From: Patescibacteria group bacterium
Lineage (GTDB): Bacteria > Patescibacteriota > Patescibacteriia > UBA9570
Direction: 5' to 3'
NCBI GenBank assembly: GCA_041660305.1
Contig: JBAZWO010000006.1
Span: 16,432 to 80,431 of the forward strand
DNA: 64,000 bases
Every line of letters begins with the position of its first letter. Positions within the stretch are counted from its first letter, which is position 1. Of this stretch, positions 1 through 64,000 are shown piece by piece. The translations under genes and the position numbers were made by a program. The notes below the pieces were generated by a model. The model had not been told where the DNA came from and did not search any database. It saw only the letters and a list, made by a program, of their open reading frames with translations.

Positions 1-894
1 TAAATCGTGAGTAATTCTACCTGGGCGAATATCATAACAAATGGTAGCGCCAGGTTCGCGCTCTAATACTAATTGAGCAATTAGGCCGCGAATAATCGCT
101 GGATCAATCATATTGCCTTCGTTGTCAATAAAAAAGATTCTATCACCATCACCATCGGTAGCAATACCTAAATCGGCTTGTTCAGCTACAACACGCTTCA
201 TTAATTCAATATTATTTTTGGCTTTAAATGGATCTGCTTCATGCGCTGGCATGTTACCATCTAACTTGGCATTTAATTCAATAACAGTACATGGTAAATG
301 CTTAAACATAGCGCGTAAATAAGTACTACCCATGGCGTTAGCCGTATCGGTAACAATTTTAAAGGGTTTAATATTTTCTGTGCCAGCCCAAGCTATTTCA
401 AACTGAACATGTTCTTCTATAATACCAGTTTGTGTGCGCACCGATCCGCCGCCTGGAGCTGGCGCAAAATTTTGCGCTAATACCTGATCGCGCATTTCCG
501 CGATACCATTTTCGATACTAACTGGTTTTACGCCAGTGCGCACAAATTTTAAACCGTTGTATTCTTTTGGGTTATGAGAAGCCGTTATCATAACACCGCC
601 GTCGTAATGATACTTAGCCACAGCAAAATAAAACGCTGGTGTGGACACCATACCAATATCAATCACGCTAATGCCTTCATCCATAAAGGCTTGGATGACT
701 TGTTGTTTTAAGCTTGGCGACGATAAACGCATATCAGTACCCACCACTAACTCTAACGATGTAGTTCTAGTAACTTCACGTTTACGGAGTTGAGCAAATG
801 ATCGAGCCGTAGCATAAACAATGTTTTCGGTAAGATCTACACCATATACTCCACGAATATCGTAAGCTTTGTAAATAGAAGGATTTACGGTCAT
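1..894 (-). CDS. manB: phosphomannomutase/phosphoglucomutase (alpha-D-phosphohexomutase family); C-terminal part lies outside the window
   Basis: Own translation of the minus strand from the ATG at 894 gives MTVNPSIYKAYDIRGVYG... It carries the active-site loop TASHNP and the metal loop DGDGDR. There is no stop before position 1, which explains its absence from the ORF track. Confidence 0.9.
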   Translation of the reverse strand, partial: MTVNPSIYKAYDIRGVYGVDLTENIVYATARSFAQLRKREVTRTTSLELVVGTDMRLSSPSLKQQVIQAFMDEGISVIDIGMVSTPAFYFAVAKYHYDGGVMITASHNPKEYNGLKFVRTGVKPVSIENGIAEMRDQVLAQNFAPAPGGGSVRTQTGIIEEHVQFEIAWAGTENIKPFKIVTDTANAMGSTYLRAMFKHLPCTVIELNAKLDGNMPAHEADPFKAKNNIELMKRVVAEQADLGIATDGDGDRIFFIDNEGNMIDPAIIRGLIAQLVLEREPGATICYDIRPGRITHDL

Positions 895-906
895 ATAAAA
901 AGACAA

Positions 907-1002
907 TTAACTAATATTACCAAACCAAAAACACGCTATACTTATACCTAATATTAGACCAAATGATAATAATAACGGAAACGTAGCGCGCAATTTTTTC
1001 AT
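907..1002 (-). CDS. hypothetical 31-aa hydrophobic peptide (MKKLRATFPLLLSFGLILGISIACFWFGNIS)
   Basis: Own translation. It is a short ATG..TAA ORF between the methyltransferase and manB on the same strand, with one predicted TM-like stretch. There is no homology evidence. Confidence 0.2.
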   Translation of the reverse strand: MKKLRATFPLLLSFGLILGISIACFWFGNIS

Positions 1003-1042
1003 TGAGAGTACTATACATAATTTTAAACGCTTTAGCAAGATA

Positions 1043-1170
1043 CTACCTTCCATCCCCAACCCTTCCCTCCTCTAAAGAGGGAAGGGAGAAATTTCTTCTC
1101 CTCCCTTTAGAGGGGAGGCCTCCGGTTCTACGAAGTCGTAGGCTCGGAGAGAGGTTGGAAGGTGGGGTAG
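1043..1170. repeat. GC-rich nested-hairpin element, copy A (CTACC...GGTAG termini)
   Basis: A 128-bp GC-rich island in AT-rich DNA. It has a perfect 10-bp hairpin at 1060-1069/1077-1086 (CCCTTCCCTC/GAGGGAAGGG) and CTACGA-AG-TCGTAG at 1128-1141. Positions 1043-1090 (48 nt) are identical to 60077-60124. Confidence 0.85.
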
Positions 1171-1888
1171 TTTTTTTTGCAACCGTAACAATATTACGCT
1201 TATTCTCTGAATAAGCTTGTTGTTGTATTTGCCAGCCAGTAGCGTTTAATAAATAATTTAATTCTTTTAACGTAAAACCATGATAATAACGCTGGGCTAA
1301 AATTTTTCCAGCGCCATTTTTCCAAGGAATTAACGCATCGCCTGGATCGTATTGATTAACAAAATATTTTTTTAATTTTGGTTGATCCAAATTCCAGTTA
1401 GTCATGAATAATAGGCCAGCTGGTTTGGTTACCCGATGAAATTCTGTTAACGCTTGTAAACGTAATTGTTCAGACGGAATGTGTTGCAAGCTAGCAATGG
1501 CGGCAACAACATTAAAAACACCTTCTGGAAATGGTAGTTTTAACATTGAGCTTACAATGAAATTTAATTCAGGATATCGTTGTTTAGCGTTGGTGATTAA
1601 TTTTTCGGAAATATCTAGGCCGGTGTATTGTACGGGCTTGATTTTATTGATAATTTCCGCTAATCTGCCGTTACCACAACCGACATCTAATATTGTAATT
1701 TTATCAGCCCGCCTCGCCTCGGCGGAGCTTTCGGCGTAGTCGAGGCGGGTATTTTCATAATTTATCAGTGTTTTCAGTGCTTCAAACTCTCTCCAGGCAT
1801 ATTGTCTGGTTCGTGTAAATTCGTCAGCGATGGTATTATAATCCTGAGTGATTTTATCTATTAATTTTTGCGCCAATGCTAATTGCAT
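1043..1888 (-). CDS. class I SAM-dependent methyltransferase, Trm9/ALKBH8-MT-like (putative tRNA cm5U34 methyltransferase); last ~42 aa encoded by repeat element A
   Basis: Motif I is ILDVGCGNGRL. The N-terminus DYNTIADEFTRTRQYAW, plus AIASLQHIP, TNWNLDQ and LIPW..RYYHGFTLKEL, resemble the Trm9 signature as I recall it. The stop codon TAG is the reverse complement of the element's terminal CTA (1043-1045). Confidence 0.75.
   Translation of the reverse strand: MQLALAQKLIDKITQDYNTIADEFTRTRQYAWREFEALKTLINYENTRLDYAESSAEARRADKITILDVGCGNGRLAEIINKIKPVQYTGLDISEKLITNAKQRYPELNFIVSSMLKLPFPEGVFNVVAAIASLQHIPSEQLRLQALTEFHRVTKPAGLLFMTNWNLDQPKLKKYFVNQYDPGDALIPWKNGAGKILAQRYYHGFTLKELNYLLNATGWQIQQQAYSENKRNIVTVAKKTTPPSNLSPSLRLRRTGGLPSKGRRRNFSLPSLEEGRVGDGR
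1708..1749. repeat. GC-rich inverted repeat inside the methyltransferase CDS
   Basis: CCCGCCTCG (1708-1716) pairs perfectly with CGAGGCGGG (1741-1749). The spacer contains a TCGGCG direct repeat. The element is translated in frame as ..YAESSAEARRADK.. just upstream of motif I. Confidence 0.7.
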
Positions 1889-3429
1889 TACAAAGTATAG
1901 TTTACGAAGCCATTAATAAATACATAGATAACATTAATGCTTTGCGAGTTATTAAAGCGACGCATGCTAAGCGTTATCATATTACTATGCCCACTAATGC
2001 TAGCATATTAGCTGAATATCAAACAATGTTACAAGCACAACTAATTAAGCCGAGTTTAGTATTAGAAAAATTATTGCAAATTCGTAGTGTGCGTACTTTA
2101 TCTGGCATTGCACCTATTTGTGTTTTAACTAAACCGTATCCTTGTCCGGGTCGTTGTATCTATTGTCCAAGTGAAGCTAATATGCCAAAAAGTTACATGG
2201 ATACCGAACCGGGTGCTATGCGTGCTTTACAACTACAATTTGATCCGTATTTACAAGTTACTAAACGCATTGAAGCTTTAGAACGTAATGGTCATAGGCC
2301 GGAAAAATGTGAGTTAATTATACTTGGTGGCACTTGGTCGGCCTACCAACCTGATTATCAGGAATGGTTCATGAGACGCTGTTATGAAGGGTTTAATGGA
2401 GACGTTTCTACTACACTTGATGAAGCGAAACGGTTCAACGAAACCGCTAAATACCGAGTCATTGGTTGTACCATAGAAACCAGGCCAGATCATATTACTG
2501 AAGCTGAAGTAAAACGTTTACGTTGGTTAGGTGCTACACGTGTACAAATGGGAGTGCAAACAGTAAATATAGATGTTTTACAGGCGGCTAGACGTGAGCA
2601 AACTAATGAACAAGTAAAATATGCTACACAACTTTTAAAAGAAGCGGGTATTAAAATTACTTATCACATGATGCAGAATTTACCAGGCGCTACTCCAACA
2701 ACAGATTTACAAGATATAAAAACTATTTTTACTGATTCTAGTTATCAGCCTGATCACTTAAAAATTTATCCTTGTGTAGTGGTAAAGTCAGCACCACTTT
2801 ACCAGGTTTGGCAAAAAGAGGAATATCAGCCTTACGATTTAGATACACTCACTAATTTGTTAATTGCTATTAAAACGCAAGTGCCGCGTTATGTGCGCAT
2901 TGAGCGTTTGGTACGTGATATTCCCGCTAATTCTATTGCGGCCGGTAATGTAGTAACTAATTTACGGCAAATCATGCAGTTAAGAAAAGTGCAATGTAAA
3001 TGTATTCGTTGCCGAGAGCCTCGGGGTGATAATACCGGTATTAATGAAGCACAATTATTTATCGAGCAATACACAGCCAGCGCTGGCCAGGAATATTTTA
3101 TTAGTTATGAAAATCCAGAGCGCACTAAACTATTTGGCTTTATGCGTTTGCGTTTACAAAATATTAAACAACACTGGTATGGAGTGTTGCAGGATACAGC
3201 TATTATTCGTGAACTGCATATCTATGGTCGATTAGTGCCGATAGCCGATAACAGCAATGTGATACAGCATAAAGGTTTTGGTAAAAAATTAATGCTCGAA
3301 GCCGAGCGTATTGCTCAAGAACAAAATTTCCAAAAAATAGCTGTTATTGCCGGCGTCGGCGTGCGGGAATATTATGAAAAGTTAGGGTATAGGTTGGACG
3401 AGGAGTATATGATAAAAAATCTTCATTGA
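1876..3429 (+). CDS. elp3: Elp3-family radical SAM / GNAT acetyltransferase (tRNA U34 carboxymethylation enzyme homologue)
   Basis: Radical-SAM cluster motif CPGRCIYCP, a long Elp3-like core and a C-terminal GNAT-like segment (HKGFGKKLMLEAERIA). The start codon overlaps the divergent methyltransferase start by 13 nt. An internal TTG at 1942 is an alternative start. Confidence 0.85.
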   Translation: MLIALQSIVYEAINKYIDNINALRVIKATHAKRYHITMPTNASILAEYQTMLQAQLIKPSLVLEKLLQIRSVRTLSGIAPICVLTKPYPCPGRCIYCPSEANMPKSYMDTEPGAMRALQLQFDPYLQVTKRIEALERNGHRPEKCELIILGGTWSAYQPDYQEWFMRRCYEGFNGDVSTTLDEAKRFNETAKYRVIGCTIETRPDHITEAEVKRLRWLGATRVQMGVQTVNIDVLQAARREQTNEQVKYATQLLKEAGIKITYHMMQNLPGATPTTDLQDIKTIFTDSSYQPDHLKIYPCVVVKSAPLYQVWQKEEYQPYDLDTLTNLLIAIKTQVPRYVRIERLVRDIPANSIAAGNVVTNLRQIMQLRKVQCKCIRCREPRGDNTGINEAQLFIEQYTASAGQEYFISYENPERTKLFGFMRLRLQNIKQHWYGVLQDTAIIRELHIYGRLVPIADNSNVIQHKGFGKKLMLEAERIAQEQNFQKIAVIAGVGVREYYEKLGYRLDEEYMIKNLH

Positions 3430-3463
3430 CCAAAGCAATAAATTTTGCTAGATTTAAATTATT

Positions 3464-3497
3464 GAGCGCTCTTCTGTTACACCTGAGGCGCTTTTTT
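3464..3497 (+). terminator. candidate intrinsic terminator after elp3
   Basis: AGCGC (3465-3469) pairs with GCGCT (3488-3492), with 2-3 further pairs after a bulge, and is followed by a T6 run (3492-3497). Confidence 0.45.
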
Positions 3498-3533
3498 ATT
3501 TAAATTAATAATTAAGAATTAATAAAATATATT

Positions 3534-4352
3534 ATGAAAAAAATCACTCCACAAGGATTGCAAGTATATACGTTTAAGCGGAATGACAACGATTATATTT
3601 CTTTAACTGACATAGCTCGTTATAAAAACACTGACGAACCAAAAGATATAGTCAAAAATTGGATGCGAACTAGAAGTACTATTGAATTTCTTGGGATTTG
3701 GGAGCAGTTAAATAATCCAAGATTCAAAGGGGTCGAATTCGATGCCTTTAAAAATTCAGCTGGTAGTAATTCTTTTGTATTATCGCCTCAAAAATGGATA
3801 GAACATACCAATGCTATTGGAGTGGTATCAAAATCTGGGAATGGCGGTGGTACATTTGCTCATAAGGATATAGCCTTTGAATTTGCTTCATGGATTAGCC
3901 CAGAATTCAAACTTTATCTCATTAAAGAATTTCAGCGCTTAAAAGACGAAGAAAATGAGCGTTTGCAAATAGGCTGGAGTACAAAACGTATGCTTACTAA
4001 AATAAATTATCATATACATACAGATGCTATTCAACGGCACTTAATTCCTAATCGCTTAGCACAAAACGAAATTAATATTATCTATGCGAACGAAGCCGAT
4101 GTATTAAATAAAGCCTTGTTTGGAAAAACAGCTAAAGAATGGCGAGCTAAAAATCCAAAAAAAGCTGGTAATATCCGCGATTATGCCGATGTTGTACAAC
4201 TGGTTTGTTTAGCGAATTTAGAAAGTTTGAACGCTGAATTTATTCGCCAAAACATCAAACAATCAGATCGCTTAATAAAATTAAACGAAATAGCCATTAT
4301 CCAAATGCGAGCGTTGTTAGCTAATAATACACTTAAACGCTTGGGGCGCTAG
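3534..4352 (+). CDS. KilA-N domain-containing DNA-binding protein (phage/mobile-element associated family)
   Basis: The N-terminal YISLTDIARYKN...FAHKDIAFEFASWISPEFKLYLIKEF pattern is typical of KilA-N proteins. Confidence 0.8.
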   Translation: MKKITPQGLQVYTFKRNDNDYISLTDIARYKNTDEPKDIVKNWMRTRSTIEFLGIWEQLNNPRFKGVEFDAFKNSAGSNSFVLSPQKWIEHTNAIGVVSKSGNGGGTFAHKDIAFEFASWISPEFKLYLIKEFQRLKDEENERLQIGWSTKRMLTKINYHIHTDAIQRHLIPNRLAQNEINIIYANEADVLNKALFGKTAKEWRAKNPKKAGNIRDYADVVQLVCLANLESLNAEFIRQNIKQSDRLIKLNEIAIIQMRALLANNTLKRLGR

Positions 4353-4362
4353 GTTTTTAAAA

Positions 4363-4415
4363 GATTGTAAACTGATTGTCAACTAAAAATCTCTATTGTC
4401 AAGTAATTGTAAACT
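4363..4415. promoter_or_regulatory. four 11-bp ATTGTMAAST repeats in two abutting pairs (candidate operator/iteron-like sites)
   Basis: The units are gATTGTAAACT (4363-4373), gATTGTCAACT (4374-4384), tATTGTCAAGT (4394-4404) and aATTGTAAACT (4405-4415). A fifth, related tATTGACAAAA lies at 4433-4443. Confidence 0.45.
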
Positions 4416-4442
4416 AAAATTCATTAATTAAGTATTGACAAA

Positions 4443-4456
4443 ATCAACTAGTTGAT
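4443..4456. promoter_or_regulatory. perfect 14-bp palindrome ATCAACTAGTTGAT abutting the antitoxin start codon (candidate TA operator)
   Basis: The palindrome is read directly from the sequence. It sits between a TTGACA hexamer (4435-4440) and the ATG at 4457. Confidence 0.45.
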
Positions 4457-4720
4457 ATGGATCAATTAATTACAACTAATAATACTATAGGCGCATTTGC
4501 GGCTAAAACGCATTTATCTGCCATTTTGGAAAAAGTGCAGGCCGGGCAGGTGTTTACAATTACTAAAAACGGTAAGGCCGTGGCCGAAATTAAATCGGTG
4601 CAGTCAAATTCAGCCAAAGCTCACACAGCGTTAGCGATGGCTCGTAAAATACGAGAATCGGTGGTTGGCACAGTTACTCGGGAGGAAATTAAAGAGATGA
4701 TTAATTATGGTAGGCCATAA
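4457..4720 (+). CDS. type II antitoxin, Phd/YefM family
   Basis: An 87-aa protein whose N-terminal pattern FAAKTHLSAILEKVQAGQVFTITKNGKAVAEI fits Phd/YefM. It lies immediately upstream of a PIN-domain ORF. Confidence 0.8.
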   Translation: MDQLITTNNTIGAFAAKTHLSAILEKVQAGQVFTITKNGKAVAEIKSVQSNSAKAHTALAMARKIRESVVGTVTREEIKEMINYGRP

Positions 4721-4723
4721 ATT

Positions 4724-5173
4724 ATGAAAAACATGATTGAGCGCTGGGTAGTGGATTCGTCTTTTACTGCGCCGTTATTTTTATCAGATGAACAATCAAA
4801 TTCTATAGATGGTTTTTTTAATACGGCTTTTCAAGAAACAATGCAAATTTTTGTGCCGGCGTTATGGTGATTTGAAATAAATAGCATTCTACAGTTATCA
4901 GTAAAACGACATCGTTTAACTCATCAACAGGTGGTTACCGCTATTGAAGTGTGTAAATATTTTAGTTTTTTTCAAATTGAGCCAGTAGTGTTCAATCAAG
5001 ATATTTTTGCTTTGGCGCAAACTCATAATTTAACCGCTTATGACGCCTCGTACTTAGATTTAGCCATTCGTAAACAAGCCGGTTTAGCTAGCTTAGATAA
5101 ACAGCTAAATGATGTGGCTAAAACATTAGGTATTGACATTATACATACAAAGTATATACTTAATACTAACTAA
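4724..5173 (+). pseudogene. vapC: VapC-type PIN-domain toxin interrupted by one in-frame TGA (4868-4870)
   Basis: Own translation from the ATG at 4724 gives MKNMIERWVVDSSFTAPLF...VPALW*FEINS..., which continues in the same frame into track ORF 4931-5173. The PIN acidic residues are present (VVDSS, FEINS, AYDASYLDLA, SLDKQL). The stop falls where PIN toxins commonly have Trp (LWWxE). Confidence 0.8.
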
Positions 5174-5192
5174 GTATTAATAAAGTATTTGT

Positions 5193-5504
5193 ATGGCCAC
5201 AACTACTATGAGTATTAAAATAGACGCACAAGTTAAACAATCTGCTCAACAAATCGCTGCGGATCTAGGCTTAAGTTTAAGCGGTGTGGTGAATGGTTTT
5301 TTAAAACAATTTGTGCGTACCAAAGCAGTGCATTTTAGCTTAGAAGAAAAAGAAATTCCGTCACCATATTTAATTAAAGCTTTAAGGGAGTCACAGGAAG
5401 ATATTGCCGCTGGCAGAGTATCGCCCGCTTTTGATAATGCTGAAGACGCTATTAAATGGTTACACACTCCTGAATCTGAGCAGAAATATGCAAATCAACT
5501 TTAG
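5193..5504 (+). CDS. type II antitoxin, RelB/DinJ family
   Basis: The N-terminal ribbon-helix-helix-like segment SIKIDAQVKQSAQQIAADLGLSLSGVVNGFLKQFV fits this family. It is followed by an overlapping toxin ORF. Confidence 0.8.
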   Translation: MATTTMSIKIDAQVKQSAQQIAADLGLSLSGVVNGFLKQFVRTKAVHFSLEEKEIPSPYLIKALRESQEDIAAGRVSPAFDNAEDAIKWLHTPESEQKYANQL

Positions 5505-5709
5505 TAAACGATTTAATAAACAATATAAAAAAGCAGCTTTAAATATTCAGAGAGCTTTTAACAATCGTTTACAAATTTTTATAGATAACAAATTTCATTC
5601 TAGTTTACATAATCATGCCTTAACAGGACAATTTGAAGGTTTTCGGAGTATTAATGTTACTGGAGATTGGCGAGCATTATTTCATGAGAATGAAGATGAT
5701 TCAATATAG
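5488..5709 (+). CDS. type II toxin, RelE/YafQ-family mRNA interferase
   Basis: The internal ATG at 5488 of track ORF 5404-5709 gives MQINFSKRFNKQYKK...LHNHALTGQFEGFRSINVTGDWRALF. It overlaps the antitoxin 3' end by 17 nt. Confidence 0.75.
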   Translation: MQINFSKRFNKQYKKAALNIQRAFNNRLQIFIDNKFHSSLHNHALTGQFEGFRSINVTGDWRALFHENEDDSI

Positions 5710-5748
5710 ATAGTATACTTCGTTATTTTTAATATCACATAAAATCGG

Positions 5749-5776
5749 TTGCCTGGATATTTATCTATGCTACAAT
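5749..5776 (+). promoter_or_regulatory. candidate sigma70-type promoter for glyA-ychF
   Basis: TTGCCT (5749-5754), a 16-nt spacer, then TACAAT (5771-5776), 36 nt upstream of the glyA ATG. Confidence 0.4.
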
Positions 5777-5811
5777 ATTTGTAATTAAATAATCATTAAC
5801 TTATTAATCCC

Positions 5812-7056
5812 ATGCTCGAACATCTTAGACAACAAGATCCGGAATTGGCCGGTTATATCCAAGAAGAGCTTAAGCGTCAGAGAGAGAATATCGAACTAAT
5901 TCCCTCTGAAAATTTTGTTTCTGTGCCAGTGCTAGAAGCTTTAGGCAGTATTTGTACCAATAAATATTCCGAAGGATATCCGGGCAAGCGCTATTACGGC
6001 GGCAATGAGTGGATTGATAAAATCGAGCAATTGGCCATTGACCGAGCTAAACAAATTTTTGGCGCGGAGCATGTTAATGTTCAGCCGTTATCTGGGGCGC
6101 CGGCTAATTTAGCGGCTTATTCAGCTTTGTTAAAACCAGGCGATACGGTTTTAGGCATGGATTTATCGCATGGTGGCCATTTAACCCATGGGCATCCGGT
6201 TACATTATCAGCTAAGATTTACAACTTTGTGCGTTATAAAACGGCGCCAGATGGCACAATTGATTATGATAATTTACGAGCCATGGCTTTGGAGCATAAG
6301 CCCAAACTTATTTTAGCCGGTTATTCAGCTTATTCGCGTGATTTGGATTATAAAAAGTTTCAAGCGATTGCCGATGAAGTGGGCGCTATAACTATGGCTG
6401 ACGTAGCGCATGTGGCTGGCTTAATTGCTGGAGGTGAATTTAATAATCCAGTGCCGATATTTGACGTAGTGACTACCACTACGCATAAAACTTTACGCGG
6501 ACCCAGAGGCGGCATGATTATGTGTAAAGAAAAATATGCTCAAGCTATTAACAAGGCAGTGTTTCCAGGTTTACAAGGTGGTCCGCACGATCATCAAATA
6601 GCGGCTTTAGCAGTGGCTTTGGGTGAAGCACTCAAGCCGGAATTTAAAGATTATGCCAGACAAGTAAAAAAGAATGCTAAAGTATTGTGTAATAAATTGC
6701 AAGCGGCTGGTATGAAAATTATGTTTGGTACTACTGAAAATCATTTAGTGTTGGCTGATGTTACACCATTGGGTATAGCTGGAAAAATCGCTCAAACAGT
6801 TTTAGATGAAGTGAAAATTACTTTAAACATGAATATGATTCCAGATGATTCGCGTAAACCAACTGATCCATCTGGTATTCGGTTAGGTTCGGCTCCTACC
6901 ACTACTCGTGGCATGAAAGAACCGGAAATGGAAGTAATTGCTGATTTAATTGTGAAAACCTTAAAAAATCACGACAATGCGGCAGTGAAGGCTGAAATAA
7001 AGCAACAGGTACTAGCTTTAACCGCTAAATTTCCGTTGTATCCGGAGTTAGGCTAA
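5812..7056 (+). CDS. glyA: serine hydroxymethyltransferase
   Basis: Full-length match to the SHMT pattern, including the PLP site TTTTHKTLRGPRGG and SENFVS..EGYPGKRYYGG. Confidence 0.97.
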   Translation: MLEHLRQQDPELAGYIQEELKRQRENIELIPSENFVSVPVLEALGSICTNKYSEGYPGKRYYGGNEWIDKIEQLAIDRAKQIFGAEHVNVQPLSGAPANLAAYSALLKPGDTVLGMDLSHGGHLTHGHPVTLSAKIYNFVRYKTAPDGTIDYDNLRAMALEHKPKLILAGYSAYSRDLDYKKFQAIADEVGAITMADVAHVAGLIAGGEFNNPVPIFDVVTTTTHKTLRGPRGGMIMCKEKYAQAINKAVFPGLQGGPHDHQIAALAVALGEALKPEFKDYARQVKKNAKVLCNKLQAAGMKIMFGTTENHLVLADVTPLGIAGKIAQTVLDEVKITLNMNMIPDDSRKPTDPSGIRLGSAPTTTRGMKEPEMEVIADLIVKTLKNHDNAAVKAEIKQQVLALTAKFPLYPELG

Positions 7057-7061
7057 ATTTC

Positions 7062-8126
7062 ATGGCATTACAAATAGGCATTGTTGGTCTGCCCAACGTA
7101 GGAAAATCAACGTTATTTAAAGCGCTGACCAAAATTCAGGTGGAGGCGAGTAATTATCCGTTTTGTACGATTGATCCTAATATTGGGGTGGTACCGGTGC
7201 CGGATGAACGGATTAATAAATTAAGTGTGTTATCAAAATCAGCCAAAACGATTCCGGCCGCGATTGAGTTTGTGGATATTGCCGGGCTGGTAGCGGGTGC
7301 ACATAAAGGTGAAGGATTGGGCAACAAGTTTTTAAGCAATATTCGAAATGTAGATGCCATTGTGCAAGTGGTGCGCGAATTTAGCGATGGGAATGTTATT
7401 CATGTGCATGGCAAAGTGGATCCAAAAAGCGATGTTGAGGTGATTAATTTAGAATTAATCATGGCCGATCTGGAATTATTAAAAAAACATTTAGACAAGG
7501 TAGATAAAAAAGTGCGCGGCAATGATAAAGAGGCGATTCGTGAACAAGTGGTGCTGAAAAAAATTATTACTGTGTTAGAAGCCGGCCAGTTAGCCAGTAC
7601 GGTTACGCTGGATCCGGAATTAGAAGAGCCATTTGTTAAAGTGTTAAATTTGTTAACCAGAAAACCCATGTTGTATGTGGTGAATGTGGATGAATCTGCT
7701 ACGCCGAAGGCTTCGCAGAATTTTGGCCATGATGCAGTGGAAATTTCAGCTAAAATTGAAGCCGAATTAGCAGAATTGCCAGATGAAGATGCTAAAATGA
7801 TGATGCAGGAATTAGGGATGAAAGAAACTGGGTTAGAAAAATTAATTGTGGCTAGTTACAAACTACTTAATTTAATATCTTATTTTACTACCGGCGAAGA
7901 TGAAACTAAAGCTTGGACGATTCACCAAGGCGATTTAGCGCCTCGAGCCGCCGGAGTGATTCACACCGATTTTGAACAGAAATTCATTCGGGCGGAAGTA
8001 ATTGCTTGGGATAAATTATTAGAGGCCAAAGGGTGGGCACAGGCTAGAGATAAAGGCTGGTTACGCATGGAAGGAAAGAATTACATGGTGCACGATGGAG
8101 ACGTAATGGTGTTTCATCATGCGTAA
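7062..8126 (+). CDS. ychF: redox-regulated/ribosome-binding ATPase YchF
   Basis: G1 motif GLPNVGKSTLF, NYPFCTIDPN, and a C-terminal TGS-like end MEGKNYMVHDGDVMVF. Confidence 0.95.
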   Translation: MALQIGIVGLPNVGKSTLFKALTKIQVEASNYPFCTIDPNIGVVPVPDERINKLSVLSKSAKTIPAAIEFVDIAGLVAGAHKGEGLGNKFLSNIRNVDAIVQVVREFSDGNVIHVHGKVDPKSDVEVINLELIMADLELLKKHLDKVDKKVRGNDKEAIREQVVLKKIITVLEAGQLASTVTLDPELEEPFVKVLNLLTRKPMLYVVNVDESATPKASQNFGHDAVEISAKIEAELAELPDEDAKMMMQELGMKETGLEKLIVASYKLLNLISYFTTGEDETKAWTIHQGDLAPRAAGVIHTDFEQKFIRAEVIAWDKLLEAKGWAQARDKGWLRMEGKNYMVHDGDVMVFHHA

Positions 8127-9747
8127 ATTTAATTTTCCATTCATCTTGTTAATCACGTTGATCATGATCATCATGGTCACGAATTGTATTTGGATTTATC
8201 AAGACCAAAGTCCGCCATTATCAGATATGGCTGGCCATTCGTTTCGTAGTGTGCAAATGGCTCATTGGTTACAGGATGGTAAATTGTTAAGTATTTTAAA
8301 ACAAGATACCATTTATCCACCATTTACTTATCTGGTTACGGGAATTATTTTTTTATTAGTTGGTTATTATCCAGATATTCCACAGTATTCGTTATTGTTA
8401 TGGGTAATAATATTAATGATTTCTATTTACAGTATTGGTAACACGATTTATAAAAATAAATATTTAGCGTTAGGCGCAACAGCGTTAACCATGTGTTATC
8501 CATTGGTAGCACATTTTAGCAGAATTTATGATCTTGATTTTCCGTTAACGGCCTTAGTAACAGCTAGTATGGCGGTATTATTACAAACGAATCATTTTGC
8601 TAAACGCCGGGAAACTATTGTTTTTTCATTACTAGTGGTAGCGGTATTATTAACCAAATGGACAGGAGTGTTTTTTATAGTGGGGCCAGCGTTTATTGTA
8701 TTATTATCAAAACGAAATAACATTAATATAAAAAATATTAGTCTGGCATTAGGCATTATTTTGGTGTTGACCATGCCTTGGTATTGGTTGCACACCAACA
8801 TCATTTTAGATATTGCCGAGGCTACGCGCAATAATGTGTTTTCTGTGCCACACGAGAATTTGTTACGTTTAAAAAGTTTGTTATTTTATGCACGATCTAT
8901 TACGCAAGGCATTATTTGGCCACTAACTCTAATATTTTTAACTGGTGTGATTATTTGTTTTAAAAAAATAAAACGTTGTTATTTTTGGCTATTAGTTAGT
9001 TGGTTGATAATACCATATTTAATCTTCACGTTTATTTATTCAAAAGAGATTCGTTATTTAATGCCGTTGTATCCGGCGCTAGCTCTTTGCAGTATGAGTT
9101 GTTTTAGTTATTTATTTTCAGCTTACTCACTGAAGCTTAAGCGTAGGTGGGTGTTCTCAGTAATTATTTCAGTATTCTCAGTGATTCTGATGTTTTGTAT
9201 TTGGTTCGATACATCTTGGGGCACAAGACTGTTACCATTTTCTCATGCCTACGGTTATCAAAAAATTACTCCTAAACAAGTGTATTATGGGTTTACGTAT
9301 CCTACGCAGTATCACACAACATTAATGTTAGTTGCTCAAGAACTAGCTAATATAGGTTCAGCTAAAGTAGCGGTAGTGCCGAATAGTATTTTTTTAACGG
9401 CTACGCAAATACAATATTACACGGCGTTGCATGGTAATATAAAGCTTAATTTTTCATTGAGTAGTAAATTGCGCAATCCGGCGTGGCGAGATGTATTACC
9501 TCAAGCCGATTATGTGATTACCAAAACCGGCGAACAAGGGCCAAAATTATGGGCAGCTAATTTAAAAGATATTGCAACAGCTGAACAGAATAATGATGTT
9601 ATTTTTCAGCAATTTGAATTAATTGGTCAGTGGCAATTAAATGGTATTGAAACTAGTGCGCAACAAATTAATTTATATAAAAAAAACGATAAATTACTCC
9701 CTTTCCCCTTAATAGGGGAAAGGGTTGGGGATAGAGGTAGGATTTAA
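8119..9747 (+). CDS. polytopic membrane protein, GT-C fold glycosyltransferase-like (PMT/ArnT, GT39/GT83-like); last ~16 aa encoded by repeat element C
   Basis: It has at least 10 hydrophobic segments, an IYPPFTYL motif typical of PMT_2/ArnT-like proteins, and a large C-terminal soluble domain. The C-terminal LLPFPLIGERVGDRGRI is read from the GC-rich hairpin. Confidence 0.6.
   Translation: MRKFNFPFILLITLIMIIMVTNCIWIYQDQSPPLSDMAGHSFRSVQMAHWLQDGKLLSILKQDTIYPPFTYLVTGIIFLLVGYYPDIPQYSLLLWVIILMISIYSIGNTIYKNKYLALGATALTMCYPLVAHFSRIYDLDFPLTALVTASMAVLLQTNHFAKRRETIVFSLLVVAVLLTKWTGVFFIVGPAFIVLLSKRNNINIKNISLALGIILVLTMPWYWLHTNIILDIAEATRNNVFSVPHENLLRLKSLLFYARSITQGIIWPLTLIFLTGVIICFKKIKRCYFWLLVSWLIIPYLIFTFIYSKEIRYLMPLYPALALCSMSCFSYLFSAYSLKLKRRWVFSVIISVFSVILMFCIWFDTSWGTRLLPFSHAYGYQKITPKQVYYGFTYPTQYHTTLMLVAQELANIGSAKVAVVPNSIFLTATQIQYYTALHGNIKLNFSLSSKLRNPAWRDVLPQADYVITKTGEQGPKLWAANLKDIATAEQNNDVIFQQFELIGQWQLNGIETSAQQINLYKKNDKLLPFPLIGERVGDRGRI
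9699..9741. repeat. GC-rich hairpin element, copy C
   Basis: A perfect 10-bp stem CCCTTTCCCC/GGGGAAAGGG with loop TTAATA (9699-9724), then GGGGATAGAGGTAGG. The 26-nt core and GGGGATAGAGGTA are shared with 61646-61690. Confidence 0.85.
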
Positions 9748-10871
9748 TTGTATCGTAAAAAATAAATGTGTCTGACCACTTGGGCATGAGCGCGGCCGTA
9801 AAAAATCGGCTCATGAAATGGTTCAAAATGATTTTGCTGTAACACGTTTTGCAACGGCAAAGTTAGCATGCCATCAAACCGGCGCCAAGCGGGCAGTGCT
9901 ATTACTAAGCGTGCGTTGGGCGCTAAGAGTTTTGGTAATACTGTAAATACATCTTGGTAAAATTTGGTTAATTGGCGATGAATTTTTTCGGTTTTGTTGG
10001 GGTGCACGGGACCTAAATAACCTTCACTAACAATGCAGTTAATAGAATTAACCGGTAATATATTAGATAATTGCAATATATCACTAAGATGTAACGGCAC
10101 ATTAGGTAGTTTTAACCAAGCTAAATTATTAGCGGAATCTTCAATGCATTTTTTAGAAATATCTGATCCAATAATGTTTTTATGCCCTAATAATAGAGCT
10201 TCTTGTAATACCGTACCAGAACCACAGAACGGATCTAACAATGTTTCAGCTGGTTGAGGTTGAACAATATTTACCATCATTTTCGCTACTTTTGGCGGAA
10301 GCATGCCAGAAAAGTGATCGCGTTGCGGGCGACCGTAATCGCGTTGGGCATATTCTTCGAATGGTTGCACGGTTAAGGTTTGGCCAAGTATAATATGTTT
10401 TTTATAAATGGCAATAATAAAATCGGTTTGCTGATCGAGTAAATGTTCTTTTTTTACAATTACAGAAGATAAAGCCGGCTCCAAACTTTCCACTAAACGC
10501 ACTGAACCATTTACACGCAAGTCTTTTTTCCAGGCAATACCAATCGGCTTAATTTTTTTAGCATAATGTGTTACCACTTCAGGTGTAACTTGGTTATCGG
10601 CCGCGTACACACTAAAACCAAAGTGTAATTTTTTATCCGGTAACTGTAATTGAGCTAAGTAATCTTTTAGTTGTTCAATGCCGGCTAAACTACGGTCAAT
10701 CTGGCCAATGATTTTAGCTGTTTTTATAGTGCCACCTAATTGATCTATGTCTGGCAATGTATCTAATTGAGCAATCGAGCCGTGTTGCCAAGTAATATTA
10801 TTATAAAGCGTAATCAACTCTAAAGCGGATAATTCCGGAGTATTACCTAAAACAGCTAAATATTTATTCAT
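9744..10871 (-). CDS. SAM-dependent RNA methyltransferase, UPF0020/Trm11/RlmL-like catalytic domain
   Basis: Motif I is LLDPFCGSGTVLQEALLLG. The N-terminal region of about 180 aa could be a THUMP-like RNA-binding module, though this is not verifiable here. Confidence 0.6.
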   Translation of the reverse strand: MNKYLAVLGNTPELSALELITLYNNITWQHGSIAQLDTLPDIDQLGGTIKTAKIIGQIDRSLAGIEQLKDYLAQLQLPDKKLHFGFSVYAADNQVTPEVVTHYAKKIKPIGIAWKKDLRVNGSVRLVESLEPALSSVIVKKEHLLDQQTDFIIAIYKKHIILGQTLTVQPFEEYAQRDYGRPQRDHFSGMLPPKVAKMMVNIVQPQPAETLLDPFCGSGTVLQEALLLGHKNIIGSDISKKCIEDSANNLAWLKLPNVPLHLSDILQLSNILPVNSINCIVSEGYLGPVHPNKTEKIHRQLTKFYQDVFTVLPKLLAPNARLVIALPAWRRFDGMLTLPLQNVLQQNHFEPFHEPIFYGRAHAQVVRHIYFLRYN

Positions 10872-11806
10872 AAACGATATTTTCTAAACCAGGTAATAAA
10901 ATTTTGCATACCCTCAGTAAACGAAGTTTGTGGTTGATAATTTAATAATTTTTGTGCTTTGCTAATATTAGCACAGGTATGTTTTACATCGCCAGTTTGT
11001 TCAGGCGCTTGTTCAATAATAGCCTGTTCGCCACTAAGCTGTGCAATAGTCTCAATAAACTCATTTAATGTAACAGATTTATTATTGCCTAAATTAATAA
11101 GCTCATAATTAAACGGGTTTTTTATAGCCGCTACAATGCCTTGTACAATATCGTTCACATAAGTGTAATCTCGGCTAGAAGAACCGTCACCAAATTTTTT
11201 AATTGGCTGATGTTTTAAAATAGCTTCGGTAAATAAATAAGGCGCCATATCCGGCCGACCACGTTCGCCGTATACTGTGAAAAAACGCAAACAGGTCACT
11301 TTTAATTTTTCTTTATCAGCAAACTGTTTTAGTAGCTGTTCAGCCGTTAATTTGGTAGTGGCATAGGGTGAAATTGGCTGGCCGGTAGTGTCCGTTTCTA
11401 CATAAGGTCGATTTGGGTTATCGCCATATACAGAAGAAGATGAACCAAATACCAATTGAGAAATGCCATAACGCACAGCTAATTCAGCCAGATTCTTAGT
11501 GCCTACTACATTAACGTCTTCATATAATTTTGGTTGTAATAATGATGGCCGAATGCCGGCTCGTGCCGCCAAGTGAACAATGCAATCAAATTGATGTTCT
11601 TTAAAAACAGTTTCTAATTTATTTTTATTACAAATATCTATTTGATAGAACGGTACATTTGGATAAAGTTTTAAATTAGCTAATTTATATTGTGGATCAT
11701 AATAATTGTTTAGATCATCAATGACTACTAAATCATGTTCAGCTTGTAGCGTTTCTACAACGTGTGAGCCAATAAATCCAGCGCCGCCGGTGATTAATAT
11801 GTTCAT
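10868..11806 (-). CDS. NAD-dependent SDR epimerase, UDP-glucuronate 4-epimerase-like
   Basis: GGAGFIGSH Rossmann motif, catalytic YATTK, and the LRFFTVYGERGRPDMA signature typical of UDP-GlcA 4-epimerases. Confidence 0.75.
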   Translation of the reverse strand: MNILITGGAGFIGSHVVETLQAEHDLVVIDDLNNYYDPQYKLANLKLYPNVPFYQIDICNKNKLETVFKEHQFDCIVHLAARAGIRPSLLQPKLYEDVNVVGTKNLAELAVRYGISQLVFGSSSSVYGDNPNRPYVETDTTGQPISPYATTKLTAEQLLKQFADKEKLKVTCLRFFTVYGERGRPDMAPYLFTEAILKHQPIKKFGDGSSSRDYTYVNDIVQGIVAAIKNPFNYELINLGNNKSVTLNEFIETIAQLSGEQAIIEQAPEQTGDVKHTCANISKAQKLLNYQPQTSFTEGMQNFITWFRKYRL

Positions 11807-11812
11807 AATATC

Positions 11813-11885
11813 CTACCTCACCCTGTCTCTCGACTTACGCTCGAGACATCCCTCTCCTATTAGGAGAGGGAAAGAGGGAGAGGTA
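11813..11885. repeat. GC-rich nested-hairpin element, copy E
   Basis: 11-bp terminal inverted repeats TACCTCACCCT (11814-11824) and AGGGAGAGGTA (11875-11885) with 1 mismatch. Inner hairpins are TCTCGA/TCGAGA (11828-11846) and CCCTCTCC/GGAGAGGG (11850-11870). Confidence 0.8.
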
Positions 11886-12790
11886 ATTTTTAAATATTCC
11901 TTAATCCCTTCCTTAAAATTATACTTTGGTTTCCAGTTTAAGATAGCCCTAGCTTTGCGAGCATTTAAACACGAGCGCAGTGCTTCACCGGTACGCACGG
12001 CTTTGTATTTAGCCGTTGGCGCATGTTTAAAATTAGCACTAATGGTATCGTAAACCATTTGGTCACTTATTTCTTTACCTAAGCCTAAATTTACGGTTAA
12101 ATGATCTCCTTTTTTTAAACCAATTACGTTAGCCTGTACAATATCAGCCACATAAGTATAGTCGCGCGTTTTTGAGCCATCTCCATATATAGTTGGATTA
12201 ACATTCTGGCGAATTTTCTCGCTAAATATTGCTACCACACCAGCCTCACCATGTGGGTCTTGTCGTGGACCATACACATTTGGGTAACGAAAAATAGTGT
12301 AATTAAATTTTCCAACTCGAGCATAATATTCAATACACTTTTCGCCTAATAATTTTGATAAACCATATGGTGAAAGTGGTTCAGGGTTTACTCGTTCAGA
12401 AATGGGGTATTTGCCCGGATCTCCATAAATAGCGCCACCGGTAGAAGCGAAGATAAACTTTTTAATCTTAATTTCCATGCCCGTCAACAACAAGTTTACC
12501 GTGCCTTGTACGTTCACTTCCAAAGTTGGAATAGGGTCGGTAACCGATTTTACTACTTCCGCAATAGCGGCATGATGGTTAATAATTTCCGGTTTTTCTG
12601 TCTGCATAATCTTGCGAATAGCTGTTAGATCACGAATATCTGCCTGATAAAACTTAGCTTTTGGGTTAATATTCTGTTTAAAACCATGGTGCATACTATC
12701 AACCACCACTACTTTATGGCCTAATTTAATATAAGCAGCAGTAATATGAGAGGCAATGAATCCGGCTCCGCCGGTAACGAGAATACGCAT
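11813..12790 (-). CDS. NAD-dependent SDR epimerase/dehydratase (UDP-glucose 4-epimerase-like); last ~24 aa encoded by repeat element E
   Basis: GGAGFIASH, catalytic YGLSK, and RYPNVYGPRQDPHGEAGVV. The stop TAG is the reverse complement of the element's terminal CTA (11813-11815). Confidence 0.8.
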   Translation of the reverse strand: MRILVTGGAGFIASHITAAYIKLGHKVVVVDSMHHGFKQNINPKAKFYQADIRDLTAIRKIMQTEKPEIINHHAAIAEVVKSVTDPIPTLEVNVQGTVNLLLTGMEIKIKKFIFASTGGAIYGDPGKYPISERVNPEPLSPYGLSKLLGEKCIEYYARVGKFNYTIFRYPNVYGPRQDPHGEAGVVAIFSEKIRQNVNPTIYGDGSKTRDYTYVADIVQANVIGLKKGDHLTVNLGLGKEISDQMVYDTISANFKHAPTAKYKAVRTGEALRSCLNARKARAILNWKPKYNFKEGIKEYLKITSPSFPLLIGEGCLERKSRDRVR

Positions 12791-12798
12791 AAACTTAT

Positions 12799-13068
12799 TT
12801 ATTTTTTATATAAACGCTTAACTATTAATAATAACAACGCTAATCCTACACTAATTATGGTCATTAGCCAAGGCACTAAAGCCCGTTGCGGTGCTAAAAT
12901 TTTATCTTCATAATAAGGGTCGCCTAATAACGTAGTATCGTGCGTTAACGCTAAAATAAAAATCGCTATAGCGCTAATTAAGCAACAACCTAAAATACTA
13001 TATAATAAAATATTAATTATTTTATTGGAATTATTTAAGCGCATAGATAATGTATTTTTCATTTTCAT
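12799..13068 (-). CDS. small two-TM membrane protein, hypothetical
   Basis: An 89-aa ORF with two hydrophobic helices and no recognisable family. Confidence 0.4.
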   Translation of the reverse strand: MKMKNTLSMRLNNSNKIINILLYSILGCCLISAIAIFILALTHDTTLLGDPYYEDKILAPQRALVPWLMTIISVGLALLLLIVKRLYKK

Positions 13069-14596
13069 AAATTAAGTCAAATGGAACAGAGCGTTCTTTT
13101 TGCCAAATTTTATAAGCTTGAGAAGTTTTTGGTAAGATAAAATATGTTAGATTATAACCAGTTAAAGCAGTAGGTAAGCTTGGGTCATTCGGGGTGTTAA
13201 TGAGCGTGAATAATGTTTTGATACGCTGATATTCTGAATTAGTTGGATCAGCCAAAATTGGTTTATATAAAGAGCTGTTAGCTTGAAAATTTTTAATGTT
13301 TTTATGATCCAAATTATACCACGGATAATTTTCAATCATACCATCGTACCACAATGGCGCGAATGAAATTTCTCTATTCGATACAGCCATAATGCCTAAC
13401 AACGCGCCTTTATCCGGTTGAGTATTTAGCCATTGTACAGCTTCAATAAATTCTGGATGTGGTCGAAATCTAGCGCTCCAACCATCGACATCATCTTTAA
13501 TAAATACTACGGCATGAGTAATTTGCGCGCTGGCTAGTACTATTAATATAGTTACCCAGAGCGTTTTAGGTAAGCGTAACTGTTCTTGAATATTAGCTAA
13601 ACCAATACCAGCAAATATCACTAAACCAATCCAGGTAAATGGAACAAATCGTTCCGGAAGTAGCTGTATGCCAATGAATGATAAGTGCCCTAATAATACA
13701 GGCACTACAATTAGCATGATTAATAATGATTTTATTTTATAATGTAGTTTGGTAGATAATGCTATACCAACAGCAGCTAAAGCGGTAATAATGTATCCCC
13801 AAATAGCCGGATGATCCCATAGTGGATGATCGTAACCACTGTAAGAGCTATTGAATAATGACCAAGCTTCTTTAATGGTAACCGGCAAAAAATGGTATTG
13901 TTCGTTAAAATAAACAGCCATAGCTGGTAGTAAAATAAGTACTATACGCCAGAGCCAAGCATCTAAAAAGAACAGAATAAACCAGGGCACAAAAACAAAA
14001 ACTGCAATACCAAATGATAACGTATGCGTAAAAGCTAATAAACCGGCAATTGGAATTGTCAGTAACCACCAGCGGGCGTTCTTGGTTGATGCAATACTAA
14101 AAATTAGCAACAAGATAAGCATTAAAAAATAACCATACACATTTTGTGGAGTCAAAATTAAAGGTCGTAATAAAGCCGGGGACGCGCTAGCTAATATAGC
14201 AGTGATACAACCGTACCAATTTGATTTGGTTAATATTTTGCCAATAAAAAACATACTTATTACACAGCCAAGATACATTAACAAAGTAGCTATAGGAACC
14301 AGTTGCCAGCTTGGCAAGGCAATAAATCGTAGTAAGATGGCGTTGAAATATTGTACGGCCGGATAGGTTTGTTTTGTCCAACAAATGGCAAAATTCATTG
14401 TGGTTGTTCTGTAACCAGTGAATTGATGAGTTTTTGCCAAAGTATCAGCGGCACAAGCTAATCCACCGGCATCTGGAGTGGTTAATGGGAATTTATTAAA
14501 GTAAATAGGAATAATTCCAATAACACAGGCGATAAGACAAGCAATGCCTAATAAAATAGTTGTAACAACAGGTTTTTTGTGGGGTTGTGTAATCAT
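13031..14596 (-). CDS. large polytopic membrane protein (putative glycan polymerase or GT-C glycosyltransferase)
   Basis: A 521-aa protein with at least 10 hydrophobic segments and a C-terminal soluble domain. It is divergent from a polyprenol-phosphate GT2 gene. Confidence 0.5.
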   Translation of the reverse strand: MITQPHKKPVVTTILLGIACLIACVIGIIPIYFNKFPLTTPDAGGLACAADTLAKTHQFTGYRTTTMNFAICWTKQTYPAVQYFNAILLRFIALPSWQLVPIATLLMYLGCVISMFFIGKILTKSNWYGCITAILASASPALLRPLILTPQNVYGYFLMLILLLIFSIASTKNARWWLLTIPIAGLLAFTHTLSFGIAVFVFVPWFILFFLDAWLWRIVLILLPAMAVYFNEQYHFLPVTIKEAWSLFNSSYSGYDHPLWDHPAIWGYIITALAAVGIALSTKLHYKIKSLLIMLIVVPVLLGHLSFIGIQLLPERFVPFTWIGLVIFAGIGLANIQEQLRLPKTLWVTILIVLASAQITHAVVFIKDDVDGWSARFRPHPEFIEAVQWLNTQPDKGALLGIMAVSNREISFAPLWYDGMIENYPWYNLDHKNIKNFQANSSLYKPILADPTNSEYQRIKTLFTLINTPNDPSLPTALTGYNLTYFILPKTSQAYKIWQKERSVPFDLIYENEKYIIYALK

Positions 14597-14694
14597 GTTT
14601 AAGTTATCATAGTGGTCTTTCTATGGCTTGTAAATGAGGCTTGCTTTTTTTGTTGATATATGGTTTACTTTACGGGTTATTATTTTTTAAACCC

Positions 14695-15363
14695 ATGAAA
14701 ACAATAGCGGTTATTCCGGCCTATAATGAATGCAAAACTGTACTAACTGTAGCACAAAAAGTGAAAAATTTTGTAGATCAAGTATTAGTAGTAGACGATG
14801 GTTCACAGGATAATACCTATGAGCAATTAAAACATTTAGCACCTAATATAATTGTGTTACGACATGAAATTAATTTAGGTAAAGGCGCGGCTTTAAAAAC
14901 GGGTTGTGATGCCGCAGTACAAGCCGGTGCTGATTACATTGTTTGTTTGGACGCCGATAGCCAGCACGATCCTAAAAGCATTCCCAGTTTTATTAAGGCG
15001 TTTAATAATCAAAATAACCAAGTGGATGTAGTGTTTGGAGTGAGGCAATTTAATAACCGTATGCCGTTCATGATGTTAATGGGTAATAAAGCGTTATCCG
15101 TAATGATTAATTTATTGTTTCATGTGTTAGTACACGATACGCAATCTGGTTTTCGAGCCTTTACTAGCCAGGCTTACAAGATGTTGCGTTGGAAGAGTAA
15201 TGGCTATGAAGTGGAAACAGAAATAATTGTGCGCATGAGCCAACATGAGCTACAATATACCGAGGTGGACATTGATACAATTTATCATGATAGCTATAAA
15301 GGTACTACAGCGCTGGACGGTGTTAAAATATTTTTTCAAATTTTAAAGTGGAAATTATTATGA
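14695..15363 (+). CDS. glycosyltransferase family 2 (polyprenol-phosphate sugar synthase-like)
   Basis: I prefer the internal ATG at 14695 (MKTIAVIPAYNE...). It carries VVDDGSQDNT and the DAD motif (CLDADSQHD). Confidence 0.8.
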   Translation: MKTIAVIPAYNECKTVLTVAQKVKNFVDQVLVVDDGSQDNTYEQLKHLAPNIIVLRHEINLGKGAALKTGCDAAVQAGADYIVCLDADSQHDPKSIPSFIKAFNNQNNQVDVVFGVRQFNNRMPFMMLMGNKALSVMINLLFHVLVHDTQSGFRAFTSQAYKMLRWKSNGYEVETEIIVRMSQHELQYTEVDIDTIYHDSYKGTTALDGVKIFFQILKWKLL

Positions 15364-15701
15364 CTAATATTCAAATTATTGCATTGGTATTTGGTTTTTT
15401 CATGGCTTATTTATCTTTTTTACATTACAAAAGAAAAACGCTTAGTCGTTATCAATTTGTTTTGTGGGAAATGTTGTGGTTCGGCTTGATTGCCGCTACT
15501 ATTTTACCAGATCGTTTTAATTTTGTTACCGAACGCTTAGGCATTATTCGAGCCTTTGACTTATTTTCTATTATAGCATTTGTAATTGTGCTATTTTTAA
15601 GTTTTTATAATTATTTAGCGGTAACAAAGTTAAATAAAAGATTAGAAAACAAAGTAAGAGAAAAAACACTAGAACAGTTTAATCAAATTATTAATAAATA
15701 A
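15360..15701 (+). CDS. DUF2304-like small membrane protein (GT2 partner)
   Basis: About 113 aa with 3-4 TM segments. The ATG at 15360 overlaps the GT2 stop (ATGA). The GT2 + DUF2304 pairing is a recurrent arrangement. Confidence 0.55.
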   Translation: MTNIQIIALVFGFFMAYLSFLHYKRKTLSRYQFVLWEMLWFGLIAATILPDRFNFVTERLGIIRAFDLFSIIAFVIVLFLSFYNYLAVTKLNKRLENKVREKTLEQFNQIINK

Positions 15702-15707
15702 TCATTT

Positions 15708-16760
15708 ATGAAACGAGCGCTTATTATTGGTATATCTGGTCAAGATGGCTCTTACTTAGCAGAGTTATTATTAAATAAGGGTTATGAGGTACACGGCACT
15801 ATAAGACGTGCCAGTACATTTAATACCGGTAGGATAGATCATCTTTATCAAGATCGGCACGTTAATAACGTGCGTTTATTTTTACATTACAGTGATTTAA
15901 GTGATGGCAGTAATCTTAGTAGATTATTACGTGAAATTAAGCCGGATGAAATTTATAATTTAGGGGCGCAAAGCCATGTGCGGGTTAGTTTTGATATTCC
16001 GGAATATACGGGATTAATAACTGGCTTGGGAACACTAAAAATACTTGATGCTATGCGTGATGCTGAGGTTCCGGCGAAGTTTTATCAGGCTTCCAGTTCA
16101 GAAATGTTTGGGTTAGTGCAGGCCGTGCCGCAAAATGAAACCACACCGTTTTATCCGCGATCACCTTACGCGGTAGCCAAAGTGTACTCTTATTGGATTA
16201 CCAAAAATTATCGCGAAGCTTATAATATGTTCGCCTGTAATGGTATTTTGTTTAATCACGAATCACCTCGGCGCGGCGAAACCTTCGTAACACGAAAAAT
16301 TACTCGCGCGTTAGCTAAAATTAAATTAGGCATTGATAAAAAATTATATTTAGGAAACATGGATGCCAAACGTGATTGGGGCTATGCGCCAGATTATGTA
16401 GAAGCCATGTGGTTAATGATGCAACAGGAAAAATCCGATGATTATGTAGTGGCTACTAATGAAACACATACGGTGCGGGAATTTGTAGAAGTGGCCGGCA
16501 AAGAATTAGGCATGGAGATTGTTTGGGAAGGCAGTAAAGACAAAGAAAAAGGCTTTGATAAAAATACCGGTAATGAAATTGTAAATATAGATCCAAGGTA
16601 TTATCGTCCAACCGAAGTGGATTTATTAATAGGTGATTATTCCAAAGCCAAGCAAAAATTAGGCTGGGAACCAAAAGTTAAATTTCATGATCTAGTGAAA
16701 ATAATGGCCGAGGCGGATTATAATTATTACGCAAAAGAAAAAGGTCATTTAGCTAGCTAA
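15708..16760 (+). CDS. gmd: GDP-mannose 4,6-dehydratase
   Basis: [33 protein letters not shown] and [18 protein letters not shown] are all canonical Gmd motifs. Confidence 0.95.
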
Positions 16761-16780
16761 TACTATAATTATTATTTTTT

Positions 16781-17710
16781 ATGGATAAACAAGCCAAAAT
16801 ATATATTGCTGGACATCGTGGTTTGGTAGGTGGAGCTATCAAGCGAAAATTAGAACAATTAGGTTATACTAATTTTATATTACGTACGCATAAAGAATTA
16901 GATTTATTAAACCAAGCAGCGGTGCAGGAATTTTTTCAACAAGAAAAACCAGAGTATGTGTTTTTAGCGGCCGCTAAAGTAGGTGGAATTTATGCTAACG
17001 ATACGTATCCAGCCGATTTTATTTATCAAAACATTCAAATTCAAAACAATATTATTTTTGCGGCTTACCAAACTAAGGTAAAGAAATTATTATTTTTAGG
17101 CAGCAGCTGTATTTATCCAAAATTGTGTCCGCAGCCTATTAAAGAAGAGTATTTGTTAACCGGAGCGTTAGAGCCCACTAACGAATGGTATGCTTTGGCT
17201 AAAATTGCCGGTATAAAAATGTGTCAGGCTTTTAATAAGCAATATGGTACAAATTATATTTCAGTAATGCCTACTAATTTATATGGTCCTGGTGATAATT
17301 TCGATTTAAAAAATTCCCACGTATTACCGGCACTGATTCGTAAGTTTTATGAAGCAAAATTAAATAATACACCAACAGTAACCATGTGGGGCACGGGCAC
17401 ACCAAAACGTGAGTTTTTATATGTGGATGATTTAGCGGAGGCGGTAGTGTATTTAATGCAACAGTATGATGGTTCAGAGATTGTAAATATTGGTACAGGA
17501 AAAGATATTACTATTGGTGAATTAGGCAAGTTAATTAAAAATATTATTGGTTATAATGGTGCTATTGTTTATGATGCTACTAAGCCAGATGGGACACCAC
17601 AAAAGTTGTTAGATGTAAGCAGGTTAAAAAAGTTGGGTTGGGAGGCAAAGGTTTCATTGGAAGATGGAATTAAGCAGACAGTGGAGTGGTATCGTTTAAA
17701 ACAAGTGTAA
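16781..17710 (+). CDS. fcl: GDP-L-fucose synthase (GDP-4-keto-6-deoxymannose 3,5-epimerase/4-reductase)
   Basis: [42 protein letters not shown] and HVLPALI fit Fcl. It lies directly downstream of gmd. Confidence 0.95.
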
Positions 17711-17719
17711 GAGTATTAA

Positions 17720-19675
17720 TCAAATAGATTTTTTATTGAATAATTCATAATCAAAACGATATAAACCCCATTGGTAATTGTTTTGTATGGTTTTGACTTT
17801 AATAGGCGTAAGATAAGGCTGATATTGTTGTAGAAAGTTTTGTAGACTCTCTGTGTATTCTTTACCATAGAATTCTTGAAAAACAAAAACATAACCAGCT
17901 CCATCATTAGCTGCTTGTGGTATTACATTCGATTCAAAATGTTCACCTAAATTATAATTATTATTTTGGTAAATTTTGGAAAATGTTCTAATAGTAGGAG
18001 CGGCACCAGCATTAGGCACAAAAATATTATCACTTAAATAATATGATTTATGATAATAAAGATTAGTAATTATTTTCTCATCTTTAATAGATTCTAAATA
18101 TGGTCTAGCATCCGAAAAACCGTGTTCATAACCAAAATATTGAGTATTAAGTTGATTACTTTGATAATAAGGAATAAACTTTAAACCCCAAAAACCAATT
18201 ATTAGCAAGGCTAATAGGGCGGGTTTATAACGCAAGTGTAAACGATAATACAGTAAAATAAATACAAATGCAATACCAAATATAGAAATAAATATAATTG
18301 ATTTATATTGTATTAATTTTACTAATAAACTAATATTGCCTAATACATTTTTATATTGGTAATCATGCACATGATAATAATAGATCGCCATTTGACCAAT
18401 AAATAATATAGCTAATAGCGCATATTCAGTTGATCTACATTTGTAATATAATGTTCTTTTTAAACCATGATAGGTAAAATATAATAAACCAGGTATCATT
18501 GGCATTAAGATGCGAAAACCATGCTCAGTACCCCCTTGTTGAATGTTAAAAAAAACAAATAAAGCAGTCAGTAAAAACATGATTAAATCTGTTCTCACAA
18601 GCTCTAAACGACAATGTTGTTGCCAAATAAATTTTATACGCTGTAATAATCCAAAAGAAGCAAATACTAGAATTAAAGGATGAAGATAAGTATCAGAAAA
18701 GTTGTAAGTCAATTTATTAATTATACCAGTAGTTCGTTCTTGAATAGGAGAATTAATAATATTATTAGATATGATATTACCAGTTGTTGATATTTGATTA
18801 ACTTTATCAATAATAGGTGTGCTAGTAGTTATAGTTGATCCGATATCTGTGTATGAGATATTTATTCTTTCAATAACAGGAGCTAACCAAATAGCTATTT
18901 GCTTGTGAATCAATAAAAAAGAGTCACTAAATAATTCTTTTAGACTATTTTCTAGTAAACGTGGGTAGGGTAAAAGATTGAAATCTAGTAAAAAAAATAT
19001 CATTATAGTAGTAGGAACGGCAGTAATTAAGATAAGATGTATGGCTTGCCAAATTCTAGCACGTCTAGATTGTTTGCTTGGTAATAAAATATTAAAAATG
19101 GAATAGACTATTAATAAGCCAAACGCTAAGTAAAAATAATATTCATTAAAAAGAAATAAAATGAAAACAGTAATACCAACTTTAATTTTCGAAGCATTGT
19201 TTAATAATAAGTACAACAACAAGCTGTAACAAAATACAGACGGCATCACTAAAGTTAAGCGTACAGCATATATCCAAAAATCAGTAATTAAAAATAATAA
19301 ACTCAACGTTGCTATGGCGGTTAATTTTTTAAAACCAATTTTTAAAAAAATACAGTAATAAATAATAATTGAAGCTACAGCAAAGATAATTGAAATAAAG
19401 CGCAATTCCCAAATGGAATTACTGCTAGTTAGCCCAGTATAACCAGCTACTAAAAAAGTTAATAATGGGGTATGTTCTGTATTGATATCGCTTAATAGAA
19501 TTTGTTGAGTAGTTAAACTTTTATGAATAGCTTTACCAATATCAGCGTAAAGGTATTCATCATTAACTGGCCAAATTAAAGGATTTAGCCATAATAAAAA
19601 AGCGCTGGCTATGACACATAAACAAATAATATACTTATGTTCTTTTATTAGTAGTGCAATTTTTTTTAATAGCAT
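17720..19675 (-). CDS. large polytopic membrane protein, GT-C-like (acidic DE motif in first loop)
   Basis: A 651-aa protein with many TM segments and NDEYLYAD just after TM1, as in PMT/ArnT-type GT-C enzymes. It lies immediately downstream of a GT2 gene. Confidence 0.5.
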   Translation of the reverse strand: MLLKKIALLIKEHKYIICLCVIASAFLLWLNPLIWPVNDEYLYADIGKAIHKSLTTQQILLSDINTEHTPLLTFLVAGYTGLTSSNSIWELRFISIIFAVASIIIYYCIFLKIGFKKLTAIATLSLLFLITDFWIYAVRLTLVMPSVFCYSLLLYLLLNNASKIKVGITVFILFLFNEYYFYLAFGLLIVYSIFNILLPSKQSRRARIWQAIHLILITAVPTTIMIFFLLDFNLLPYPRLLENSLKELFSDSFLLIHKQIAIWLAPVIERINISYTDIGSTITTSTPIIDKVNQISTTGNIISNNIINSPIQERTTGIINKLTYNFSDTYLHPLILVFASFGLLQRIKFIWQQHCRLELVRTDLIMFLLTALFVFFNIQQGGTEHGFRILMPMIPGLLYFTYHGLKRTLYYKCRSTEYALLAILFIGQMAIYYYHVHDYQYKNVLGNISLLVKLIQYKSIIFISIFGIAFVFILLYYRLHLRYKPALLALLIIGFWGLKFIPYYQSNQLNTQYFGYEHGFSDARPYLESIKDEKIITNLYYHKSYYLSDNIFVPNAGAAPTIRTFSKIYQNNNYNLGEHFESNVIPQAANDGAGYVFVFQEFYGKEYTESLQNFLQQYQPYLTPIKVKTIQNNYQWGLYRFDYELFNKKSI

Positions 19676-19677
19676 GT

Positions 19678-20541
19678 CTATATTTTTAACAAAGTGAAAA
19701 CTATGGCTTTAAAGAATAGATAACAATAATAGCAAAATAAGGCAATTGAATATTTTAGTTTGTAAAATAATTTTGGACAATTTTTCCAATAATAACGCAA
19801 ACTAAAAATCACGTTATTATGTGAACGAATATAAAACATGTTAATATATAGTTGTTTTAATGTTATTTGTTTGGTTGTGCGGTCTAATCCAGAGATTCCA
19901 CCAATATCATATATTATTGCATCATAAGACAATACCAGTTTATAGTCTAAACGTTTAGCTTGTAAAAATAAATCATAATCTCCAAAGTAATGCGGGAAAT
20001 TGATATCATCAAAATTATTTTGTTTAAAAAATTCAATAGGTACAATTGTAAAACGACAAGTGAGCACATCAATATTTCCACTATAATAACCATGTTTTAA
20101 CACCGGTATGGGGATATACTTAAAAGTACTCCAATTAATGGTATAAGCAGAATCATAGATATGGTTTTTATGATCAAGCTTTCTTGAAGCTGATCCAACA
20201 ATAGCACGATGATTGTTTATGCTAGTATTTAATAGTATTTCAAGAGCATTTGGTTCAGCTATTTGATCATTATTAGCACAGAGTACAAAATCATTAGGCT
20301 TGGCTACACTTAATACATAATCAATGCCATGACGCATGGATCCAGTCCACCACCAATTACCATCGCTGCGAATAATTTTTGCTGTAGGGTAGATGCGTTT
20401 CACCATCTCGGCTGTTCCATCAGTAGAACCATCATCAATAATAACAACTTGGATATCTTTAATTGTTTGTTGTTGCAACGCTTTCAAGCAGCGTTCGGTA
20501 AAGTGTTTACGGTCATGTACTGCAATTACAGTATAAATCAT
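19678..20541 (-). CDS. glycosyltransferase family 2
   Basis: I prefer the internal ATG at 20541 (MIYTVIAVHDRK...), which overlaps the asnB-like stop (ATGA). It carries VIIDDGSTDGT. Confidence 0.8.
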   Translation of the reverse strand: MIYTVIAVHDRKHFTERCLKALQQQTIKDIQVVIIDDGSTDGTAEMVKRIYPTAKIIRSDGNWWWTGSMRHGIDYVLSVAKPNDFVLCANNDQIAEPNALEILLNTSINNHRAIVGSASRKLDHKNHIYDSAYTINWSTFKYIPIPVLKHGYYSGNIDVLTCRFTIVPIEFFKQNNFDDINFPHYFGDYDLFLQAKRLDYKLVLSYDAIIYDIGGISGLDRTTKQITLKQLYINMFYIRSHNNVIFSLRYYWKNCPKLFYKLKYSIALFCYYCYLFFKAIVFTLLKI

Positions 20542-22340
20542 ATTGAATTTATAGATTGATGAGCTAAATTTATTCGACACCATATTTCCAAAACAATACA
20601 TTTATAAAGAAAAACAATTTGTTGTTGATTATGTGGTGTAATTAATTTAAAATATCCGAGCCAACTAATAATATCATGTTTTATTAAGTAACCATTTAAA
20701 AGTAATTTGCTATATCGTTTAACAACGGCAATATACCATTCAGCAGAAGGTGGTGTAAAGCCTTGTTTTGGTCTGGACAATATTTCAGTTGGTATTAATG
20801 TAGCCATAGCTTTTTTTAGTAATTGTTTACTAGGTTGTTGCCATAAGTCTGGTTGAGTTTTATTTAAACCAAGCACTAATTCAACTAATTTATGATCCAA
20901 AAAAGGTGAACGTAATTCTATACTATGAGCCATGCTTAAACGATCTCCTAGAGCAATAATGTCAGGGTATAACCAGGTAGTACAAAGAGCAGAAATAGCT
21001 TGTATGGGAATATTATTTGTATTAGACAGGGAAAAAAAATGATCACTCGTATGCTTTGGAATTTTAGCTTTGATGGCCGATTTTAAAATACCAGGTATAC
21101 GTTGTTGAGCATATTTAAAATCAGGATGAGCTTGGTAAGATATTAGTTCATGTTGTTGACCAGTTTTAATTTGTGCTAATGTCTTAGCTACTCCATCAGC
21201 AATCCATTGGTATCCCCAAAAAAATTCGTCTCCACCAACACCATTAAGCATTACTTTAATGCCTTGATCATGGGCTGTTTGCATTATTTGATCTATGCTA
21301 TATGCTGCAATATCACTAATTGGATCATCCATCGCGGCAATCAAACGTGGAAAGTCTTGCACAAACTGGGGTGTTGCTATTTCTATTTCATGTAACTTAA
21401 TTCCTAATTGTTTCGCAAATTTTTTTGCATGTTGACGTTCATCGGTAGCTGGTCGACCGGTATAGCCAACGGTAAAGGCATGAGTAATATCTTTATTACT
21501 ATTATGATATTTTACCAAAGCAGCCACAGCAGAAGAATCAACTCCCCCTGATAAAGCAATGCCAATTGGCACATCCGATCGACCAATAATATTACCAATG
21601 GTGAGTAATTCTTGTTTTACTAATTCGGCTGGATTTGAGCTAGTAATTGGTGCAGCAGCATTTAAATCCCAGTAGCGCTGTAATGAAGTTTCTAAAGTAT
21701 TTAAATCGATTTTAAGATAATGAGCGGCCGGTATCTTATGTACCTCATTAACCATTGTAGTGGGTTCTGGTATATATTGATAATGCAAAAAAAGATCAAT
21801 CGCAGCTGGATTAATTGACCAGTTAGAAGAAGCTGTTATAGATTTTAGCGCTTTAAATTCAGAGGCATAAATGAGGACTGAATTATCTTTTGTATAATAA
21901 ATAGGTTTTTCACCTAAGCGGTCACGAATGAGATAAATAGTATTGGCAGTAATATCAAAAAGAGTTATAGCGAACATACCACGTAACGCATTAATGCAAG
22001 TAATGCCCTTTTCTTCATATAAATGACAAATAGTTTCTCCATCACTTTTTGTACGAAACACGTGGCCTTTATTCATTAATTCTTGGCGTAATTCTACATA
22101 ATTATAGATTTCACCATTAAATAACAGCACGATGGTTTTATTTTCATTATATAAAGGTTGGTTGCCTCCAGCTACATCAATAATACTTAAACGGCGCATA
22201 CCAAGTAAGCAAGTTTTGCCTTCATGCCATCCTTCTCCGTCTGGCCCACGATGTTGTAGATAAACATTAAGTTGTTTAGCTTTAACACGCTCAGTGGTTG
22301 TAAGTGGATGATTAGTAATTAATCCGGAAATGCCACACAT
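20538..22340 (-). CDS. asnB: asparagine synthase (glutamine-hydrolysing)-family amidotransferase
   Basis: N-terminal nucleophile MCGISG and the PP-loop ALSGGVDSS. Its position in a glycan cluster suggests a sugar/uronate amidotransferase role (inference). Confidence 0.85.
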   Translation of the reverse strand: MCGISGLITNHPLTTTERVKAKQLNVYLQHRGPDGEGWHEGKTCLLGMRRLSIIDVAGGNQPLYNENKTIVLLFNGEIYNYVELRQELMNKGHVFRTKSDGETICHLYEEKGITCINALRGMFAITLFDITANTIYLIRDRLGEKPIYYTKDNSVLIYASEFKALKSITASSNWSINPAAIDLFLHYQYIPEPTTMVNEVHKIPAAHYLKIDLNTLETSLQRYWDLNAAAPITSSNPAELVKQELLTIGNIIGRSDVPIGIALSGGVDSSAVAALVKYHNSNKDITHAFTVGYTGRPATDERQHAKKFAKQLGIKLHEIEIATPQFVQDFPRLIAAMDDPISDIAAYSIDQIMQTAHDQGIKVMLNGVGGDEFFWGYQWIADGVAKTLAQIKTGQQHELISYQAHPDFKYAQQRIPGILKSAIKAKIPKHTSDHFFSLSNTNNIPIQAISALCTTWLYPDIIALGDRLSMAHSIELRSPFLDHKLVELVLGLNKTQPDLWQQPSKQLLKKAMATLIPTEILSRPKQGFTPPSAEWYIAVVKRYSKLLLNGYLIKHDIISWLGYFKLITPHNQQQIVFLYKCIVLEIWCRINLAHQSINSI

Positions 22341-22370
22341 TTTTTTAACATTACAAATTAAAAATTGATT

Positions 22371-23627
22371 TTATAAATCACGCACTAGCCAATCATGTTT
22401 GAGTAAAACATTTCCTTGACCTTCAGGGGGTAGTTGACCAGAACCAAAGAAATCACCATATTCAACTTCAAAACAACCAGCATCGATAATCCAATCAGTA
22501 ATTACATTGCTTGCTGAGACAAATGTATTAAAATAGTAGGTGCCAGGCATTAATGGCAAATTATGCCATTCTAAAATAAATTGCCCCTTAGACGGGATAG
22601 TCTTAAACACGTTTCCAGTTGCAAGATTTATCATATTTAGAAATGTTTCTCCAAATTGATTCATAATTGGAAATGAAACAATCACATCATGAACAGTGCT
22701 AAAGGTAGCGTCTGTTTCATAGTTAAAAATGATGCGAACGTCTTGTCCGGTACGTAGAATTGATATAGCTTCACTTGAAAAATTTTCAAATCTTATTTGA
22801 GTTATTTTTATTTTACCATTACCTTGTCGATCTTTACGCTGATCTAATTTGATTTCTGCAGATACAACCGAATTGTCTTTTAGATATTCATGAATAGTTT
22901 CTTCAACAGGAGCGTCCTTAATAACGTATCCATCTTTTAATAAAATAGCTCGTTGGCACAGTTTTTGGATAGCACTTAAATTATGACTAACAAAAATAAT
23001 AGTGCGTCCTTTATTATGAGTTACTTCGCTCATTTTTCCTAAACATTTTTTTTGAAATTGAGTATCACCCACTGCTAATACTTCATCAACTAACAGAATC
23101 TCTGGTTCTAGATGAGCGGCTACAGCAAAAGCTAATCGTACATACATGCCAGAGGAATAGTGTTTCACTGGAGTGTCTAAAAATTGTTCAATTTCGGCAA
23201 AAGCAACTATCTCAGTAAATTTTTTTTGAATTTCTCTTTTTGTCATTCCTAAGATGGCTCCATTTAAAAAAATATTTTCTCTTCCAGTTAGTTCCGGATG
23301 AAAACCAGTACCAACTTCAAGTAAACTTGCCACTCTACCATGCAAAGTGATGCGGCCTGTGGTTGGCGGTGTAATTTGTGATAAAATTTTTAGCAAGGTG
23401 CTTTTGCCAGCTCCATTACGTCCAATTAAGCCGATTATTTCGCCACGAGTAACTGAAAAATTAACATCCTGCAAGGCAAAAAATTGTCGTACTTCAGTTT
23501 TTGAATGAAATAAATGTTTCGGGTTAAGCATTTTACCAAGAACATCACGTAGAGATAAATAAGATGCCTGCTTGCCCAAACGATATTGTTTGCTAATATG
23601 ATCTACTTGAATAATTGGTTTTTCCAT
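22371..23627 (-). CDS. wzt: polysaccharide ABC exporter ATP-binding protein with extended C-terminal domain (Wzt/TagH type), copy 1
   Basis: Walker A GRNGAGKST, signature YSSGMYVRL, Walker B LLVDEVLAVGD, plus about 170 aa of extra C-terminal domain. Confidence 0.9.
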   Translation of the reverse strand: MEKPIIQVDHISKQYRLGKQASYLSLRDVLGKMLNPKHLFHSKTEVRQFFALQDVNFSVTRGEIIGLIGRNGAGKSTLLKILSQITPPTTGRITLHGRVASLLEVGTGFHPELTGRENIFLNGAILGMTKREIQKKFTEIVAFAEIEQFLDTPVKHYSSGMYVRLAFAVAAHLEPEILLVDEVLAVGDTQFQKKCLGKMSEVTHNKGRTIIFVSHNLSAIQKLCQRAILLKDGYVIKDAPVEETIHEYLKDNSVVSAEIKLDQRKDRQGNGKIKITQIRFENFSSEAISILRTGQDVRIIFNYETDATFSTVHDVIVSFPIMNQFGETFLNMINLATGNVFKTIPSKGQFILEWHNLPLMPGTYYFNTFVSASNVITDWIIDAGCFEVEYGDFFGSGQLPPEGQGNVLLKHDWLVRDL

Positions 23628-23630
23628 ATA

Positions 23631-24452
23631 CTAAATAATATCTGCAAAATAGCGTTCTGTTTTTTTAAAATACAACCAACTAATTAGTGTTACAATGATA
23701 CTCATTAATAAAGCAAAAAACAATTGCTGCCAGGCAATTGTGTTACTATGTGACAATAAAACAGTGCGAGCTGTTTCAATTACAGTTGACATTGGATTAA
23801 GCTGTAATATCCATTGATATGAGCTAGAAATAGTGGTAGTAGGGTAAATAACTGGAGTAAAAAATAGCAAGATCTGCACAAAAAATGGAATCACATAACG
23901 AACATCACGATATTTTACATTTAGTGCCGCTAAGAATAAGCCAAGACTAAAAGCAGTAATATAGGTAATAACCATTAACAAAGGTACAATAACCAGAGCT
24001 AATAGGTTAGGAGTAATGTGATAGTATAGCAGCATGCCTATAAGTATTAATGCCGCAATAAAAAAATCAAAAACGGTTACTAAAATAGAGGCAGCCGGTA
24101 ACAACACTTTAGGAAAATAAATTTTTTTGATAATATCCTGACTACTTACTAAACTATTGCTAGCATTAGTTACTGCTTGAGAAAAAAAAGTCCAAAATAA
24201 TAATCCAACAAAAACAAAGATAGGGTAAGGTATACCAGCAGTATTGAGTGTAACAAGATTTCCAAAAAAAATAGTGAATACAACCATACTTATAAACGGA
24301 ACAAAAAATGCCCATAATACTCCAACAGCAGTTTGTTTGTAGCGAACTTTAATATCTCGCCACGCTAAAAAATAGAATAGGTCTCTATAATTGTTTAGTT
24401 CCTTATAATTAAAGGTATACCAATGTTGCTGTGGAGTAATAACTGTTTTCAT
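23631..24452 (-). CDS. wzm: ABC-2 type polysaccharide exporter permease (Wzm/TagG type), copy 1
   Basis: Six TM segments, the WRDIKVRYKQT motif and NVKYRDVRY. Confidence 0.9.
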   Translation of the reverse strand: MKTVITPQQHWYTFNYKELNNYRDLFYFLAWRDIKVRYKQTAVGVLWAFFVPFISMVVFTIFFGNLVTLNTAGIPYPIFVFVGLLFWTFFSQAVTNASNSLVSSQDIIKKIYFPKVLLPAASILVTVFDFFIAALILIGMLLYYHITPNLLALVIVPLLMVITYITAFSLGLFLAALNVKYRDVRYVIPFFVQILLFFTPVIYPTTTISSSYQWILQLNPMSTVIETARTVLLSHSNTIAWQQLFFALLMSIIVTLISWLYFKKTERYFADII

Positions 24453-24515
24453 AAATAACGTTCTATACTATAACGTAATAGTAAGACCTTGTCTATACTA
24501 ATAAGCACCACATAC

Positions 24516-25757
24516 TCATGACTTTAAAACAGAAGTATATAAATTTATATAACGTTTCGCTTGGTGTTCAAGTGTAAAATGCTGTTCAATAGATTTTCGT
24601 GCCCGAGTTTGTAATATTCTTCGTTTATTCATATCAGATAAAACCCAACTAATACCTCGCGCTAAATCATTAACATCAAATGCTTTTGCTAAGTAACCAT
24701 TAGATAAGTGTTTAATCATATCAGGAAGACCGCCAATGTTAAAACTAACACAAGGCGTGCCGCAACTCAATGCTTCTAACACGCTATTAGGTAAATTATC
24801 TTGTTTTGATGGTAATACAAATACATCGGCTGCTCGAAAAGCTTTTGCAATGTCGGTTGCTTTATTAAGATGGCCTAAAAAATGAATTTTAAAGGCGTTA
24901 TTTTTTAAAGTTAATTCATTACCATGACCAAATATTATTAATTCAGTCGTTTTTGTGAATGATGGATTGTTTTGCAATCGTTGTAACGCTTGATAGAGAT
25001 AATCTATTCCTTTACGTTTATCTTGAATATAATCAGCCGCAAATAAAATGTAATGTTTATCTATAGGTAAATGTAAAGCTTTTTGTGCAGCTTCTTGGTC
25101 ACCGGGTGAGAAAATATTTGTATCAATGCCGTTAGGAATGACTTCCACTCTATGATTTTTAAAAAGAGCACTCTGTTTTACTAATCGTTTTAACCAATTA
25201 CTCGGGGTAACTAATGTTAGGTTTGATAAATTCTGCCAAGCAATTTTTTTTCTTTGCCAGGCCCAGCGATTTAAATCCCAGCCAGACTCATCAGTGGGTC
25301 TGTTTGTAGAGGTATAACCAGTAATAAATCTGGTATCGGCGGTATAATGTTCAGCACCACAAAAAGCCCACATATCATGTAGTGTCCAAACAATTGGCTG
25401 TTGAAATTTTAACAGCAGTTTGGGAGTAAGAAAGGCCGCGCAAATCCAATGTAATTGAATAATATCTGCTGGCTGGGTTAAGGCTTGGCGAAAAGTGCCA
25501 TCAGCAATCCAGCTAGGAGAATGTAATGTTGTATTTGAAGTGGTAAAAAATTTAGTTGGCAAAGCATCAAGGTAACGGCTCAATGTTGTTCGCAATGATA
25601 ATGTCTCATTTCCCAAGACGGCCGCATCATTACTTTTTTTTTGACTTACAATCATAGTTGCGTCAATGTAGGTCAGTTTTAAAGCAGTGTGTAAGCGATA
25701 AGCTGCAATAGCGGCGCCCCCACCAATATCTGAAGTTGATAATTCTATTACACGCAT
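24516..25757 (-). CDS. glycosyltransferase family 4 (GT-B)
   Basis: N-terminal GGAAIAAYRL and a C-terminal E-x7-E-like region PSKQDNLPNSVLEALSCGTP. Confidence 0.8.
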   Translation of the reverse strand: MRVIELSTSDIGGGAAIAAYRLHTALKLTYIDATMIVSQKKSNDAAVLGNETLSLRTTLSRYLDALPTKFFTTSNTTLHSPSWIADGTFRQALTQPADIIQLHWICAAFLTPKLLLKFQQPIVWTLHDMWAFCGAEHYTADTRFITGYTSTNRPTDESGWDLNRWAWQRKKIAWQNLSNLTLVTPSNWLKRLVKQSALFKNHRVEVIPNGIDTNIFSPGDQEAAQKALHLPIDKHYILFAADYIQDKRKGIDYLYQALQRLQNNPSFTKTTELIIFGHGNELTLKNNAFKIHFLGHLNKATDIAKAFRAADVFVLPSKQDNLPNSVLEALSCGTPCVSFNIGGLPDMIKHLSNGYLAKAFDVNDLARGISWVLSDMNKRRILQTRARKSIEQHFTLEHQAKRYINLYTSVLKS

Positions 25758-25775
25758 AATTAAACAATATAACAG

Positions 25776-26504
25776 CTAAATCTGGTAAAATAAATAATTA
25801 ATATTATCGCTAGTAAATTTTTTATATCCTAAACGTGTTAGTTTGTTAATTGTGTGTTGGACATCGGTTTCCGTTATACTATCAGTAGTGTGATGGTGAA
25901 ATTCCACGATAATTTGGTTAGCTTGTAATAAAATATTATTCGGAGTATTATCTAACACTTTACACTCCATGCCTTCGATATCAATTTTAAGGATATCAAC
26001 AGTAGAAAGTTTTAATTCCGTAAATAATGTTTGTAAAGTAATTGTTTTTACCGGATAAGGCGTAATGGTATCATTTTTTACATTAATATGATCTTGCAAC
26101 ATAGAACTGCTTTCATTTTCAGCTGTTTCATAGAAAATAGCTGTACCATTTATATCGGATAACGCATACATTAAGCGTATAAAATTCTTTGGATATTTTT
26201 TCGTGATATTATTTAAGGCAGGGGTATGTTTTTTTGTTGGATCTACTCCATAACATATTGCATTATATTTACTCATTAGTGCAATTGAAAAATCAGCAGT
26301 ATATCCTGTACCACAATCTATAATAATTGGTTGATGTTGTTTTAAATTCGCATCGTTATAAATCCAATAAACATGATTAAGCGGAATAATATTTCTTTTG
26401 GCCGCTATATTAGGATAATTTGGTTGAAAATATCGTTGATAGATAACAGATTTTGCTTTTTCTAACCTTTTTCCAAGCACTGTCTGTTTTAACGCATTTA
26501 ACAT
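25776..26504 (-). CDS. FkbM-family methyltransferase
   Basis: IIDCGTGYT, and LKIDIEGMECKVL...IIVEFHH typical of the FkbM family. Confidence 0.75.
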   Translation of the reverse strand: MLNALKQTVLGKRLEKAKSVIYQRYFQPNYPNIAAKRNIIPLNHVYWIYNDANLKQHQPIIIDCGTGYTADFSIALMSKYNAICYGVDPTKKHTPALNNITKKYPKNFIRLMYALSDINGTAIFYETAENESSSMLQDHINVKNDTITPYPVKTITLQTLFTELKLSTVDILKIDIEGMECKVLDNTPNNILLQANQIIVEFHHHTTDSITETDVQHTINKLTRLGYKKFTSDNINYLFYQI

Positions 26505-26553
26505 GAATGTTATCAGATTATTACTTACTAGATTAGTAAATTACTAAAGATTA

Positions 26554-27612
26554 GTGTATAAAACAAAGCGGGCATTGTCAACAAAATTGAACAGTGGTAA
26601 ACTATTCACTATGTTGTTAAATTTTACTAACTCCGATTTAGCTGACGGAATTAATTTATTAGATATTGGAAGTAGCGGCGGGTTAGATCCAAAATGGAAA
26701 CCAATTGAGAAAATTATTAACCTAACCGGTTTTGATGCCAATGCTGAAGAGTGTAAAAGAATGGAACAATTACCACATCCATTTCGATCAGCACGATATT
26801 TACCATATGCTATTACTGGTCAAGCCGGTGAAGCAATCTTATATCATACTAAAAGCAAGTTCTGTTTTTCTTTGTTAGAACCGAATGCAAATTGGTTAAA
26901 CCGATTTTACTATAAGGATTTATTTACGGTTATTGATTCATCTACCATCAATGTTAAAGCCTTGAGTGACATTAAAGAATTGTGTGGAATAGATTTTGAT
27001 GTTATGAAAATTGATACCCAGGGTTTAGAATTGCCAATTTTACAACAAGCTGAATCTATACTTGAAGAAATATTTTATCTAGAACCAGAAACGGGTTTTG
27101 TGGAAAATTATAAGGGAGAATCTACTTTTGCAGATGTAAATAATTTTTTGCGGAAGCATAATTTCTTATTATTTGATTTTAACGATTCACACCGTATTGC
27201 TCGTGATAACGTCTTTCAACATCATCTTACCGGCAAAGAGCAACCGCTTTGGACAGAAGCAGTCTATTTAAAGGATTATATTGCCTTACATAAACAAAAT
27301 AGTCCACAAATTGCTCAGCTTACTAGAACTAAAGCATTAAAGGTTCTATTGTTGTGTGCTGTGCAAGGTTGTTATGATTATGGCTATGAATTAGCAGGAT
27401 TATTTCAAACATTAAATTTAATCACTTCTACTGAATATCAAGAGCTAAGCAATACTTCTGCATGGCAATTTCATAGTGCACTAGGTGACAGCGGGATAAA
27501 AGAGATGATCAAAAGAATGATTGCCGGTACTATTGAACATTTACCCAAGAAAGCTCGAAAAATTATTTACGATGTTTCTGTGTATACAGCCAACAAAAGT
27601 CGTATACTTTAA
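26554..27612 (+). CDS. FkbM-like methyltransferase
   Basis: LLDIGSSGG and MKIDTQGLELPILQ. The start is uncertain; the ATG at 26611 is an alternative. Confidence 0.6.
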   Translation: MYKTKRALSTKLNSGKLFTMLLNFTNSDLADGINLLDIGSSGGLDPKWKPIEKIINLTGFDANAEECKRMEQLPHPFRSARYLPYAITGQAGEAILYHTKSKFCFSLLEPNANWLNRFYYKDLFTVIDSSTINVKALSDIKELCGIDFDVMKIDTQGLELPILQQAESILEEIFYLEPETGFVENYKGESTFADVNNFLRKHNFLLFDFNDSHRIARDNVFQHHLTGKEQPLWTEAVYLKDYIALHKQNSPQIAQLTRTKALKVLLLCAVQGCYDYGYELAGLFQTLNLITSTEYQELSNTSAWQFHSALGDSGIKEMIKRMIAGTIEHLPKKARKIIYDVSVYTANKSRIL

Positions 27613-27613
27613 G

Positions 27614-28780
27614 TTACCGTTCAATTAAAGTAATTAAATTCCGCGCAAAAGCAGTTACTGAAAAATTGTTAATAGCATGTTGGTATTGTTGTTCTAATAA
27701 ACTATTTCTTTGCTCAGAAGTTAAATTTAGCAAGTGTTTAATTTTATTAATCATATCAATACGATCATTTTGATTAAAAATACATAGCTCATTATTAATT
27801 ACTTCTGGAATACCGCCGTTACTACTACCCAATACTAATGTTTTACACATCATTGCTTCAGCAAGCACTCGTCCAAATAATTCGTAAAAATTATTATGAT
27901 TATTTGTGGGTAAAATCAATAAGTCAATGGCGTTATAAAACAACAATAATTCTTCATAATCTTTTTTACCAAGTAAAATACAACGTTGTTTTAATTGATG
28001 CTCTTCAAGATATTGTTTAATTTCTTCAATGTAATTAGCTTTACCTTCTCCAACTACCAAAAAAACAAATTGGCCTTCTAATTGAGGTAAACATTCAATA
28101 ACATCGAGTACACCTTTTTCTGGTACTAGCCGTCCGGCGAAACCAATTAGTTGTTTATTGATTAGATTAGCTGTAATACCTAATTTTTTTAATAATTCTG
28201 GTCGAGGTATGTTTAAATGTTGAAAACGATCGGGATGGCTGCTCCAATAAACAGTTTGAACATGTTTAGAGGAAGGAATAACTGCTTTAATGCGAGAGGA
28301 CTGTGTGTGATTGCGAGCGATAAATTTATTAATAAAGGGCTTATTTAAAGATAAAATTAGTTGGGCAGCCGGCACCAATGTATGTCTATTTTCTAAATAG
28401 TTAGCCTGACTCCAGGTAATGATCTGGTAATGCTTAAAAAACAGAAACTTATATAATACAACAAACCAAGCATCTAAAGTGTAGACTTCATCGGTGACAA
28501 TAATAGTGTCAGGCTTAAACGATAAGATTGTTTTGGGTAATTCTGGAAAATAGCCAGAAAAATGGTAGCGATATTTATCAAATAAAGCGCTTGGAATATA
28601 TTCTACATTGTTAATTATCTTGCGTTCTGGAAAGCGGTGCGTGCCATAACCATAAGAATATACAATTTCTTTAGGGATAATTACTTTTACTTCGTAATTG
28701 CCTTGTTTAGCTATAGCAGAGAAGAAATCTTGAAATTGTTGATGAGCTCCGTAATGGCTTAAAAATAATATTCGTTTCAT
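27614..28780 (-). CDS. glycosyltransferase family 4 (GT-B)
   Basis: GFAGRLVPEKG and the C-terminal FGRVLAEAMMCKTLVLGSSNGGIPEVI. Confidence 0.8.
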   Translation of the reverse strand: MKRILFLSHYGAHQQFQDFFSAIAKQGNYEVKVIIPKEIVYSYGYGTHRFPERKIINNVEYIPSALFDKYRYHFSGYFPELPKTILSFKPDTIIVTDEVYTLDAWFVVLYKFLFFKHYQIITWSQANYLENRHTLVPAAQLILSLNKPFINKFIARNHTQSSRIKAVIPSSKHVQTVYWSSHPDRFQHLNIPRPELLKKLGITANLINKQLIGFAGRLVPEKGVLDVIECLPQLEGQFVFLVVGEGKANYIEEIKQYLEEHQLKQRCILLGKKDYEELLLFYNAIDLLILPTNNHNNFYELFGRVLAEAMMCKTLVLGSSNGGIPEVINNELCIFNQNDRIDMINKIKHLLNLTSEQRNSLLEQQYQHAINNFSVTAFARNLITLIER

Positions 28781-28783
28781 AAT

Positions 28784-29476
28784 TCAGCAAAGATATTTAG
28801 ATAAGAACCTACTAATTTTACCAATATCGTTATTTGATTTTAATAATATAAAAGGTATACGCATTTTTTTTGCTACAGTTGCATCTCGTTTAATAGAATC
28901 ACCAATATACAAAACTTGACTAGGGTGCAAACGCATTTTTTGCAGTAATAGTTTCATGCCATGTAAAGCTGGTTTTTCATGTCCCGCTTCTTCAGAAGTT
29001 ACTATATAGGTGAAGTAGCTGGAAAGCTTGAGTTGTTTGATTTTATTTAGCTGAAGACTTGTTGTTAAGTCCGATAGAATAGCTAATTTTAAGTGGTGTT
29101 GTTGTAAATAATTTAGCAATGTTATTATATCGGGGCGTAATTTCATAGTTTTAAAATAAGCCCGCCAGAAAACTTGTTCAGCTTGCAGCGTTAATTGTGG
29201 CCTGGTTTGTTGATAGACCTGTTCAATAACATGCTGCAAATACAATAAACGTGAGTGTGATGCGGCTTGCCCATTAAGTTGTTTATGTATTTGCTTACGA
29301 GCTTTAGTGTAATACTGTTTAAGTAATAATGGGGTAACCTGTGTTTTTTTATTAAGCCAATGAATAACAGCTTGTTGACCGGCCAAGTTACATGGCGCAT
29401 AAGCGTAAAGGGTATTATCCAAATCAAGTATAACTGCTTTTACATTAATTTTAATATTTTTCCCATTGTTCAACAT
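28784..29476 (-). CDS. HAD-superfamily hydrolase/phosphatase
   Basis: Motif I is VILDLDNTLY. The later motifs are ILSDL and YIGDSIKRD. Confidence 0.8.
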   Translation of the reverse strand: MLNNGKNIKINVKAVILDLDNTLYAYAPCNLAGQQAVIHWLNKKTQVTPLLLKQYYTKARKQIHKQLNGQAASHSRLLYLQHVIEQVYQQTRPQLTLQAEQVFWRAYFKTMKLRPDIITLLNYLQQHHLKLAILSDLTTSLQLNKIKQLKLSSYFTYIVTSEEAGHEKPALHGMKLLLQKMRLHPSQVLYIGDSIKRDATVAKKMRIPFILLKSNNDIGKISRFLSKYLC

Positions 29477-30038
29477 AGTTTTGTGCCGTCATCACAGCAT
29501 TTAGAGGAAATTGTAATTGATGTAATTGTTTAATATAGTTAGGGATATCTTGCGGTCGACCCCAGCGTTCCGGGCATACTAAACAAGTTTTAAAACCTTG
29601 TAACTGTTTTATTATAGCGGCATCTAGTGGTAGGCGAGTGTTGGTATCTATCCATACCCAATCAGCTTTGCCTTTATAGTTTAGTACCGTTTCAATGACT
29701 TCATCTTCTGAATAACGCATAGCAATATTATGTATACCTTGTCTGGTAGCTTGATAAATATAAGAAAATTCAACATCAAGTAAAAAATATTTTTTTACTT
29801 GATACTGTTTGCACAAATCGAGTACTCGTTGTTCAATACCCGCTTCTTTGATATTAAGAATAATTCCGGCATGACGAAATTGTTTTAAATATTCTTCAAA
29901 ATCATCGCCAGAGGTAAAAGGTTCGTGGCTTAAATATAGTTTATTACCATTAGCGCGGATATCAATTTCAACACCATATTTAGGCGGGATGATTTTAAGT
30001 TGTGCAACGCTATTTACGCGATGAATGTAGATGTCCAT
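29451..30038 (-). CDS. hypothetical protein, weakly glycerophosphodiester-phosphodiesterase (GDPD)-like
   Basis: IHRVNS...GVEIDIR...LYLSHEPF resembles the GDPD HR..E.D...HD pattern. This is a weak, recollection-based assignment. Confidence 0.3.
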   Translation of the reverse strand: MDIYIHRVNSVAQLKIIPPKYGVEIDIRANGNKLYLSHEPFTSGDDFEEYLKQFRHAGIILNIKEAGIEQRVLDLCKQYQVKKYFLLDVEFSYIYQATRQGIHNIAMRYSEDEVIETVLNYKGKADWVWIDTNTRLPLDAAIIKQLQGFKTCLVCPERWGRPQDIPNYIKQLHQLQFPLNAVMTAQNYVEQWEKY

Positions 30039-30738
30039 GTAATTGAAAAATATACTTTATAGTTCGTAATATCGTTTTATATTTTGAGGAAAAACTAAAT
30101 GCCCACTTAGATTCACCGTATAAGCGCTTACTAAAGTTTACGGGGATGGTTTTAATAGTATAATCATTTTTTTTGGCTAAGTAAAGAGTATAAAGATCAA
30201 GCGAAAAATCAGTTGGAGGATTGATCATTTTATCCAAAAAAGTTTTATGAAACATTTTTGGCTGGCCATTAATATCATATAGTGCTGTTCTTAATACAAC
30301 ACTGGTAATAAGCGACATTCCAAACGTAAAAGCCCAATCTGTAAATTTTCGATTAATTCGTTTGCCTTTAATAATAATCTTGTCTGGAGTATTAATCTCT
30401 ACAAAGGCTCGGTAAGCAGTAAGTACATCAGCTGGATCTGTTTGCAGATCAGCATGTGTCCAGGCTAATACTTCACCGCTAGCTGCTTGTAAACCAGTCA
30501 TAATACCATGGCCATAACCAATATTTTTAAGCACAGTGACAACACGAGCAAAATTGTATTGGTGGTTTTTTAATTCCTCAGCGAATATAGAAGCCGATGC
30601 ATCCGTGGAACCATTATTTACTAAAATCACTTCAATGGGTTGTTGAACAATGATTGCGGCGAATTTTTTTAAAATCAATGGAATGTTTTTCGCTTCATTA
30701 TAACAAGGTACAATAATACTAAGTGCGTTCATAAACAT
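30010..30738 (-). CDS. glycosyltransferase family 2 (polyprenol-phosphate sugar synthase-like)
   Basis: I prefer the ATG at 30738 or 30732 (MFMNALSIIVPCYNEAKNI). It carries VNNGSTDAS and a THADLQ motif. Confidence 0.8.
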   Translation of the reverse strand: MFMNALSIIVPCYNEAKNIPLILKKFAAIIVQQPIEVILVNNGSTDASASIFAEELKNHQYNFARVVTVLKNIGYGHGIMTGLQAASGEVLAWTHADLQTDPADVLTAYRAFVEINTPDKIIIKGKRINRKFTDWAFTFGMSLITSVVLRTALYDINGQPKMFHKTFLDKMINPPTDFSLDLYTLYLAKKNDYTIKTIPVNFSKRLYGESKWAFSFSSKYKTILRTIKYIFQLHGHLHSSRK

Positions 30739-32296
30739 AAAAATTATTTGTTTCGAAGGTAACCTTATAGTGAAAAAATACATTTTTAACAAATATCCCA
30801 TCCGTTGTTAAGCGTTGGAGTATTTCATTAGATCCGGTATTTTTTTCTATTAATATTAATTTTGGTTGATAATTAATTAATTGTGTTTCATCTAAGTTTC
30901 CCCAAATTGGGTAAATTTTAATACCATTAAAAGGCGTAGGGTCAAAATAAACATAAGCGGTTTTTAATATGACTAGATTGTTTTTGTTTTGTTGATACAA
31001 CCATTGCTCAAACTGTTGTTTTGCTACAATCTTATTTTGAAAATTTGCGCTAGTTTCACGGCCAGCTATTTCAGCATATTGTGCAATGATTTTATCAACA
31101 TTAATACTAAATAATACTATAACAAAAATGATTAGACACATTTTTTCATACTTCTCATATTTTTTTAACCAAAATAATTCTTTGAAATTAATAGTAAATA
31201 TTCCAATCAATACAAATACAAAACTCGGAAACAGGTACCAGTTCCATAATTTATGAACAGTGATTATGATATAACTTGTATAACTGAACCATAAACAGAA
31301 CAGAAACAATAATCGATGATCATTATGTTTACTTGCTCTAATGCCTAGATAGATAAAAACGATTATGCTCAATATCAAAAAACTGGTAGGAAGAAAATCT
31401 TTGCTAATAATATCTGTATACCATGTTTGATAATTTACACCGGTAAATAAACCATTATGACCAGTGCGATTATCTTCCATAATTGTCTTGGTTACATTAA
31501 TATACCTTACCATAGCTGGTTTGCCACTGGCCAGTAATGTTGGGTTAGATATTAAGAATGTACCGCAAAATAGTAGAGCGGAAAATAACATAAGATAAAC
31601 AAATGTACCTAAAGATCGTTGCCAATAGACGATTAAAAGATAAAAAATAAATACAGGAACAAACAGTAATAATGATATTTTTAAACTAACCGCTATGCCA
31701 AGTAGAATTAGTGTAAAATAGACGTTACGTTTATTAAATGGATTTTTTAATAAATAATAAACACTGGCCGTACTAAAAGCCATGGTCATGAATTCTATAC
31801 TAAACGCTTTATAATAAAAATAAAAAGCCGGCATAGCTAAAATAGCTAAAGCCCCTAATACGGCATTTATGCGGCTAGCTCTTAATAACAGAATAATTTT
31901 ATATATAAAAAAAATAGTTACTCCTAACCATATTGACGATAACAAGCGCATCGTTAAAATTTCAGCAGGAAAAGACATAAAAAAATGTGGAATTAATCCA
32001 ATAGTGCCATAAACATACCAAAATAATGTTCCGTATCCCCAAGAATTATCTAGGTTTAAAAAAACGTGAGGATTATGAGCTTGCAATGGTTGATACCATG
32101 CACGATCTAAAAAATTTGTAAAAACCCATTCATCCAATGATAACACATTTAACATTGCGGCATCAGTTTTTACATACAGGTAGGCTGGCAAATTGATTGC
32201 CATACAAACAACTATAAAACTAATCAATATGAGAGCATCAAATTTTTTTATATTTTTTTTCAAATAAGCAATTACTCTAGTAACGAACGAAGACAT
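30719..32296 (-). CDS. GT-C-like polytopic membrane protein, paralogue 1 of a three-member family
   Basis: The ATG at 32296 (MSSFVTRV...) removes the 101-nt overlap of the track ORF. AAMLNVLSLDEWVF and GYGTLFWYVYG are shared with 32277-33845 and 37614-39215. Confidence 0.65.
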   Translation of the reverse strand: MSSFVTRVIAYLKKNIKKFDALILISFIVVCMAINLPAYLYVKTDAAMLNVLSLDEWVFTNFLDRAWYQPLQAHNPHVFLNLDNSWGYGTLFWYVYGTIGLIPHFFMSFPAEILTMRLLSSIWLGVTIFFIYKIILLLRASRINAVLGALAILAMPAFYFYYKAFSIEFMTMAFSTASVYYLLKNPFNKRNVYFTLILLGIAVSLKISLLLFVPVFIFYLLIVYWQRSLGTFVYLMLFSALLFCGTFLISNPTLLASGKPAMVRYINVTKTIMEDNRTGHNGLFTGVNYQTWYTDIISKDFLPTSFLILSIIVFIYLGIRASKHNDHRLLFLFCLWFSYTSYIIITVHKLWNWYLFPSFVFVLIGIFTINFKELFWLKKYEKYEKMCLIIFVIVLFSINVDKIIAQYAEIAGRETSANFQNKIVAKQQFEQWLYQQNKNNLVILKTAYVYFDPTPFNGIKIYPIWGNLDETQLINYQPKLILIEKNTGSNEILQRLTTDGIFVKNVFFHYKVTFETNNFYVYERT

Positions 32297-33845
32297 AAAA
32301 ATTTTCTGTTTCAAATGATTTTTTATAACGAAATAATTTATTGTCAATACTGTATCCTGAATTTGGTTCAGGGTCAATCATGCCATTAAAGAAATGTTTG
32401 GGATCTTGTTGAATTCCAGCGAATACCCATTTTTCTAATAGTATCATATTTGGCTCATAATAAGTAAAATGCCACTCACTCAATTTTCCCCAAAATGGGT
32501 TAATCGTAAAATGATCATAAGGAGTTTCATCGAAGTATACATAAGGTGATTTTAAAATAGAAATGTTATGAAAATTTTGGGTTGTTAACCAGTTATTAAA
32601 CGTTTGTTTTGATCGAACTTTTATTTGAAAATCTGCACTTTGTTCACTCTCAGCTAAAGCCGAATAATGGCTAGCAATTGTTTTATGATTAGTTAGTAAT
32701 AATCCTAAAAAACAAATGATTAAAGTAATAATTTTAAGATGATATTTTTTCCAGTGTAAAAAAATATCATCTGACCAAGCAGCTAGTCCAACTGGAAGTA
32801 ATGTGAATCCTGGAAAAAGATACCACGTCCAAATTTTTTTTACAGTAAATATAATATATAAGATAAATAATACACTAATACTAAACAACAAAATAGCCTG
32901 CAAACGTTTTTTATTGTTAGGTAAAAAAATAATCCATAGTAAGTACCCAATAATAAATAGTGTTATAAAAGGCAGTACCATATAATCTGAATGTATACCT
33001 TTGGTGTACCAACTAATATAATTAATAGATGTAACATCAATTGCCCCATGACCAGTTTTATTATCTTGGATGTTACGTTGCAATAACATAACGTAATAAG
33101 CTGTACCACCGGATGAAGTAATAACGAAAGGATTGCTAATTAAAAAACCAGTCAAGCCAATACAGCTGCCAATAATGATTTTTAAAAACCAATTTTGCCA
33201 TGATAACCAATGTAAACCAACTAGTAAGTAAATAATAGCTACTGGCAAAATAATAATTGCCGAGGCTTTTGTACCAATAGCCGAAGCAAATAAAAATAAA
33301 GCTAAGTATAAGTTTTTTTTATAAGTAAAATTATCTTTCAATAAATAATAAATGCTAGCAACTAGCAATCCTGTACCCATGAATTCTACACTAAACGCTT
33401 TGGCATAAAAATAATAAGCCGGCATTGTTAATATCATGATAGCTCCCAGAACACTTGGTAAGGTTTTTTGTGTATAAAGAAAAATTATTTTGTATACAAA
33501 AAACAATATAATGCCTAACCAGGCAGCTGAAATTAAACGTAGCGTAATTATCTCTAATTGAAACGTTCCAAAATGATAAATGGGATAAGTAAGTAATCCA
33601 TAAACATAATAAAATATTGTTCCATACCCTACGTTGTCGCGCAAAGCTAGTAGCTCTCGATAAGATTTAGCATCGAGCAAACGATAGAATTGATTGTTTA
33701 AAAAATCAATATTTACCCATTCATCAAGCGATAATGTATTTAACATCGCTGCATCGGTACTGACAGCTCGATAAGCTGGAAAGTTAATGGCCATTACTAC
33801 CAGAATAAATAGAATAACTGTAATAATCTGTTTCAACCAAGACAT
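32277..33845 (-). CDS. GT-C-like polytopic membrane protein, paralogue 2
   Basis: AAMLNTLSLDEWVN and GYGTIFYYVYG. It is collinear with paralogue 1, including the C-terminal ...FETENFYVFVRY versus ...FETNNFYVYERT. Confidence 0.65.
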   Translation of the reverse strand: MSWLKQIITVILFILVVMAINFPAYRAVSTDAAMLNTLSLDEWVNIDFLNNQFYRLLDAKSYRELLALRDNVGYGTIFYYVYGLLTYPIYHFGTFQLEIITLRLISAAWLGIILFFVYKIIFLYTQKTLPSVLGAIMILTMPAYYFYAKAFSVEFMGTGLLVASIYYLLKDNFTYKKNLYLALFLFASAIGTKASAIIILPVAIIYLLVGLHWLSWQNWFLKIIIGSCIGLTGFLISNPFVITSSGGTAYYVMLLQRNIQDNKTGHGAIDVTSINYISWYTKGIHSDYMVLPFITLFIIGYLLWIIFLPNNKKRLQAILLFSISVLFILYIIFTVKKIWTWYLFPGFTLLPVGLAAWSDDIFLHWKKYHLKIITLIICFLGLLLTNHKTIASHYSALAESEQSADFQIKVRSKQTFNNWLTTQNFHNISILKSPYVYFDETPYDHFTINPFWGKLSEWHFTYYEPNMILLEKWVFAGIQQDPKHFFNGMIDPEPNSGYSIDNKLFRYKKSFETENFYVFVRY

Positions 33846-33892
33846 AAACAGTATTATACTTAATTTTAGAAAAATATGCTATAATCTGTTTT

Positions 33893-35584
33893 ATGATAAA
33901 TTTTTGGACAGGATTGTTGCCGGTTTTATTAATTCTTGCTTTATCAGGTTTATTCGTTATAGCCGGTTTAACAATCTATAGATATGGAATAATAGGGTAC
34001 AAGGAACATCCTTGGTCACTTCGCTTGGGATTAGGCTATTTTTTTGGCTTGGCTGTATTTCTTATAGTGTATCGTTTAGTAACGGCCTGGTTACAGCAAG
34101 CTAATACGGCTGCTAAAATTGGATTAATAGTGTGTGCAATTTTAGCTTTGTTGGAGTTAGTACGTTGGCGGAGTAAATATTTTATTTTTTTTGTAAAACA
34201 ACATTATTGGCAAATAATGTTAAGTGTTTTTTTAATCAGCGGTATTTCTGTTCTATTATTTTGTTTGTGGCTACCAAACTGTCCTTTACCGACGGATCCA
34301 TTTATACATTTCGGATCAATTCATAGTGGTCGTAATGTTAACATTGCTAAATATATCTATGATAACAATACTATTCCCGCATTAACACAAAATTATGGAC
34401 ATGCTCTTCTGGCCAGTATAGTACTTTGGTTTGGTTTTCAAACTCCATTTTCAGCGTTGTTTATATGGCTGGTAGTTTCTATGTGTTTTTATGCGTTTAT
34501 TGTGTACGGTTTTTTCCGCTGGTTTGATCTTAACATGCGTTTAAGTTATTTAGGTTTATTGATTGTTCTGGTTGGTAACACGGCTTTATCCTTTCTTGAT
34601 ATCGGTGTAATCGACTCTTACAGCCCATTAATTAGAACTGGTTATGTCGATACTATTTTGGCTATTGCGACTTTCTTTGGTTTTGTATTGTGGTTGAAAA
34701 ATATGTATAGTCAAACCACCATTTTACAGTATGTATTAGTACCAAGTATTTTTGGTTTTGTTTGGAATATGTTTGCCTCGCAAAATATTGTGATGGGCAT
34801 AGTAACATATGGGATAATGTTGATCGTTATTTTACGAAATAAAAAAATCTCATTTTATCGTATTAGTATTAGTGCACTTTTTTTTACCATGGCAGTGGGA
34901 TTAGGTAGTATGTATGGAGGCATGTTAACAATAAAGCAGTTTCAAGATGTAGTTCATGTCCCAGGCATTTTAACTGCTCCTTTAGCCAAGAATATTGTGA
35001 ATATTACTCCAGAACTCCCGTATCTATATTATGGCAGTGAATATCATTATTCGCCCTATCATTTTACCGTACCGCTTAATAATTTTTTTCACTATCAACT
35101 AAACAATGACGATGTATGGAAAATAGAGAATAATATTTGGTTGGCTTTACGAATCACTTTTTGGCCATTAGTAGGTTGTATTTTAACGGGCATATTATTA
35201 TATTTTCAAAAAACCAAAAAAACAAGCATTGATTGGAATACTAATGTAGTAAGCAAAATTAAGCACTTTTTATCAATTACATTAATCGTTTTTATAACAG
35301 GAGTAAGTATTGCATTTTGGTTCCAATTAGGAGATTTTAAATGGGAACTAACTCGTTTTATTATCCCGGCTTATGTATTTGGCATGTTTTTATTAGTCGT
35401 TAGTGGTTCTACTATATTAGGTCGTTTAAAACAAAAAAGGCAGCAAATATTTTTTTCAGTTATAATAACTTTTGTCATTTTAATTGGTCCGACCCGACAT
35501 ATACTAGAAATTGTTTATAGAAATATATGGTTGGATACCTTGGGAGGAATTGAAACAAGAATGGACTTATTTTTTCATCATTAA
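33893..35584 (+). CDS. large polytopic membrane protein, hypothetical (glycan assembly context)
   Basis: A 563-aa protein with at least 12 hydrophobic segments and no recognisable motif. Confidence 0.45.
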   Translation: MINFWTGLLPVLLILALSGLFVIAGLTIYRYGIIGYKEHPWSLRLGLGYFFGLAVFLIVYRLVTAWLQQANTAAKIGLIVCAILALLELVRWRSKYFIFFVKQHYWQIMLSVFLISGISVLLFCLWLPNCPLPTDPFIHFGSIHSGRNVNIAKYIYDNNTIPALTQNYGHALLASIVLWFGFQTPFSALFIWLVVSMCFYAFIVYGFFRWFDLNMRLSYLGLLIVLVGNTALSFLDIGVIDSYSPLIRTGYVDTILAIATFFGFVLWLKNMYSQTTILQYVLVPSIFGFVWNMFASQNIVMGIVTYGIMLIVILRNKKISFYRISISALFFTMAVGLGSMYGGMLTIKQFQDVVHVPGILTAPLAKNIVNITPELPYLYYGSEYHYSPYHFTVPLNNFFHYQLNNDDVWKIENNIWLALRITFWPLVGCILTGILLYFQKTKKTSIDWNTNVVSKIKHFLSITLIVFITGVSIAFWFQLGDFKWELTRFIIPAYVFGMFLLVVSGSTILGRLKQKRQQIFFSVIITFVILIGPTRHILEIVYRNIWLDTLGGIETRMDLFFHH

Positions 35585-36417
35585 TTAGCTTGATTCGCGA
35601 TATATTTTTGCCAGTACATGAGAGTAGCTAGATTATGAGGCAAAGGGTTTTTATTGCTTTGTTGATATTTGCAATAATTAAACCAACTCATAAATTCTTC
35701 TAAATCTTCAGGCGTACCCCATTGGCAGAATTGTTCAACTTCATAAATATGTACCGGTAATTTATCATGTACTAACAAGTTATAAACTAAACTAACATAA
35801 TATTCACCATTTAAATTAACATCCTCGTTTATTAGTTGTTGAAAATATTTTTTTACTAACGCACCAGATTGAAAATAATAAGTGCCATCCGATTGATAAG
35901 ATTGCATTTTATCTGCTGTCCAGGAATATTTTTCTCTAATTTCCAATAAATTTTTTTGAGCATCTACTTTACATGATGCATACAAGTTTGGCCCTAATAA
36001 GTGAGGATGAAAACCGATATAACAAGGTATAGCACCAGCGTATTTTTTTTCTAATACGTCTTTTTTGAAATTAGCATAATCCCAAACACAATTAAAATCA
36101 CAGTAATTTACTATAGTAGGTTCATTATCATCAATTGCTTCTAAGGCTTGTAATATTGCCCAAACTGGGCCTTTTTTTTGTGATTCAATGCCAATAATCT
36201 TGCCACTAGGCATAACTCTATTTAACTCTTTGCGTAAAGGTGTAGTGGCTAAATGATCATTATTACAGATAAATACAAAGTTTGTTTCTCCCGGAAATAA
36301 TTTAACAACATATTCAATAATTGGCTTATTATCTACCTTAATAAGTGGTTTAATTTCTTTGTATCCTTTGTGTATAAATCGACTACCTAAACCAGACATG
36401 GGGATAATGATTTGCAT
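35581..36417 (-). CDS. sugar-phosphate nucleotidyltransferase (NTP_transferase fold)
   Basis: I prefer the ATG at 36417, giving MQIIIPMSGLGSRF..KPLIKVDNKPII. It is paralogous in pattern to 44068-44898. Confidence 0.7.
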   Translation of the reverse strand: MQIIIPMSGLGSRFIHKGYKEIKPLIKVDNKPIIEYVVKLFPGETNFVFICNNDHLATTPLRKELNRVMPSGKIIGIESQKKGPVWAILQALEAIDDNEPTIVNYCDFNCVWDYANFKKDVLEKKYAGAIPCYIGFHPHLLGPNLYASCKVDAQKNLLEIREKYSWTADKMQSYQSDGTYYFQSGALVKKYFQQLINEDVNLNGEYYVSLVYNLLVHDKLPVHIYEVEQFCQWGTPEDLEEFMSWFNYCKYQQSNKNPLPHNLATLMYWQKYIANQAN

Positions 36418-36527
36418 AAGCATATCATAGCTAAACAAATATATTTTAACAAGACAATGCATAAAGAAATCTATTATTATTTGTTTAAGTATTGTATACT
36501 AATTTTAATATTATTATATGGTAAAAA

Positions 36528-37565
36528 ATGAGAGATCTAAAAATAGATAGTTTAAAAGGTTTTTTAATTATTTGTGTACTTTGGGGGCATATGTGTGTTT
36601 TGGTTACTGGTCTTACTAATGCTGATGCAACCTTGTGGAATACTTTTTTTGAGCTCATTAATACTTATTTTCCAGTATACTATTTTCATATGCCTTTATT
36701 TTTTGCGTTGTCTATTATTTTTGTTAGATCCATCAATTTTGAATTGGTTAAAAAAAGAGTGCTTACAATATTATTTCCATATGTATTTTGGTTTGTATGG
36801 CCTCATTTGGATACAGGTTTAATTCACCCATTAGTAACAATAAAACATTTACTTTATGGTAATTGGATTAACATTGTTTCCATATTATGGTTTTTGCCTG
36901 CGCTGTTTAGTGTAAATATATATTATGCCTTATATCGCAAATATTCACATAAAAAATACGTAGGTATATTTTTTGTATTAGCCGGTATTATTTTTTTATT
37001 AGCCAAGTCTATCGCGCAAACATACCATGTAATGATTCCGTTTGGGTTAGATTTAGCTATCTATTTATTTCCCTATTTATTTATTATTGATACCATTTAT
37101 AAACACAAACATTTTTTTACCAAATATAATAAATGGTATGCATTATTATTAATACCAGTAGGTATAAGCGCTGTTCGATTAATTGATTATTACGAGCCAA
37201 TGAAGGATTATACGCCCTACATAGCAAGAATTGATCTAGCACAATTTAGCGTACCATTTACTGTTATTGGGTATGGTGCAATGATGTTGTTATCAAGTGC
37301 AATAGTTATTTTTTTTCTAATAATTAATCCAGTAAAGATATTAAGTTACATTGGCAAGTATAGTATGCCTATATATTTATTACACTTAGTAGTGATGGGT
37401 AAGTTAATAATGATTTACAACAAAGTTATCTTACTAAACAATCCTAGATTATTTCTTGTAGTTATACTAATATCATTTTCAATAATTATTATTAGTTCTA
37501 TTGTAATTTCCAAATTACTAACAAAACTTTCTAAATACGCTAAATATATAGGAATGGTAGCTTGA
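36528..37565 (+). CDS. acyltransferase family 3 membrane O-acyltransferase
   Basis: LKGFLIICVLWGHM at the N-terminus and about 10 TM segments. Confidence 0.75.
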   Translation: MRDLKIDSLKGFLIICVLWGHMCVLVTGLTNADATLWNTFFELINTYFPVYYFHMPLFFALSIIFVRSINFELVKKRVLTILFPYVFWFVWPHLDTGLIHPLVTIKHLLYGNWINIVSILWFLPALFSVNIYYALYRKYSHKKYVGIFFVLAGIIFLLAKSIAQTYHVMIPFGLDLAIYLFPYLFIIDTIYKHKHFFTKYNKWYALLLIPVGISAVRLIDYYEPMKDYTPYIARIDLAQFSVPFTVIGYGAMMLLSSAIVIFFLIINPVKILSYIGKYSMPIYLLHLVVMGKLIMIYNKVILLNNPRLFLVVILISFSIIIISSIVISKLLTKLSKYAKYIGMVA

Positions 37566-37613
37566 TTGCAGGGTTTTAGTTTTAATTGTAAAAAACAGTA
37601 TAGAGCAATAGTT

Positions 37614-39215
37614 ATGTTAAAAAGATTTATTAAAAAAATAAAATCAGTCACAGCGTACAGAACGTTATTCATTTGTGTAATTTTATTTTGGGGGATAATA
37701 CTATTTTCTGTTTGGATTATTGATCTTAGATTTCCGCTTGCATTATTTGAGTATTTATCTTGGGATGAATATCAATATTTGCCAATATTAAACAATTACC
37801 AAAGTGTACTTATCAAACAAGGCGTGGTTGAATTTATATATACAAATGAACCATTTGGTTACGGAGCAATCTTTTGGCAAATATATGCTTTAGGGTCAAT
37901 TTGGCTCCATAATTTTTTTAATGGAAGTGATTCTTCTTTAATTATTTTTAATTTACGTTGTATTACTTTTATTTTTCAAGTTGCCTCTTTAACTCTTGTA
38001 ATGAAGATTTTAAAATTAATATATGTAAAAAATGTTTAACCGAACATAGCGGCATTATTTTTTTTAGCCCCAATGAGCGGGCTATTATTGTTATATAAAC
38101 CATTTAGTCCAGATTATTTAGCAACCCTTTTAATTTTATTAGCAGTTTTTTTATTAATAAAATCAATTATTAATTTGAAAAAAACAACTACTTTTTATGT
38201 AATAAGTTGCATTTGTTTTGGATTAGCTGTTGGTATCAAATTATTTGTTTTACCGCTAGTATTATTAATAATTGTACCTTTACTCTATCAACAAATTTTA
38301 TCATTACAAAATATCACAAAAAATATTAAAAAATTATTTAATGGCATAGTATATTTTATTGTTGGTTTTATTGCGGCCAATAGCTATATCATTCGTTATG
38401 GTTTTAAAAATTATAATGATAAATTAGAAGAACTAAATATAGCAGTAATATCACCTAATTTTCAACACGCCATCAAACCACTAGGAATAATTAGCAGAAT
38501 TCAGCATTGGATATATAATCCTGGAAAGACGTATTATGATATTAATACTATTGGAATGTCACATGAAATAATAAATATATTTTTATTTGTTGGATTCGCA
38601 ATATTATTAATCTATTTATTAATCAGAAATATAAAACAAAAAAATCAATTGTTTTATATGGGATTAATTATTGGTTTTAGCGGTGTTTCTTTGTTTATTA
38701 TTACAATAATAATAACTAATCGTGTTTGGATGTGGTATTTATTATCAGCGGTGTATGTAATGGCGATTGGTTTTGGAGTAGTTACTGTTTATTTAAATAA
38801 AAATAAGCCTGGTAAATACTTTATTATCATATTTTTATTATTACATTGGGTATTTATATTACCCGGCACCATCACAAAATACAAACAGTATCTTAATAGT
38901 CGCTTTGATAAAGAAACTATTTCTTATAATAATTTTTATATTAATTGCATTCTAAAACATCAAAAAGAGTTAACTACTTCAAGTGTACCCGGATCAATAG
39001 TTAAATTACATAGAACTCCAGTGCCTGATGCATTATTGCTTACCACTTGCTGGGGACAGACCATATCACCAGTCCCATGCTTAACGAATGTTACTACTCA
39101 TGTAATCCAATATAATACTTTACCTGAAAATGACAAAAATATATTATTAAATGCGGGCTTTGAAGAAATCAAATGTAGTGAACAATGGTCTATTTATCAA
39201 CGTGTATTACCATAA
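37614..39215 (+). pseudogene. GT-C-like membrane protein, paralogue 3, interrupted by a single in-frame TAA (38037-38039)
   Basis: Track ORFs 37566-38039 and 38073-39215 are in the same frame. Joined they give about 534-550 aa, matching paralogues 1 and 2, with LSWDEYQY and EPFGYGAIFWQIYALG motifs. The stop sits within a conserved TM region. Confidence 0.7.
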
Positions 39216-39239
39216 TAATGCTGTGTATATAGTTGAATG

Positions 39240-40040
39240 CTAGTGAATGTTTTTTCTATATTGTTCGCTTTCCATGTTCTGTAACTGGTAAATTTCATCT
39301 ACAGATAATGGTTTAATAGTTTTATTAAGTTTATTAATAGTATCTATAATATAGGCGTTGGCCGCAAATACTTCTTGAATACCAGGAGTAATGTTTTTAG
39401 TATTTAAAAATACAGCGGCATCGGGAAAAAGACAGGTAGTAGGTGCAATAATAGTTTTATAATCTACCGGTGAAAACTCTTTAAAATTAGGAAGATTAAT
39501 TTTTAAATAACGTTCTAGTTTTGCATTAATAGCTAATGTTAATTGTAGAGCTTCATTAGCATTATTACTACAAGTAATTAAGCCATGGTTGGCTAAAAAC
39601 AGTACCTTGGGATTATTATTTTCTTTTAGCTGTTCTTGAATAGCCCTGGCTAAGGCTTGGCCAGGAGTGTGGTAAGTAACAAATAGTGGTTTCAAATCAT
39701 CAAATAATTTATGTAGTATCTCAGTGCCATTAACCATACAGTTGAATACGTTTACATACACCGGATGAGTATGAATAGTAATGTTCGGTAACGAGAGATG
39801 CATCGGTAGCTCCATAGAAGGACGAATGGTTGCAGTAGATCCAAGAATTACTTGTGTTTTGCGATCAATAACAGCGTAACCATGATTGATGGTCATGTTT
39901 TTGAAAGTAGTACCAGAAGCCTTGATATATAACGCTGTATCATTTTTAACTGAAATATTGCCACCGCCACCTTGAATCATTGTTGGCAGTGAGCCAAGTT
40001 GATGAGACAGTTCTAATAATGTTGCTAATGTTTTGTCCAT
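39240..40040 (-). CDS. class II aldolase/adducin-family protein (aldolase, epimerase or dehydratase on a sugar phosphate)
   Basis: GGGGNISVK and the metal-binding IHTHPVY pattern. Confidence 0.75.
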   Translation of the reverse strand: MDKTLATLLELSHQLGSLPTMIQGGGGNISVKNDTALYIKASGTTFKNMTINHGYAVIDRKTQVILGSTATIRPSMELPMHLSLPNITIHTHPVYVNVFNCMVNGTEILHKLFDDLKPLFVTYHTPGQALARAIQEQLKENNNPKVLFLANHGLITCSNNANEALQLTLAINAKLERYLKINLPNFKEFSPVDYKTIIAPTTCLFPDAAVFLNTKNITPGIQEVFAANAYIIDTINKLNKTIKPLSVDEIYQLQNMESEQYRKNIH

Positions 40041-40044
40041 GAAG

Positions 40045-42165
40045 TTATTCGGGCAGTTTATTTAATTCGCTATAAAAATAAAGTACAAATAGTTGTTCAA
40101 TGCCATTGTAGTTATCATCCCACACTGGGCTGCCATAAGTTAGTTCCTCCAAATTAGGTATTAGCACATAAGCAACGTTTCTTATGTCTTGTTTGCCTAG
40201 TATGCCGGCAAAACGAATAGTTTGATGGTGTAAATTAGGTTCATACCAATGTTCCACTTTTATTGTGGGGTAATTCGCTAACTGTTCAATTAGTGGATCT
40301 AGTTGAATAGAATTATCACAACTAATATCCAGTACTAACACTGGTTCAATGCCTTCTTGTAAGGGTTGTGTTGGTGTTAGAGAAATCACAACATCAGCAA
40401 AAGCACGTTGTGGACGAATATATTGATTAGCATCAGCTTCGCGTGCTCCTAATTGTTTTAGTATTTCTTCTTTACTACGTTGTCTATCTTTCTGATCGCG
40501 CATTAATTTCCAATGTTTACGTAAAGCTTCATCTGGTTCTACATAGATTTTAATATCAAAAATAGAACGCATTTTACTTAAATAAAAGGGATGTAACCCA
40601 ACATAGATAATTACTTTATTAGTTGTAATATTATTTAAGGAAGTAAATTTACCGGTGGCGTGATTGTAAGATGAACGCTTAATATTGGCACCGGTTTTTA
40701 ATATAGCAGTTTGTAGTAGCTCTTTGTATAAATTGTTACTTTTTGGATTTAAATGCGTAAATTGTTGCCAATTAGTATTATTGCGTTCCCATTTATGGGC
40801 ATCGTCTCCTTCAATACAAATTGCATTATTATTACCAAATAATTGTACCAGTTTTTTAGCTAAAGTGTTTTTACCAGCGCCAGAATCTCCGCCAATGCCA
40901 ACTACCAATGGCTTGTCAGCTATTTTGTATTCTAAATTGCTTTTCACTCCCACGCGATAAATCCACACGGCATTCATAATTATCGATGCTACTAGTAAAG
41001 TAAATATTAAATTAAGTAGTAATGGAATATTTAAACCAGGAATGGCCAAAACAAAACCAGAATTGATTAATTGAAAACTTGAAGTAAACGCTGCATCCGG
41101 ACTTAATACAAAATATAATAGATAAGCAATATTTAACGACCAAAAACTTATTTTTGGAATATTCTGATATTTGGCAAAGAAATATACATAAAAAGGAATG
41201 GACCAATAAAACCAGCCCGGCATTGGTGGAACAAAAATTACAAACACCGTAAATAACAAACCTAAAATAAGTAAAAAAGCATCTTTATTAAGTTTATGGT
41301 ATGGAAAAAAATTAAAAAACAAAATAAAAATAGCGGTAACAGCTAATAGTAATTGTAAATTATTATGTAGATAAGGTAAGGAAACTAAAAATATTTTTGC
41401 AGATTCATCGGTACCAAACACGCTTTTTATAAAACCATTAGAAAACAAATAAGGCGTGATAATAAGACCGAAGGCGGCTAATCCGGCACAACAATAACCA
41501 AACGCATGTTTTAAGGAATAGCGATTAACAAAAAAGTAAATAAAATAAAACGGCAGAACAACTAGTAAATGGGTTTTGGTAGCAATTCCTAAACCAAGTA
41601 ATAACACAGCTGGAAGTGGCTTCTTATTAAACAGAAAAATTAACGAAATGAACAAAATAGCCATTGGCATTACATCTAGTTGTCCATGAACATAATTAAT
41701 GAAAAATAAAATTGGAGAAGTCCAATATAACCATAGCACTTGTTTTTCTTTGGTTTCAAGCCATTTAGCTAATACTATATAAATTGCAGTATCTGCTAAT
41801 AATATAGGTAAACGCATCATTAATAAATTCCCAAATTGTACTACAGACCCGTCTAGATTTACAAACGGTATAAAAAGTAATCGAGCTAAAGTAAAAATCC
41901 ACAACATGACTGGTGGGTAAGGGAAAGCTCCTGGATAACCTTGCTGTACAAAAAATTCATAGGGATTATGAAAACCAGAGGTAACAAAATAATTTACAAA
42001 CGGAATAAAGCCTTTCACTAAAAAATCGGAACCAAGTAGGCTGCCGGCAATAATTTTAATACCCAAAATAATTAAGAACCATTTGTTGAACAATAATTTT
42101 CTCAACGGTATGTGATAGCGTTCTTCAATTTTTGTGAGAGTGATCATGGTGCTCAATAAATACAA
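40045..42165 (-). CDS. fusion protein: N-terminal polytopic GT-C/DUF2029-like membrane domain + C-terminal phosphoribulokinase/uridine-kinase-family P-loop kinase
   Basis: The membrane part (about aa 1-410) carries GAFPYPPVMLW. The kinase part has P-loop GIGGDSGAGKNTLAKKL, IEGDDAHKWER (PRK-like) and KIYVEPDEALRKHWKLMRD...YIRPQ..ADVVI. Confidence 0.7.
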   Translation of the reverse strand: MYLLSTMITLTKIEERYHIPLRKLLFNKWFLIILGIKIIAGSLLGSDFLVKGFIPFVNYFVTSGFHNPYEFFVQQGYPGAFPYPPVMLWIFTLARLLFIPFVNLDGSVVQFGNLLMMRLPILLADTAIYIVLAKWLETKEKQVLWLYWTSPILFFINYVHGQLDVMPMAILFISLIFLFNKKPLPAVLLLGLGIATKTHLLVVLPFYFIYFFVNRYSLKHAFGYCCAGLAAFGLIITPYLFSNGFIKSVFGTDESAKIFLVSLPYLHNNLQLLLAVTAIFILFFNFFPYHKLNKDAFLLILGLLFTVFVIFVPPMPGWFYWSIPFYVYFFAKYQNIPKISFWSLNIAYLLYFVLSPDAAFTSSFQLINSGFVLAIPGLNIPLLLNLIFTLLVASIIMNAVWIYRVGVKSNLEYKIADKPLVVGIGGDSGAGKNTLAKKLVQLFGNNNAICIEGDDAHKWERNNTNWQQFTHLNPKSNNLYKELLQTAILKTGANIKRSSYNHATGKFTSLNNITTNKVIIYVGLHPFYLSKMRSIFDIKIYVEPDEALRKHWKLMRDQKDRQRSKEEILKQLGAREADANQYIRPQRAFADVVISLTPTQPLQEGIEPVLVLDISCDNSIQLDPLIEQLANYPTIKVEHWYEPNLHHQTIRFAGILGKQDIRNVAYVLIPNLEELTYGSPVWDDNYNGIEQLFVLYFYSELNKLPE

Positions 42166-42544
42166 CTAATTTTAGACCAATAAAGTTAGTGATTGTAGAT
42201 AGCCCAATTGCAAATACATTAGCCAATAACGGATTAAAGCGCAATACATCTACTAATAAAGCAACTAAGAGTAAACTTAGTACTAAAGAAATAAGATACA
42301 CGGTAATGTAAATAACAAATTCACGGCGTTTCTGGTTATGGGATTTTTCTGTCGCAAATGTCCAATTACGGTTCAAATAATATCCTAATATTAGTCCAGT
42401 AATATAGCCAATACCACTCGCGACTACATAGTTTATTTGAATTACCGAGTAATTCAAATAAAATACAGTATAATTTAACACAGTACACAAACCACCTACT
42501 ACTAAAAATTTTACTAATTGGTTTATAAATTTTTTATTAATCAC
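42125..42544 (-). CDS. GtrA-family membrane protein (polyprenol-phosphate sugar translocation-associated)
   Basis: A 139-aa protein with 4 TM segments and LVKFLVVGGLCTVLNY typical of GtrA. Confidence 0.8.
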   Translation of the reverse strand: MINKKFINQLVKFLVVGGLCTVLNYTVFYLNYSVIQINYVVASGIGYITGLILGYYLNRNWTFATEKSHNQKRREFVIYITVYLISLVLSLLLVALLVDVLRFNPLLANVFAIGLSTITNFIGLKLVVFIEHHDHSHKN

Positions 42545-42603
42545 AGAACATAGTATATAAAATAATCACTAATTTGGCCAGAAGTGATATAATCAGATAA
42601 ATT

Positions 42604-43224
42604 ATGAATTATCCATATAAATTAGGGGTAGGGTTATTACCCACAGTAAGTTCTCAAAATAAAATATATCAATTAGTTAATGAATTAAAGAAAACGATAC
42701 CGCTAGCATTTGCTGCCCAGTCTGATGTTAGCATTTCTCACTTAACGTTATTTCAAGGTAAGTTCGAATTCGAACAAGTTGTTCATAAGGTAATTGAACA
42801 ATTAGAAGCCCCAAAAAACATCAATCAATTAATGGTGAAGAATTTGAGTATCTGGGCAGAAAAAATTATTTTTCTTGATTTTTATAATACAGCTGTATCT
42901 CAACAATTTCATGAACAAATATTTAACATATTATTTCCAATATGCGAAGGTAAATCTGCTGATCCGCAAGCTTTTACGGACATTAGTCAAGATGAACAAA
43001 CTAGTTTTGATAAAATCGGTTATCCATTTTCTTTAAAAGCTTATAAACCGCACATTACATTAGCACACATTAAAGTGGATCAGATTAACAAACCAATATT
43101 ACTACCAATTCCAGATTTTAAGATAGTTGAATTTGAATCCTTAGTGGTTTACAAGGTAGAAGAATTAGGTGCGTGCCGTGAATTTATTTATAAACGGTTG
43201 ATTAATAATTCTGCTGGTACGTGA
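42604..43224 (+). CDS. 2H phosphoesterase superfamily protein (LigT/cyclic phosphodiesterase-like)
   Basis: Two H-x-T-x motifs, SHLTLF and PHITLA, at a spacing compatible with the 2H fold. Confidence 0.55.
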   Translation: MNYPYKLGVGLLPTVSSQNKIYQLVNELKKTIPLAFAAQSDVSISHLTLFQGKFEFEQVVHKVIEQLEAPKNINQLMVKNLSIWAEKIIFLDFYNTAVSQQFHEQIFNILFPICEGKSADPQAFTDISQDEQTSFDKIGYPFSLKAYKPHITLAHIKVDQINKPILLPIPDFKIVEFESLVVYKVEELGACREFIYKRLINNSAGT

Positions 43225-44021
43225 GATAGAATTTCATCTTTTGTAAACACTAGCGAAGCAATATAACCATTAAGATTATAAGGTTCATCATAACCTTCAC
43301 TATCTGGTCGATTAAATGTAAAATCATTGCCTTTAAGATCGCAAATGAATCCGCCATAAGCTTTAAGAATTGGCTCTGCCATAGCAATATCCCAATCTTT
43401 GGAATAGTTGTAGTTCATAATTACTAAATTAGTCTGGTCGGCTAACAATGCAGCGATTGAAGCGCCAGAACCACCATCGTAATATAGTTGTGTTGTTAAC
43501 CCTAATTTATTTCCTAAATTATAATAAAAATGTTCTAATATTTTATTTGGATCTAATTTACGTACCCAACCGACCAGCTTAGAACGGGATGAGATATTGG
43601 TAGTAATCTGATCACTGCGCCATAATTTATCTACTCCTGGTAAATAAATGAGCCCAGCAATAGATTTATAGGTACTATTTGGTTGGCGTTGTAACAAGGC
43701 GGCGTTGACAGCATAACCATCTACCAAACCAGCGCAAAATTCATCAGTACCATCTACAGGGTCAATTTGCCAAATTAAATCATGTTTAAAACGATTCTCA
43801 TATTTTTGTTCTTCAGAATATGAACCAGGAAACCGAGGTCTAATTCTATCTAAAATATATTTACTAGCCGCCACATCAGCTTCGGTTACTATATCTCGAA
43901 ATTTCTTTGGTATACCTTTTTGTTTGCCAGTCACTTTTCCAAATCTCGGCAAAATCTCTTGTTTTGCTGCGGCACGAACCAGATTGGTCATGTAGTCTAA
44001 TTCATATTTTATATCAAGCAT
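43188..44021 (-). CDS. inositol monophosphatase / CysQ-family phosphatase
   Basis: The WQIDPVDGTDEF motif, DWDIAMAEPIL, and an upstream EAD segment. Confidence 0.8.
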   Translation of the reverse strand: MLDIKYELDYMTNLVRAAAKQEILPRFGKVTGKQKGIPKKFRDIVTEADVAASKYILDRIRPRFPGSYSEEQKYENRFKHDLIWQIDPVDGTDEFCAGLVDGYAVNAALLQRQPNSTYKSIAGLIYLPGVDKLWRSDQITTNISSRSKLVGWVRKLDPNKILEHFYYNLGNKLGLTTQLYYDGGSGASIAALLADQTNLVIMNYNYSKDWDIAMAEPILKAYGGFICDLKGNDFTFNRPDSEGYDEPYNLNGYIASLVFTKDEILSHVPAELLINRL

Positions 44022-44067
44022 ATACTTATCCTCTATTTTAATCGCTTTTAATATTTTATGCTATACT

Positions 44068-44898
44068 ATGTGCCATATGGCAAACATCATTCCTATGGCC
44101 GGTATCGGTTCACGTTTTTCCGAAGCCGGGTATTTACTACCCAAAGCCTTAATCCCAGTTTCCGGTAAACCAATGATTACTCGGGTAATCGAAGCTTTGC
44201 CACCAGCGGAAAAAAATATTTTTATTGTACGCCAAGAGCACATTAATCAATATGGTATTGATATGCTCATTAAACAATTACTACCGCAAGCGATTGTAAT
44301 TCCAGTAGAGAAAACTACCGAGGGACAAGCTTGTACGACTATGCTAGCAATGCCTTATCTTGAGCCAAATGATGAAATGTTTATTGCAGCTTGTGATAAT
44401 AGCTTTGTCTATAATCGTAAACGCTATGCGCAACTTACTGCCGATTCAACAATTGACGCGATTATTTGGACATTTACTCAAGAAAAATTACTAGTTCAAA
44501 AACCAACTGCCTGGGGTTGGGTAAAGTTAGCTAGTGATGGTTTAACGATTGATGATATGTCGGTTAAAGTGCCAGTATCTGATAATCCGTTTAACGATCA
44601 TGCGGTAGTGGCTACTTTTTATTTTAAAAAAGCCAGTGATTTTAAAGTGGCCTATGATTTAATGATTCAAGATAATTATCGTATTAATAATGAATTTTAT
44701 GTAGATGCTATGCCGATATTCTACAAAAAACTAGATAAACGAAGTGTGATGTTTGATGTAGATTTATATGTGGGTTGGGGCAAACCGCAAGATTTATACG
44801 AATATCAACTGTGGGAATATGTCTGTGAGCATAATCGTCCAGCGCCCGATGCTGCTAAGCTACCATTATGGCGACAGTTTTTTAAGCAGTTAAAGTGA
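44068..44898 (+). CDS. sugar-phosphate nucleotidyltransferase (NTP_transferase fold)
   Basis: IIPMAGIGSRFSEAGYLLPKALIPVSGKPMI. The ATG at 44077 is an alternative start. Confidence 0.7.
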   Translation: MCHMANIIPMAGIGSRFSEAGYLLPKALIPVSGKPMITRVIEALPPAEKNIFIVRQEHINQYGIDMLIKQLLPQAIVIPVEKTTEGQACTTMLAMPYLEPNDEMFIAACDNSFVYNRKRYAQLTADSTIDAIIWTFTQEKLLVQKPTAWGWVKLASDGLTIDDMSVKVPVSDNPFNDHAVVATFYFKKASDFKVAYDLMIQDNYRINNEFYVDAMPIFYKKLDKRSVMFDVDLYVGWGKPQDLYEYQLWEYVCEHNRPAPDAAKLPLWRQFFKQLK

Positions 44899-44913
44899 CC
44901 ATTAGAATGTGTT

Positions 44914-45684
44914 ATGAAATTTTCAATTATTACACCTTCCTATAATCAAGCCCAATTTATTGAACGTACTATTAAAAGTGTTTTAAGCCAAACTGGAGAT
45001 TTTGAATTAGAATATATTATTATGGATGGTGGCTCAACTGATGGTAGTGTTGAAACTATTAAACATTATGCCCAGCAAGATAAACGCATTATTTGGCGAT
45101 CAGAAAAAGACAGTGGACAATCTAATGCTATTAACAAAGGTTTAAAATTAGCCAGCGGTGATATTATTGCTTATTTAAATTCAGATGATATCTATCTGCC
45201 GAATGCCTTACAAATGGTAATGGAAGAATTTAAAAAAAATACTACTATTTCATGGGTCACCGGACAGTGTAAGATTATTAATAAGCATGATGTTGAAATA
45301 AAAAAAATTATCACGTGTTATAAAAATTTTTTTCTAAAACATTATAGTCATTCTAGTTTATTGGTATTAAATTATATTTCTCAACCAGCTACTTTTTGGC
45401 GTAAAACAGTTTTATTGGCCACTGGAGAATTTAACGAAAAAGAACACCTGGTGATGGATTATGAATATTGGTTAAGATTGAGTAAAAAATATCAGTTAAA
45501 TGTGATTGATAAGTATTTAGCTGGTTTTCGCTCGTATCAAAGCAATAAAAGTAGTTTACGTTTTGTAGAACAATTTAAAAGTGAGCATCGTATAGCTGCT
45601 CAATATACAAATAATCCATTGATTATTTTTTTGCATAAATTGCACAGTTGGTTGATTATCAGTTGTTATAAATTATTATCTTAA
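44914..45684 (+). CDS. glycosyltransferase family 2
   Basis: FSIITPSYNQAQFI, MDGGSTDGS, and the DxD motif NSDDIY. Confidence 0.85.
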   Translation: MKFSIITPSYNQAQFIERTIKSVLSQTGDFELEYIIMDGGSTDGSVETIKHYAQQDKRIIWRSEKDSGQSNAINKGLKLASGDIIAYLNSDDIYLPNALQMVMEEFKKNTTISWVTGQCKIINKHDVEIKKIITCYKNFFLKHYSHSSLLVLNYISQPATFWRKTVLLATGEFNEKEHLVMDYEYWLRLSKKYQLNVIDKYLAGFRSYQSNKSSLRFVEQFKSEHRIAAQYTNNPLIIFLHKLHSWLIISCYKLLS

Positions 45685-48600
45685 ATGAAGCGCTATCTTA
45701 TTATTATTCATCCGCATTTTACGTTACCAGGGGGGGCTGGTAAGTTAGCCTTAGAAATTGGCTCGCGTTTAACTAATGTTTGGGAAGTAATTACCGTGGC
45801 TCAACAAGTAAAACCAGCTTGGATTAAAGCTTATCCAAATGTTAGATTTAAAAGTACAGCTGGTCCAATTACTAGTAGCTTAGTTTTTTGGTTATTATTT
45901 CCATATTGGTATTGGCACACAGCCAGAATAATTAATGATTATCGTAAATTAGGTGAAGTAACTATTTTTTGTAATGTATTTCCAGCACAGTGGTTAGGCT
46001 TAACTTATAAGTGGTTACATCCCACAATATGTTGTGTATGGTATTGTCATGAACCGAGTGCGTTTATTTACATAGCTGCTTGGAAAAATTCCATTCAAAG
46101 CAAATTAAAACGTTATCTAGCTAAAATTTTACAACCTGTTTTAGCTTGGATTGATAAACGGCTAGTAAATTTAGCTGATGTTATTTTTACAAATTCGGTT
46201 TATACACAAAAATATATTCAGCAAATTTATCAACGATCAAGTATCGTGGTATATCCAGGAGTAACTTTACTAAATCACAAGTTACTACCAATGGTGCAGC
46301 GTGAAAAAATGATTATGACAGTGGGAAGGCTTACTAAATTTAAACGCATAGATGTGCTGATTAATGCTTTTAATACACTACAACACCAAGATTATAAATT
46401 ATACATTATTGGTGATGGAGAAGAACATAACAATATCATTAAATTGGTTGAGCAATATAATTTATCAGATAGCATTAAAGTTTTAACTAATGTTAATGAT
46501 GCTACATTACAGCAATATTATGCGGCAGCTAAACTGTTTGTTAGTTGCGCTAAACAAGAGCCATTTGGTATGACTCTCATTGAAGCTATGGCTCATGGTT
46601 TACCAGTAATTGCTGATAATTCCGGTGGACCAAAAGAAATTGTACAGAATAATGTTACAGGTAAGTTGATAGATTGTACAGTTGAACAATTACGTACTTG
46701 TATAGATAAATTATTAGATCAGCCAGATACATTACAACAGTATTCTGAACAAGCTAGGTTAGTAGTGCATAAAAAATTTATTTGGCAAGAAGCAGTTCAA
46801 CAAATACAAAGTAATTTAGTACAATACCTTGCTTTAAACGTAAAACATTCCAATCAAAAAGTTACTTTATTAAAAAGAATTATCAATCAAGCTCGCTTTT
46901 TATTAAAAGTAGTGCTAGGTAAAGAGGTATTATTTTCTGTGCAGACTAAAATTCCACAGCAATTTTTTGGTTCAAAAAAATATGGTGGGTGGGTTATTAA
47001 TCCAGTAAAAATTAATAAAGATAGTATCATATATTCTTTTGGAATAGGGGAAGATATTTCATTTGATTTGGCATTAATAGAAAAGTTTAACTGTAAGGTT
47101 TTTGCATTTGATCCTACACCAAAATCTATTAATTGGCTTAAACAACAACAGCTGCCTAAAAATTTTTTTTATTATGAATATGGTTTAGCGTCTCAAGATG
47201 GATTTATAAAATTATTTCCTCCAAAAAATTCGGCCCATGTTTCACATAGTATTATCCAAAAAGACAGTACAAAACCGCCGATTAACGTACAGGTATTGCG
47301 CTTACAGACTATTATGAAGCAACTTGGACATCAACACATTGATATTTTAAAAATGGACATTGAAGGTTCTGAATACGAGGTGCTTGATGACATTTTGCGG
47401 CAGAATCTTGATATTGATCAAATCCTTATTGAGTTTCATCATCGATTTTCTAAAATTTCTGTTGCAAAAACAAAAAAAGCTATCAGACAGCTAAATCAAG
47501 CAGGATATAAAATATTTTCTATTTCTGCATCTAGAGAAGAATATTCTTTTTATAAAAACAATACTAAAATTTTACAAGTTATTCCTTATTTTGTACCAGC
47601 CTATGGTTATGGGGGGCCAGTTAAAGTGTGTTTTGATGTGTCTAAAGAACTGGTGCAACGTGGTTATAATGTTACAGTGGCCACTACCGATACGCTAGAC
47701 GATAAACGGCGTATTAAACAGCTAGACGAAACAATCGCTGGGGTAAGAATATTACGTTTTAAAAATGTGAGCAATCGATTTGCAAAAAAGTACAATGCTT
47801 ATTTGCCAATTAGTTTCTATTTCTGGTTTAAAAAAAATGTGCAATCCTTTGATTTAGTATATTGCCATGATTTTTTTACTTTGCAAAATGTAATTGTTAG
47901 TCACTTTTGTAAAAAATATTCTGTACCTTATTTTATTCAACCACATGGAGCATTATCTCCAATTAGGCAAGAAGCAAAATTTAAAAATATTAAAAAACAT
48001 TTTATTAATATTTTTCAGATTATTTTTACCAACGCTAAAGGCATTGTGGCTTTAACCAAACAGGAAAAACAAGATATTATATTAATTAACCAAACAGTCC
48101 AAGATAAAATTCATATTATTCCAAACGGATTAGATGGACAAGAATTTGAGCACGTTCAAAAAGTAGATTTACATCAAAAATTTTTTATACCAAAAGAAAA
48201 TAAAATAATCGGTTATATTGGCAGAGTACAATATATCAAAGGAATTGACATTACTCTTGAGATATTGAATTTATTAAAGGATAAAATGAAATTTACTTTT
48301 TTGATTATAGGACCCAATGAAGGTGAAAAAGAAAAATTGGAAAAAATTATTAAAAAATTAGAACTACAAAATAATATTATTTTCACCGGCATGTTAGTTC
48401 ATCAAGAAAAACTGGAAACTATTAAATCTTGTGATTTATTTATGTTCACTTCTCGCAATGAAGGTTTTTCCATGACAATATTAGAAATTGCTAGACTTGG
48501 TATTCCGCAAATCATTTCCACTAATTGTAATATTCCTGAAATTGGAGAGCATCAAGCAGGCTTTGTGTTAGATAGTGCAGATAAAAAAGCTTTTGTAGAT

Positions 48601-48723
48601 ACAATAATATTGTTATCAACAGATGCTGCTAAATATAAGCAAATGTCAGAAAATGCAAAAATGTTAGTAAAAAGTCATTTTAGTTTAAAGGCAGTATGTG
48701 ATAAAATTGAAGAGTTATTATGA
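45685..48723 (+). CDS. tri-domain glycan synthase: GT4 + FkbM-type methyltransferase + GT4
   Basis: GT4 number 1 covers about 45685-46840 (EPFGMTLIEAMAHGLPVIA). The FkbM domain covers about 46970-47550 (YSFGIGEDISFD, LKMDIEGSEYEVL, LIEFHH). GT4 number 2 covers about 47568-48723 (GYGGPVKV, EGFSMTILEIARLGIPQI). Confidence 0.8.
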   Translation: MKRYLIIIHPHFTLPGGAGKLALEIGSRLTNVWEVITVAQQVKPAWIKAYPNVRFKSTAGPITSSLVFWLLFPYWYWHTARIINDYRKLGEVTIFCNVFPAQWLGLTYKWLHPTICCVWYCHEPSAFIYIAAWKNSIQSKLKRYLAKILQPVLAWIDKRLVNLADVIFTNSVYTQKYIQQIYQRSSIVVYPGVTLLNHKLLPMVQREKMIMTVGRLTKFKRIDVLINAFNTLQHQDYKLYIIGDGEEHNNIIKLVEQYNLSDSIKVLTNVNDATLQQYYAAAKLFVSCAKQEPFGMTLIEAMAHGLPVIADNSGGPKEIVQNNVTGKLIDCTVEQLRTCIDKLLDQPDTLQQYSEQARLVVHKKFIWQEAVQQIQSNLVQYLALNVKHSNQKVTLLKRIINQARFLLKVVLGKEVLFSVQTKIPQQFFGSKKYGGWVINPVKINKDSIIYSFGIGEDISFDLALIEKFNCKVFAFDPTPKSINWLKQQQLPKNFFYYEYGLASQDGFIKLFPPKNSAHVSHSIIQKDSTKPPINVQVLRLQTIMKQLGHQHIDILKMDIEGSEYEVLDDILRQNLDIDQILIEFHHRFSKISVAKTKKAIRQLNQAGYKIFSISASREEYSFYKNNTKILQVIPYFVPAYGYGGPVKVCFDVSKELVQRGYNVTVATTDTLDDKRRIKQLDETIAGVRILRFKNVSNRFAKKYNAYLPISFYFWFKKNVQSFDLVYCHDFFTLQNVIVSHFCKKYSVPYFIQPHGALSPIRQEAKFKNIKKHFINIFQIIFTNAKGIVALTKQEKQDIILINQTVQDKIHIIPNGLDGQEFEHVQKVDLHQKFFIPKENKIIGYIGRVQYIKGIDITLEILNLLKDKMKFTFLIIGPNEGEKEKLEKIIKKLELQNNIIFTGMLVHQEKLETIKSCDLFMFTSRNEGFSMTILEIARLGIPQIISTNCNIPEIGEHQAGFVLDSADKKAFVDTIILLSTDAAKYKQMSENAKMLVKSHFSLKAVCDKIEELL

Positions 48724-48788
48724 ATAATAGTAGTATATGCAACATAGTTTTTGACTCAATTAATAGGCTATGTTAGTATCAAAATCAA

Positions 48789-50759
48789 ATGAATTTTATT
48801 ACTAGCAGTGACATTTTATCTATTATTATAATTTTGTTGGTTTTATTTAGTAGTGGCTTTGCATTATTTTTACCACTGTGGTGGTGGTTGAAAAATTATC
48901 GTGCAGCACTGCAATTTGTTATTCCAATATCACTAGCTATTGAAATTTTATTTGGTTATGTTTTTTATTGTTTTAGAATCGTGCACTGGTTTCCTTTAGC
49001 TTATATTGGTGTAGTGGCAGTAATTAATATTATAATTGGTATAGTATTACGTCATAAAATTATTCAGTTTTGGCAACAATTATCAAAACTGCATTGGCTA
49101 ACATTATTAGTTGGTTTAGGTGTAATAGGAGTATTGGTTTATACTCGTTTTTATGATGCTTTAACCGTTGTTGCCCCAGGGGCAGTAGATACCTATAATC
49201 ATACGATTTTTTTAAACGATCTAAATAAGTTAGGGTATCTTCATCAGATATTTTATGCTCCGGGTTTTCATTTGGTGTTATATCCGCTACTTAAAATACT
49301 ACCAACTGTCATATTATATCGATTTGTAGGTCCAGTATTAGGTTTATTAATTATAGCTAGCTTATATTTATTTATAAGAGATATTTTTAAGCATACTGTA
49401 ACAAAATATGTAACAATCATTCTCCTAATATTACCAGTATTTAATCAGCTTACTTTAGTAACGATTAGTTTTTTTTCTTCTTGTCTTACGTTTATTTTTT
49501 TTACAGCGTTTATTTTTTTATTAGCTCAACCTAAACAATTAAGTTATTGGAAAACAATTATTTTGGGTGTTATTTTAACATTAGCGTTAGCAATTATAGT
49601 GCCATACTTATACGTTCAATACGTTTCAGCTGTGGGCTTATGTTTTTTAGTTGCTGTAGTTGCTAAAAAATATTTTGGTTGGAAATACGTTCGTTTTTTA
49701 TTGGTTTTTGTTCTACTGGGTGGTTTAGGGCTAGCGGCTTCATTTGGACATGTGTATTTACAAAATAAAATTAATAAAAATCAAACAGCTGGTTTTCCAG
49801 AAATACCAGTAGTGGTAAGACAAAAAAATAAAACGGTTACTCAGAATAATAAAACAAAAGTGCCACCAGCTACTAAAACAGGTAAAGTAGTTACGTCGCA
49901 GGAATACCCGTGGTGGAGTGTTAGTAAAGATGCCTGGCAAGCTCGTTATAATAAATTAAGCGCGTCAGATTTTTGGCAGAAAAATATCATGCCAATGCTT
50001 GTTACAGGACAGGATCTTTTGCAAGCAAAAAATGTTCGTTCTTTTTCAGGAATGTTGGCAATAGGTTCTTATTTGTGGATTATATTAGCTTGCGTTATTA
50101 CCGGCTACGCTACCAAGAAAAAGAATAAGCTTATGGTTATTATTGGGGTGTTTAGTGTTTTATTTGGTGTAGCTACGCAAACAGGTATCTTGGAAATGAG
50201 TATTTATCGTGGACGTAGTGGCTGGTATTTAATGTGGTTAGCTGTGTTAGGCGCAGCATATTTATTTGATATTATTTATCATAAAAGACTTAACATTTTA
50301 ATTGTGATATTTGGAATATTAGCTTGTTTGGCTGGAGTGTTATATCCTCCGGTGTTTTATCGTAATTATTTTGCTGATCAATTTACTGTGGCAGCCATGA
50401 TAAAACAAGAGTATCCAAACAAGCAAATTATTTTTATTTCTAACCAAAAGGAATTATTAATTTTGTCGCCTGATTTTATTTTGGCTCCATTTAACATTGA
50501 TAGTCTTGAGAAACAAAACGGTGACTTTACTAATGAAATTATTCTAATACTACCAAAGAAATTTTATAATTTAGACCCGGTATTATCGGCACAAGCCTTA
50601 TCTACCGATACCGGTTACGTTAATTTCGCAATCGAGCAGGCTATGAACGAAAAAAATCAAACACAATTAGTAGCAGAAATTAAAGCCCACCCTAAATTTT
50701 CTCACTATAAGTTATATTGGGAAAGTGATGATATTGCAGCTTATCGTTTGATACAGTAA
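48789..50759 (+). CDS. large polytopic membrane protein with C-terminal soluble domain, hypothetical (glycan assembly context)
   Basis: A 656-aa protein with at least 12 hydrophobic segments and a Lys/Thr-rich linker (KNKTVTQNNKTKVPPATKTGK). Confidence 0.45.
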   Translation: MNFITSSDILSIIIILLVLFSSGFALFLPLWWWLKNYRAALQFVIPISLAIEILFGYVFYCFRIVHWFPLAYIGVVAVINIIIGIVLRHKIIQFWQQLSKLHWLTLLVGLGVIGVLVYTRFYDALTVVAPGAVDTYNHTIFLNDLNKLGYLHQIFYAPGFHLVLYPLLKILPTVILYRFVGPVLGLLIIASLYLFIRDIFKHTVTKYVTIILLILPVFNQLTLVTISFFSSCLTFIFFTAFIFLLAQPKQLSYWKTIILGVILTLALAIIVPYLYVQYVSAVGLCFLVAVVAKKYFGWKYVRFLLVFVLLGGLGLAASFGHVYLQNKINKNQTAGFPEIPVVVRQKNKTVTQNNKTKVPPATKTGKVVTSQEYPWWSVSKDAWQARYNKLSASDFWQKNIMPMLVTGQDLLQAKNVRSFSGMLAIGSYLWIILACVITGYATKKKNKLMVIIGVFSVLFGVATQTGILEMSIYRGRSGWYLMWLAVLGAAYLFDIIYHKRLNILIVIFGILACLAGVLYPPVFYRNYFADQFTVAAMIKQEYPNKQIIFISNQKELLILSPDFILAPFNIDSLEKQNGDFTNEIILILPKKFYNLDPVLSAQALSTDTGYVNFAIEQAMNEKNQTQLVAEIKAHPKFSHYKLYWESDDIAAYRLIQ

Positions 50760-50818
50760 TAAATAAAAGTGCCGCTTGTATTTACAAATACTTAGTTTAG
50801 TGTTATAGTTTTCCAACC

Positions 50819-51658
50819 ATGTTTAGACAGGAAGTTAGTGTACAAACTAAGGTAATTACTCCACCAACGACGTTGTTGAGTTTGAATATTAAGGAATTTT
50901 GGCGCTTTCGTGAATTGTTCTATATTTTTGTTTGGCGTGATGTTAAGGTGCGATACAAACAAACAATGTTAGGGATTGCTTGGGCTGTGTTTCAGCCATT
51001 AGTTACCATGCTAATTTTTACGGTTTTTTTTGGAAATTTGGCCAAAATTCCTTCTGATGGAGTACCATACCCCATTTTTGTGTATGCTGGGTTATTGTTA
51101 TGGAATTATTATTCAGTAGCTTTAACTAACATTAGCACGGTATTGGTGGCACAAGAAAGCATTATTAAGAAAGTTTATTTTCCTAGATTGATATTACCAT
51201 TAGCTACCGCTTTAACACCAACGATAGATCTGGTGTTTTCTTTTTTTGTATTTATTGGTTTAATGTTTTATTTTCATTTTGTACCACATGTATTAGGTAT
51301 TGTGATTATGCCGGTGTTGATTTTTTTTACATTTCTTAACGCAGCTGGCTTGGGCTTATTTTTGTCGTCACTAAATGTAAAATATCGTGACGTGCAATAC
51401 ATTGTTCCTTTTTTTATTCAAATATTATTATTTGTTACCCCTGTGATTTATCCAGTAAGTATGATTCCGGCAAAATATACTTGGTTAGCCTGGTTAAATC
51501 CTATGGCGGGTATTATTACTACAGCGCGTGCTACTTTACTTGGCGGTCCAATACAATTTTGGCCAGTAGTATTTACAATAGGGTTGTGTTTATTTTTATT
51601 TTTATTTGGGATAGTATTTTTTAGAAAAACTGAACGTTTTTTTGCTGATATTTTATGA
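50819..51658 (+). CDS. wzm: ABC-2 type polysaccharide exporter permease (Wzm/TagG type), copy 2
   Basis: WRDVKVRYKQT, NVKYRDVQY and six TM segments. It is collinear with 23631-24452. Confidence 0.9.
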   Translation: MFRQEVSVQTKVITPPTTLLSLNIKEFWRFRELFYIFVWRDVKVRYKQTMLGIAWAVFQPLVTMLIFTVFFGNLAKIPSDGVPYPIFVYAGLLLWNYYSVALTNISTVLVAQESIIKKVYFPRLILPLATALTPTIDLVFSFFVFIGLMFYFHFVPHVLGIVIMPVLIFFTFLNAAGLGLFLSSLNVKYRDVQYIVPFFIQILLFVTPVIYPVSMIPAKYTWLAWLNPMAGIITTARATLLGGPIQFWPVVFTIGLCLFLFLFGIVFFRKTERFFADIL

Positions 51659-52914
51659 ATAAACCAGTTATTACCATTGAACACGTTAGTAAACGATATA
51701 GTCTAAACAGGGTAGCACTTGATAATACGTTGCGCGATAAAATTACGCACGCGCTTTATAAACGTAATGAGCCCAAGCAGTCTGCTAAGGTGGATTTTTT
51801 AGCATTGCAAGATATTAATCTAACTGTTCAACAAGGAGAAACGTTAGGAATCATTGGTCGTAATGGTGCGGGTAAAAGCACATTGTTAAAAGTACTATCA
51901 CAAATTACACCTCCAACTGCAGGGAAAATTACGTTATGTGGGCGAGTGGCTAGTTTGTTAGAAGTAGGCACAGGCTTTCATCCAGAGTTAACTGGGCGGG
52001 AAAATATTTTTCTTAATGGGGCAATATTAGGTATGACTCGTAAAGAAATTAATAAAAAATTTAATGACATTGTTACTTTTGCGGAAATCGAACAATTTAT
52101 TGATACGCCAGTTAAACGTTATTCTAGTGGTATGTATGTTCGTTTGGCGTTTGCTGTAGCCGCTCAACTTGAACCGGAAATTTTAATTATTGACGAAGTT
52201 TTGGCCGTCGGAGACATTCAATTTCAAAAAAAATGTCTTGGTAAAATGGGCGAAGCAGGCAAGCAAGGAAGAACAGTAATTTTTGTTAGCCACAACATGA
52301 ATGCGATTGAACAATTGTGTCGGTCTTGTGTATGGTTAGATCATGGCATGGTTAAAGCACATAGCAATAATGATGTATCGAGTGTTATTAAAGCGTATGT
52401 GGCAGAAAGTCTAGACAAAACTCAGGCTACCCAGTGGGTGAATAATAACAATGAATTTGCTAATCAATGGTTTACACCATGTAAATTTTATTTAGCTGAT
52501 GCTTATGGTAAAGCGCTTATATTACCACATAGTAATAATAAAGAAGCTTGGGTTCATATTGAAGGCGATATTACAGAAAGTGATACAGCCTTAACTATTG
52601 GTTATGCGATTTATTCCATGGAAGGCAATTTGTTATACTGGTCTTATCAAACTGATCAATCAGAATCTCAATGGCCAAAACTAAAGTTGGGCAAAATTAA
52701 GTTACGCAGCGCTTTACCCCAACGTTTTTTAAATGAGGGTGATTATCGAATAGAGCTTATTTCTAGTTTACATTTTCGACAATGGTTATGTGAGCCAGGC
52801 GTGCATACCCCTACTATATTTTTATCTATTCAAGGTGGTTTGAGCGATTCACCTTATTGGTTAGCTAAACGACCTGGTTTATTAGCGCCGGTTTTGCCAT
52901 GGGAACAATACTAA
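51655..52914 (+). CDS. wzt: polysaccharide ABC exporter ATP-binding protein with extended C-terminal domain (Wzt/TagH type), copy 2
   Basis: GRNGAGKST, YSSGMYVRL and LIIDEVLAVGD. The N-terminal 250 aa closely resemble copy 1, while the C-terminal roughly 170 aa are unrelated by eye. Confidence 0.9.
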   Translation: MNKPVITIEHVSKRYSLNRVALDNTLRDKITHALYKRNEPKQSAKVDFLALQDINLTVQQGETLGIIGRNGAGKSTLLKVLSQITPPTAGKITLCGRVASLLEVGTGFHPELTGRENIFLNGAILGMTRKEINKKFNDIVTFAEIEQFIDTPVKRYSSGMYVRLAFAVAAQLEPEILIIDEVLAVGDIQFQKKCLGKMGEAGKQGRTVIFVSHNMNAIEQLCRSCVWLDHGMVKAHSNNDVSSVIKAYVAESLDKTQATQWVNNNNEFANQWFTPCKFYLADAYGKALILPHSNNKEAWVHIEGDITESDTALTIGYAIYSMEGNLLYWSYQTDQSESQWPKLKLGKIKLRSALPQRFLNEGDYRIELISSLHFRQWLCEPGVHTPTIFLSIQGGLSDSPYWLAKRPGLLAPVLPWEQY

Positions 52915-52926
52915 TATAAAAAAGTC

Positions 52927-53730
52927 ATGCCACATCTTTCCGTTATTATTCCTACATGGAATCGTGCTCATACCATTAGTCAGGCCATTCAAAGCGTCTT
53001 GAATCAAACTTATACTAACCTTGAAGTATTAGTGTGTGATGATGGATCTACCGATAACACTGAAACTATAGTTAAAGCGTTAGCGGAGACTGATTCACGG
53101 ATATATTGGTTACCAGGTAAACACAGTGGCAAACCAGCGATTGTACGTAATTGTGGATTAAAGTTTTCTACTAGTCCGTGGGTAGCTTTTCTCGATAGTG
53201 ATGATTATTGGTTACCAAAAAAAATAGAGCAGCAATTTTTTTTATTAGAGCGATTTCATTGTCGGGCAGCTTGTACAAATGCGTTGTCTGTGAAACCTAA
53301 GGAACAGATTGAGCGGGTATTTTTTCGTGAATTAAAAGAGAAAATTACATTTCAAGATTTATTAATTGGTAATGGAGTGATTTGTAGCTCTGCGCTAGTG
53401 CATCGTTCTGTATTTGAAACAATTGGTTTGTTTCCAGAAGTAGATGCTTTAGGAACCTTAGAAGATTATGCCTTTTGGCTGCGAGTGGCCACACAAACAG
53501 ATTTTGTTTATTGTGCTAAACCACAATTAGTGTATCGAGATAATCCACAAGATAGTATTCGAGCACACGATTTAGAACAATGGGTACAACGCAAAATCAT
53601 ATTTAAAGATTTTTTGCATTGGAATCAACAACAAAGAAAAAAACAACCCTCGATAAAAAAATATAGCACAGCTGCTCGCTGGCGTTTTTGGAAAGAAATA
53701 TATACCCACCTGCATGATAAATTAAAATAA
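52927..53730 (+). CDS. glycosyltransferase family 2
   Basis: LSVIIPTWNRAHTI, CDDGSTDNT and LDSDDYW. Confidence 0.85.
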   Translation: MPHLSVIIPTWNRAHTISQAIQSVLNQTYTNLEVLVCDDGSTDNTETIVKALAETDSRIYWLPGKHSGKPAIVRNCGLKFSTSPWVAFLDSDDYWLPKKIEQQFFLLERFHCRAACTNALSVKPKEQIERVFFRELKEKITFQDLLIGNGVICSSALVHRSVFETIGLFPEVDALGTLEDYAFWLRVATQTDFVYCAKPQLVYRDNPQDSIRAHDLEQWVQRKIIFKDFLHWNQQQRKKQPSIKKYSTAARWRFWKEIYTHLHDKLK

Positions 53731-53732
53731 CT

Positions 53733-54908
53733 ATGAAAATACTTCATACCGTAGAATTTTATTCACCATCCGTCGGTGGCATGCAAGAAGTAGTGCGACA
53801 ACTATCGGAACGGTTAGTGCGTTTAGGTCATGATGTTACAGTAGCTACCACAAAATTATTGAACCGCAACAGTACTGAAATCAACGGTGTACATATTCGA
53901 GAATTCAGTATTAGTGGTAATCAAGTGCGTGGATATCAAGGTAATATAACTGAATATCAGCAATTTTTACAGCAACAACACTTTGATGTCATGACAAATT
54001 TTGCAGCCCAACAGTGGGCTACGGATTTAGCCTTACCAATACTATCAGTTATTAAATCAAAGAAAGTGTTTGTGCCAACCGGGTTTTCCGGATTATATGT
54101 ACCAGAATATAAATCGTATTTTGAGCGCATGACGAATTGGATGCAACAATATGAGATGAATGTATTTTTATCTGAACATTATCGAGATATTGATTTTGCC
54201 CGACAACATAATATTGGAAATATCAGGGTGATATCAAATGGTGCGGCTAGTGATGAATTTTTGCCAACCAGTACATGTAATATTAGAGAGCAATTAAGCA
54301 TTCCACAACAACATTTTTTAATTCTATCCGTTGGTTCGCACTCTGGAGCCAAAGGGCATGCCGAAGCAATTAAGATTTTTACTAAAGCTCGTATTAAAAA
54401 CGCTACATTGCTTATTATTGGCAATAGTTTTGGCGGTGGATGCACGTACTCATGTCAAATCAAAAGTTGGCTGAATAAATTTAACATCAAACATAGATTA
54501 TTTGCAGATAAGAAAATAATTATTATTAATTGTAGCAGATCAGAAACGGTTGCTGCTTATCAGCAAGCTAATTTATTTTTATTTCCGTCTAATCTAGAAT
54601 GTTCGCCCTTAGTATTATTTGAGAGCATGGCAGCACATTTGCCATTTTTAACTACTGATGTGGGCAACGCTAGAGAAATTATTAATTGGTCACAGGGCGG
54701 TTTATTATTACCTACTAGGTTTACTAATAACGGACAAAGTTATGCTATATTAGAACAGTCTGTTGTGTTATTAGAGCGAATTTATCAAGCTGTTGATTTA
54801 CGTAAGCAGTTGGGTCAAGCTGGTTTTACGGCTTGGCAAAATAAGTTTACTTGGGAAAAAATTACTAAACAATATGAACAACTTTATCAACACATTTTAA
54901 GAGTATGA
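53733..54908 (+). CDS. glycosyltransferase family 4 (GT-B)
   Basis: N-terminal PSVGGMQEVVRQL and C-terminal PSNLECSPLVLFESMAAHLPFLTTDVGNAREI. Confidence 0.8.
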   Translation: MKILHTVEFYSPSVGGMQEVVRQLSERLVRLGHDVTVATTKLLNRNSTEINGVHIREFSISGNQVRGYQGNITEYQQFLQQQHFDVMTNFAAQQWATDLALPILSVIKSKKVFVPTGFSGLYVPEYKSYFERMTNWMQQYEMNVFLSEHYRDIDFARQHNIGNIRVISNGAASDEFLPTSTCNIREQLSIPQQHFLILSVGSHSGAKGHAEAIKIFTKARIKNATLLIIGNSFGGGCTYSCQIKSWLNKFNIKHRLFADKKIIIINCSRSETVAAYQQANLFLFPSNLECSPLVLFESMAAHLPFLTTDVGNAREIINWSQGGLLLPTRFTNNGQSYAILEQSVVLLERIYQAVDLRKQLGQAGFTAWQNKFTWEKITKQYEQLYQHILRV

Positions 54909-55735
54909 TTATTGTTAAGTTAATTGGAGGTTTAGGTAATCAAATGTTTCAATATGCCGTTGGACGTAGTTTAGCAGAGAAACAACATACTTCATTACAG
55001 CTTGATATTTCTGGATACGCTCATCAAGTTGTAGGTAACACGCCACGCTACTATAGTTTAGATTGTTTTCAAATTTTAGCGCAACCGGTTACTGTGTCGT
55101 GCTGGCGTTTACATTGGTTACAGTTTAGACAGCATTATCAACGAGAAGTACAGTTTAACTTTAATCCCGCGATTTTTCAATTGAGGTCAGGTAATTATTT
55201 AGAAGGGTACTGGCAAACGGAAAAATATTTTAATGATATTACTGAGCTTATTCGTCATGATTTTACGTTGCAGCTGGCATATGATCACATAGATCCAAAG
55301 TTACGTGCAGAGATTAAAAATAGCACGGCTGTATCAGTACACGTTCGGCGTGGGGATTATATTACTAATCAAGCAGCTAGCCAATTTCATGGGTTATGTG
55401 ATCTAGGTTATTATCGACGTTGTGTACAATATATAATAAATCATGTTACACAACCACATTGGTTTGTATTTTCTGACGATATTGAGTGGACAAAGGAAAA
55501 TTTATTATTGCCAGGAAAAGTTACATACGTTTCTAATGGTAAAATTAAAGATTATGAAGAATTAACTCTAATGTCATATTGTAAACATCATATTATTGCT
55601 AACAGTTCATTTAGTTGGTGGGGAGCATGGTTAAATGCTAGTGCTAAAAAAATAGTACTAGCTCCTAAACAATGGTTTATTGATACAAAAATTAATACCA
55701 GTGATATTTTACCTGCCACATGGATCAAGTTGTAA
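54905..55735 (+). CDS. alpha-1,2-fucosyltransferase (glycosyltransferase family 11)
   Basis: N-terminal MIIVKLIGGLGNQMFQYA and HVRRGDY are GT11 hallmark motifs. SSFSWWGAWL lies near the C-terminus. Confidence 0.85.
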   Translation: MIIVKLIGGLGNQMFQYAVGRSLAEKQHTSLQLDISGYAHQVVGNTPRYYSLDCFQILAQPVTVSCWRLHWLQFRQHYQREVQFNFNPAIFQLRSGNYLEGYWQTEKYFNDITELIRHDFTLQLAYDHIDPKLRAEIKNSTAVSVHVRRGDYITNQAASQFHGLCDLGYYRRCVQYIINHVTQPHWFVFSDDIEWTKENLLLPGKVTYVSNGKIKDYEELTLMSYCKHHIIANSSFSWWGAWLNASAKKIVLAPKQWFIDTKINTSDILPATWIKL

Positions 55736-55746
55736 TAAAATCTAAT

Positions 55747-57780
55747 ATGAAAGTTACTGTATTAATGCCAGTTTATAATAGAGAACGATATTTAGCTGAA
55801 GCAATTAACAGTATTTTAGCACAAACGTTTCAGGATTTTGAATTTTTAATTATTGACGATGGTTCAACTGATAATAGTGTTAATATTATTCGCACTTATT
55901 CAGATTCACGGATTAAATTAATAATTCATGAGCATAATCAAGGTTTAATTACCACACTTAATGAAGGAATTCAATTAGCCAACGCCGAATATATTGCTAG
56001 AATGGACTCAGATGATATTTCAGTGTCAATGCGTTTGCAACAGCAATATAATTATTTAATGGTTCATACTCAAGCAGTAGCAGTAGGCTGTGATTTTGCG
56101 GCCATTGATTTAACTGGCAATGTTCTTTATCAGCAAGCCACTCCGCACGGCGATATGGCTATTAAACGATCATTAGCTGTTTATAACCCCTTAGCACATG
56201 GTTCTATGATGTTTCGTAAAACAGCAGTACAAGCGGTTGGTGGTTATAAAGAGCAAGCTTATTTAGTGGAAGATTATGATTTATGGGCTAGATTAGCTAC
56301 CATTGGTGAATTGGCATCGTTACCAGTTAACTTATATAGTTGGCGAGTTAATCCACAAGGTGAAAGTGTTTCAAAATCTAATCAACAACACAGCAAAGCC
56401 AAAGAGATTCAACACCGTATTTGGGAAAGTTTTGGTGAAGTTGGCCCCGCTCCATATCGTGTTTGGTCAGAAATTTGGAATAAAACTGATAAGTCCGATT
56501 CTGATTTTTTTGTTCAACTTCATTTATTATTTGCTAAAGCATATTGTCAACAACATAAGTTTATAGAATTTTTACAACACGTAATGGTTGTTTTATTAGT
56601 AAAACCTAGTTTTTTTGTACGCTATCTTTTTAAAAAAATACAATTTTTAAGAACAAAGCGTAAAAATATAAATAAAAAAATACTAATTGTCACCCCACGT
56701 TATTTTCCTTCTTTTGGTGGTTTGGAAGAAGTAGCGCGCACCACAGCCCAAGAGCTTTTAAAGCAAGGTTATCAAGTAGAAATAGTTACCGAGAAACAAG
56801 CACCACAACAACTTAATCAAGAAGTAATTGATAATATAAAAGTTTATCGCTTGGGATATTTTCCAAGAGGAGCTAGCCTACAATTGTTACGTTTGGCTAT
56901 AAAATTAGTAGGGTTTGTTTTGATGCATCGAAAAAAATATCAAGGTATTATTATTCGTACTCTTACTTGGTATGCAATTTGTTTTGGAATATTGAAATGG
57001 TTAAAACTTCTTAAAATAAAAACATTTGTATCAGCAGAAGTTGGTGGTCAAGATTCGGAATTTAATACCATTAAGCACAGTCGTTTTAAAAAAATTATTG
57101 TTTGGTTACTTAATCACAACGATTATTTAAATAGTATTTGTTCTGAAAATTATCAACATTATCAACAACTTGGTTTTACAAAAAATAAACTCACGCAAAT
57201 CAATAATGGTATTGATATTACACCTTACAAAACTTCTCATTATCCAAACACAATTAATAATTTTTTATTTATTGGTCGTTTAGTAAAAACTAAAGGTTTA
57301 TATGAATTATTAGAGGCGTTTAAACAGTTATTGGATAAATATCCAAACAAAAAATTATATATTGGTGGCGACGGCGAAGAACGTAGTTATATTAAAAAAT
57401 TTATTCAACAACATAATTTAACTAATAATATTATTTATCAAGGTTACATTGATAATAAAAATAAAGCCAAATTTTTTTCCCAAGCTGATTGTTTAGTATT
57501 GCCATCTTATTTTGAGGCCAATCCCATGGCAGTGATTGAAGCAACAGTATATAAAAAATTAATTATTAGTACCGATGTTAGTGACATTAAAGCTATGTAT
57601 AGAAACAACATTATTTATTGTGAACCTAAAAGTGTTACTAGTTTATATCAAGCCATGGTTAAAGTAGTAATAGAATATAATCCAACTACTTTGAATTATG
57701 ATCATTTTATTGCACAAATAGATATTCGAAATACTATCAAGCAGATGCTGAATTTATTTTCTGTTAAAATCAAAATTTGA
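55747..57780 (+). CDS. bifunctional glycosyltransferase GT2 (N-terminal) + GT4 (C-terminal)
   Basis: I prefer the ATG at 55747. The GT2 part has VTVLMPVYNRERYL, IDDGSTDNS and RMDSDDIS. The GT4 part, from about 56680, has ILIVTPRYFPSFGGLEE and PSYFEANPMAVIEA. Confidence 0.8.
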   Translation: MKVTVLMPVYNRERYLAEAINSILAQTFQDFEFLIIDDGSTDNSVNIIRTYSDSRIKLIIHEHNQGLITTLNEGIQLANAEYIARMDSDDISVSMRLQQQYNYLMVHTQAVAVGCDFAAIDLTGNVLYQQATPHGDMAIKRSLAVYNPLAHGSMMFRKTAVQAVGGYKEQAYLVEDYDLWARLATIGELASLPVNLYSWRVNPQGESVSKSNQQHSKAKEIQHRIWESFGEVGPAPYRVWSEIWNKTDKSDSDFFVQLHLLFAKAYCQQHKFIEFLQHVMVVLLVKPSFFVRYLFKKIQFLRTKRKNINKKILIVTPRYFPSFGGLEEVARTTAQELLKQGYQVEIVTEKQAPQQLNQEVIDNIKVYRLGYFPRGASLQLLRLAIKLVGFVLMHRKKYQGIIIRTLTWYAICFGILKWLKLLKIKTFVSAEVGGQDSEFNTIKHSRFKKIIVWLLNHNDYLNSICSENYQHYQQLGFTKNKLTQINNGIDITPYKTSHYPNTINNFLFIGRLVKTKGLYELLEAFKQLLDKYPNKKLYIGGDGEERSYIKKFIQQHNLTNNIIYQGYIDNKNKAKFFSQADCLVLPSYFEANPMAVIEATVYKKLIISTDVSDIKAMYRNNIIYCEPKSVTSLYQAMVKVVIEYNPTTLNYDHFIAQIDIRNTIKQMLNLFSVKIKI

Positions 57781-57805
57781 CAGATAAAACAATTTTCTTT
57801 ACACT
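57777..57805 (+). promoter_or_regulatory. candidate promoter of the aro leader/operon
   Basis: TTGACA (57777-57782), a 17-nt spacer, then TACACT (57800-57805). It would give a very short 5' UTR before the leader ATG at 57816. Confidence 0.35.
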
Positions 57806-57815
57806 CTTTATAGCT

Positions 57816-57881
57816 ATGCGCTCCCAACCCAACACCTATTACTTTTTCTACTTTACCCGCTATTACCGGAAGCTGTGTTAG
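57816..57881 (+). CDS. 21-codon Tyr/Phe-rich leader peptide MRSQPNTYYFFYFTRYYRKLC
   Basis: Own translation. Eight of 21 codons are Tyr (5) or Phe (3). It lies in the 203-nt gap upstream of the DAHP synthase gene, followed by a terminator hairpin. Confidence 0.6.
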   Translation: MRSQPNTYYFFYFTRYYRKLC

Positions 57882-57921
57882 TGCGAGCATAAATCTCTAC
57901 CACAAACACTACACCTTCCGG
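57866..57921 (+). promoter_or_regulatory. candidate anti-terminator helix (57866-57878 pairing with 57908-57921)
   Basis: CCGGAAG (57866-57872) is a copy of the terminator 3' arm. It can pair with CTTCCGG (57915-57921), extended by TGT/ACA. This pairing excludes the terminator stem. Confidence 0.45.
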
Positions 57922-57940
57922 ATCACCGGAAGGTTTTGTT
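57913..57940 (+). terminator. intrinsic terminator (attenuator) upstream of aroF
   Basis: A perfect 9-bp stem ACCTTCCGG (57913-57921) / CCGGAAGGT (57926-57934) with loop ATCA, followed by TTTGTT. Confidence 0.65.
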
Positions 57941-57983
57941 ATATGAATCAGTTACAAATAATAAATTAAGCCATAATACAAAT

Positions 57984-59000
57984 ATGATAATAGTAATGCA
58001 AGAAGCAGCGGCCAAAGCACAAGTAACGGCCGTAGTGAATCATGTTAAAGAATTAGGCCTCAAGCCTGTGTTATTAGAAGGCACCGAACGTAATGTGATT
58101 GCCGTAATTGGTGATGAGCGTACGTTAGATATGCACGCCATAAATGCCATGGCCGGTGTGGAAAAAGTAATGCCCGTATTAGCGCCTTTTAAATTAGCTT
58201 CCCGTGAACACGCTCATGTAAAATCGGTTATCAATATTACGGAGCAGGTAAGTATTGGTGGTAAACGGTTAGCCATCATGGCCGGCAACTGTGCGGTAGA
58301 AACAGCCGAGATTTCTATGGCCACGGCGAAAGCGGTAAAACAAGCTGGAGCTAATATTCAACGGGGTGGTGCCTTTAAGCCGCGCTCGTCACCATACTCG
58401 TTTCAAGGTTTAGGCGAGGCCGGCTTGAAAATATTACAAGCGGTGCGAGCCGAAACAGGCTTGCCAATTATTACAGAAATATTAGATCCGCGGCATGTAG
58501 AGCAGGTAGCTAGTTACGCTGATATTTTGCAAATCGGTACACGTAACATGCAAAATTTTGAATTGTTAAAAGAAGTGGGTAACTGTAAAAAACCAGTATT
58601 GTTAAAACGTGGCATGGCGGCCACCATTGAAGAGTTTTTGTTATCAGCGGAATATATTTTATCGAGTGGTAACCCTAACGTGATTTTATGTGAACGGGGG
58701 ATTCGTACCTACGAAACCGCCACCCGTAATACCTTAGATATTTCCGCTATTCCCGTGTTAAAACACATGACGCATTTACCAGTAATAGTGGATCCTTCGC
58801 ATGCCGCTGGCAAACGAGATTACGTAGCAGCCTTAGCTAAAGCCGCTATTGCTGCCGGAGCTGATGGGTTACTGATGGATGTGCATCCTGATCCGGTAAA
58901 AGCGTTGGTAGATTCCGATCAAGCGTTAAACTTTGAATTATTTGCTGAATTAATGGTAGAGTTAAAACGGATTGCCGAGGCAGTTGGACGAACCATTTAA
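57984..59000 (+). CDS. aroF: 3-deoxy-7-phosphoheptulonate (DAHP) synthase, type I-beta with N-terminal ferredoxin-like regulatory domain
   Basis: I prefer the ATG at 57984; the track start is a TTG at 57936. The N-terminus MIIVMQE...[11 protein letters not shown] matches the Thermotoga-type DAHPS regulatory domain. The core has [16 protein letters not shown] and VDPSHA. Confidence 0.9.
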
Positions 59001-59002
59001 TT

Positions 59003-60016
59003 ATGACACTAACAATCACTTCAAAGTCCCAATCAAAAAGTTATCCAGTATTTATTCAAGCTGGCAGTTTAGCTAAATTTAAATTTCCTAAAGATTCAGT
59101 AATTATTACCGATCGTGTAATTGCTAAACACTATGCCAAGTTCATTAAAAAATATCGGCGCATTATTCTACCTAGTGGTGAAGCTACTAAAAACTTAACT
59201 ACTATTCAAAAAATTTGTGAGCAATTAGTTAAGTTAGGTTGCAATCGATCTACTACGTTAATGGCGTTAGGCGGCGGGGTAATTGGGGATATTACTGGGT
59301 TTGTGGCTGCGGTGTACATGCGTGGTGTGGCGTATTATCAGTGCCCAACTACATTATTGGCCATGGTGGATTCTAGTTTAGGTGGAAAAACGGGAGTGGA
59401 TTTATCGGCTGGGAAAAATTTAGTTGGGACTATTTATCCACCGGTAGCGGTAATAATGGATCCGTTAGTTTTAACCACATTACCAAATAAAATATTCACA
59501 ACTAGTTTAGGTGAAGTAGTAAAATATGGTTTATTAGACGGCACATTTTTTGCTTGGTTAGAAAAAAATAAAGTTAATATAAAACAGCGTAAATTAAATA
59601 CCTTACAACAATTAATTATTAAGTGTGCGGAAATAAAACAAGCCATTGTGGAAGCGGATGAACATGAAGGCGGGGCACGTATGCTACTTAATTTAGGTCA
59701 CACATTTGGCCACGCGTTTGAACAATTAAGTGGCTACAGGTTACCACATGGTCAAGCGGTGGCCATTGGTTTAGTGCAGGCTGCTCAGTTTGCTCACATG
59801 CTGGAACTAGAGCGTTTAATTAATTTGTTACAGTATTTTAATCTACCTATCAAACTAGCTAAACCGTATCCCATTAATCAAGTAATTAAAGCTATGCAGG
59901 CTGATAAAAAACGTCATGGTAATCAATTTACCTTAATATTACCCGAAGCCATTGGGCACACCACCATTCATAATTATATTACTAAGCAGCAAATAATTAA
60001 GTTTTTTATAAATTAA
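59003..60016 (+). CDS. aroB: 3-dehydroquinate synthase
   Basis: GGGVIGDITGFVAAVYMRGV, DSSLGGKTGVD, and NLGHTFGHAFE. Confidence 0.92.
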   Translation: MTLTITSKSQSKSYPVFIQAGSLAKFKFPKDSVIITDRVIAKHYAKFIKKYRRIILPSGEATKNLTTIQKICEQLVKLGCNRSTTLMALGGGVIGDITGFVAAVYMRGVAYYQCPTTLLAMVDSSLGGKTGVDLSAGKNLVGTIYPPVAVIMDPLVLTTLPNKIFTTSLGEVVKYGLLDGTFFAWLEKNKVNIKQRKLNTLQQLIIKCAEIKQAIVEADEHEGGARMLLNLGHTFGHAFEQLSGYRLPHGQAVAIGLVQAAQFAHMLELERLINLLQYFNLPIKLAKPYPINQVIKAMQADKKRHGNQFTLILPEAIGHTTIHNYITKQQIIKFFIN

Positions 60017-60178
60017 ACACCCTCAACCCCCTAAACATCCTACCTCACTCCCCCTAACCCCCTCTCTCCTCTGATTCTACCTTCCATCCCCAACCCTTCC
60101 CTCCTCTAAAGAGGGAAGGGAGAATTACGAAATTATTCCCTCCTTCCTTTGAGGAAGGAGGGTTAGGGAGGAAGGTAG
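60017..60178. repeat. GC-rich nested-hairpin element, copy B (composite), filling the aroB/aroA-aroK spacer
   Basis: Outer imperfect inverted repeats lie at 60040-60060 and 60160-60178 (CTACCT.../...AGGTAG). The inner 48 nt at 60077-60124 are identical to 1043-1090. A perfect 10-bp hairpin CCCTCCTTCC/GGAAGGAGGG lies at 60138-60162. Confidence 0.85.
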
Positions 60179-60211
60179 TATTGATGAGAAGAGACAGAAG
60201 GCCAAAGAGTT

Positions 60212-61693
60212 ATGCATCTTAAACCCGTCAAAATCACCCTTACTTTACCTGGTTCTAAATCGTTAACCCAACGAGCGTTAATTTGTGCTAGCTTGGCGCA
60301 AGGGCAATCAATTATTACGGCACCTAATTATGGTGATGATTTACAATATTTAATTAAGGCATTGCAACAACTAGGTGTACGTATACAAAAAAAATCGAAC
60401 CAACTAATTATAAATGGAGTAGCTGGAAAGTTTTGTGTGCCAACTAAGCCAATTTATGTAGGCGATTCCGGTGCTAATTATCGTTTTCTAGCCGAATTAG
60501 TACCAGTCGGTACCAAATTAACGGGTTCAGCTCAATTACAAAAACGTTTACTAAAAACGGCGCCAACTAGTCAAACGATATCTGGAAAATTATTAGCCGG
60601 TACCCTAACTAAGATACCTGATAAGTTAGTTTCCAAAGGTTATGTGGCCATGACACAAGCCGTTATTCGTGATTTTTCCGGACGCGGTCGAAAATATATT
60701 ATCGAGCCCGATGCTAGTGCGGCCACATATTGGCTCACTTATAACTGGATAACTGGTGCAAAAATAACGTTTAGTAACTGGCCAGTAAAATCTTATCAAC
60801 CTGATTTTCAGTATGCTAAAGCATTGCAACAGTTAACTAACGGCCAAACAGCGTTTGATTTTAATACCATGCCGGATAGCGTAATGAGTTTAGCTGTAGC
60901 AGCCATTTTTACCAAGAAAATAATTACTATTAAAAATATTTCCCAGCTTACTTACAAAGAAAGTAATCGTTTGCAAGCGTTACATTATAATCTAACTAAA
61001 ATCAACATAAAAAATACTATTACAAAAAACAGCATTACTATTTATGGCACGGGTGGTAAATTTAAACATTCCAAAATTAAAACTTTTAATGATCACCGCT
61101 TGGCCATGAGTTTTGGGGTATTAGGTTTGCCAGTAGATAAACCAAATTGTGTAAATAAAAGTTATCCTAATTTTTGGCAAGATTATAAAAAAATTCAAGA
61201 GGCTAATGTAGTGTTAACCGGTATGCGTGGGGTAGGCAAAACTACGTTAGGTAAACAATTAGCCAAACAATGGGGTATGAAGTTTGTGGATTTAGATCAA
61301 CTTATTGAACGTAAAGCTAAATTACCAATTGCTGAAATTGTTGCACGCTACGGCTGGAAAAAATTTCGTGCACTTGAACATCAAGTTTGTAAACAAATTA
61401 CTAAATTACAAAATACGGTTATTGCAACTGGCGGCGGCACATTAATGTATACACGTAATTACCAATTACTAAAACATAATTATATTATTTTATTAACCGC
61501 GCCATTAACTACATTAGCTAAAAGAATTAAACAAGATAACAATATTAGGCCAGCATTATCAAAAAATAACACGGCATTATCAGAATTAAAGGCGATTTGG
61601 GATAAGCGCAAAGAAACATATTATAAAATAGCGGATTTAATTTCCCCCTTTCCCCTTAATAGGGGAAAGGGGGCGAGGGGGATAGAGGTATGA
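60212..61693 (+). CDS. aroA-aroK: bifunctional EPSP synthase (short form, ~330 aa) / shikimate kinase; last ~16 aa encoded by repeat element D
   Basis: AroA motifs are LPGSKS, GDSGANYRF, EPDASAATY, KESNRL, NDHRLAMSF and KSYPNFW. The AroK domain starts near 61211 (TGMRGVGKTTLGKQLA, VDLD, GGG). Confidence 0.85.
   Translation: MHLKPVKITLTLPGSKSLTQRALICASLAQGQSIITAPNYGDDLQYLIKALQQLGVRIQKKSNQLIINGVAGKFCVPTKPIYVGDSGANYRFLAELVPVGTKLTGSAQLQKRLLKTAPTSQTISGKLLAGTLTKIPDKLVSKGYVAMTQAVIRDFSGRGRKYIIEPDASAATYWLTYNWITGAKITFSNWPVKSYQPDFQYAKALQQLTNGQTAFDFNTMPDSVMSLAVAAIFTKKIITIKNISQLTYKESNRLQALHYNLTKINIKNTITKNSITIYGTGGKFKHSKIKTFNDHRLAMSFGVLGLPVDKPNCVNKSYPNFWQDYKKIQEANVVLTGMRGVGKTTLGKQLAKQWGMKFVDLDQLIERKAKLPIAEIVARYGWKKFRALEHQVCKQITKLQNTVIATGGGTLMYTRNYQLLKHNYIILLTAPLTTLAKRIKQDNNIRPALSKNNTALSELKAIWDKRKETYYKIADLISPFPLNRGKGARGIEV
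61644..61690. repeat. GC-rich hairpin element, copy D
   Basis: A perfect 12-bp stem CCCCCTTTCCCC/GGGGAAAGGGGG with loop TTAATA (61644-61673), then GGGGGATAGAGGTA. The core is shared with copy C at 9699-9741. Confidence 0.85.
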
Positions 61694-63033
61694 TTTGTAT
61701 TGTCATCACCAATCCATCTCAAATTAAAACAGCCAACAAAACCGCCGCTAATTTATTAGAATTGCGCACAGATTTATATAAAATTTTTTCTTTAAGTAAA
61801 TTAGTGAAACAATGCCAGAAACCTGTTATTGTTACCATTAAAAATCAAGATAAACAGTTATTGCAAGAAGCTTTAAATTTAAACGTAGCTTATATTGATA
61901 TTGATTACAAAAATAAATTACTGTTAAACTATTTTGAAAAAAATAACAAAAATAATAAAACCAAATTAATTATTTCGTATCATAATTTTTCTCACACTCC
62001 TTCATTCAAACAGTTGGATCGGTTGGTTAAATCAGGCGTGAATAAAATAGCAACCATGATTAACGCGGTTGAGGATAACTGGGTAATCGCGCAGTTATTA
62101 AAAAAATATCCTAATAAAATTACCGCTATTGGCATGGGGGAATTAGGGATCATGACAAGACTGCATCCGTGGCAGAAGATTAGTTATTTTGCGATTGGCT
62201 TTGGTAGAGACGCCTTGCAAGGCGTCTCTACCAAAAAAATTGCTCCAGGGCAATTAACTATTCAAGAGCAAAAATTAAAATTATATGGCATTATTGGTAA
62301 TCCGGTGCAGCATAGCTTATCGCCAAAATTACATAATAGTTGGTTCAAGCAGCATAATATTTTAGCACTATATCAACGCTGGCAGGTAAAGACGTTGCAT
62401 GCAACGTCTCTACAGTTAATGATGAAAATATTCAGATTTTTTGATTTAGCCGGCGCGTCGGTAACCATGCCATATAAAAAAGATATTATTAAATATTTAG
62501 ATAGCATTAATATTCATGCCAAAAAGATTGGTGCAGTTAATACCATTGTGCGGAAAGGAAATAAATTAATTGGCTATAATACCGATTGGATCGGGGTAAA
62601 ATTAGTATTTAACCCCCTGCCTTGCAGGGAAGGGGGTAGGGGGAAGGGTCTACGCGTCTTAATCTTAGGCCGCGGTGGCGCAGCTCAGGCAGTGGCGTAT
62701 GCCATGAAAAAAATGGGTGCGAAATCAATTAACATGTTATCACGTCATGATAAACCAGATATAAATTTTGATATTCTAATTAACGCCACACCCGTGCGTG
62801 ATAAATTATTAATTCCGAAAGAATTATTACACGGTAAAATCGTGATGGATTGTAATTACCTGCCTTCGCTAAAGCTATGGCAGGCAGGTGGCGCTACTAA
62901 ATTATTACGTGTGGCAAAAAAAATGAACGCAATTACTATAGATGGATTACCAATGTTAATCAATCAAGCCAAAGAGCAATTTAGATTGTGGACTAGTAGA
63001 GACGTAGCGCGCTACGTCTCTACTATGTTATAA
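61690..63033 (+). CDS. aroD-aroE: bifunctional type I 3-dehydroquinate dehydratase / shikimate 5-dehydrogenase
   Basis: AroD motifs are ELRTDL, IISYHNF and KIATM. AroE motifs are YGIIGNPVQHSLSP, SVTMPYK, AVNTI, GYNTD and LGRGGAAQA. The ATG overlaps the upstream stop (ATGA). Confidence 0.88.
   Translation: MICIVITNPSQIKTANKTAANLLELRTDLYKIFSLSKLVKQCQKPVIVTIKNQDKQLLQEALNLNVAYIDIDYKNKLLLNYFEKNNKNNKTKLIISYHNFSHTPSFKQLDRLVKSGVNKIATMINAVEDNWVIAQLLKKYPNKITAIGMGELGIMTRLHPWQKISYFAIGFGRDALQGVSTKKIAPGQLTIQEQKLKLYGIIGNPVQHSLSPKLHNSWFKQHNILALYQRWQVKTLHATSLQLMMKIFRFFDLAGASVTMPYKKDIIKYLDSINIHAKKIGAVNTIVRKGNKLIGYNTDWIGVKLVFNPLPCREGGRGKGLRVLILGRGGAAQAVAYAMKKMGAKSINMLSRHDKPDINFDILINATPVRDKLLIPKELLHGKIVMDCNYLPSLKLWQAGGATKLLRVAKKMNAITIDGLPMLINQAKEQFRLWTSRDVARYVSTML
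62201..62234. repeat. perfect 34-bp palindrome, GTAGAGACG-N10-CGTCTCTAC family, copy 1
   Basis: TTGGTAGAGACGCCTTG|CAAGGCGTCTCTACCAA. It is in frame as GRDALQGVST in the AroD-AroE linker. Confidence 0.9.
62386..62413. repeat. 28-bp palindrome (1 mismatch), same family, copy 2
   Basis: GTAAAGACGTTGCA|TGCAACGTCTCTAC. It is in frame as VKTLHATSLQ, a different frame from copies 1 and 3. Confidence 0.85.
62612..62637. repeat. GC-rich hairpin inside aroE part
   Basis: ACCCCC (62612-62617) pairs with GGGGGT (62632-62637). The alternative is CCCTGC-CTT-GCAGGG (62615-62629). It is translated as NPLPCREGGRGKG just before the GRGGA nucleotide-binding loop. Confidence 0.6.
62858..62889. repeat. GC-rich inverted repeat inside aroE part
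   Basis: ACCTGCC (62858-62864) pairs with GGCAGGT (62883-62889). It is translated as YLPSLKLWQAGG. Confidence 0.45.
62994..63025. repeat. perfect 32-bp palindrome, GTAGAGACG-N10-CGTCTCTAC family, copy 3
   Basis: TAGTAGAGACGTAGCG|CGCTACGTCTCTACTA. It is in frame as SRDVARYVST at the extreme C-terminus of AroD-AroE. Confidence 0.9.
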
Positions 63034-63043
63034 TTTTAATATT

Positions 63044-64000
63044 ATGCCCGGCAATACTTTCGGTCAACAATTTCGTGTCACCACTTGGGGAGAATCCCAC
63101 GGTATTGCTATTGGCGGCGTGGTAGACGGCTGTCCGGCGGGAATTAAATTAAATGAACAAGATATTCAGCAGGATTTAGATAAACGTAAGCCAGGGCAGA
63201 GCAATATTGCCACTGCTCGTAAAGAAGATGATAAAGTGCAAATTTTATCGGGAGTATTTAAAGGTAAAACTACCGGCACGCCGATTAGTTTAATTATTTA
63301 TAATCAAGATCAAAAATCACAGGATTATGCCAAGTTAAAAAATATTTATCGGCCTGGACACGCAGATGAAGTGTACGATTTAAAATATGGTTTTAGAGAT
63401 TATCGTGGTGGTGGGCGAGCCAGTGCCCGTGAAACGGCAGTGCGAGTAGCGGCGGCGGCGATTGCTAAAAAAATATTACCTAAAAAAACAATGGTAGTGG
63501 CGTACACCAAGCAAATTAAAAATATTATTGTAGCCAAACCAAAATTAGCGCAGATTGAACAAAATAGTGTGCGCGCCGCGGATAACGTATTAGCCAAAAA
63601 AATGGAGCGCTTAATTTTACAAGCTAAACAGCAGCACGATTCTTTAGGCGGTATCATAGAAATCATAGTCAAAGGCTGTCCGTCTGGCTTAGGCGAACCG
63701 GTGTTCGATAAACTAAAAGCCGATTTAGCTAAAGCGTTATTAAGCATTAACGCGGTAGTAGGCTTTGAATACGGCGCCGGTTTTAGCGTGGCGCATTTAT
63801 CTGGTTTAACGCATAATAAGCTAGAAGCCGGCATGTACGGTGGTATTGCTAACGGTAAAAATATTATTATGCGTGTAGCCGTAAAGCCTACTTCCTCTAT
63901 TAATGTCGGCGGTCGGCATGATCCGTGTATTTTACCGCGGGCTGTGCCGGTGTGTGAAGCAATGGTTAATTTAGTATTAGCCGATCATTATCTAAGAAAT
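63044..64000 (+). CDS. aroC: chorismate synthase; C-terminal end lies outside the window
   Basis: Own translation from the ATG at 63044 gives MPGNTFGQQFRVTTWGESHG...RPGHAD...RGGGRASARETA...GRHDPC. The frame stays open to position 64000, which explains its absence from the ORF track. Confidence 0.93.
   Translation, partial: MPGNTFGQQFRVTTWGESHGIAIGGVVDGCPAGIKLNEQDIQQDLDKRKPGQSNIATARKEDDKVQILSGVFKGKTTGTPISLIIYNQDQKSQDYAKLKNIYRPGHADEVYDLKYGFRDYRGGGRASARETAVRVAAAAIAKKILPKKTMVVAYTKQIKNIIVAKPKLAQIEQNSVRAADNVLAKKMERLILQAKQQHDSLGGIIEIIVKGCPSGLGEPVFDKLKADLAKALLSINAVVGFEYGAGFSVAHLSGLTHNKLEAGMYGGIANGKNIIMRVAVKPTSSINVGGRHDPCILPRAVPVCEAMVNLVLADHYLRN

Follow-up and report, generated by a model that had tools for sequence, protein, structure and literature searches.

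Hairpin D, a GC-rich palindrome at the junction between the aroA-aroK and aroD-aroE genes of an AT-rich CPR genome, is probably a one-ended unit of a dispersed REP/MITE-like palindromic repeat, which is carried as a passenger and supplies the in-frame tail of AroK.

Results

In the window, i.e., the whole stretch of 64,000 nucleotides analyzed here, ORF 60212-61693 encodes EPSP synthase plus shikimate kinase according to Pfam (aroA-aroK; C-terminus ...LISPFPLNRGKGARGIEV*), and ORF 61690-63033 encodes type I dehydroquinase plus shikimate dehydrogenase (aroD-aroE). The two genes overlap on the + strand by ATGA (61690-61693), which contains the start ATG of aroD-aroE (61690-61692) and the stop TGA of aroA-aroK (61691-61693). 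The first-pass annotation had recognized both codons within GTATGA and had placed a perfect 12-bp stem with a G-rich tail near the end of aroK, and the sequence bears out both descriptions. Hairpin D (61644-61673, + strand) consists of a 5' pyrimidine arm, CCCCCTTTCCCC (61644-61655), a TTAATA loop identical to that of copy C described below (61656-61661), and a 3' purine arm, GGGGAAAGGGGG (61662-61673). T61656 can pair with A61661, lengthening the stem to 13 bp and leaving a loop of 4 nt. The stretch that follows the 3' arm, CGAGGGGGATAGAGGTA up to position 61690, comprises the linker CGA, the G-tract tail GGGGGATAGAGGTA, and the beginning of the terminus GAGGTATGAT (61685-61694), so that linker, tail, and terminus together span 61674-61694 on the + strand. 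The hairpin itself measures 30 bp and the whole D unit 47 nt; the tail contains an SD-like GGGGGA 7 nt upstream of the aroD-aroE AUG. Upon folding, the 72-nt aroK/aroD junction reached -29.6 kcal/mol, the extreme value among the 28 close same-strand junctions of the window, of which the runner-up reached -17.4 kcal/mol and the majority lay between -2 and -10. The hairpin D region is not an assembly artifact, and it is the same in three other, independent assemblies (JGI, ENA, and Logan), with 0 mismatches over 2.1 to 4.6 kb.

The 13 residues SPFPLNRGKGARG are missing from all 13 aligned AroA-AroK homologs, two of which share 67 to 69% identity with the protein of the window and all of which finish ...AD(K/M)(I/V)-(I/L)(R/K)(V/T)*. 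The window therefore carries a net 39-nt in-frame insertion (61643-61681, + strand; codons 478 to 490), as placed by the protein alignment of the homologs and by the DNA alignment of the junction with the two closest relatives (L001 and L002). D thus displays the features of an in-frame intragenic palindrome: the ORF is conserved, the frame is kept (39 nt being 13 codons), and orthologs lack the insert. The junction DNA of L001 and L002 has an empty site with an identical GTATGA, and ATGA also stands at the aroK/aroD junction of a third relative, L243. Judging from these alignments, the ATGA overlap is evidently ancestral to the clade and predates D, which occupies and keeps this junction. In the alignments of AroK C-termini and of aroK/aroD junctions, which had been proposed in the first-pass annotation, the tail is absent and the overlap is kept without the element. 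The idea that the hairpin contributes to the aroD-aroE start codon survives in part: a base of the D terminus does provide ATG and TGA, but the overlap was not created by D.

The D terminus departs by one base (G to T) from the family consensus GAGGTAGGAT, so that GGTAGGA becomes GGTATGA, and it is this divergent base that yields both the ATG and the TGA. The last 9 nt ahead of the stop, ATAGAGGTA, are element sequence and stand at the place of the ancestral I-x-V codons; a plain cut-and-paste insertion therefore cannot account for D, whose arrival calls for microhomology, replacement, or a subsequent G-to-T fix. In the AlphaFold model of AroA-AroK (mean pLDDT of 86.4), the last helix covers residues 455 to 473, the D-derived tail comes after it, and residues 477 to 493 form the sole segment with a pLDDT below 50. 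The model thus places the D insert outside the structural core, as a predicted disordered tail.

D belongs to a repeat family with at least seven hairpin units in the 64 kb and one more copy on another contig. In each unit, a pyrimidine arm is followed by an A/T-rich loop and a purine arm, after which a short linker leads into a G-tract tail with the ending ...GGGGATAGAGGTAGGAT. C and D are single units; A, B, and E are inverted dimers or composites in which the GGTAG ends face outward. Copy C (9697-9743, + strand) is a single unit with the same core and tail as D and encodes the C-terminal 16 residues of ORF 8119-9747, a GT39-like glycosyltransferase. The 26-nt core of D, CCCTTTCCCCTTAATAGGGGAAAGGG, is identical at 9699-9724, 52 kb away, and is read one base out of register, C being translated as LPFPLIGERVGDRGRI*; a common core in different frames had been noticed at the outset. 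The 13-nt tail of D, GGGGATAGAGGTA, is likewise identical at 9727-9739, and GGGGATAGAGG has exact matches at 61678 (D) and 9727 (C). The peptide encoded by the tail of C is missing from 10 homologs of its host protein. The earlier proposal that the D peptide is a by-product is upheld by its absence from the homologs, by the other frame used in C, and by the low pLDDT of the tail. The earlier view of D as a hairpin shared with C was correct regarding the core but incomplete, since D is a unit of a family that also forms the dimers A, B, and E.

Element A (1043-1170, - strand; z = -5.15) is an inverted dimer with the termini CTACC...GGTAG and accounts for ∼45 residues at the C-terminus of ORF 1043-1888, a methyltransferase. 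Element E (11810-11886, - strand; z = -5.49), a 77-nt copy with inverted termini, accounts for ∼24 residues at the C-terminus of ORF 11813-12790, an epimerase, and the next gene begins 7 nt downstream. The TAG of GGTAG is the stop codon of both ORFs. Cluster B (60020-60178, strand unassigned) consists of a partial unit, the terminus of which lies at 60037-60046 on the - strand, and of an inverted dimer (60077-60178). The cluster takes up the 195-nt spacer between aroB and aroA, two genes that overlap in relatives. The terminus GAGGTAGGAT is exact at C, at E, and at the left end of B, and has one mismatch at D. In all, four ORFs stop inside elements, at 0.95 to 0.98 of their length, past their Pfam domains or the ends of their homologs. 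The 12-mer, with at most one mismatch, occurs 3 times against 0.04 expected, and the window contains 9 GC-rich hairpins with stems of 9 bp or more, compared with ∼1 in shuffles. The stem of D is the longest and the only fully perfect one of the family in the window; together with the most structured junction, this fits a recent copy and also fits selection for structure. The single units C and D have the same orientation relative to their host genes, a sample (n = 2) too small for a test of orientation bias.

A scan of metagenome contigs with the 17-mer tail GGGGATAGAGGTANGAT (16 specified bases) gave abundant chance matches, and the sole real copy among the matches listed lies on L135, a contig from the same JGI metagenome sample. 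This copy is intergenic and has the tail in common with D; its loop is different, part of it is duplicated in tandem, and its two flanks read GGAAATTT and GGAATTTC. The elements of the window have AT-rich flanks, AAATTA adjoining C, E, and B, and inspection of the flanks revealed no consistent target-site duplication, the D site being blurred by divergence. Pfam detected no transposase or Y1/RAYT protein among the window ORFs of at least 100 aa, all of which were scanned except two lying antisense over annotated genes (11706-12053 and 63400-63834); the sequence read amounted to ∼67 kb of the genome. Neither the window nor 14 loci from other phyla had a match to Rfam 15 at the gathering score; permissive thresholds gave only weak, generic matches to miRNA-precursor hairpins.

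Genome contigs were also scanned with the pattern CCCTTTCCCC-N(3-9)-GGGGAAAGGG, which retrieved at least 118 stretches from many phyla. The hairpin-plus-tail module recurs across them, with the tail beside the hairpin in 51 of the 121 cases among the matches listed versus 0.1 expected; the stem sequence is preset by the search pattern, and convergence of simple G/C-tract sequence is possible. About 14% of the cross-phylum matches listed are ordinary terminators. Viral contigs gave 12 matches, 3 of them with the tail (on two related contigs), a number insufficient to implicate phages. A search for an autonomous parent found no outward-facing tail pairs 0.4 to 4.5 kb apart in the 118 loci listed from other phyla; a repeat in an Anaerolineales MAG is ∼200 nt long and contains no ORF.

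Separately, we observed a second GTAG palindrome family (GTAGAGAC...GTCTCTAC), which riddles aroD-aroE.

Discussion

Events of this type are already known from intragenic REPs and from Rickettsia palindromic elements (RPEs), whereas the family of D and such palindromes in this host group appear undescribed: a search of open-access literature gave no description of this repeat family or of comparable palindromes or MITEs in CPR/Patescibacteria. There is a close likeness to the GTAG-tagged REPs and REPINs, which are known to overlap ORF ends, to donate TAG stops, and to occur inside genes (Di Nocera et al. 2013, PMC3733652). Like the D family, they are small GC-rich stem-loops in many copies, found either alone or paired in inverted dimers whose GTAG ends face outward, concentrated just 3' of ORFs or overlapping ORF 3' ends, where their termini supply TAG stops; a minority lies in frame inside genes, and stem variants differ by complementary changes (PMC3733652). 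They differ in the placement of GTAG, which stands at the foot of the REP stem; in C, A, B, and E, a distance of 13 to 19 nt separates it from the stem and it closes the G-tract tail, and D reads GTAT in place of GTAG. Moreover, the REP host is a proteobacterium whereas D resides in a CPR bacterium of ∼34% GC, no RAYT gene was found in the ∼67 kb of sequence examined, and the consensus of the D family matches none of the REP families that could be compared.

RPEs make in-frame fusions (Ogata et al. 2000, summarized in PMC10969869) and resemble D as selfish palindromes in frame in a housekeeping gene of a reduced genome, at a site tolerated by the fold, with orthologs that lack the insert (PMC10969869). 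They are set apart, by description, through their length (∼100 to 150 bp versus the 47-nt D unit, net +39 nt), their Rickettsia families, and the different host phylum; D further differs in its position, at the very C-terminus of the protein and on the junction between two coupled genes. MITEs such as Correia/CREE, ERIC, and the Coxiella QMITE share with the D family their short, non-coding nature, long hairpins, and in-frame ORF fusions (PMC10969869). Terminal inverted repeats, which define MITEs, are present in A, B, and E, while D and C have only the 3' terminus; no target-site duplication was identified, and no parent IS was found in the window or in the 118 loci listed from other phyla. 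A more distant analogy exists outside bacteria. GC clusters of yeast mitochondria are GC-rich palindromic mobile elements in a very AT-rich genome and include in-frame insertions in var1; they are organellar and eukaryotic, their sequence is unrelated, and the comparison is one of analogy only.

Our working model is that D persists because its added codons are in frame, because the extra residues would dangle as a disordered tail beyond the last shikimate kinase helix, and because the one-base change at its terminus would retain the ancestral GTATGA. Since the D terminus (GGTATGA) keeps the ancestral junction, aroK retains its stop and aroD its overlapping start. Ribosomes translating aroK would melt hairpin D, terminate at the TGA, and could restart on the overlapping AUG as in the relatives. 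By analogy with REP and MITE ends, the hairpin would be a property of the element, needed for its own spread, and would not have evolved to serve the operon. Changes in aroD-aroE expression, if any, would then be side effects, for which refolding of the hairpin in the wake of the terminating ribosome and the SD-like GGGGGA are two candidates.

The main competitor makes D a domesticated RNA hairpin with a regulatory role in cis, which, from its position 16 nt upstream of the AUG, would gate aroD-aroE translation on aroK ribosomes or block 3'-5' mRNA decay. REP hairpins do shield upstream mRNA from 3'-5' decay in E. coli operons. In agreement with such a role, D forms the strongest structure of any close junction in the window, its 13-bp stem is perfect, its tail sets GGGGGA at an SD-like spacing with the AUG unpaired in the predicted fold, two other junctions of the operon, aroB/aroA and aroE/aroC, also bear palindromic elements, and REPs are thought to work as RNA elements downstream of ORFs (PMC3733652). 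We nevertheless regard a regulatory hairpin as unlikely: it is absent in every relative examined, where the same ATGA coupling is kept, its sequence is that of a dispersed repeat found in intergenic DNA and at the ends of unrelated genes as well, it has no Rfam match, and junctions and C-termini are just where insertions can be tolerated. Because the other ATGA junctions of the genome lack such structure, hairpin D looks like a tolerated intruder, not a design feature of the junction.

The remaining explanations are far less probable. A local origin, by template switching or inverted duplication of adjacent G-rich coding sequence, is hard to reconcile with the 26 plus 13 identical nucleotides, loop included, that D and C have in common 52 kb apart, with the presence of the D tail in the copy on another contig, or with the junction sequence of the relatives in the DNA alignment, ATCATCCGGGTATGA, which offers no G-rich template at the site. 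A C-rich arm in aroD-aroE (62613-62630) does pair with a G-rich stretch aligned to the native GRxxGK of an ortholog, and therefore some hairpins could be built against pre-existing sequence; for D, we consider such an origin highly improbable. Equally hard to credit is that the D tail is a selected C-terminal peptide, for instance a degradation or localization tag. The frame is open through the whole element and four window proteins bear element-derived tails rich in P, G, and R, but these tails differ in frame and sequence and are missing from homologs, the D tail is predicted to be disordered, and conservation is at the DNA level, across frames. Least probable of all is an intrinsic terminator or attenuator between aroK and aroD, which a GC-rich stem-loop at a gene end might suggest. 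The stem is followed by GGGGGCGAGGGGG, not by a U-tract, no T-run comes after the hairpin on either strand, D was called in neither the terminator nor the promoter scan, and it lies within a translated ORF that overlaps the next gene by 4 nt; this candidate is refuted in practice. Programmed frameshifting at D was also rejected, as inspection of the sequence 5' of the hairpin found no slippery heptamer with suitable spacing.

A bolder extension of the repeat-unit reading, to which we give a low probability, combines an undescribed mobile module spanning phyla, two palindrome families colonizing core genes and junctions in this CPR lineage, and co-option of D at a coupled junction. From the sequence matches, the module may consist of a pyrimidine-arm hairpin (CCCTTTCCCC/GGGGAAAGGG) followed by 1 to 6 nt and GGGGWTNGGGG, the D unit being one member, and the purine strand of its consensus may constitute a canonical four-tract G-quadruplex motif competing with the hairpin; in D, the fourth G-tract is degenerate. 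The density of insertions of both families in the coding sequences and junctions of core biosynthetic enzymes, with five in aroD-aroE alone, may, by analogy, recall that of RPEs. As for D, it may have been co-opted in that a one-base change supplies stop and start, and the hairpin would tie aroD-aroE translation to upstream ribosomes. If all cross-phylum copies of the module form a single family, its spread would be unusually wide for a small mobile element, and no mobilizing enzyme is known for it.

For annotation, our results imply that extra segments of CPR enzymes, whether appended at the C-terminus or inserted internally, can derive from repeats and should not be taken for lineage-specific functional motifs, and that gene callers and family models mis-score such proteins when repeat-derived tails go unrecognized. 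Even the streamlined, ∼34%-GC genome of an uncultured ultra-small CPR bacterium would, on this reading, tolerate selfish GC-rich palindromes in essential operons. The aroK/aroD locus is in effect a natural experiment, the same coupled ATGA junction occurring both with a hairpin (about -25 to -29 kcal/mol) and in its absence, and because the junction exists in both states, it would allow a direct test of how much structure is bearable at a termination-reinitiation junction.

RESULTS

Hairpin D at the aroK/aroD junction

Gene calls and Pfam place a shikimate operon at 57.9-64 kb of the window, composed of DAHP synthase (57936-59000), aroB (59003-60016), aroA-aroK (an EPSP synthase/shikimate kinase fusion, 60212-61693), aroD-aroE (a dehydroquinase/shikimate dehydrogenase fusion, 61690-63033), and aroC (start at 63044). 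The aroA-aroK product is 100% identical to a protein of a Patescibacteria (CPR) MAG. Our reading of the sequence confirms the position of hairpin D reported in the first-pass annotation, with its 5' arm CCCCCTTTCCCC (61644-61655), the loop TTAATA, its 3' arm GGGGAAAGGGGG (61662-61673), and the segment CGAGGGGGATAGAGGTA, the last A of which is base 1 of the aroD-aroE ATG (61690-61692) that overlaps the aroK stop TGA (61691-61693). In this AT-rich window (GC ∼34%), the D 12-mer occurs three times with at most one mismatch (0.04 expected), and nine GC-rich hairpins with a stem of at least 9 bp are present, against ∼1 in shuffled sequences. The aroK/aroD junction folds at -29.6 kcal/mol, whereas the runner-up among 28 closely spaced same-strand junctions reaches -17.4 and the remaining three ATGA overlaps of the window reach -10.2, -7.1, and -4.1 kcal/mol. 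The structure of D is thus far from chance, and mis-assembly is excluded because the region is identical, base for base, in three independent assemblies (JGI, ENA, and Logan). At the head of the operon, a 10-bp GC-rich hairpin, ACACCTTCCGG-ATCA-CCGGAAGGTTT (57911-57936), has its 3' edge exactly at the called TTG start of DAHP synthase and could either terminate transcription of the upstream unit or form a leader structure.

D is an insertion into AroA-AroK at an older gene overlap

All 13 aligned fused AroA-AroK homologues, two of them at 69% and 67% identity, terminate in ...YYxxAD(K/M)(I/V)-(I/L)(R/K)(V/T), whereas the window protein ends in ...YYKIADLI-SPFPLNRGKGARG-IEV, a net gain of 13 codons (61643-61681). 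The junction reads GAT AAA ATC ATC CGG GTATGA AAA and GAT ATG GTA TTA CGC GTATGA AAA in the closest relatives, and ACATGAAAA in a more distant one. Since the same four-base stop/start overlap is found in relatives that lack D, it is older than D; the proposal that D contributes to the aroD-aroE start codon therefore holds for its position but not for its origin. The final nine bases ahead of the aroK stop, ATAGAGGTA, are the same in copy C and part of the repeat, and they occupy the place of the ancestral I-x-V codons, so that the event cannot have been plain cut-and-paste. It may have involved microhomology or replacement at ...GGTATGA, or a point change may have followed later, and we prefer neither. 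The D terminus, GAGGTATGAT, is one mismatch away from the family terminus, GAGGTAGGAT, and this G-to-T difference supplies TGA and ATG together in the frame of D. With the consensus G, as read from the sequence, the aroK frame would continue into aroD, which would lose its start codon.

A repeat family with single and inverted-dimer copies

D and the single unit C (9697-9743) have in common a 26-nt core that includes the loop and a 13-nt tail, GGGGATAGAGGTA, and they differ from each other only in the linker and in the outermost pairs of the stem. Exact matches to the terminus GAGGTAGGAT number three in the window (in C, at the end of element E, and in the aroB/aroA spacer, element B); a fourth site, at D, has one mismatch. 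Elements A (1043-1170; z = -5.2), B (60077-60178; z = -3.7), and E (11810-11886, 77 nt; z = -5.5) each carry a unit at either end in inverted orientation (CTACC...GGTAG) and form long hairpins. The stem sequence varies among copies (CCCTTTCCCC, CCCTTCCCTC, CCCTCCTTCC, and TCCCTCTCC), but in every copy the tail-distal arm is all-pyrimidine and its partner complementary. On contig L135, from the same JGI sample, the intergenic region upstream of fusA contains another copy, which has the stem of C, the same tail, a different loop, and a partial tandem duplication. The duplicated segment (4540-4620, minus strand) consists of the loop, 3' arm, and tail, repeats every 34 nt, and follows a noncoding stretch that is GC-rich and apparently structured. 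Locus L143 contains a tandem run, (GGGGTATA)n(GGGGATA)n, terminating in GGGGATAGAGGTAGGAT, and such sequences suggest that the tail of the unit is able to expand as a heptamer repeat.

GC-rich palindromic elements are confined to the window ends (1-12000 and 60000-63100); none is present in the ∼45 kb at 12000-57000, which have a lower GC content (0.27-0.36) and carry glycosyltransferase, ABC-transporter, and sugar-nucleotide genes.

Effects on host genes and proteins

Four ORFs of the window terminate inside family elements, at 0.95-0.98 of the ORF length, and their element-derived tails are translated in differing frames. Besides AroA-AroK, which ends in D, a methyltransferase acquires from element A a ∼45-residue tail past its Pfam domain, a GT39-like glycosyltransferase acquires from copy C the tail LPFPLIGERVGDRGRI, missing from 10 homologues, and an epimerase acquires from element E a ∼24-residue tail, with the ATG of the next gene 7 nt downstream; in the methyltransferase and the epimerase, the stop is the TAG of GGTAG. 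The same methyltransferase gene contains, in its N-terminal part, an imperfect GC-rich inverted repeat, CCCGCCTCGCCTCGGCGGA/TCGGCGTAGTCGAGGCGGG (1708-1749). A confident AlphaFold2 model of AroA-AroK, built from a 14-sequence alignment (mean pLDDT of 86.4, pTM of 0.86), has a sole low-confidence segment, residues 477-493, immediately past the last helix (455-473), and the D-encoded tail is predicted to be disordered. The absence of the tail from the 13 homologues, the difference in frame between copies, and this low confidence bear out the earlier view of the D peptide as a by-product. The EPSP synthase half of the fusion in this lineage (60212-61190; P0001-P0003) is short by ∼60 residues, in three blocks, in the alignment with other CPR AroA-AroK proteins (A1), and is still modeled confidently.

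The aroB/aroA spacer (60017-60211, 195 nt) is occupied by ∼1.5 elements of the family (cluster B), whereas in relatives the two genes share ∼29-47 nt; we therefore attribute their uncoupling to the insertion of cluster B. Taken together, these cases indicate that C-termini and gene junctions are the sites where such insertions survive, and D probably survived because it is in frame and left the coupled junction intact.

A second palindrome family in aroD-aroE

A second family, GTAGAGAC-(variable complementary core)-GTCTCTAC, has GTAG at both outer ends and cores that vary by compensatory changes; its arms carry inverted GAGACG/CGTCTC, the BsmBI/Esp3I recognition sequence. Three copies lie in frame within aroD-aroE (62204-62233, 62387-62415, and 62996-63025) and encode GRDALQGVST, VKTLHATSL, and SRDVARYVST. 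Others are found at the orthologous site in a close relative (L001, 3836-3861), inside AroA of another CPR MAG (L242, 10962-10987, encoding VETRHGVSL), and twice in locus L244 (17242 and 21584). Compared with a 403-residue orthologue, AroD-AroE (61690-63033) has five insertions, namely, AIGFGRDALQGVST, LHATS, FNPLPCREG (hairpin 62612-62637), LPSLKLWQ (hairpin 62858-62889), and a 10-residue C-terminal extension, a load of palindromic inserts that is unusually high for one essential gene.

The hairpin-plus-tail module in other phyla

We scanned species-representative genomes for CCCTTTCCCC/GGGGAAAGGG hairpins, leaving the loop free, and obtained at least 118 stretches (L003-L120) from many phyla. 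Among the matches listed, 51 of 121 hairpins are flanked on exactly one side, no more than a few bases away, by GGGGATAGGGG or a near variant (∼0.1 expected) and none has it on both sides, this tail association being the sole independent observation because the search pattern set the stem. The 51 span at least seven phylum-level groups, with sources in Spirochaetes, Alpha- and Deltaproteobacteria, Myxococcales, Chloroflexi/Anaerolineae, Bacteroidota (including an Emticicia isolate), Fimbriimonadaceae, and Peribacteria; convergence is a possible cause of the similarity. Three matches on viral contigs (L248, L253, and L254) bear hairpin and tail, one Anaerolineales MAG has the module within a ∼200-nt repeat in at least 11 copies, and some copies are two-hairpin elements bounded by CCCCTAAATCCC and GGGGATAGGGG. 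Judged by its sequence, the purine-strand consensus, G4-A3-G3-N2-G4-ATA-G4, is a canonical G-quadruplex motif that would compete with the hairpin; the fourth G-tract is degenerate (GAGG) in C and D.

DISCUSSION

The closest described kind to the D family is the GTAG-tagged REP, a small palindrome that occurs singly or as inverted dimers and that adjoins or overlaps ORF 3' ends, often giving the TAG stop and sometimes lying within genes (PMC3733652). The D family is alike in unit layout and in behavior at ORF ends but departs from one defining feature, since its GTAG closes a 13- to 19-nt G-tract tail instead of abutting the stem. Rickettsia palindromic elements colonize housekeeping genes in frame in a similar way (PMC10969869). 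Elements A, B, and E have terminal inverted repeats as MITEs do; for the family as a whole, neither a clear target-site duplication nor a parent IS was identified. Rfam gave no family match for the window or for the loci from other phyla, and a Pfam search of almost every window ORF of at least 100 aa, with ∼67 kb of the genome covered, revealed no transposase or Y1/RAYT, the transposase associated with REPs. A small mobile-element-type gene cluster at 3534-5709 encodes a protein with a KilA-N domain (3534-4352) and, after short ORFs (4457-5173), a toxin-antitoxin pair of the RelB/YafQ type (5193-5709), in which YafQ scores just under the Pfam curated cutoff. In full-text searches of the open-access literature, no description of elements of this kind in CPR/Patescibacteria turned up, nor any paper containing the D-family motifs. 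The event is ordinary in kind; this repeat family and its host group appear to be new.

We consider it likely that D is a copy of a selfish REP/MITE-like repeat that lies in frame and is tolerated. The analogy of REP/RAYT and MITE ends suggests that the hairpin serves the propagation of the element itself. The earlier idea that it regulates aroD-aroE coupling or the mRNA is possible but unsupported, as relatives couple the two genes without any hairpin and the other ATGA junctions of the window are unstructured. D was also rejected as a transcription terminator, since no T-run follows the hairpin and a terminator scan made no call, and no slippery site for frameshifting was seen at D. For a tolerated repeat copy, our working hypothesis is that the hairpin is melted by the ribosomes that translate aroK, and that these stop and restart at ATGA, as in the relatives; the hairpin may refold ∼16 nt behind the aroD-aroE AUG. 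GGGGGA in the D tail, 7 nt upstream of the AUG, could provide a Shine-Dalgarno-like tether, whereas GAGG, 1 nt upstream, would be too close for such a role. The aroK/aroD junction lends itself to a clean test of translational coupling over a strong hairpin.

Follow-up and report, generated by a model that had tools for sequence, protein, structure and literature searches.

Three in-frame palindromes in an aroD-aroE fusion gene of a Patescibacteria genome are probably double-foot REP elements

What are the three closely similar palindromes that lie in frame within a single biosynthetic gene of this Patescibacteria genome, and how might they have come to be there? Members of this group have ultra-small, gene-dense genomes, in which mobile DNA is believed to be rare. 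The gene in question (61690..63033, + strand, 447 aa; identified from the list of open reading frames, Pfam, an orthologue alignment and an AlphaFold model) lies in the 64-kb stretch of DNA analysed here, which we call the window, and encodes a fusion of type I 3-dehydroquinate dehydratase and shikimate dehydrogenase, AroD-AroE (Pfam DHquinase_I, Shikimate_dh_N and SDH_C). All three palindromes (given without a strand) have the form GTA(G/A)AGACG-N10-CGTCTCTAC, begin with GTAG or GTAA and finish with CTAC. Copy 1 (GTAGAGACG CCTTGCAAGG CGTCTCTAC, core 62204-62231) is a perfect palindrome of 36 nt at 62200..62235; the original prediction had placed it at 62201-62234, and its length of 34 bp was an underestimate. 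Copy 2 (GTAAAGACG TTGCATGCAA CGTCTCTAC) spans 28 nt at 62386..62413 with one mismatch, which sets the left arm GTAAAGACG against the right arm CGTCTCTAC, and copy 3 (GTAGAGACG TAGCGCGCTA CGTCTCTAC, core 62996-63023) is perfect over 32 nt at 62994..63025, both exactly as first described. The same is true of the centres CCTTGCAAGG, TTGCATGCAA and TAGCGCGCTA, which are mutually unrelated, every one of them being fully self-complementary.

The gapped pattern had an expectation of 0.00 in 100 dinucleotide-preserving shuffles of the window, and a looser scan for 28-nt GTA...TAC palindromes gave a mean of 0.04 per shuffled window. In the approximately 75 kb of this genome that were searched there are three copies, all in one 1.34-kb gene, and none in the other approximately 74 kb. 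As DNA they are predicted to fold into hairpins with stems of 12–16 bp and a 4-nt loop (ΔG −7.4 to −18.3 kcal/mol), and as RNA into hairpins of −14.6 to −28.2 kcal/mol; copy 1 is at the stable end of both ranges (−18.3 kcal/mol as DNA and −28.2 kcal/mol as RNA, with z about −8 to −9).

The segments encoded by the palindromes are absent from 22 of 22 aligned orthologues, including the closest ones at 62–67% identity, so in the alignment that the original prediction had proposed as a check the palindromes are insertions relative to the orthologues and not ancestral coding sequence. The translation agrees with the peptides and the use of two reading frames noted at the outset. Copy 1 encodes residues 172–181 (GRDALQGVST) in the linker between AroD and AroE; removal of 30 nt (62203-62232) from the sequence would join ...AIGF to KKIAPGQL and give a linker of orthologue-like length. 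Copy 2 encodes residues 233–242 (VKTLHATSLQ) in the other open frame from copies 1 and 3, and leaves the protein with a net 5 residues more than every orthologue, 10 codons having been gained and about 5 host codons lost in the alignment. Copy 3 encodes residues 436–445 (SRDVARYVST) directly ahead of the stop codon, and removal of 30 nt (62995-63024) would leave ...LWT|ML* with a C-terminus near the length of those of the orthologues. In the AlphaFold model of the fusion protein (mean pLDDT 89.4), residues 172–182 have pLDDT <50 and are without secondary structure, copy 2 forms a loop (233–237) and the start of a helix (238–250; mean pLDDT of block 231–240, 81), and the C-terminal tail that contains copy 3 comes after a helix at 420–435 (mean pLDDT of block 441–447, 52). 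The model thus supports the earlier suggestion that the copies occupy permissive sites in the protein, namely the disordered linker, a loop with the beginning of a helix, and the C-terminal tail. AroD-AroE also carries two other inserted segments. A JGI contig, an ENA contig and an NCBI MAG record all encode an identical AroD-AroE protein, which makes an assembly artefact unlikely, although these assemblies may have reads in common.

We consider it probable, at odds of roughly four in five, that the palindromes are copies of a published family, the double-foot REPs that are partnered with RAYT (TnpA_REP) proteins of subclass 2.4. In that family the 5' foot is GT[AG]G and the 3' foot C[TC]AC, and the elements are 28–29 nt long with a stem of 12–13 bp and a centre of 3–4 nt (Quentin et al. 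2018, BMC Genomics 19:475, PMC6006769). The palindromes of the window agree with this description in feet, stem, centre and length; copy 2 departs from it at the fourth base of its foot (GTAA), as a degenerate copy. Their arms GTAGAGACG / CGTCTCTAC are identical to those of published subclass 2.4 members: Table S1 of Quentin et al. (2018) contains GTAGAGACG 15 times, and one of its entries is GTAGAGACGCACGGCCGTGCGTCTCTAC of Chloroflexus aggregans (subclass 2.4, double foot = T). The same authors noted in-frame insertion of double-foot REPs in tnpA_REP genes, and the elements here likewise enter a gene without breaking its reading frame. On the other hand, the published in-frame cases are in tnpA_REP itself, and here a housekeeping biosynthetic gene has been entered, three times. 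The host also differs in being a Patescibacteria (CPR) MAG, in whose searched sequence no cognate tnpA_REP gene was found. Literature searches with the literal sequences (GTAGAGACG/CGTCTCTAC and TAGAGACG) returned primer and cloning papers only.

Elements of this kind are widespread. We searched a collection of species-representative genomes and a collection of viral contigs with the pattern GTARAGACG-N10-CGTCTYTAC, and found at least 120 loci in the genomes, for which about 35 sites would be expected by calculation from the size of the collection, and at least 120 in the viral contigs. The genome matches listed include Bacteroidota, Cyanobacteria, Chloroflexi and Acidobacteria, and are dominated, like the published family, by Cyanobacteria, Bacteroidota and scattered others. 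Among these matches the 9-nt arms are identical across phyla, and 86 of the 128 copies have a fully self-complementary centre (chance would give 1 in 1024), which bears out for the whole family the original proposal that what the centre conserves is its symmetry and not its sequence. The copies listed have 74 distinct centres. Even the pairs that would fall in the loop of the hairpin, positions 4–7 and 5–6 of the centre, are complementary in 90% and 80% of them, respectively, and the central 4-mers are nearly always 4-nt palindromes (CATG, AATT, TGCA, GGCC). The centre TTGCATGCAA of copy 2 is one of the four commonest (7 of the 128), and Parabacteroides distasonis (L067) has the core of copy 3 together with its centre. 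Within a single genome, copies frequently have a centre in common (L016, L045 and L084). Most copies among the genome matches listed (88 of 128) are outside long open frames. Examples of in-frame copies in other DNA are those in genes for a GH2 galactosidase, an AcrB-type pump, a pullulanase and GMP synthase. Outside the 28-nt core there is a bias towards T at −1 and A at +1 and now and then a longer palindromic extension, and nothing more; we therefore rejected a larger conserved element with the 28-mer as one of its parts. Rfam has nothing at gathering score at the palindromes, either in the window or at 19 other loci, and its candidates were set aside as generic sub-threshold hairpin matches (miRNA precursor models, and COG2827 RNA at 21.4 vs 49.1 bits).

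The link to RAYT genes that had been suggested for these palindromes is visible in other genomes. At 9 of 120 genome loci among the matches listed the palindrome flanks, or sits inside, a gene for a RAYT-like HUH tyrosine transposase with the motifs MPNH(L/F)H, WQ and YIxNNP. These open reading frames match the NCBIfam model NF047646, "REP-associated tyrosine transposase", with E of about 1e-15, and score 21 bits against Pfam Y1_Tnp, slightly below the curated cut-off of 23 bits. At one locus (L016) the gene is bracketed by identical palindromes, one on each side, at three (L015, L069 and L094) the HUH and Tyr motifs are separated by an in-frame palindrome, and at L086 a tandem array of palindromes adjoins the gene. 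Searches by tblastn with seven RAYT-like proteins and by profile HMM found no RAYT-like open reading frame in the window, in the flanking contigs (about 11 kb) or in about 0.25 Mb of Patescibacteria-like loci (best E about 2; the sequence covered includes L001, L126 and eight other such loci), so mobilisation in that lineage is presumed.

Related Patescibacteria MAGs have one to three copies per approximately 21 kb. One of them (L124) has in-frame copies in AroA-AroK (FVETRHGVSLQ) and in AroC (VEALHATSLE), and another (L295) has one in a TyrA-like gene (VETRDLASL) that is not a shikimate gene and lies within the same aromatic amino-acid cluster. The aro operon holds all three copies of the window and all three of the 21-kb locus L124. 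A general tie between the copies and this operon was considered and rejected: those of L125, L295 and L296 are outside shikimate genes, and L297 and L298 are without copies. We found no report in the literature searched of this family, or of RAYT/REPIN systems, in Patescibacteria.

If the palindromes are double-foot REPs, the copies would have moved as hairpins of single-stranded DNA that a RAYT protein cuts and rejoins in trans, as in the E. coli TnpA_REP/REP system. The inserted unit would be about 30 nt, made up of the 28-nt core and the flanking T and A, or 10 codons; the T(−1)/A(+1) bias and the clean excision of 30 nt at copies 1 and 3 point to this size. As G-TAG is read in a single frame of the core, the other two remain open whichever strand is translated, and many insertions would therefore do no more than lengthen the protein by about 10 residues (VET....SLQ or xRD....VST). 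Selection would keep only those copies that fall in tolerant places such as a linker, a loop or a C-terminus, and in a gene-dense genome with scant intergenic space, intragenic sites would be among the few available. Several observations fit poorly with such spread. The three unrelated centres indicate that the copies are not recent derivatives of one another, random insertion does not predict their clustering in one gene ((1.34/64)^2, about 4e-4), and copy 2, with its net 5 codons, is not a clean 30-nt addition. In addition, complementarity holds in 80–90% of copies even at the central 4 nt, where pairing within a hairpin is impossible, so that recognition of a hairpin alone would be insufficient to account for it. 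The failure to find a RAYT-like gene in the Patescibacteria sequence searched and the somewhat low Y1_Tnp score of the associated proteins also count against it.

Subclass 2.4 corresponds to RAYT group 4 of Bertels and consists of HUH tyrosine transposases. The double-foot family shares with the GTAG REPs and the REP/BIME-RAYT system of E. coli a short, GC-rich, GTAG-tagged hairpin, a mostly intergenic location and a proposed mobilisation by an HUH Y1 transposase (Di Nocera et al. 2013, PMC3733652). Classical REPs, however, carry a GTAG foot at just one of their ends, have an imperfect stem and form families that are usually species-specific, whereas the present family has the foot on both strands, a perfect dyad and arms that are identical across phyla; and unlike the classical elements, which are extragenic, the three copies of the window are all within coding sequence. 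Intragenic GTAG REPs do exist as a minority, at times two per open reading frame, and the TAG of the foot is able to supply stop codons (Di Nocera et al. 2013). The REPIN-RAYT systems (Bertels and Rainey 2011, PMC3116915) resemble the family here in being non-autonomous hairpin repeats and, at L016, in having the RAYT gene between repeats, but a REPIN is longer and consists of two inverted REPs and a spacer, in place of a single 28-nt palindrome.

The original prediction was of a new, miniature class resembling the Rickettsia palindromic elements, and the assignment to published double-foot REPs of TnpA_REP subclass 2.4 replaces it. The likeness is that both are palindromic repeats found in frame in functional genes, where they add surface peptide segments. 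Classical elements of the RPE-1 type are about 100–150 bp. The palindromes here are 28–36 nt, GTAG-tagged and of different phyletic distribution, and have no sequence similarity to them. Intragenic CGTC REPs of Rickettsia conorii have been equated with RPE-4 and RPE-6 (Di Nocera et al. 2013).

A different reading, which we think improbable, is that the hairpins have been kept or co-opted for an RNA role in the aro operon, an origin as REPs then being secondary; they could be sites for RNase III or other processing, could protect against 3' exonucleases, or could make ribosomes pause between the domains for AroD and AroE. The great stability of the RNA hairpins and the aro location of all copies in the window and in L124 would agree with this, and Di Nocera et al. 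(2013) argue for transcription of many REPs and for a function of these as RNA elements. But the positions are not conserved among related genomes (in L295 and L125 the copies are located away from aro genes, and L297 and L298 lack any), Rfam offers no family at gathering score, copy 2 with its one mismatch has begun to decay, and an RNA hairpin has no need of perfect symmetry through its loop.

It is somewhat less likely still that the palindromes arise, or are renewed, through a strand-symmetric process independent of RAYT, such as fold-back (template-switch) copying or the head-to-head joining of two identical halves. Such a process would account for centres that vary from copy to copy and are nevertheless perfectly symmetric, as seen in the unrelated centres of the window, in the complementary loop positions and palindromic central 4-mers of the copies listed, and it would need no RAYT gene of the kind missing from the Patescibacteria sequence searched; Quentin et al. 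(2018) themselves suggested that double-foot REPs arose from an inverted REP dimer after a central deletion. Against it, arms identical across phyla call for a sequence-specific partner or common descent, RAYT genes are tightly associated with the palindrome elsewhere, and the copies within a genome often share a centre, as if they came from masters. A version in which the elements remain double-foot REPs and are made or spread by a strand-symmetric mechanism without a resident RAYT, phage-borne or through host replication or repair, would follow from the dyad that runs through an unpairable centre, from the streamlined Patescibacteria in which no RAYT was seen and from the abundance of the palindromes in viral contigs. 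We regard it as improbable. Were it true, these elements would be a recurrent source of 10-residue loops (VET....SLQ or RD....VST) in essential proteins of many phyla.

A motif for a restriction-modification or nicking enzyme, hinted at originally from an inverted pair of CGTCTC (BsmBI/Esp3I) sites said to be in each copy, is hardly credible. The outward-facing pair GAGACG...CGTCTC is in copies 1 and 3, but copy 2, with AAGACG in its left arm, has a single site. Beyond the copies the window has 6 CGTCTC/GAGACG sites, where about 10 would be expected over its full length, so that it is neither clearly depleted of them nor enriched in them. The hexamer belongs to the 9-nt arm, which many phyla conserve, and no restriction-modification gene recurs near the copies at the 120 loci listed, where the recurrent neighbour is RAYT. 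Equally far-fetched is a chance symmetry of ancestral coding sequence, or an artefact of assembly: the exact insertions are carried by one genome only, but the shuffles, the orthologues, the occurrence of the same 28-mers in hundreds of unrelated loci and the identity of the gene in the JGI and ENA assemblies and the NCBI MAG all speak against it.

With the palindromes taken as double-foot REPs, the type of element is known already, and the locus contributes a new host and a neat illustration of it. What may be new is the presence of the family in Patescibacteria, with three copies of unrelated centre in one gene and no RAYT-like gene found in the host sequence. This extension of the published REP/RAYT family is of modest importance; if the enzyme is functional, AroD-AroE would be a clean natural case of tiny mobile palindromes lengthening linkers, loops and termini. 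The identical arms, the 74 centres and the occurrence in viral contigs sharpen two questions, one on the way in which the elements are copied and one on the reason for such perfect symmetry. For annotation, VETxxxxSLQ and RDxxxxVST peptides in proteins, or in "hypothetical" open reading frames, should be recognised as REP-encoded.

This genome also has a second hairpin family, CCCTTTCCCCT-N3-5-AGGGGAAAGGG. A metagenome scan for it added little host sequence and gave 48 matches, mostly in unrelated organisms of 33–69% G+C; a side result of the metagenome scanning was the finding of in-frame double-foot copies in a guaA gene of the same sample.

All three palindromes of the original prediction are recovered by a pattern scan, and all lie in a single gene of the window, the aroD-aroE fusion (DHquinase_I plus Shikimate_dh_N; ORF 61690-63033, + strand). 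The cores of copy 1 (62204-62231, inside a perfect 36-nt palindrome at 62200-62235) and copy 3 (62996-63023, inside a perfect 32-nt palindrome at 62994-63025) are of the form GTAGAGACG-N10-CGTCTCTAC; copy 2 (62386-62413) has one mismatch, GTAAAGACG...CGTCTCTAC. The gapped pattern has 0.00 matches in shuffled versions of the window, and a scan relaxed to 28-nt GTA...TAC palindromes finds 0.04 per shuffle. The centres of copies 1, 2 and 3 (CCTTGCAAGG, TTGCATGCAA and TAGCGCGCTA) are, as predicted, mutually unrelated yet each self-complementary, and the encoded peptides are those expected (GRDALQGVST, VKTLHATSLQ and SRDVARYVST). That one housekeeping gene was hit three times is striking; no copies were found in the other ~74 kb of this genome that was read.

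The palindromes are insertions relative to the orthologues of the gene. None of 22 aligned orthologues (most without a source name, the three named ones being from Patescibacteria or Kerfeldbacteria MAGs; the closest are 62–67% identical) has any of the three segments. The AroD-AroE linker, with copy 1, is about 10 residues longer than in the orthologues, copy 2 brings 5 extra residues, and the C-terminus is extended at copy 3. As read from the DNA, taking out 30 nt (the 28-nt core and a single base to either side) restores ...AIGF followed directly by KKIAPGQL at copy 1 and ...LWT by ML-stop at copy 3; at copy 2 the difference amounts to 10 codons added and about 5 lost from the host gene, a net gain of only 5. 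In an AlphaFold model built from the orthologue alignment (mean pLDDT 89.4) copy 1 falls in a linker modelled as disordered (residues 172–182, pLDDT below 50), copy 2 in a loop and the first turn of helix 238–250, and copy 3 in the tail beyond the last helix, in keeping with the permissive positions originally supposed for them. Two further aroD-aroE insertions are absent from all orthologues and form low-confidence loops in the model: a GC-rich hairpin patch (62614-62650) encoding NPLPCREGGRGKG, and an imperfect palindrome (62860-62895; CTGCCTTCGC-TAAA-GCTATGGCAG) encoding LPSLKLWQAGGA. The gene thus has five hairpin-type insertions altogether.

The palindrome motif is shared with many other genomes. 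Our scan for GTARAGACG-N10-CGTCTYTAC in one genome per species (596 Gb) finds at least 120 loci, where by our own calculation ~35 sites are expected by chance; the matches listed include Bacteroidota, Cyanobacteria, Chloroflexi, Acidobacteria, Ignavibacteria-type MAGs, Spirochaetales, Desulfuromonas, Zixibacteria and others. The 128 genome copies listed have 74 distinct 10-nt centres, perfectly self-complementary in 86 (chance 1 in 1024) and with one mismatch in 32; complementarity is 90% at pair 4-7 and 80% at pair 5-6, and family-wide nearly all of the centres have CATG, AATT, TGCA, GGCC or a similar 4-mer in the middle. The centre of copy 2 is among the four commonest in the matches listed, and the core of copy 3 is identical to one from Parabacteroides distasonis. 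Long open frames contain 20 of these 128 copies, another 20 are close to the end of an ORF, and the remaining 88 fall outside such frames.

Quentin et al. 2018 (PMC6006769) described TnpA_REP subclass 2.4 (RAYT group 4 of Bertels), with motifs NH[IFV]H, WQ and YIxNNP, whose REPs include a "double foot" type (5' GT[AG]G and 3' C[TC]AC) that also occurs inside tnpA_REP genes with the frame kept. Their Table S1 lists GTAGAGACGCACGGCCGTGCGTCTCTAC from Chloroflexus aggregans as double foot = T, and contains GTAGAGACG 15 times. Judged by sequence and structure, in both of which they agree with the double-foot REPs, the window palindromes appear to belong to this published family and not to a new one. 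The earlier interpretation therefore stands as to a mobile, structure-defined palindrome in frame and the RAYT lead, but not as to a new element. Di Nocera et al. 2013 (PMC3733652) had earlier found GTAG REPs within ORFs, sometimes twice per ORF, noted that the TAG of the foot is often the source of a stop codon, and identified the short Rickettsia elements RPE-4 and RPE-6 as intragenic CGTC REPs. Patescibacteria may be new as a host phylum, since the literature searched contains no link between RAYT or REPIN and this group.

In-frame double-foot copies are common elsewhere, for example in genes for a GH2 galactosidase, an AcrB-type pump, pullulanase and GMP synthase (guaA). The last is from the same groundwater sample and a different organism (contig Ga0172379_10004724, gene 4357-6225, palindrome 4695-4722, VETRHGVSL); its copy is identical to that in aroA-aroK of the related MAG GCA_043798935.1, and the gene has a second, longer palindrome, VETHGNLPRGKAGASLQ. 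In that MAG double-foot palindromes (8385-8412, 9387-9414 and 12944-12971) lie between aroB and aroA-aroK and in frame in aroA-aroK (FVETRHGVSLQ) and aroC (VEALHATSLE); its aroD-aroE has two other small palindromes of the GCGCGAATACGTATTCGCGC type (10261-10284 and 10932-10953) and an extra segment, GAPGFMPVGGQVATHWDKPGGFW. Another related MAG has an in-frame copy in a TyrA-like gene. Two more loci of related Patescibacteria MAGs, L125 (3390-3417 and 5425-5453) and L296 (19010-19037), have perfect or near-perfect 28–29 nt GTA...TAC palindromes with different arms (GTAAGGACAACC..., GTAAGGGCTGAA... and GTAGATGCATGC...), one of them within a DNA ligase gene. These sequences suggest several double-foot subfamilies in this clade.

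When all ORFs near palindromes at the 120 genome loci listed were clustered, a single recurrent neighbour was found to touch them, a 180–250 AA protein at 9 of the 120, so the RAYT lead is borne out in other genomes. It has the motifs MPNH(L/F)H, WQ and YIxNNP, matches the NCBIfam "REP-associated tyrosine transposase" (E ~1e-15) and falls just below the cut-off of Pfam Y1_Tnp; the protein and its palindromes fit the description of subclass 2.4 by Quentin et al. One such gene (L016) is flanked on both sides by identical palindromes; three (L015, L069 and L094) contain one in frame between the HUH and Tyr motifs; a third arrangement (L086) has an intact palindrome at the 5' end of the gene and, directly downstream, six degenerate copies (GTTGAGACGC(A/C)CGGCCGTGCGTCTTTAC) in a tandem array of 57-nt period (5272-5584).

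Double-foot copies are inferred to move in single-stranded hairpin form, with a RAYT acting on them in trans. The core reads G-TAG in one frame only, leaving two of three frames open on either strand; the bias of core flanks to T(-1)/A(+1) is consistent with a 30-nt, 10-codon unit, and selection would retain only copies at tolerant positions. There is a small probability that the mechanism is instead RAYT-independent or phage-assisted, as might fit the clustering of three unrelated centres in 1.34 kb, the small net gain at copy 2 and the finding of no RAYT-like ORF among ~75 kb from this genome and ~0.25 Mb from Patescibacteria-like loci. Complementarity also persists at the loop-forming centre positions, for which hairpin stability cannot select, and this points to a symmetric origin or to recognition at the level of the duplex. 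Phages may be vectors of the family: at least 120 viral contig loci (IMG/VR) match the pattern. The 1.04 Mb retrieved from them holds 150 copies (several contigs have 2–3) and encodes no RAYT-like protein; pair 4-7 is complementary in 59%, versus 90% in the genome sample. Palindrome positions are not conserved between relatives, so a dedicated RNA role in the aro operon, though possible, is not indicated; no Rfam family matches at the palindromes. The hint of restriction-modification drawn from the CGTCTC (BsmBI) sites is unsupported by the site counts; the sites are present, but not as an inverted pair in every copy (copy 2 has only one). Chance or ancestral sequence is excluded by the shuffles, the orthologues and the genome loci, and assembly artefact is made unlikely by the identical protein on a JGI contig, an ENA contig and, in NCBI, an 83-kb contig of a Patescibacteria group MAG, although these assemblies may have reads in common.

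The window also has a second hairpin family, in which a loop of 3–4 nt separates a polypyrimidine arm from a polypurine arm, as in TCCCCCTTTCCCCT taat AGGGGAAAGGGGG; a further G/A-rich stretch often follows. Copies are at 1060-1086, 1100-1118, 9698-9725, 11849-11871, 60094-60120, 60137-60163 and 61643-61674. Several extend over the 3' end of a gene and encode the C-terminal tail of its product, as in AroA-AroK (...SPFPLNRGKGARGIEV) and ORFs 8119-9747 (...LPFPLIGERVGDRGRI), 1043-1888 (-) and 11813-12790 (-). This family too is widespread, its 22-nt arm pair being found on 48 metagenome contigs of 33–69% G+C. Two of its hairpins make up a long hairpin of ~130 nt between aroB and aroA-aroK (60062-60195), where sub-threshold miRNA-precursor Rfam matches are spurious (45 bits versus a gathering score of 150). 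The left part of the long hairpin is repeated at 1040-1130, and the whole resembles a composite of the MITE or REPIN kind.
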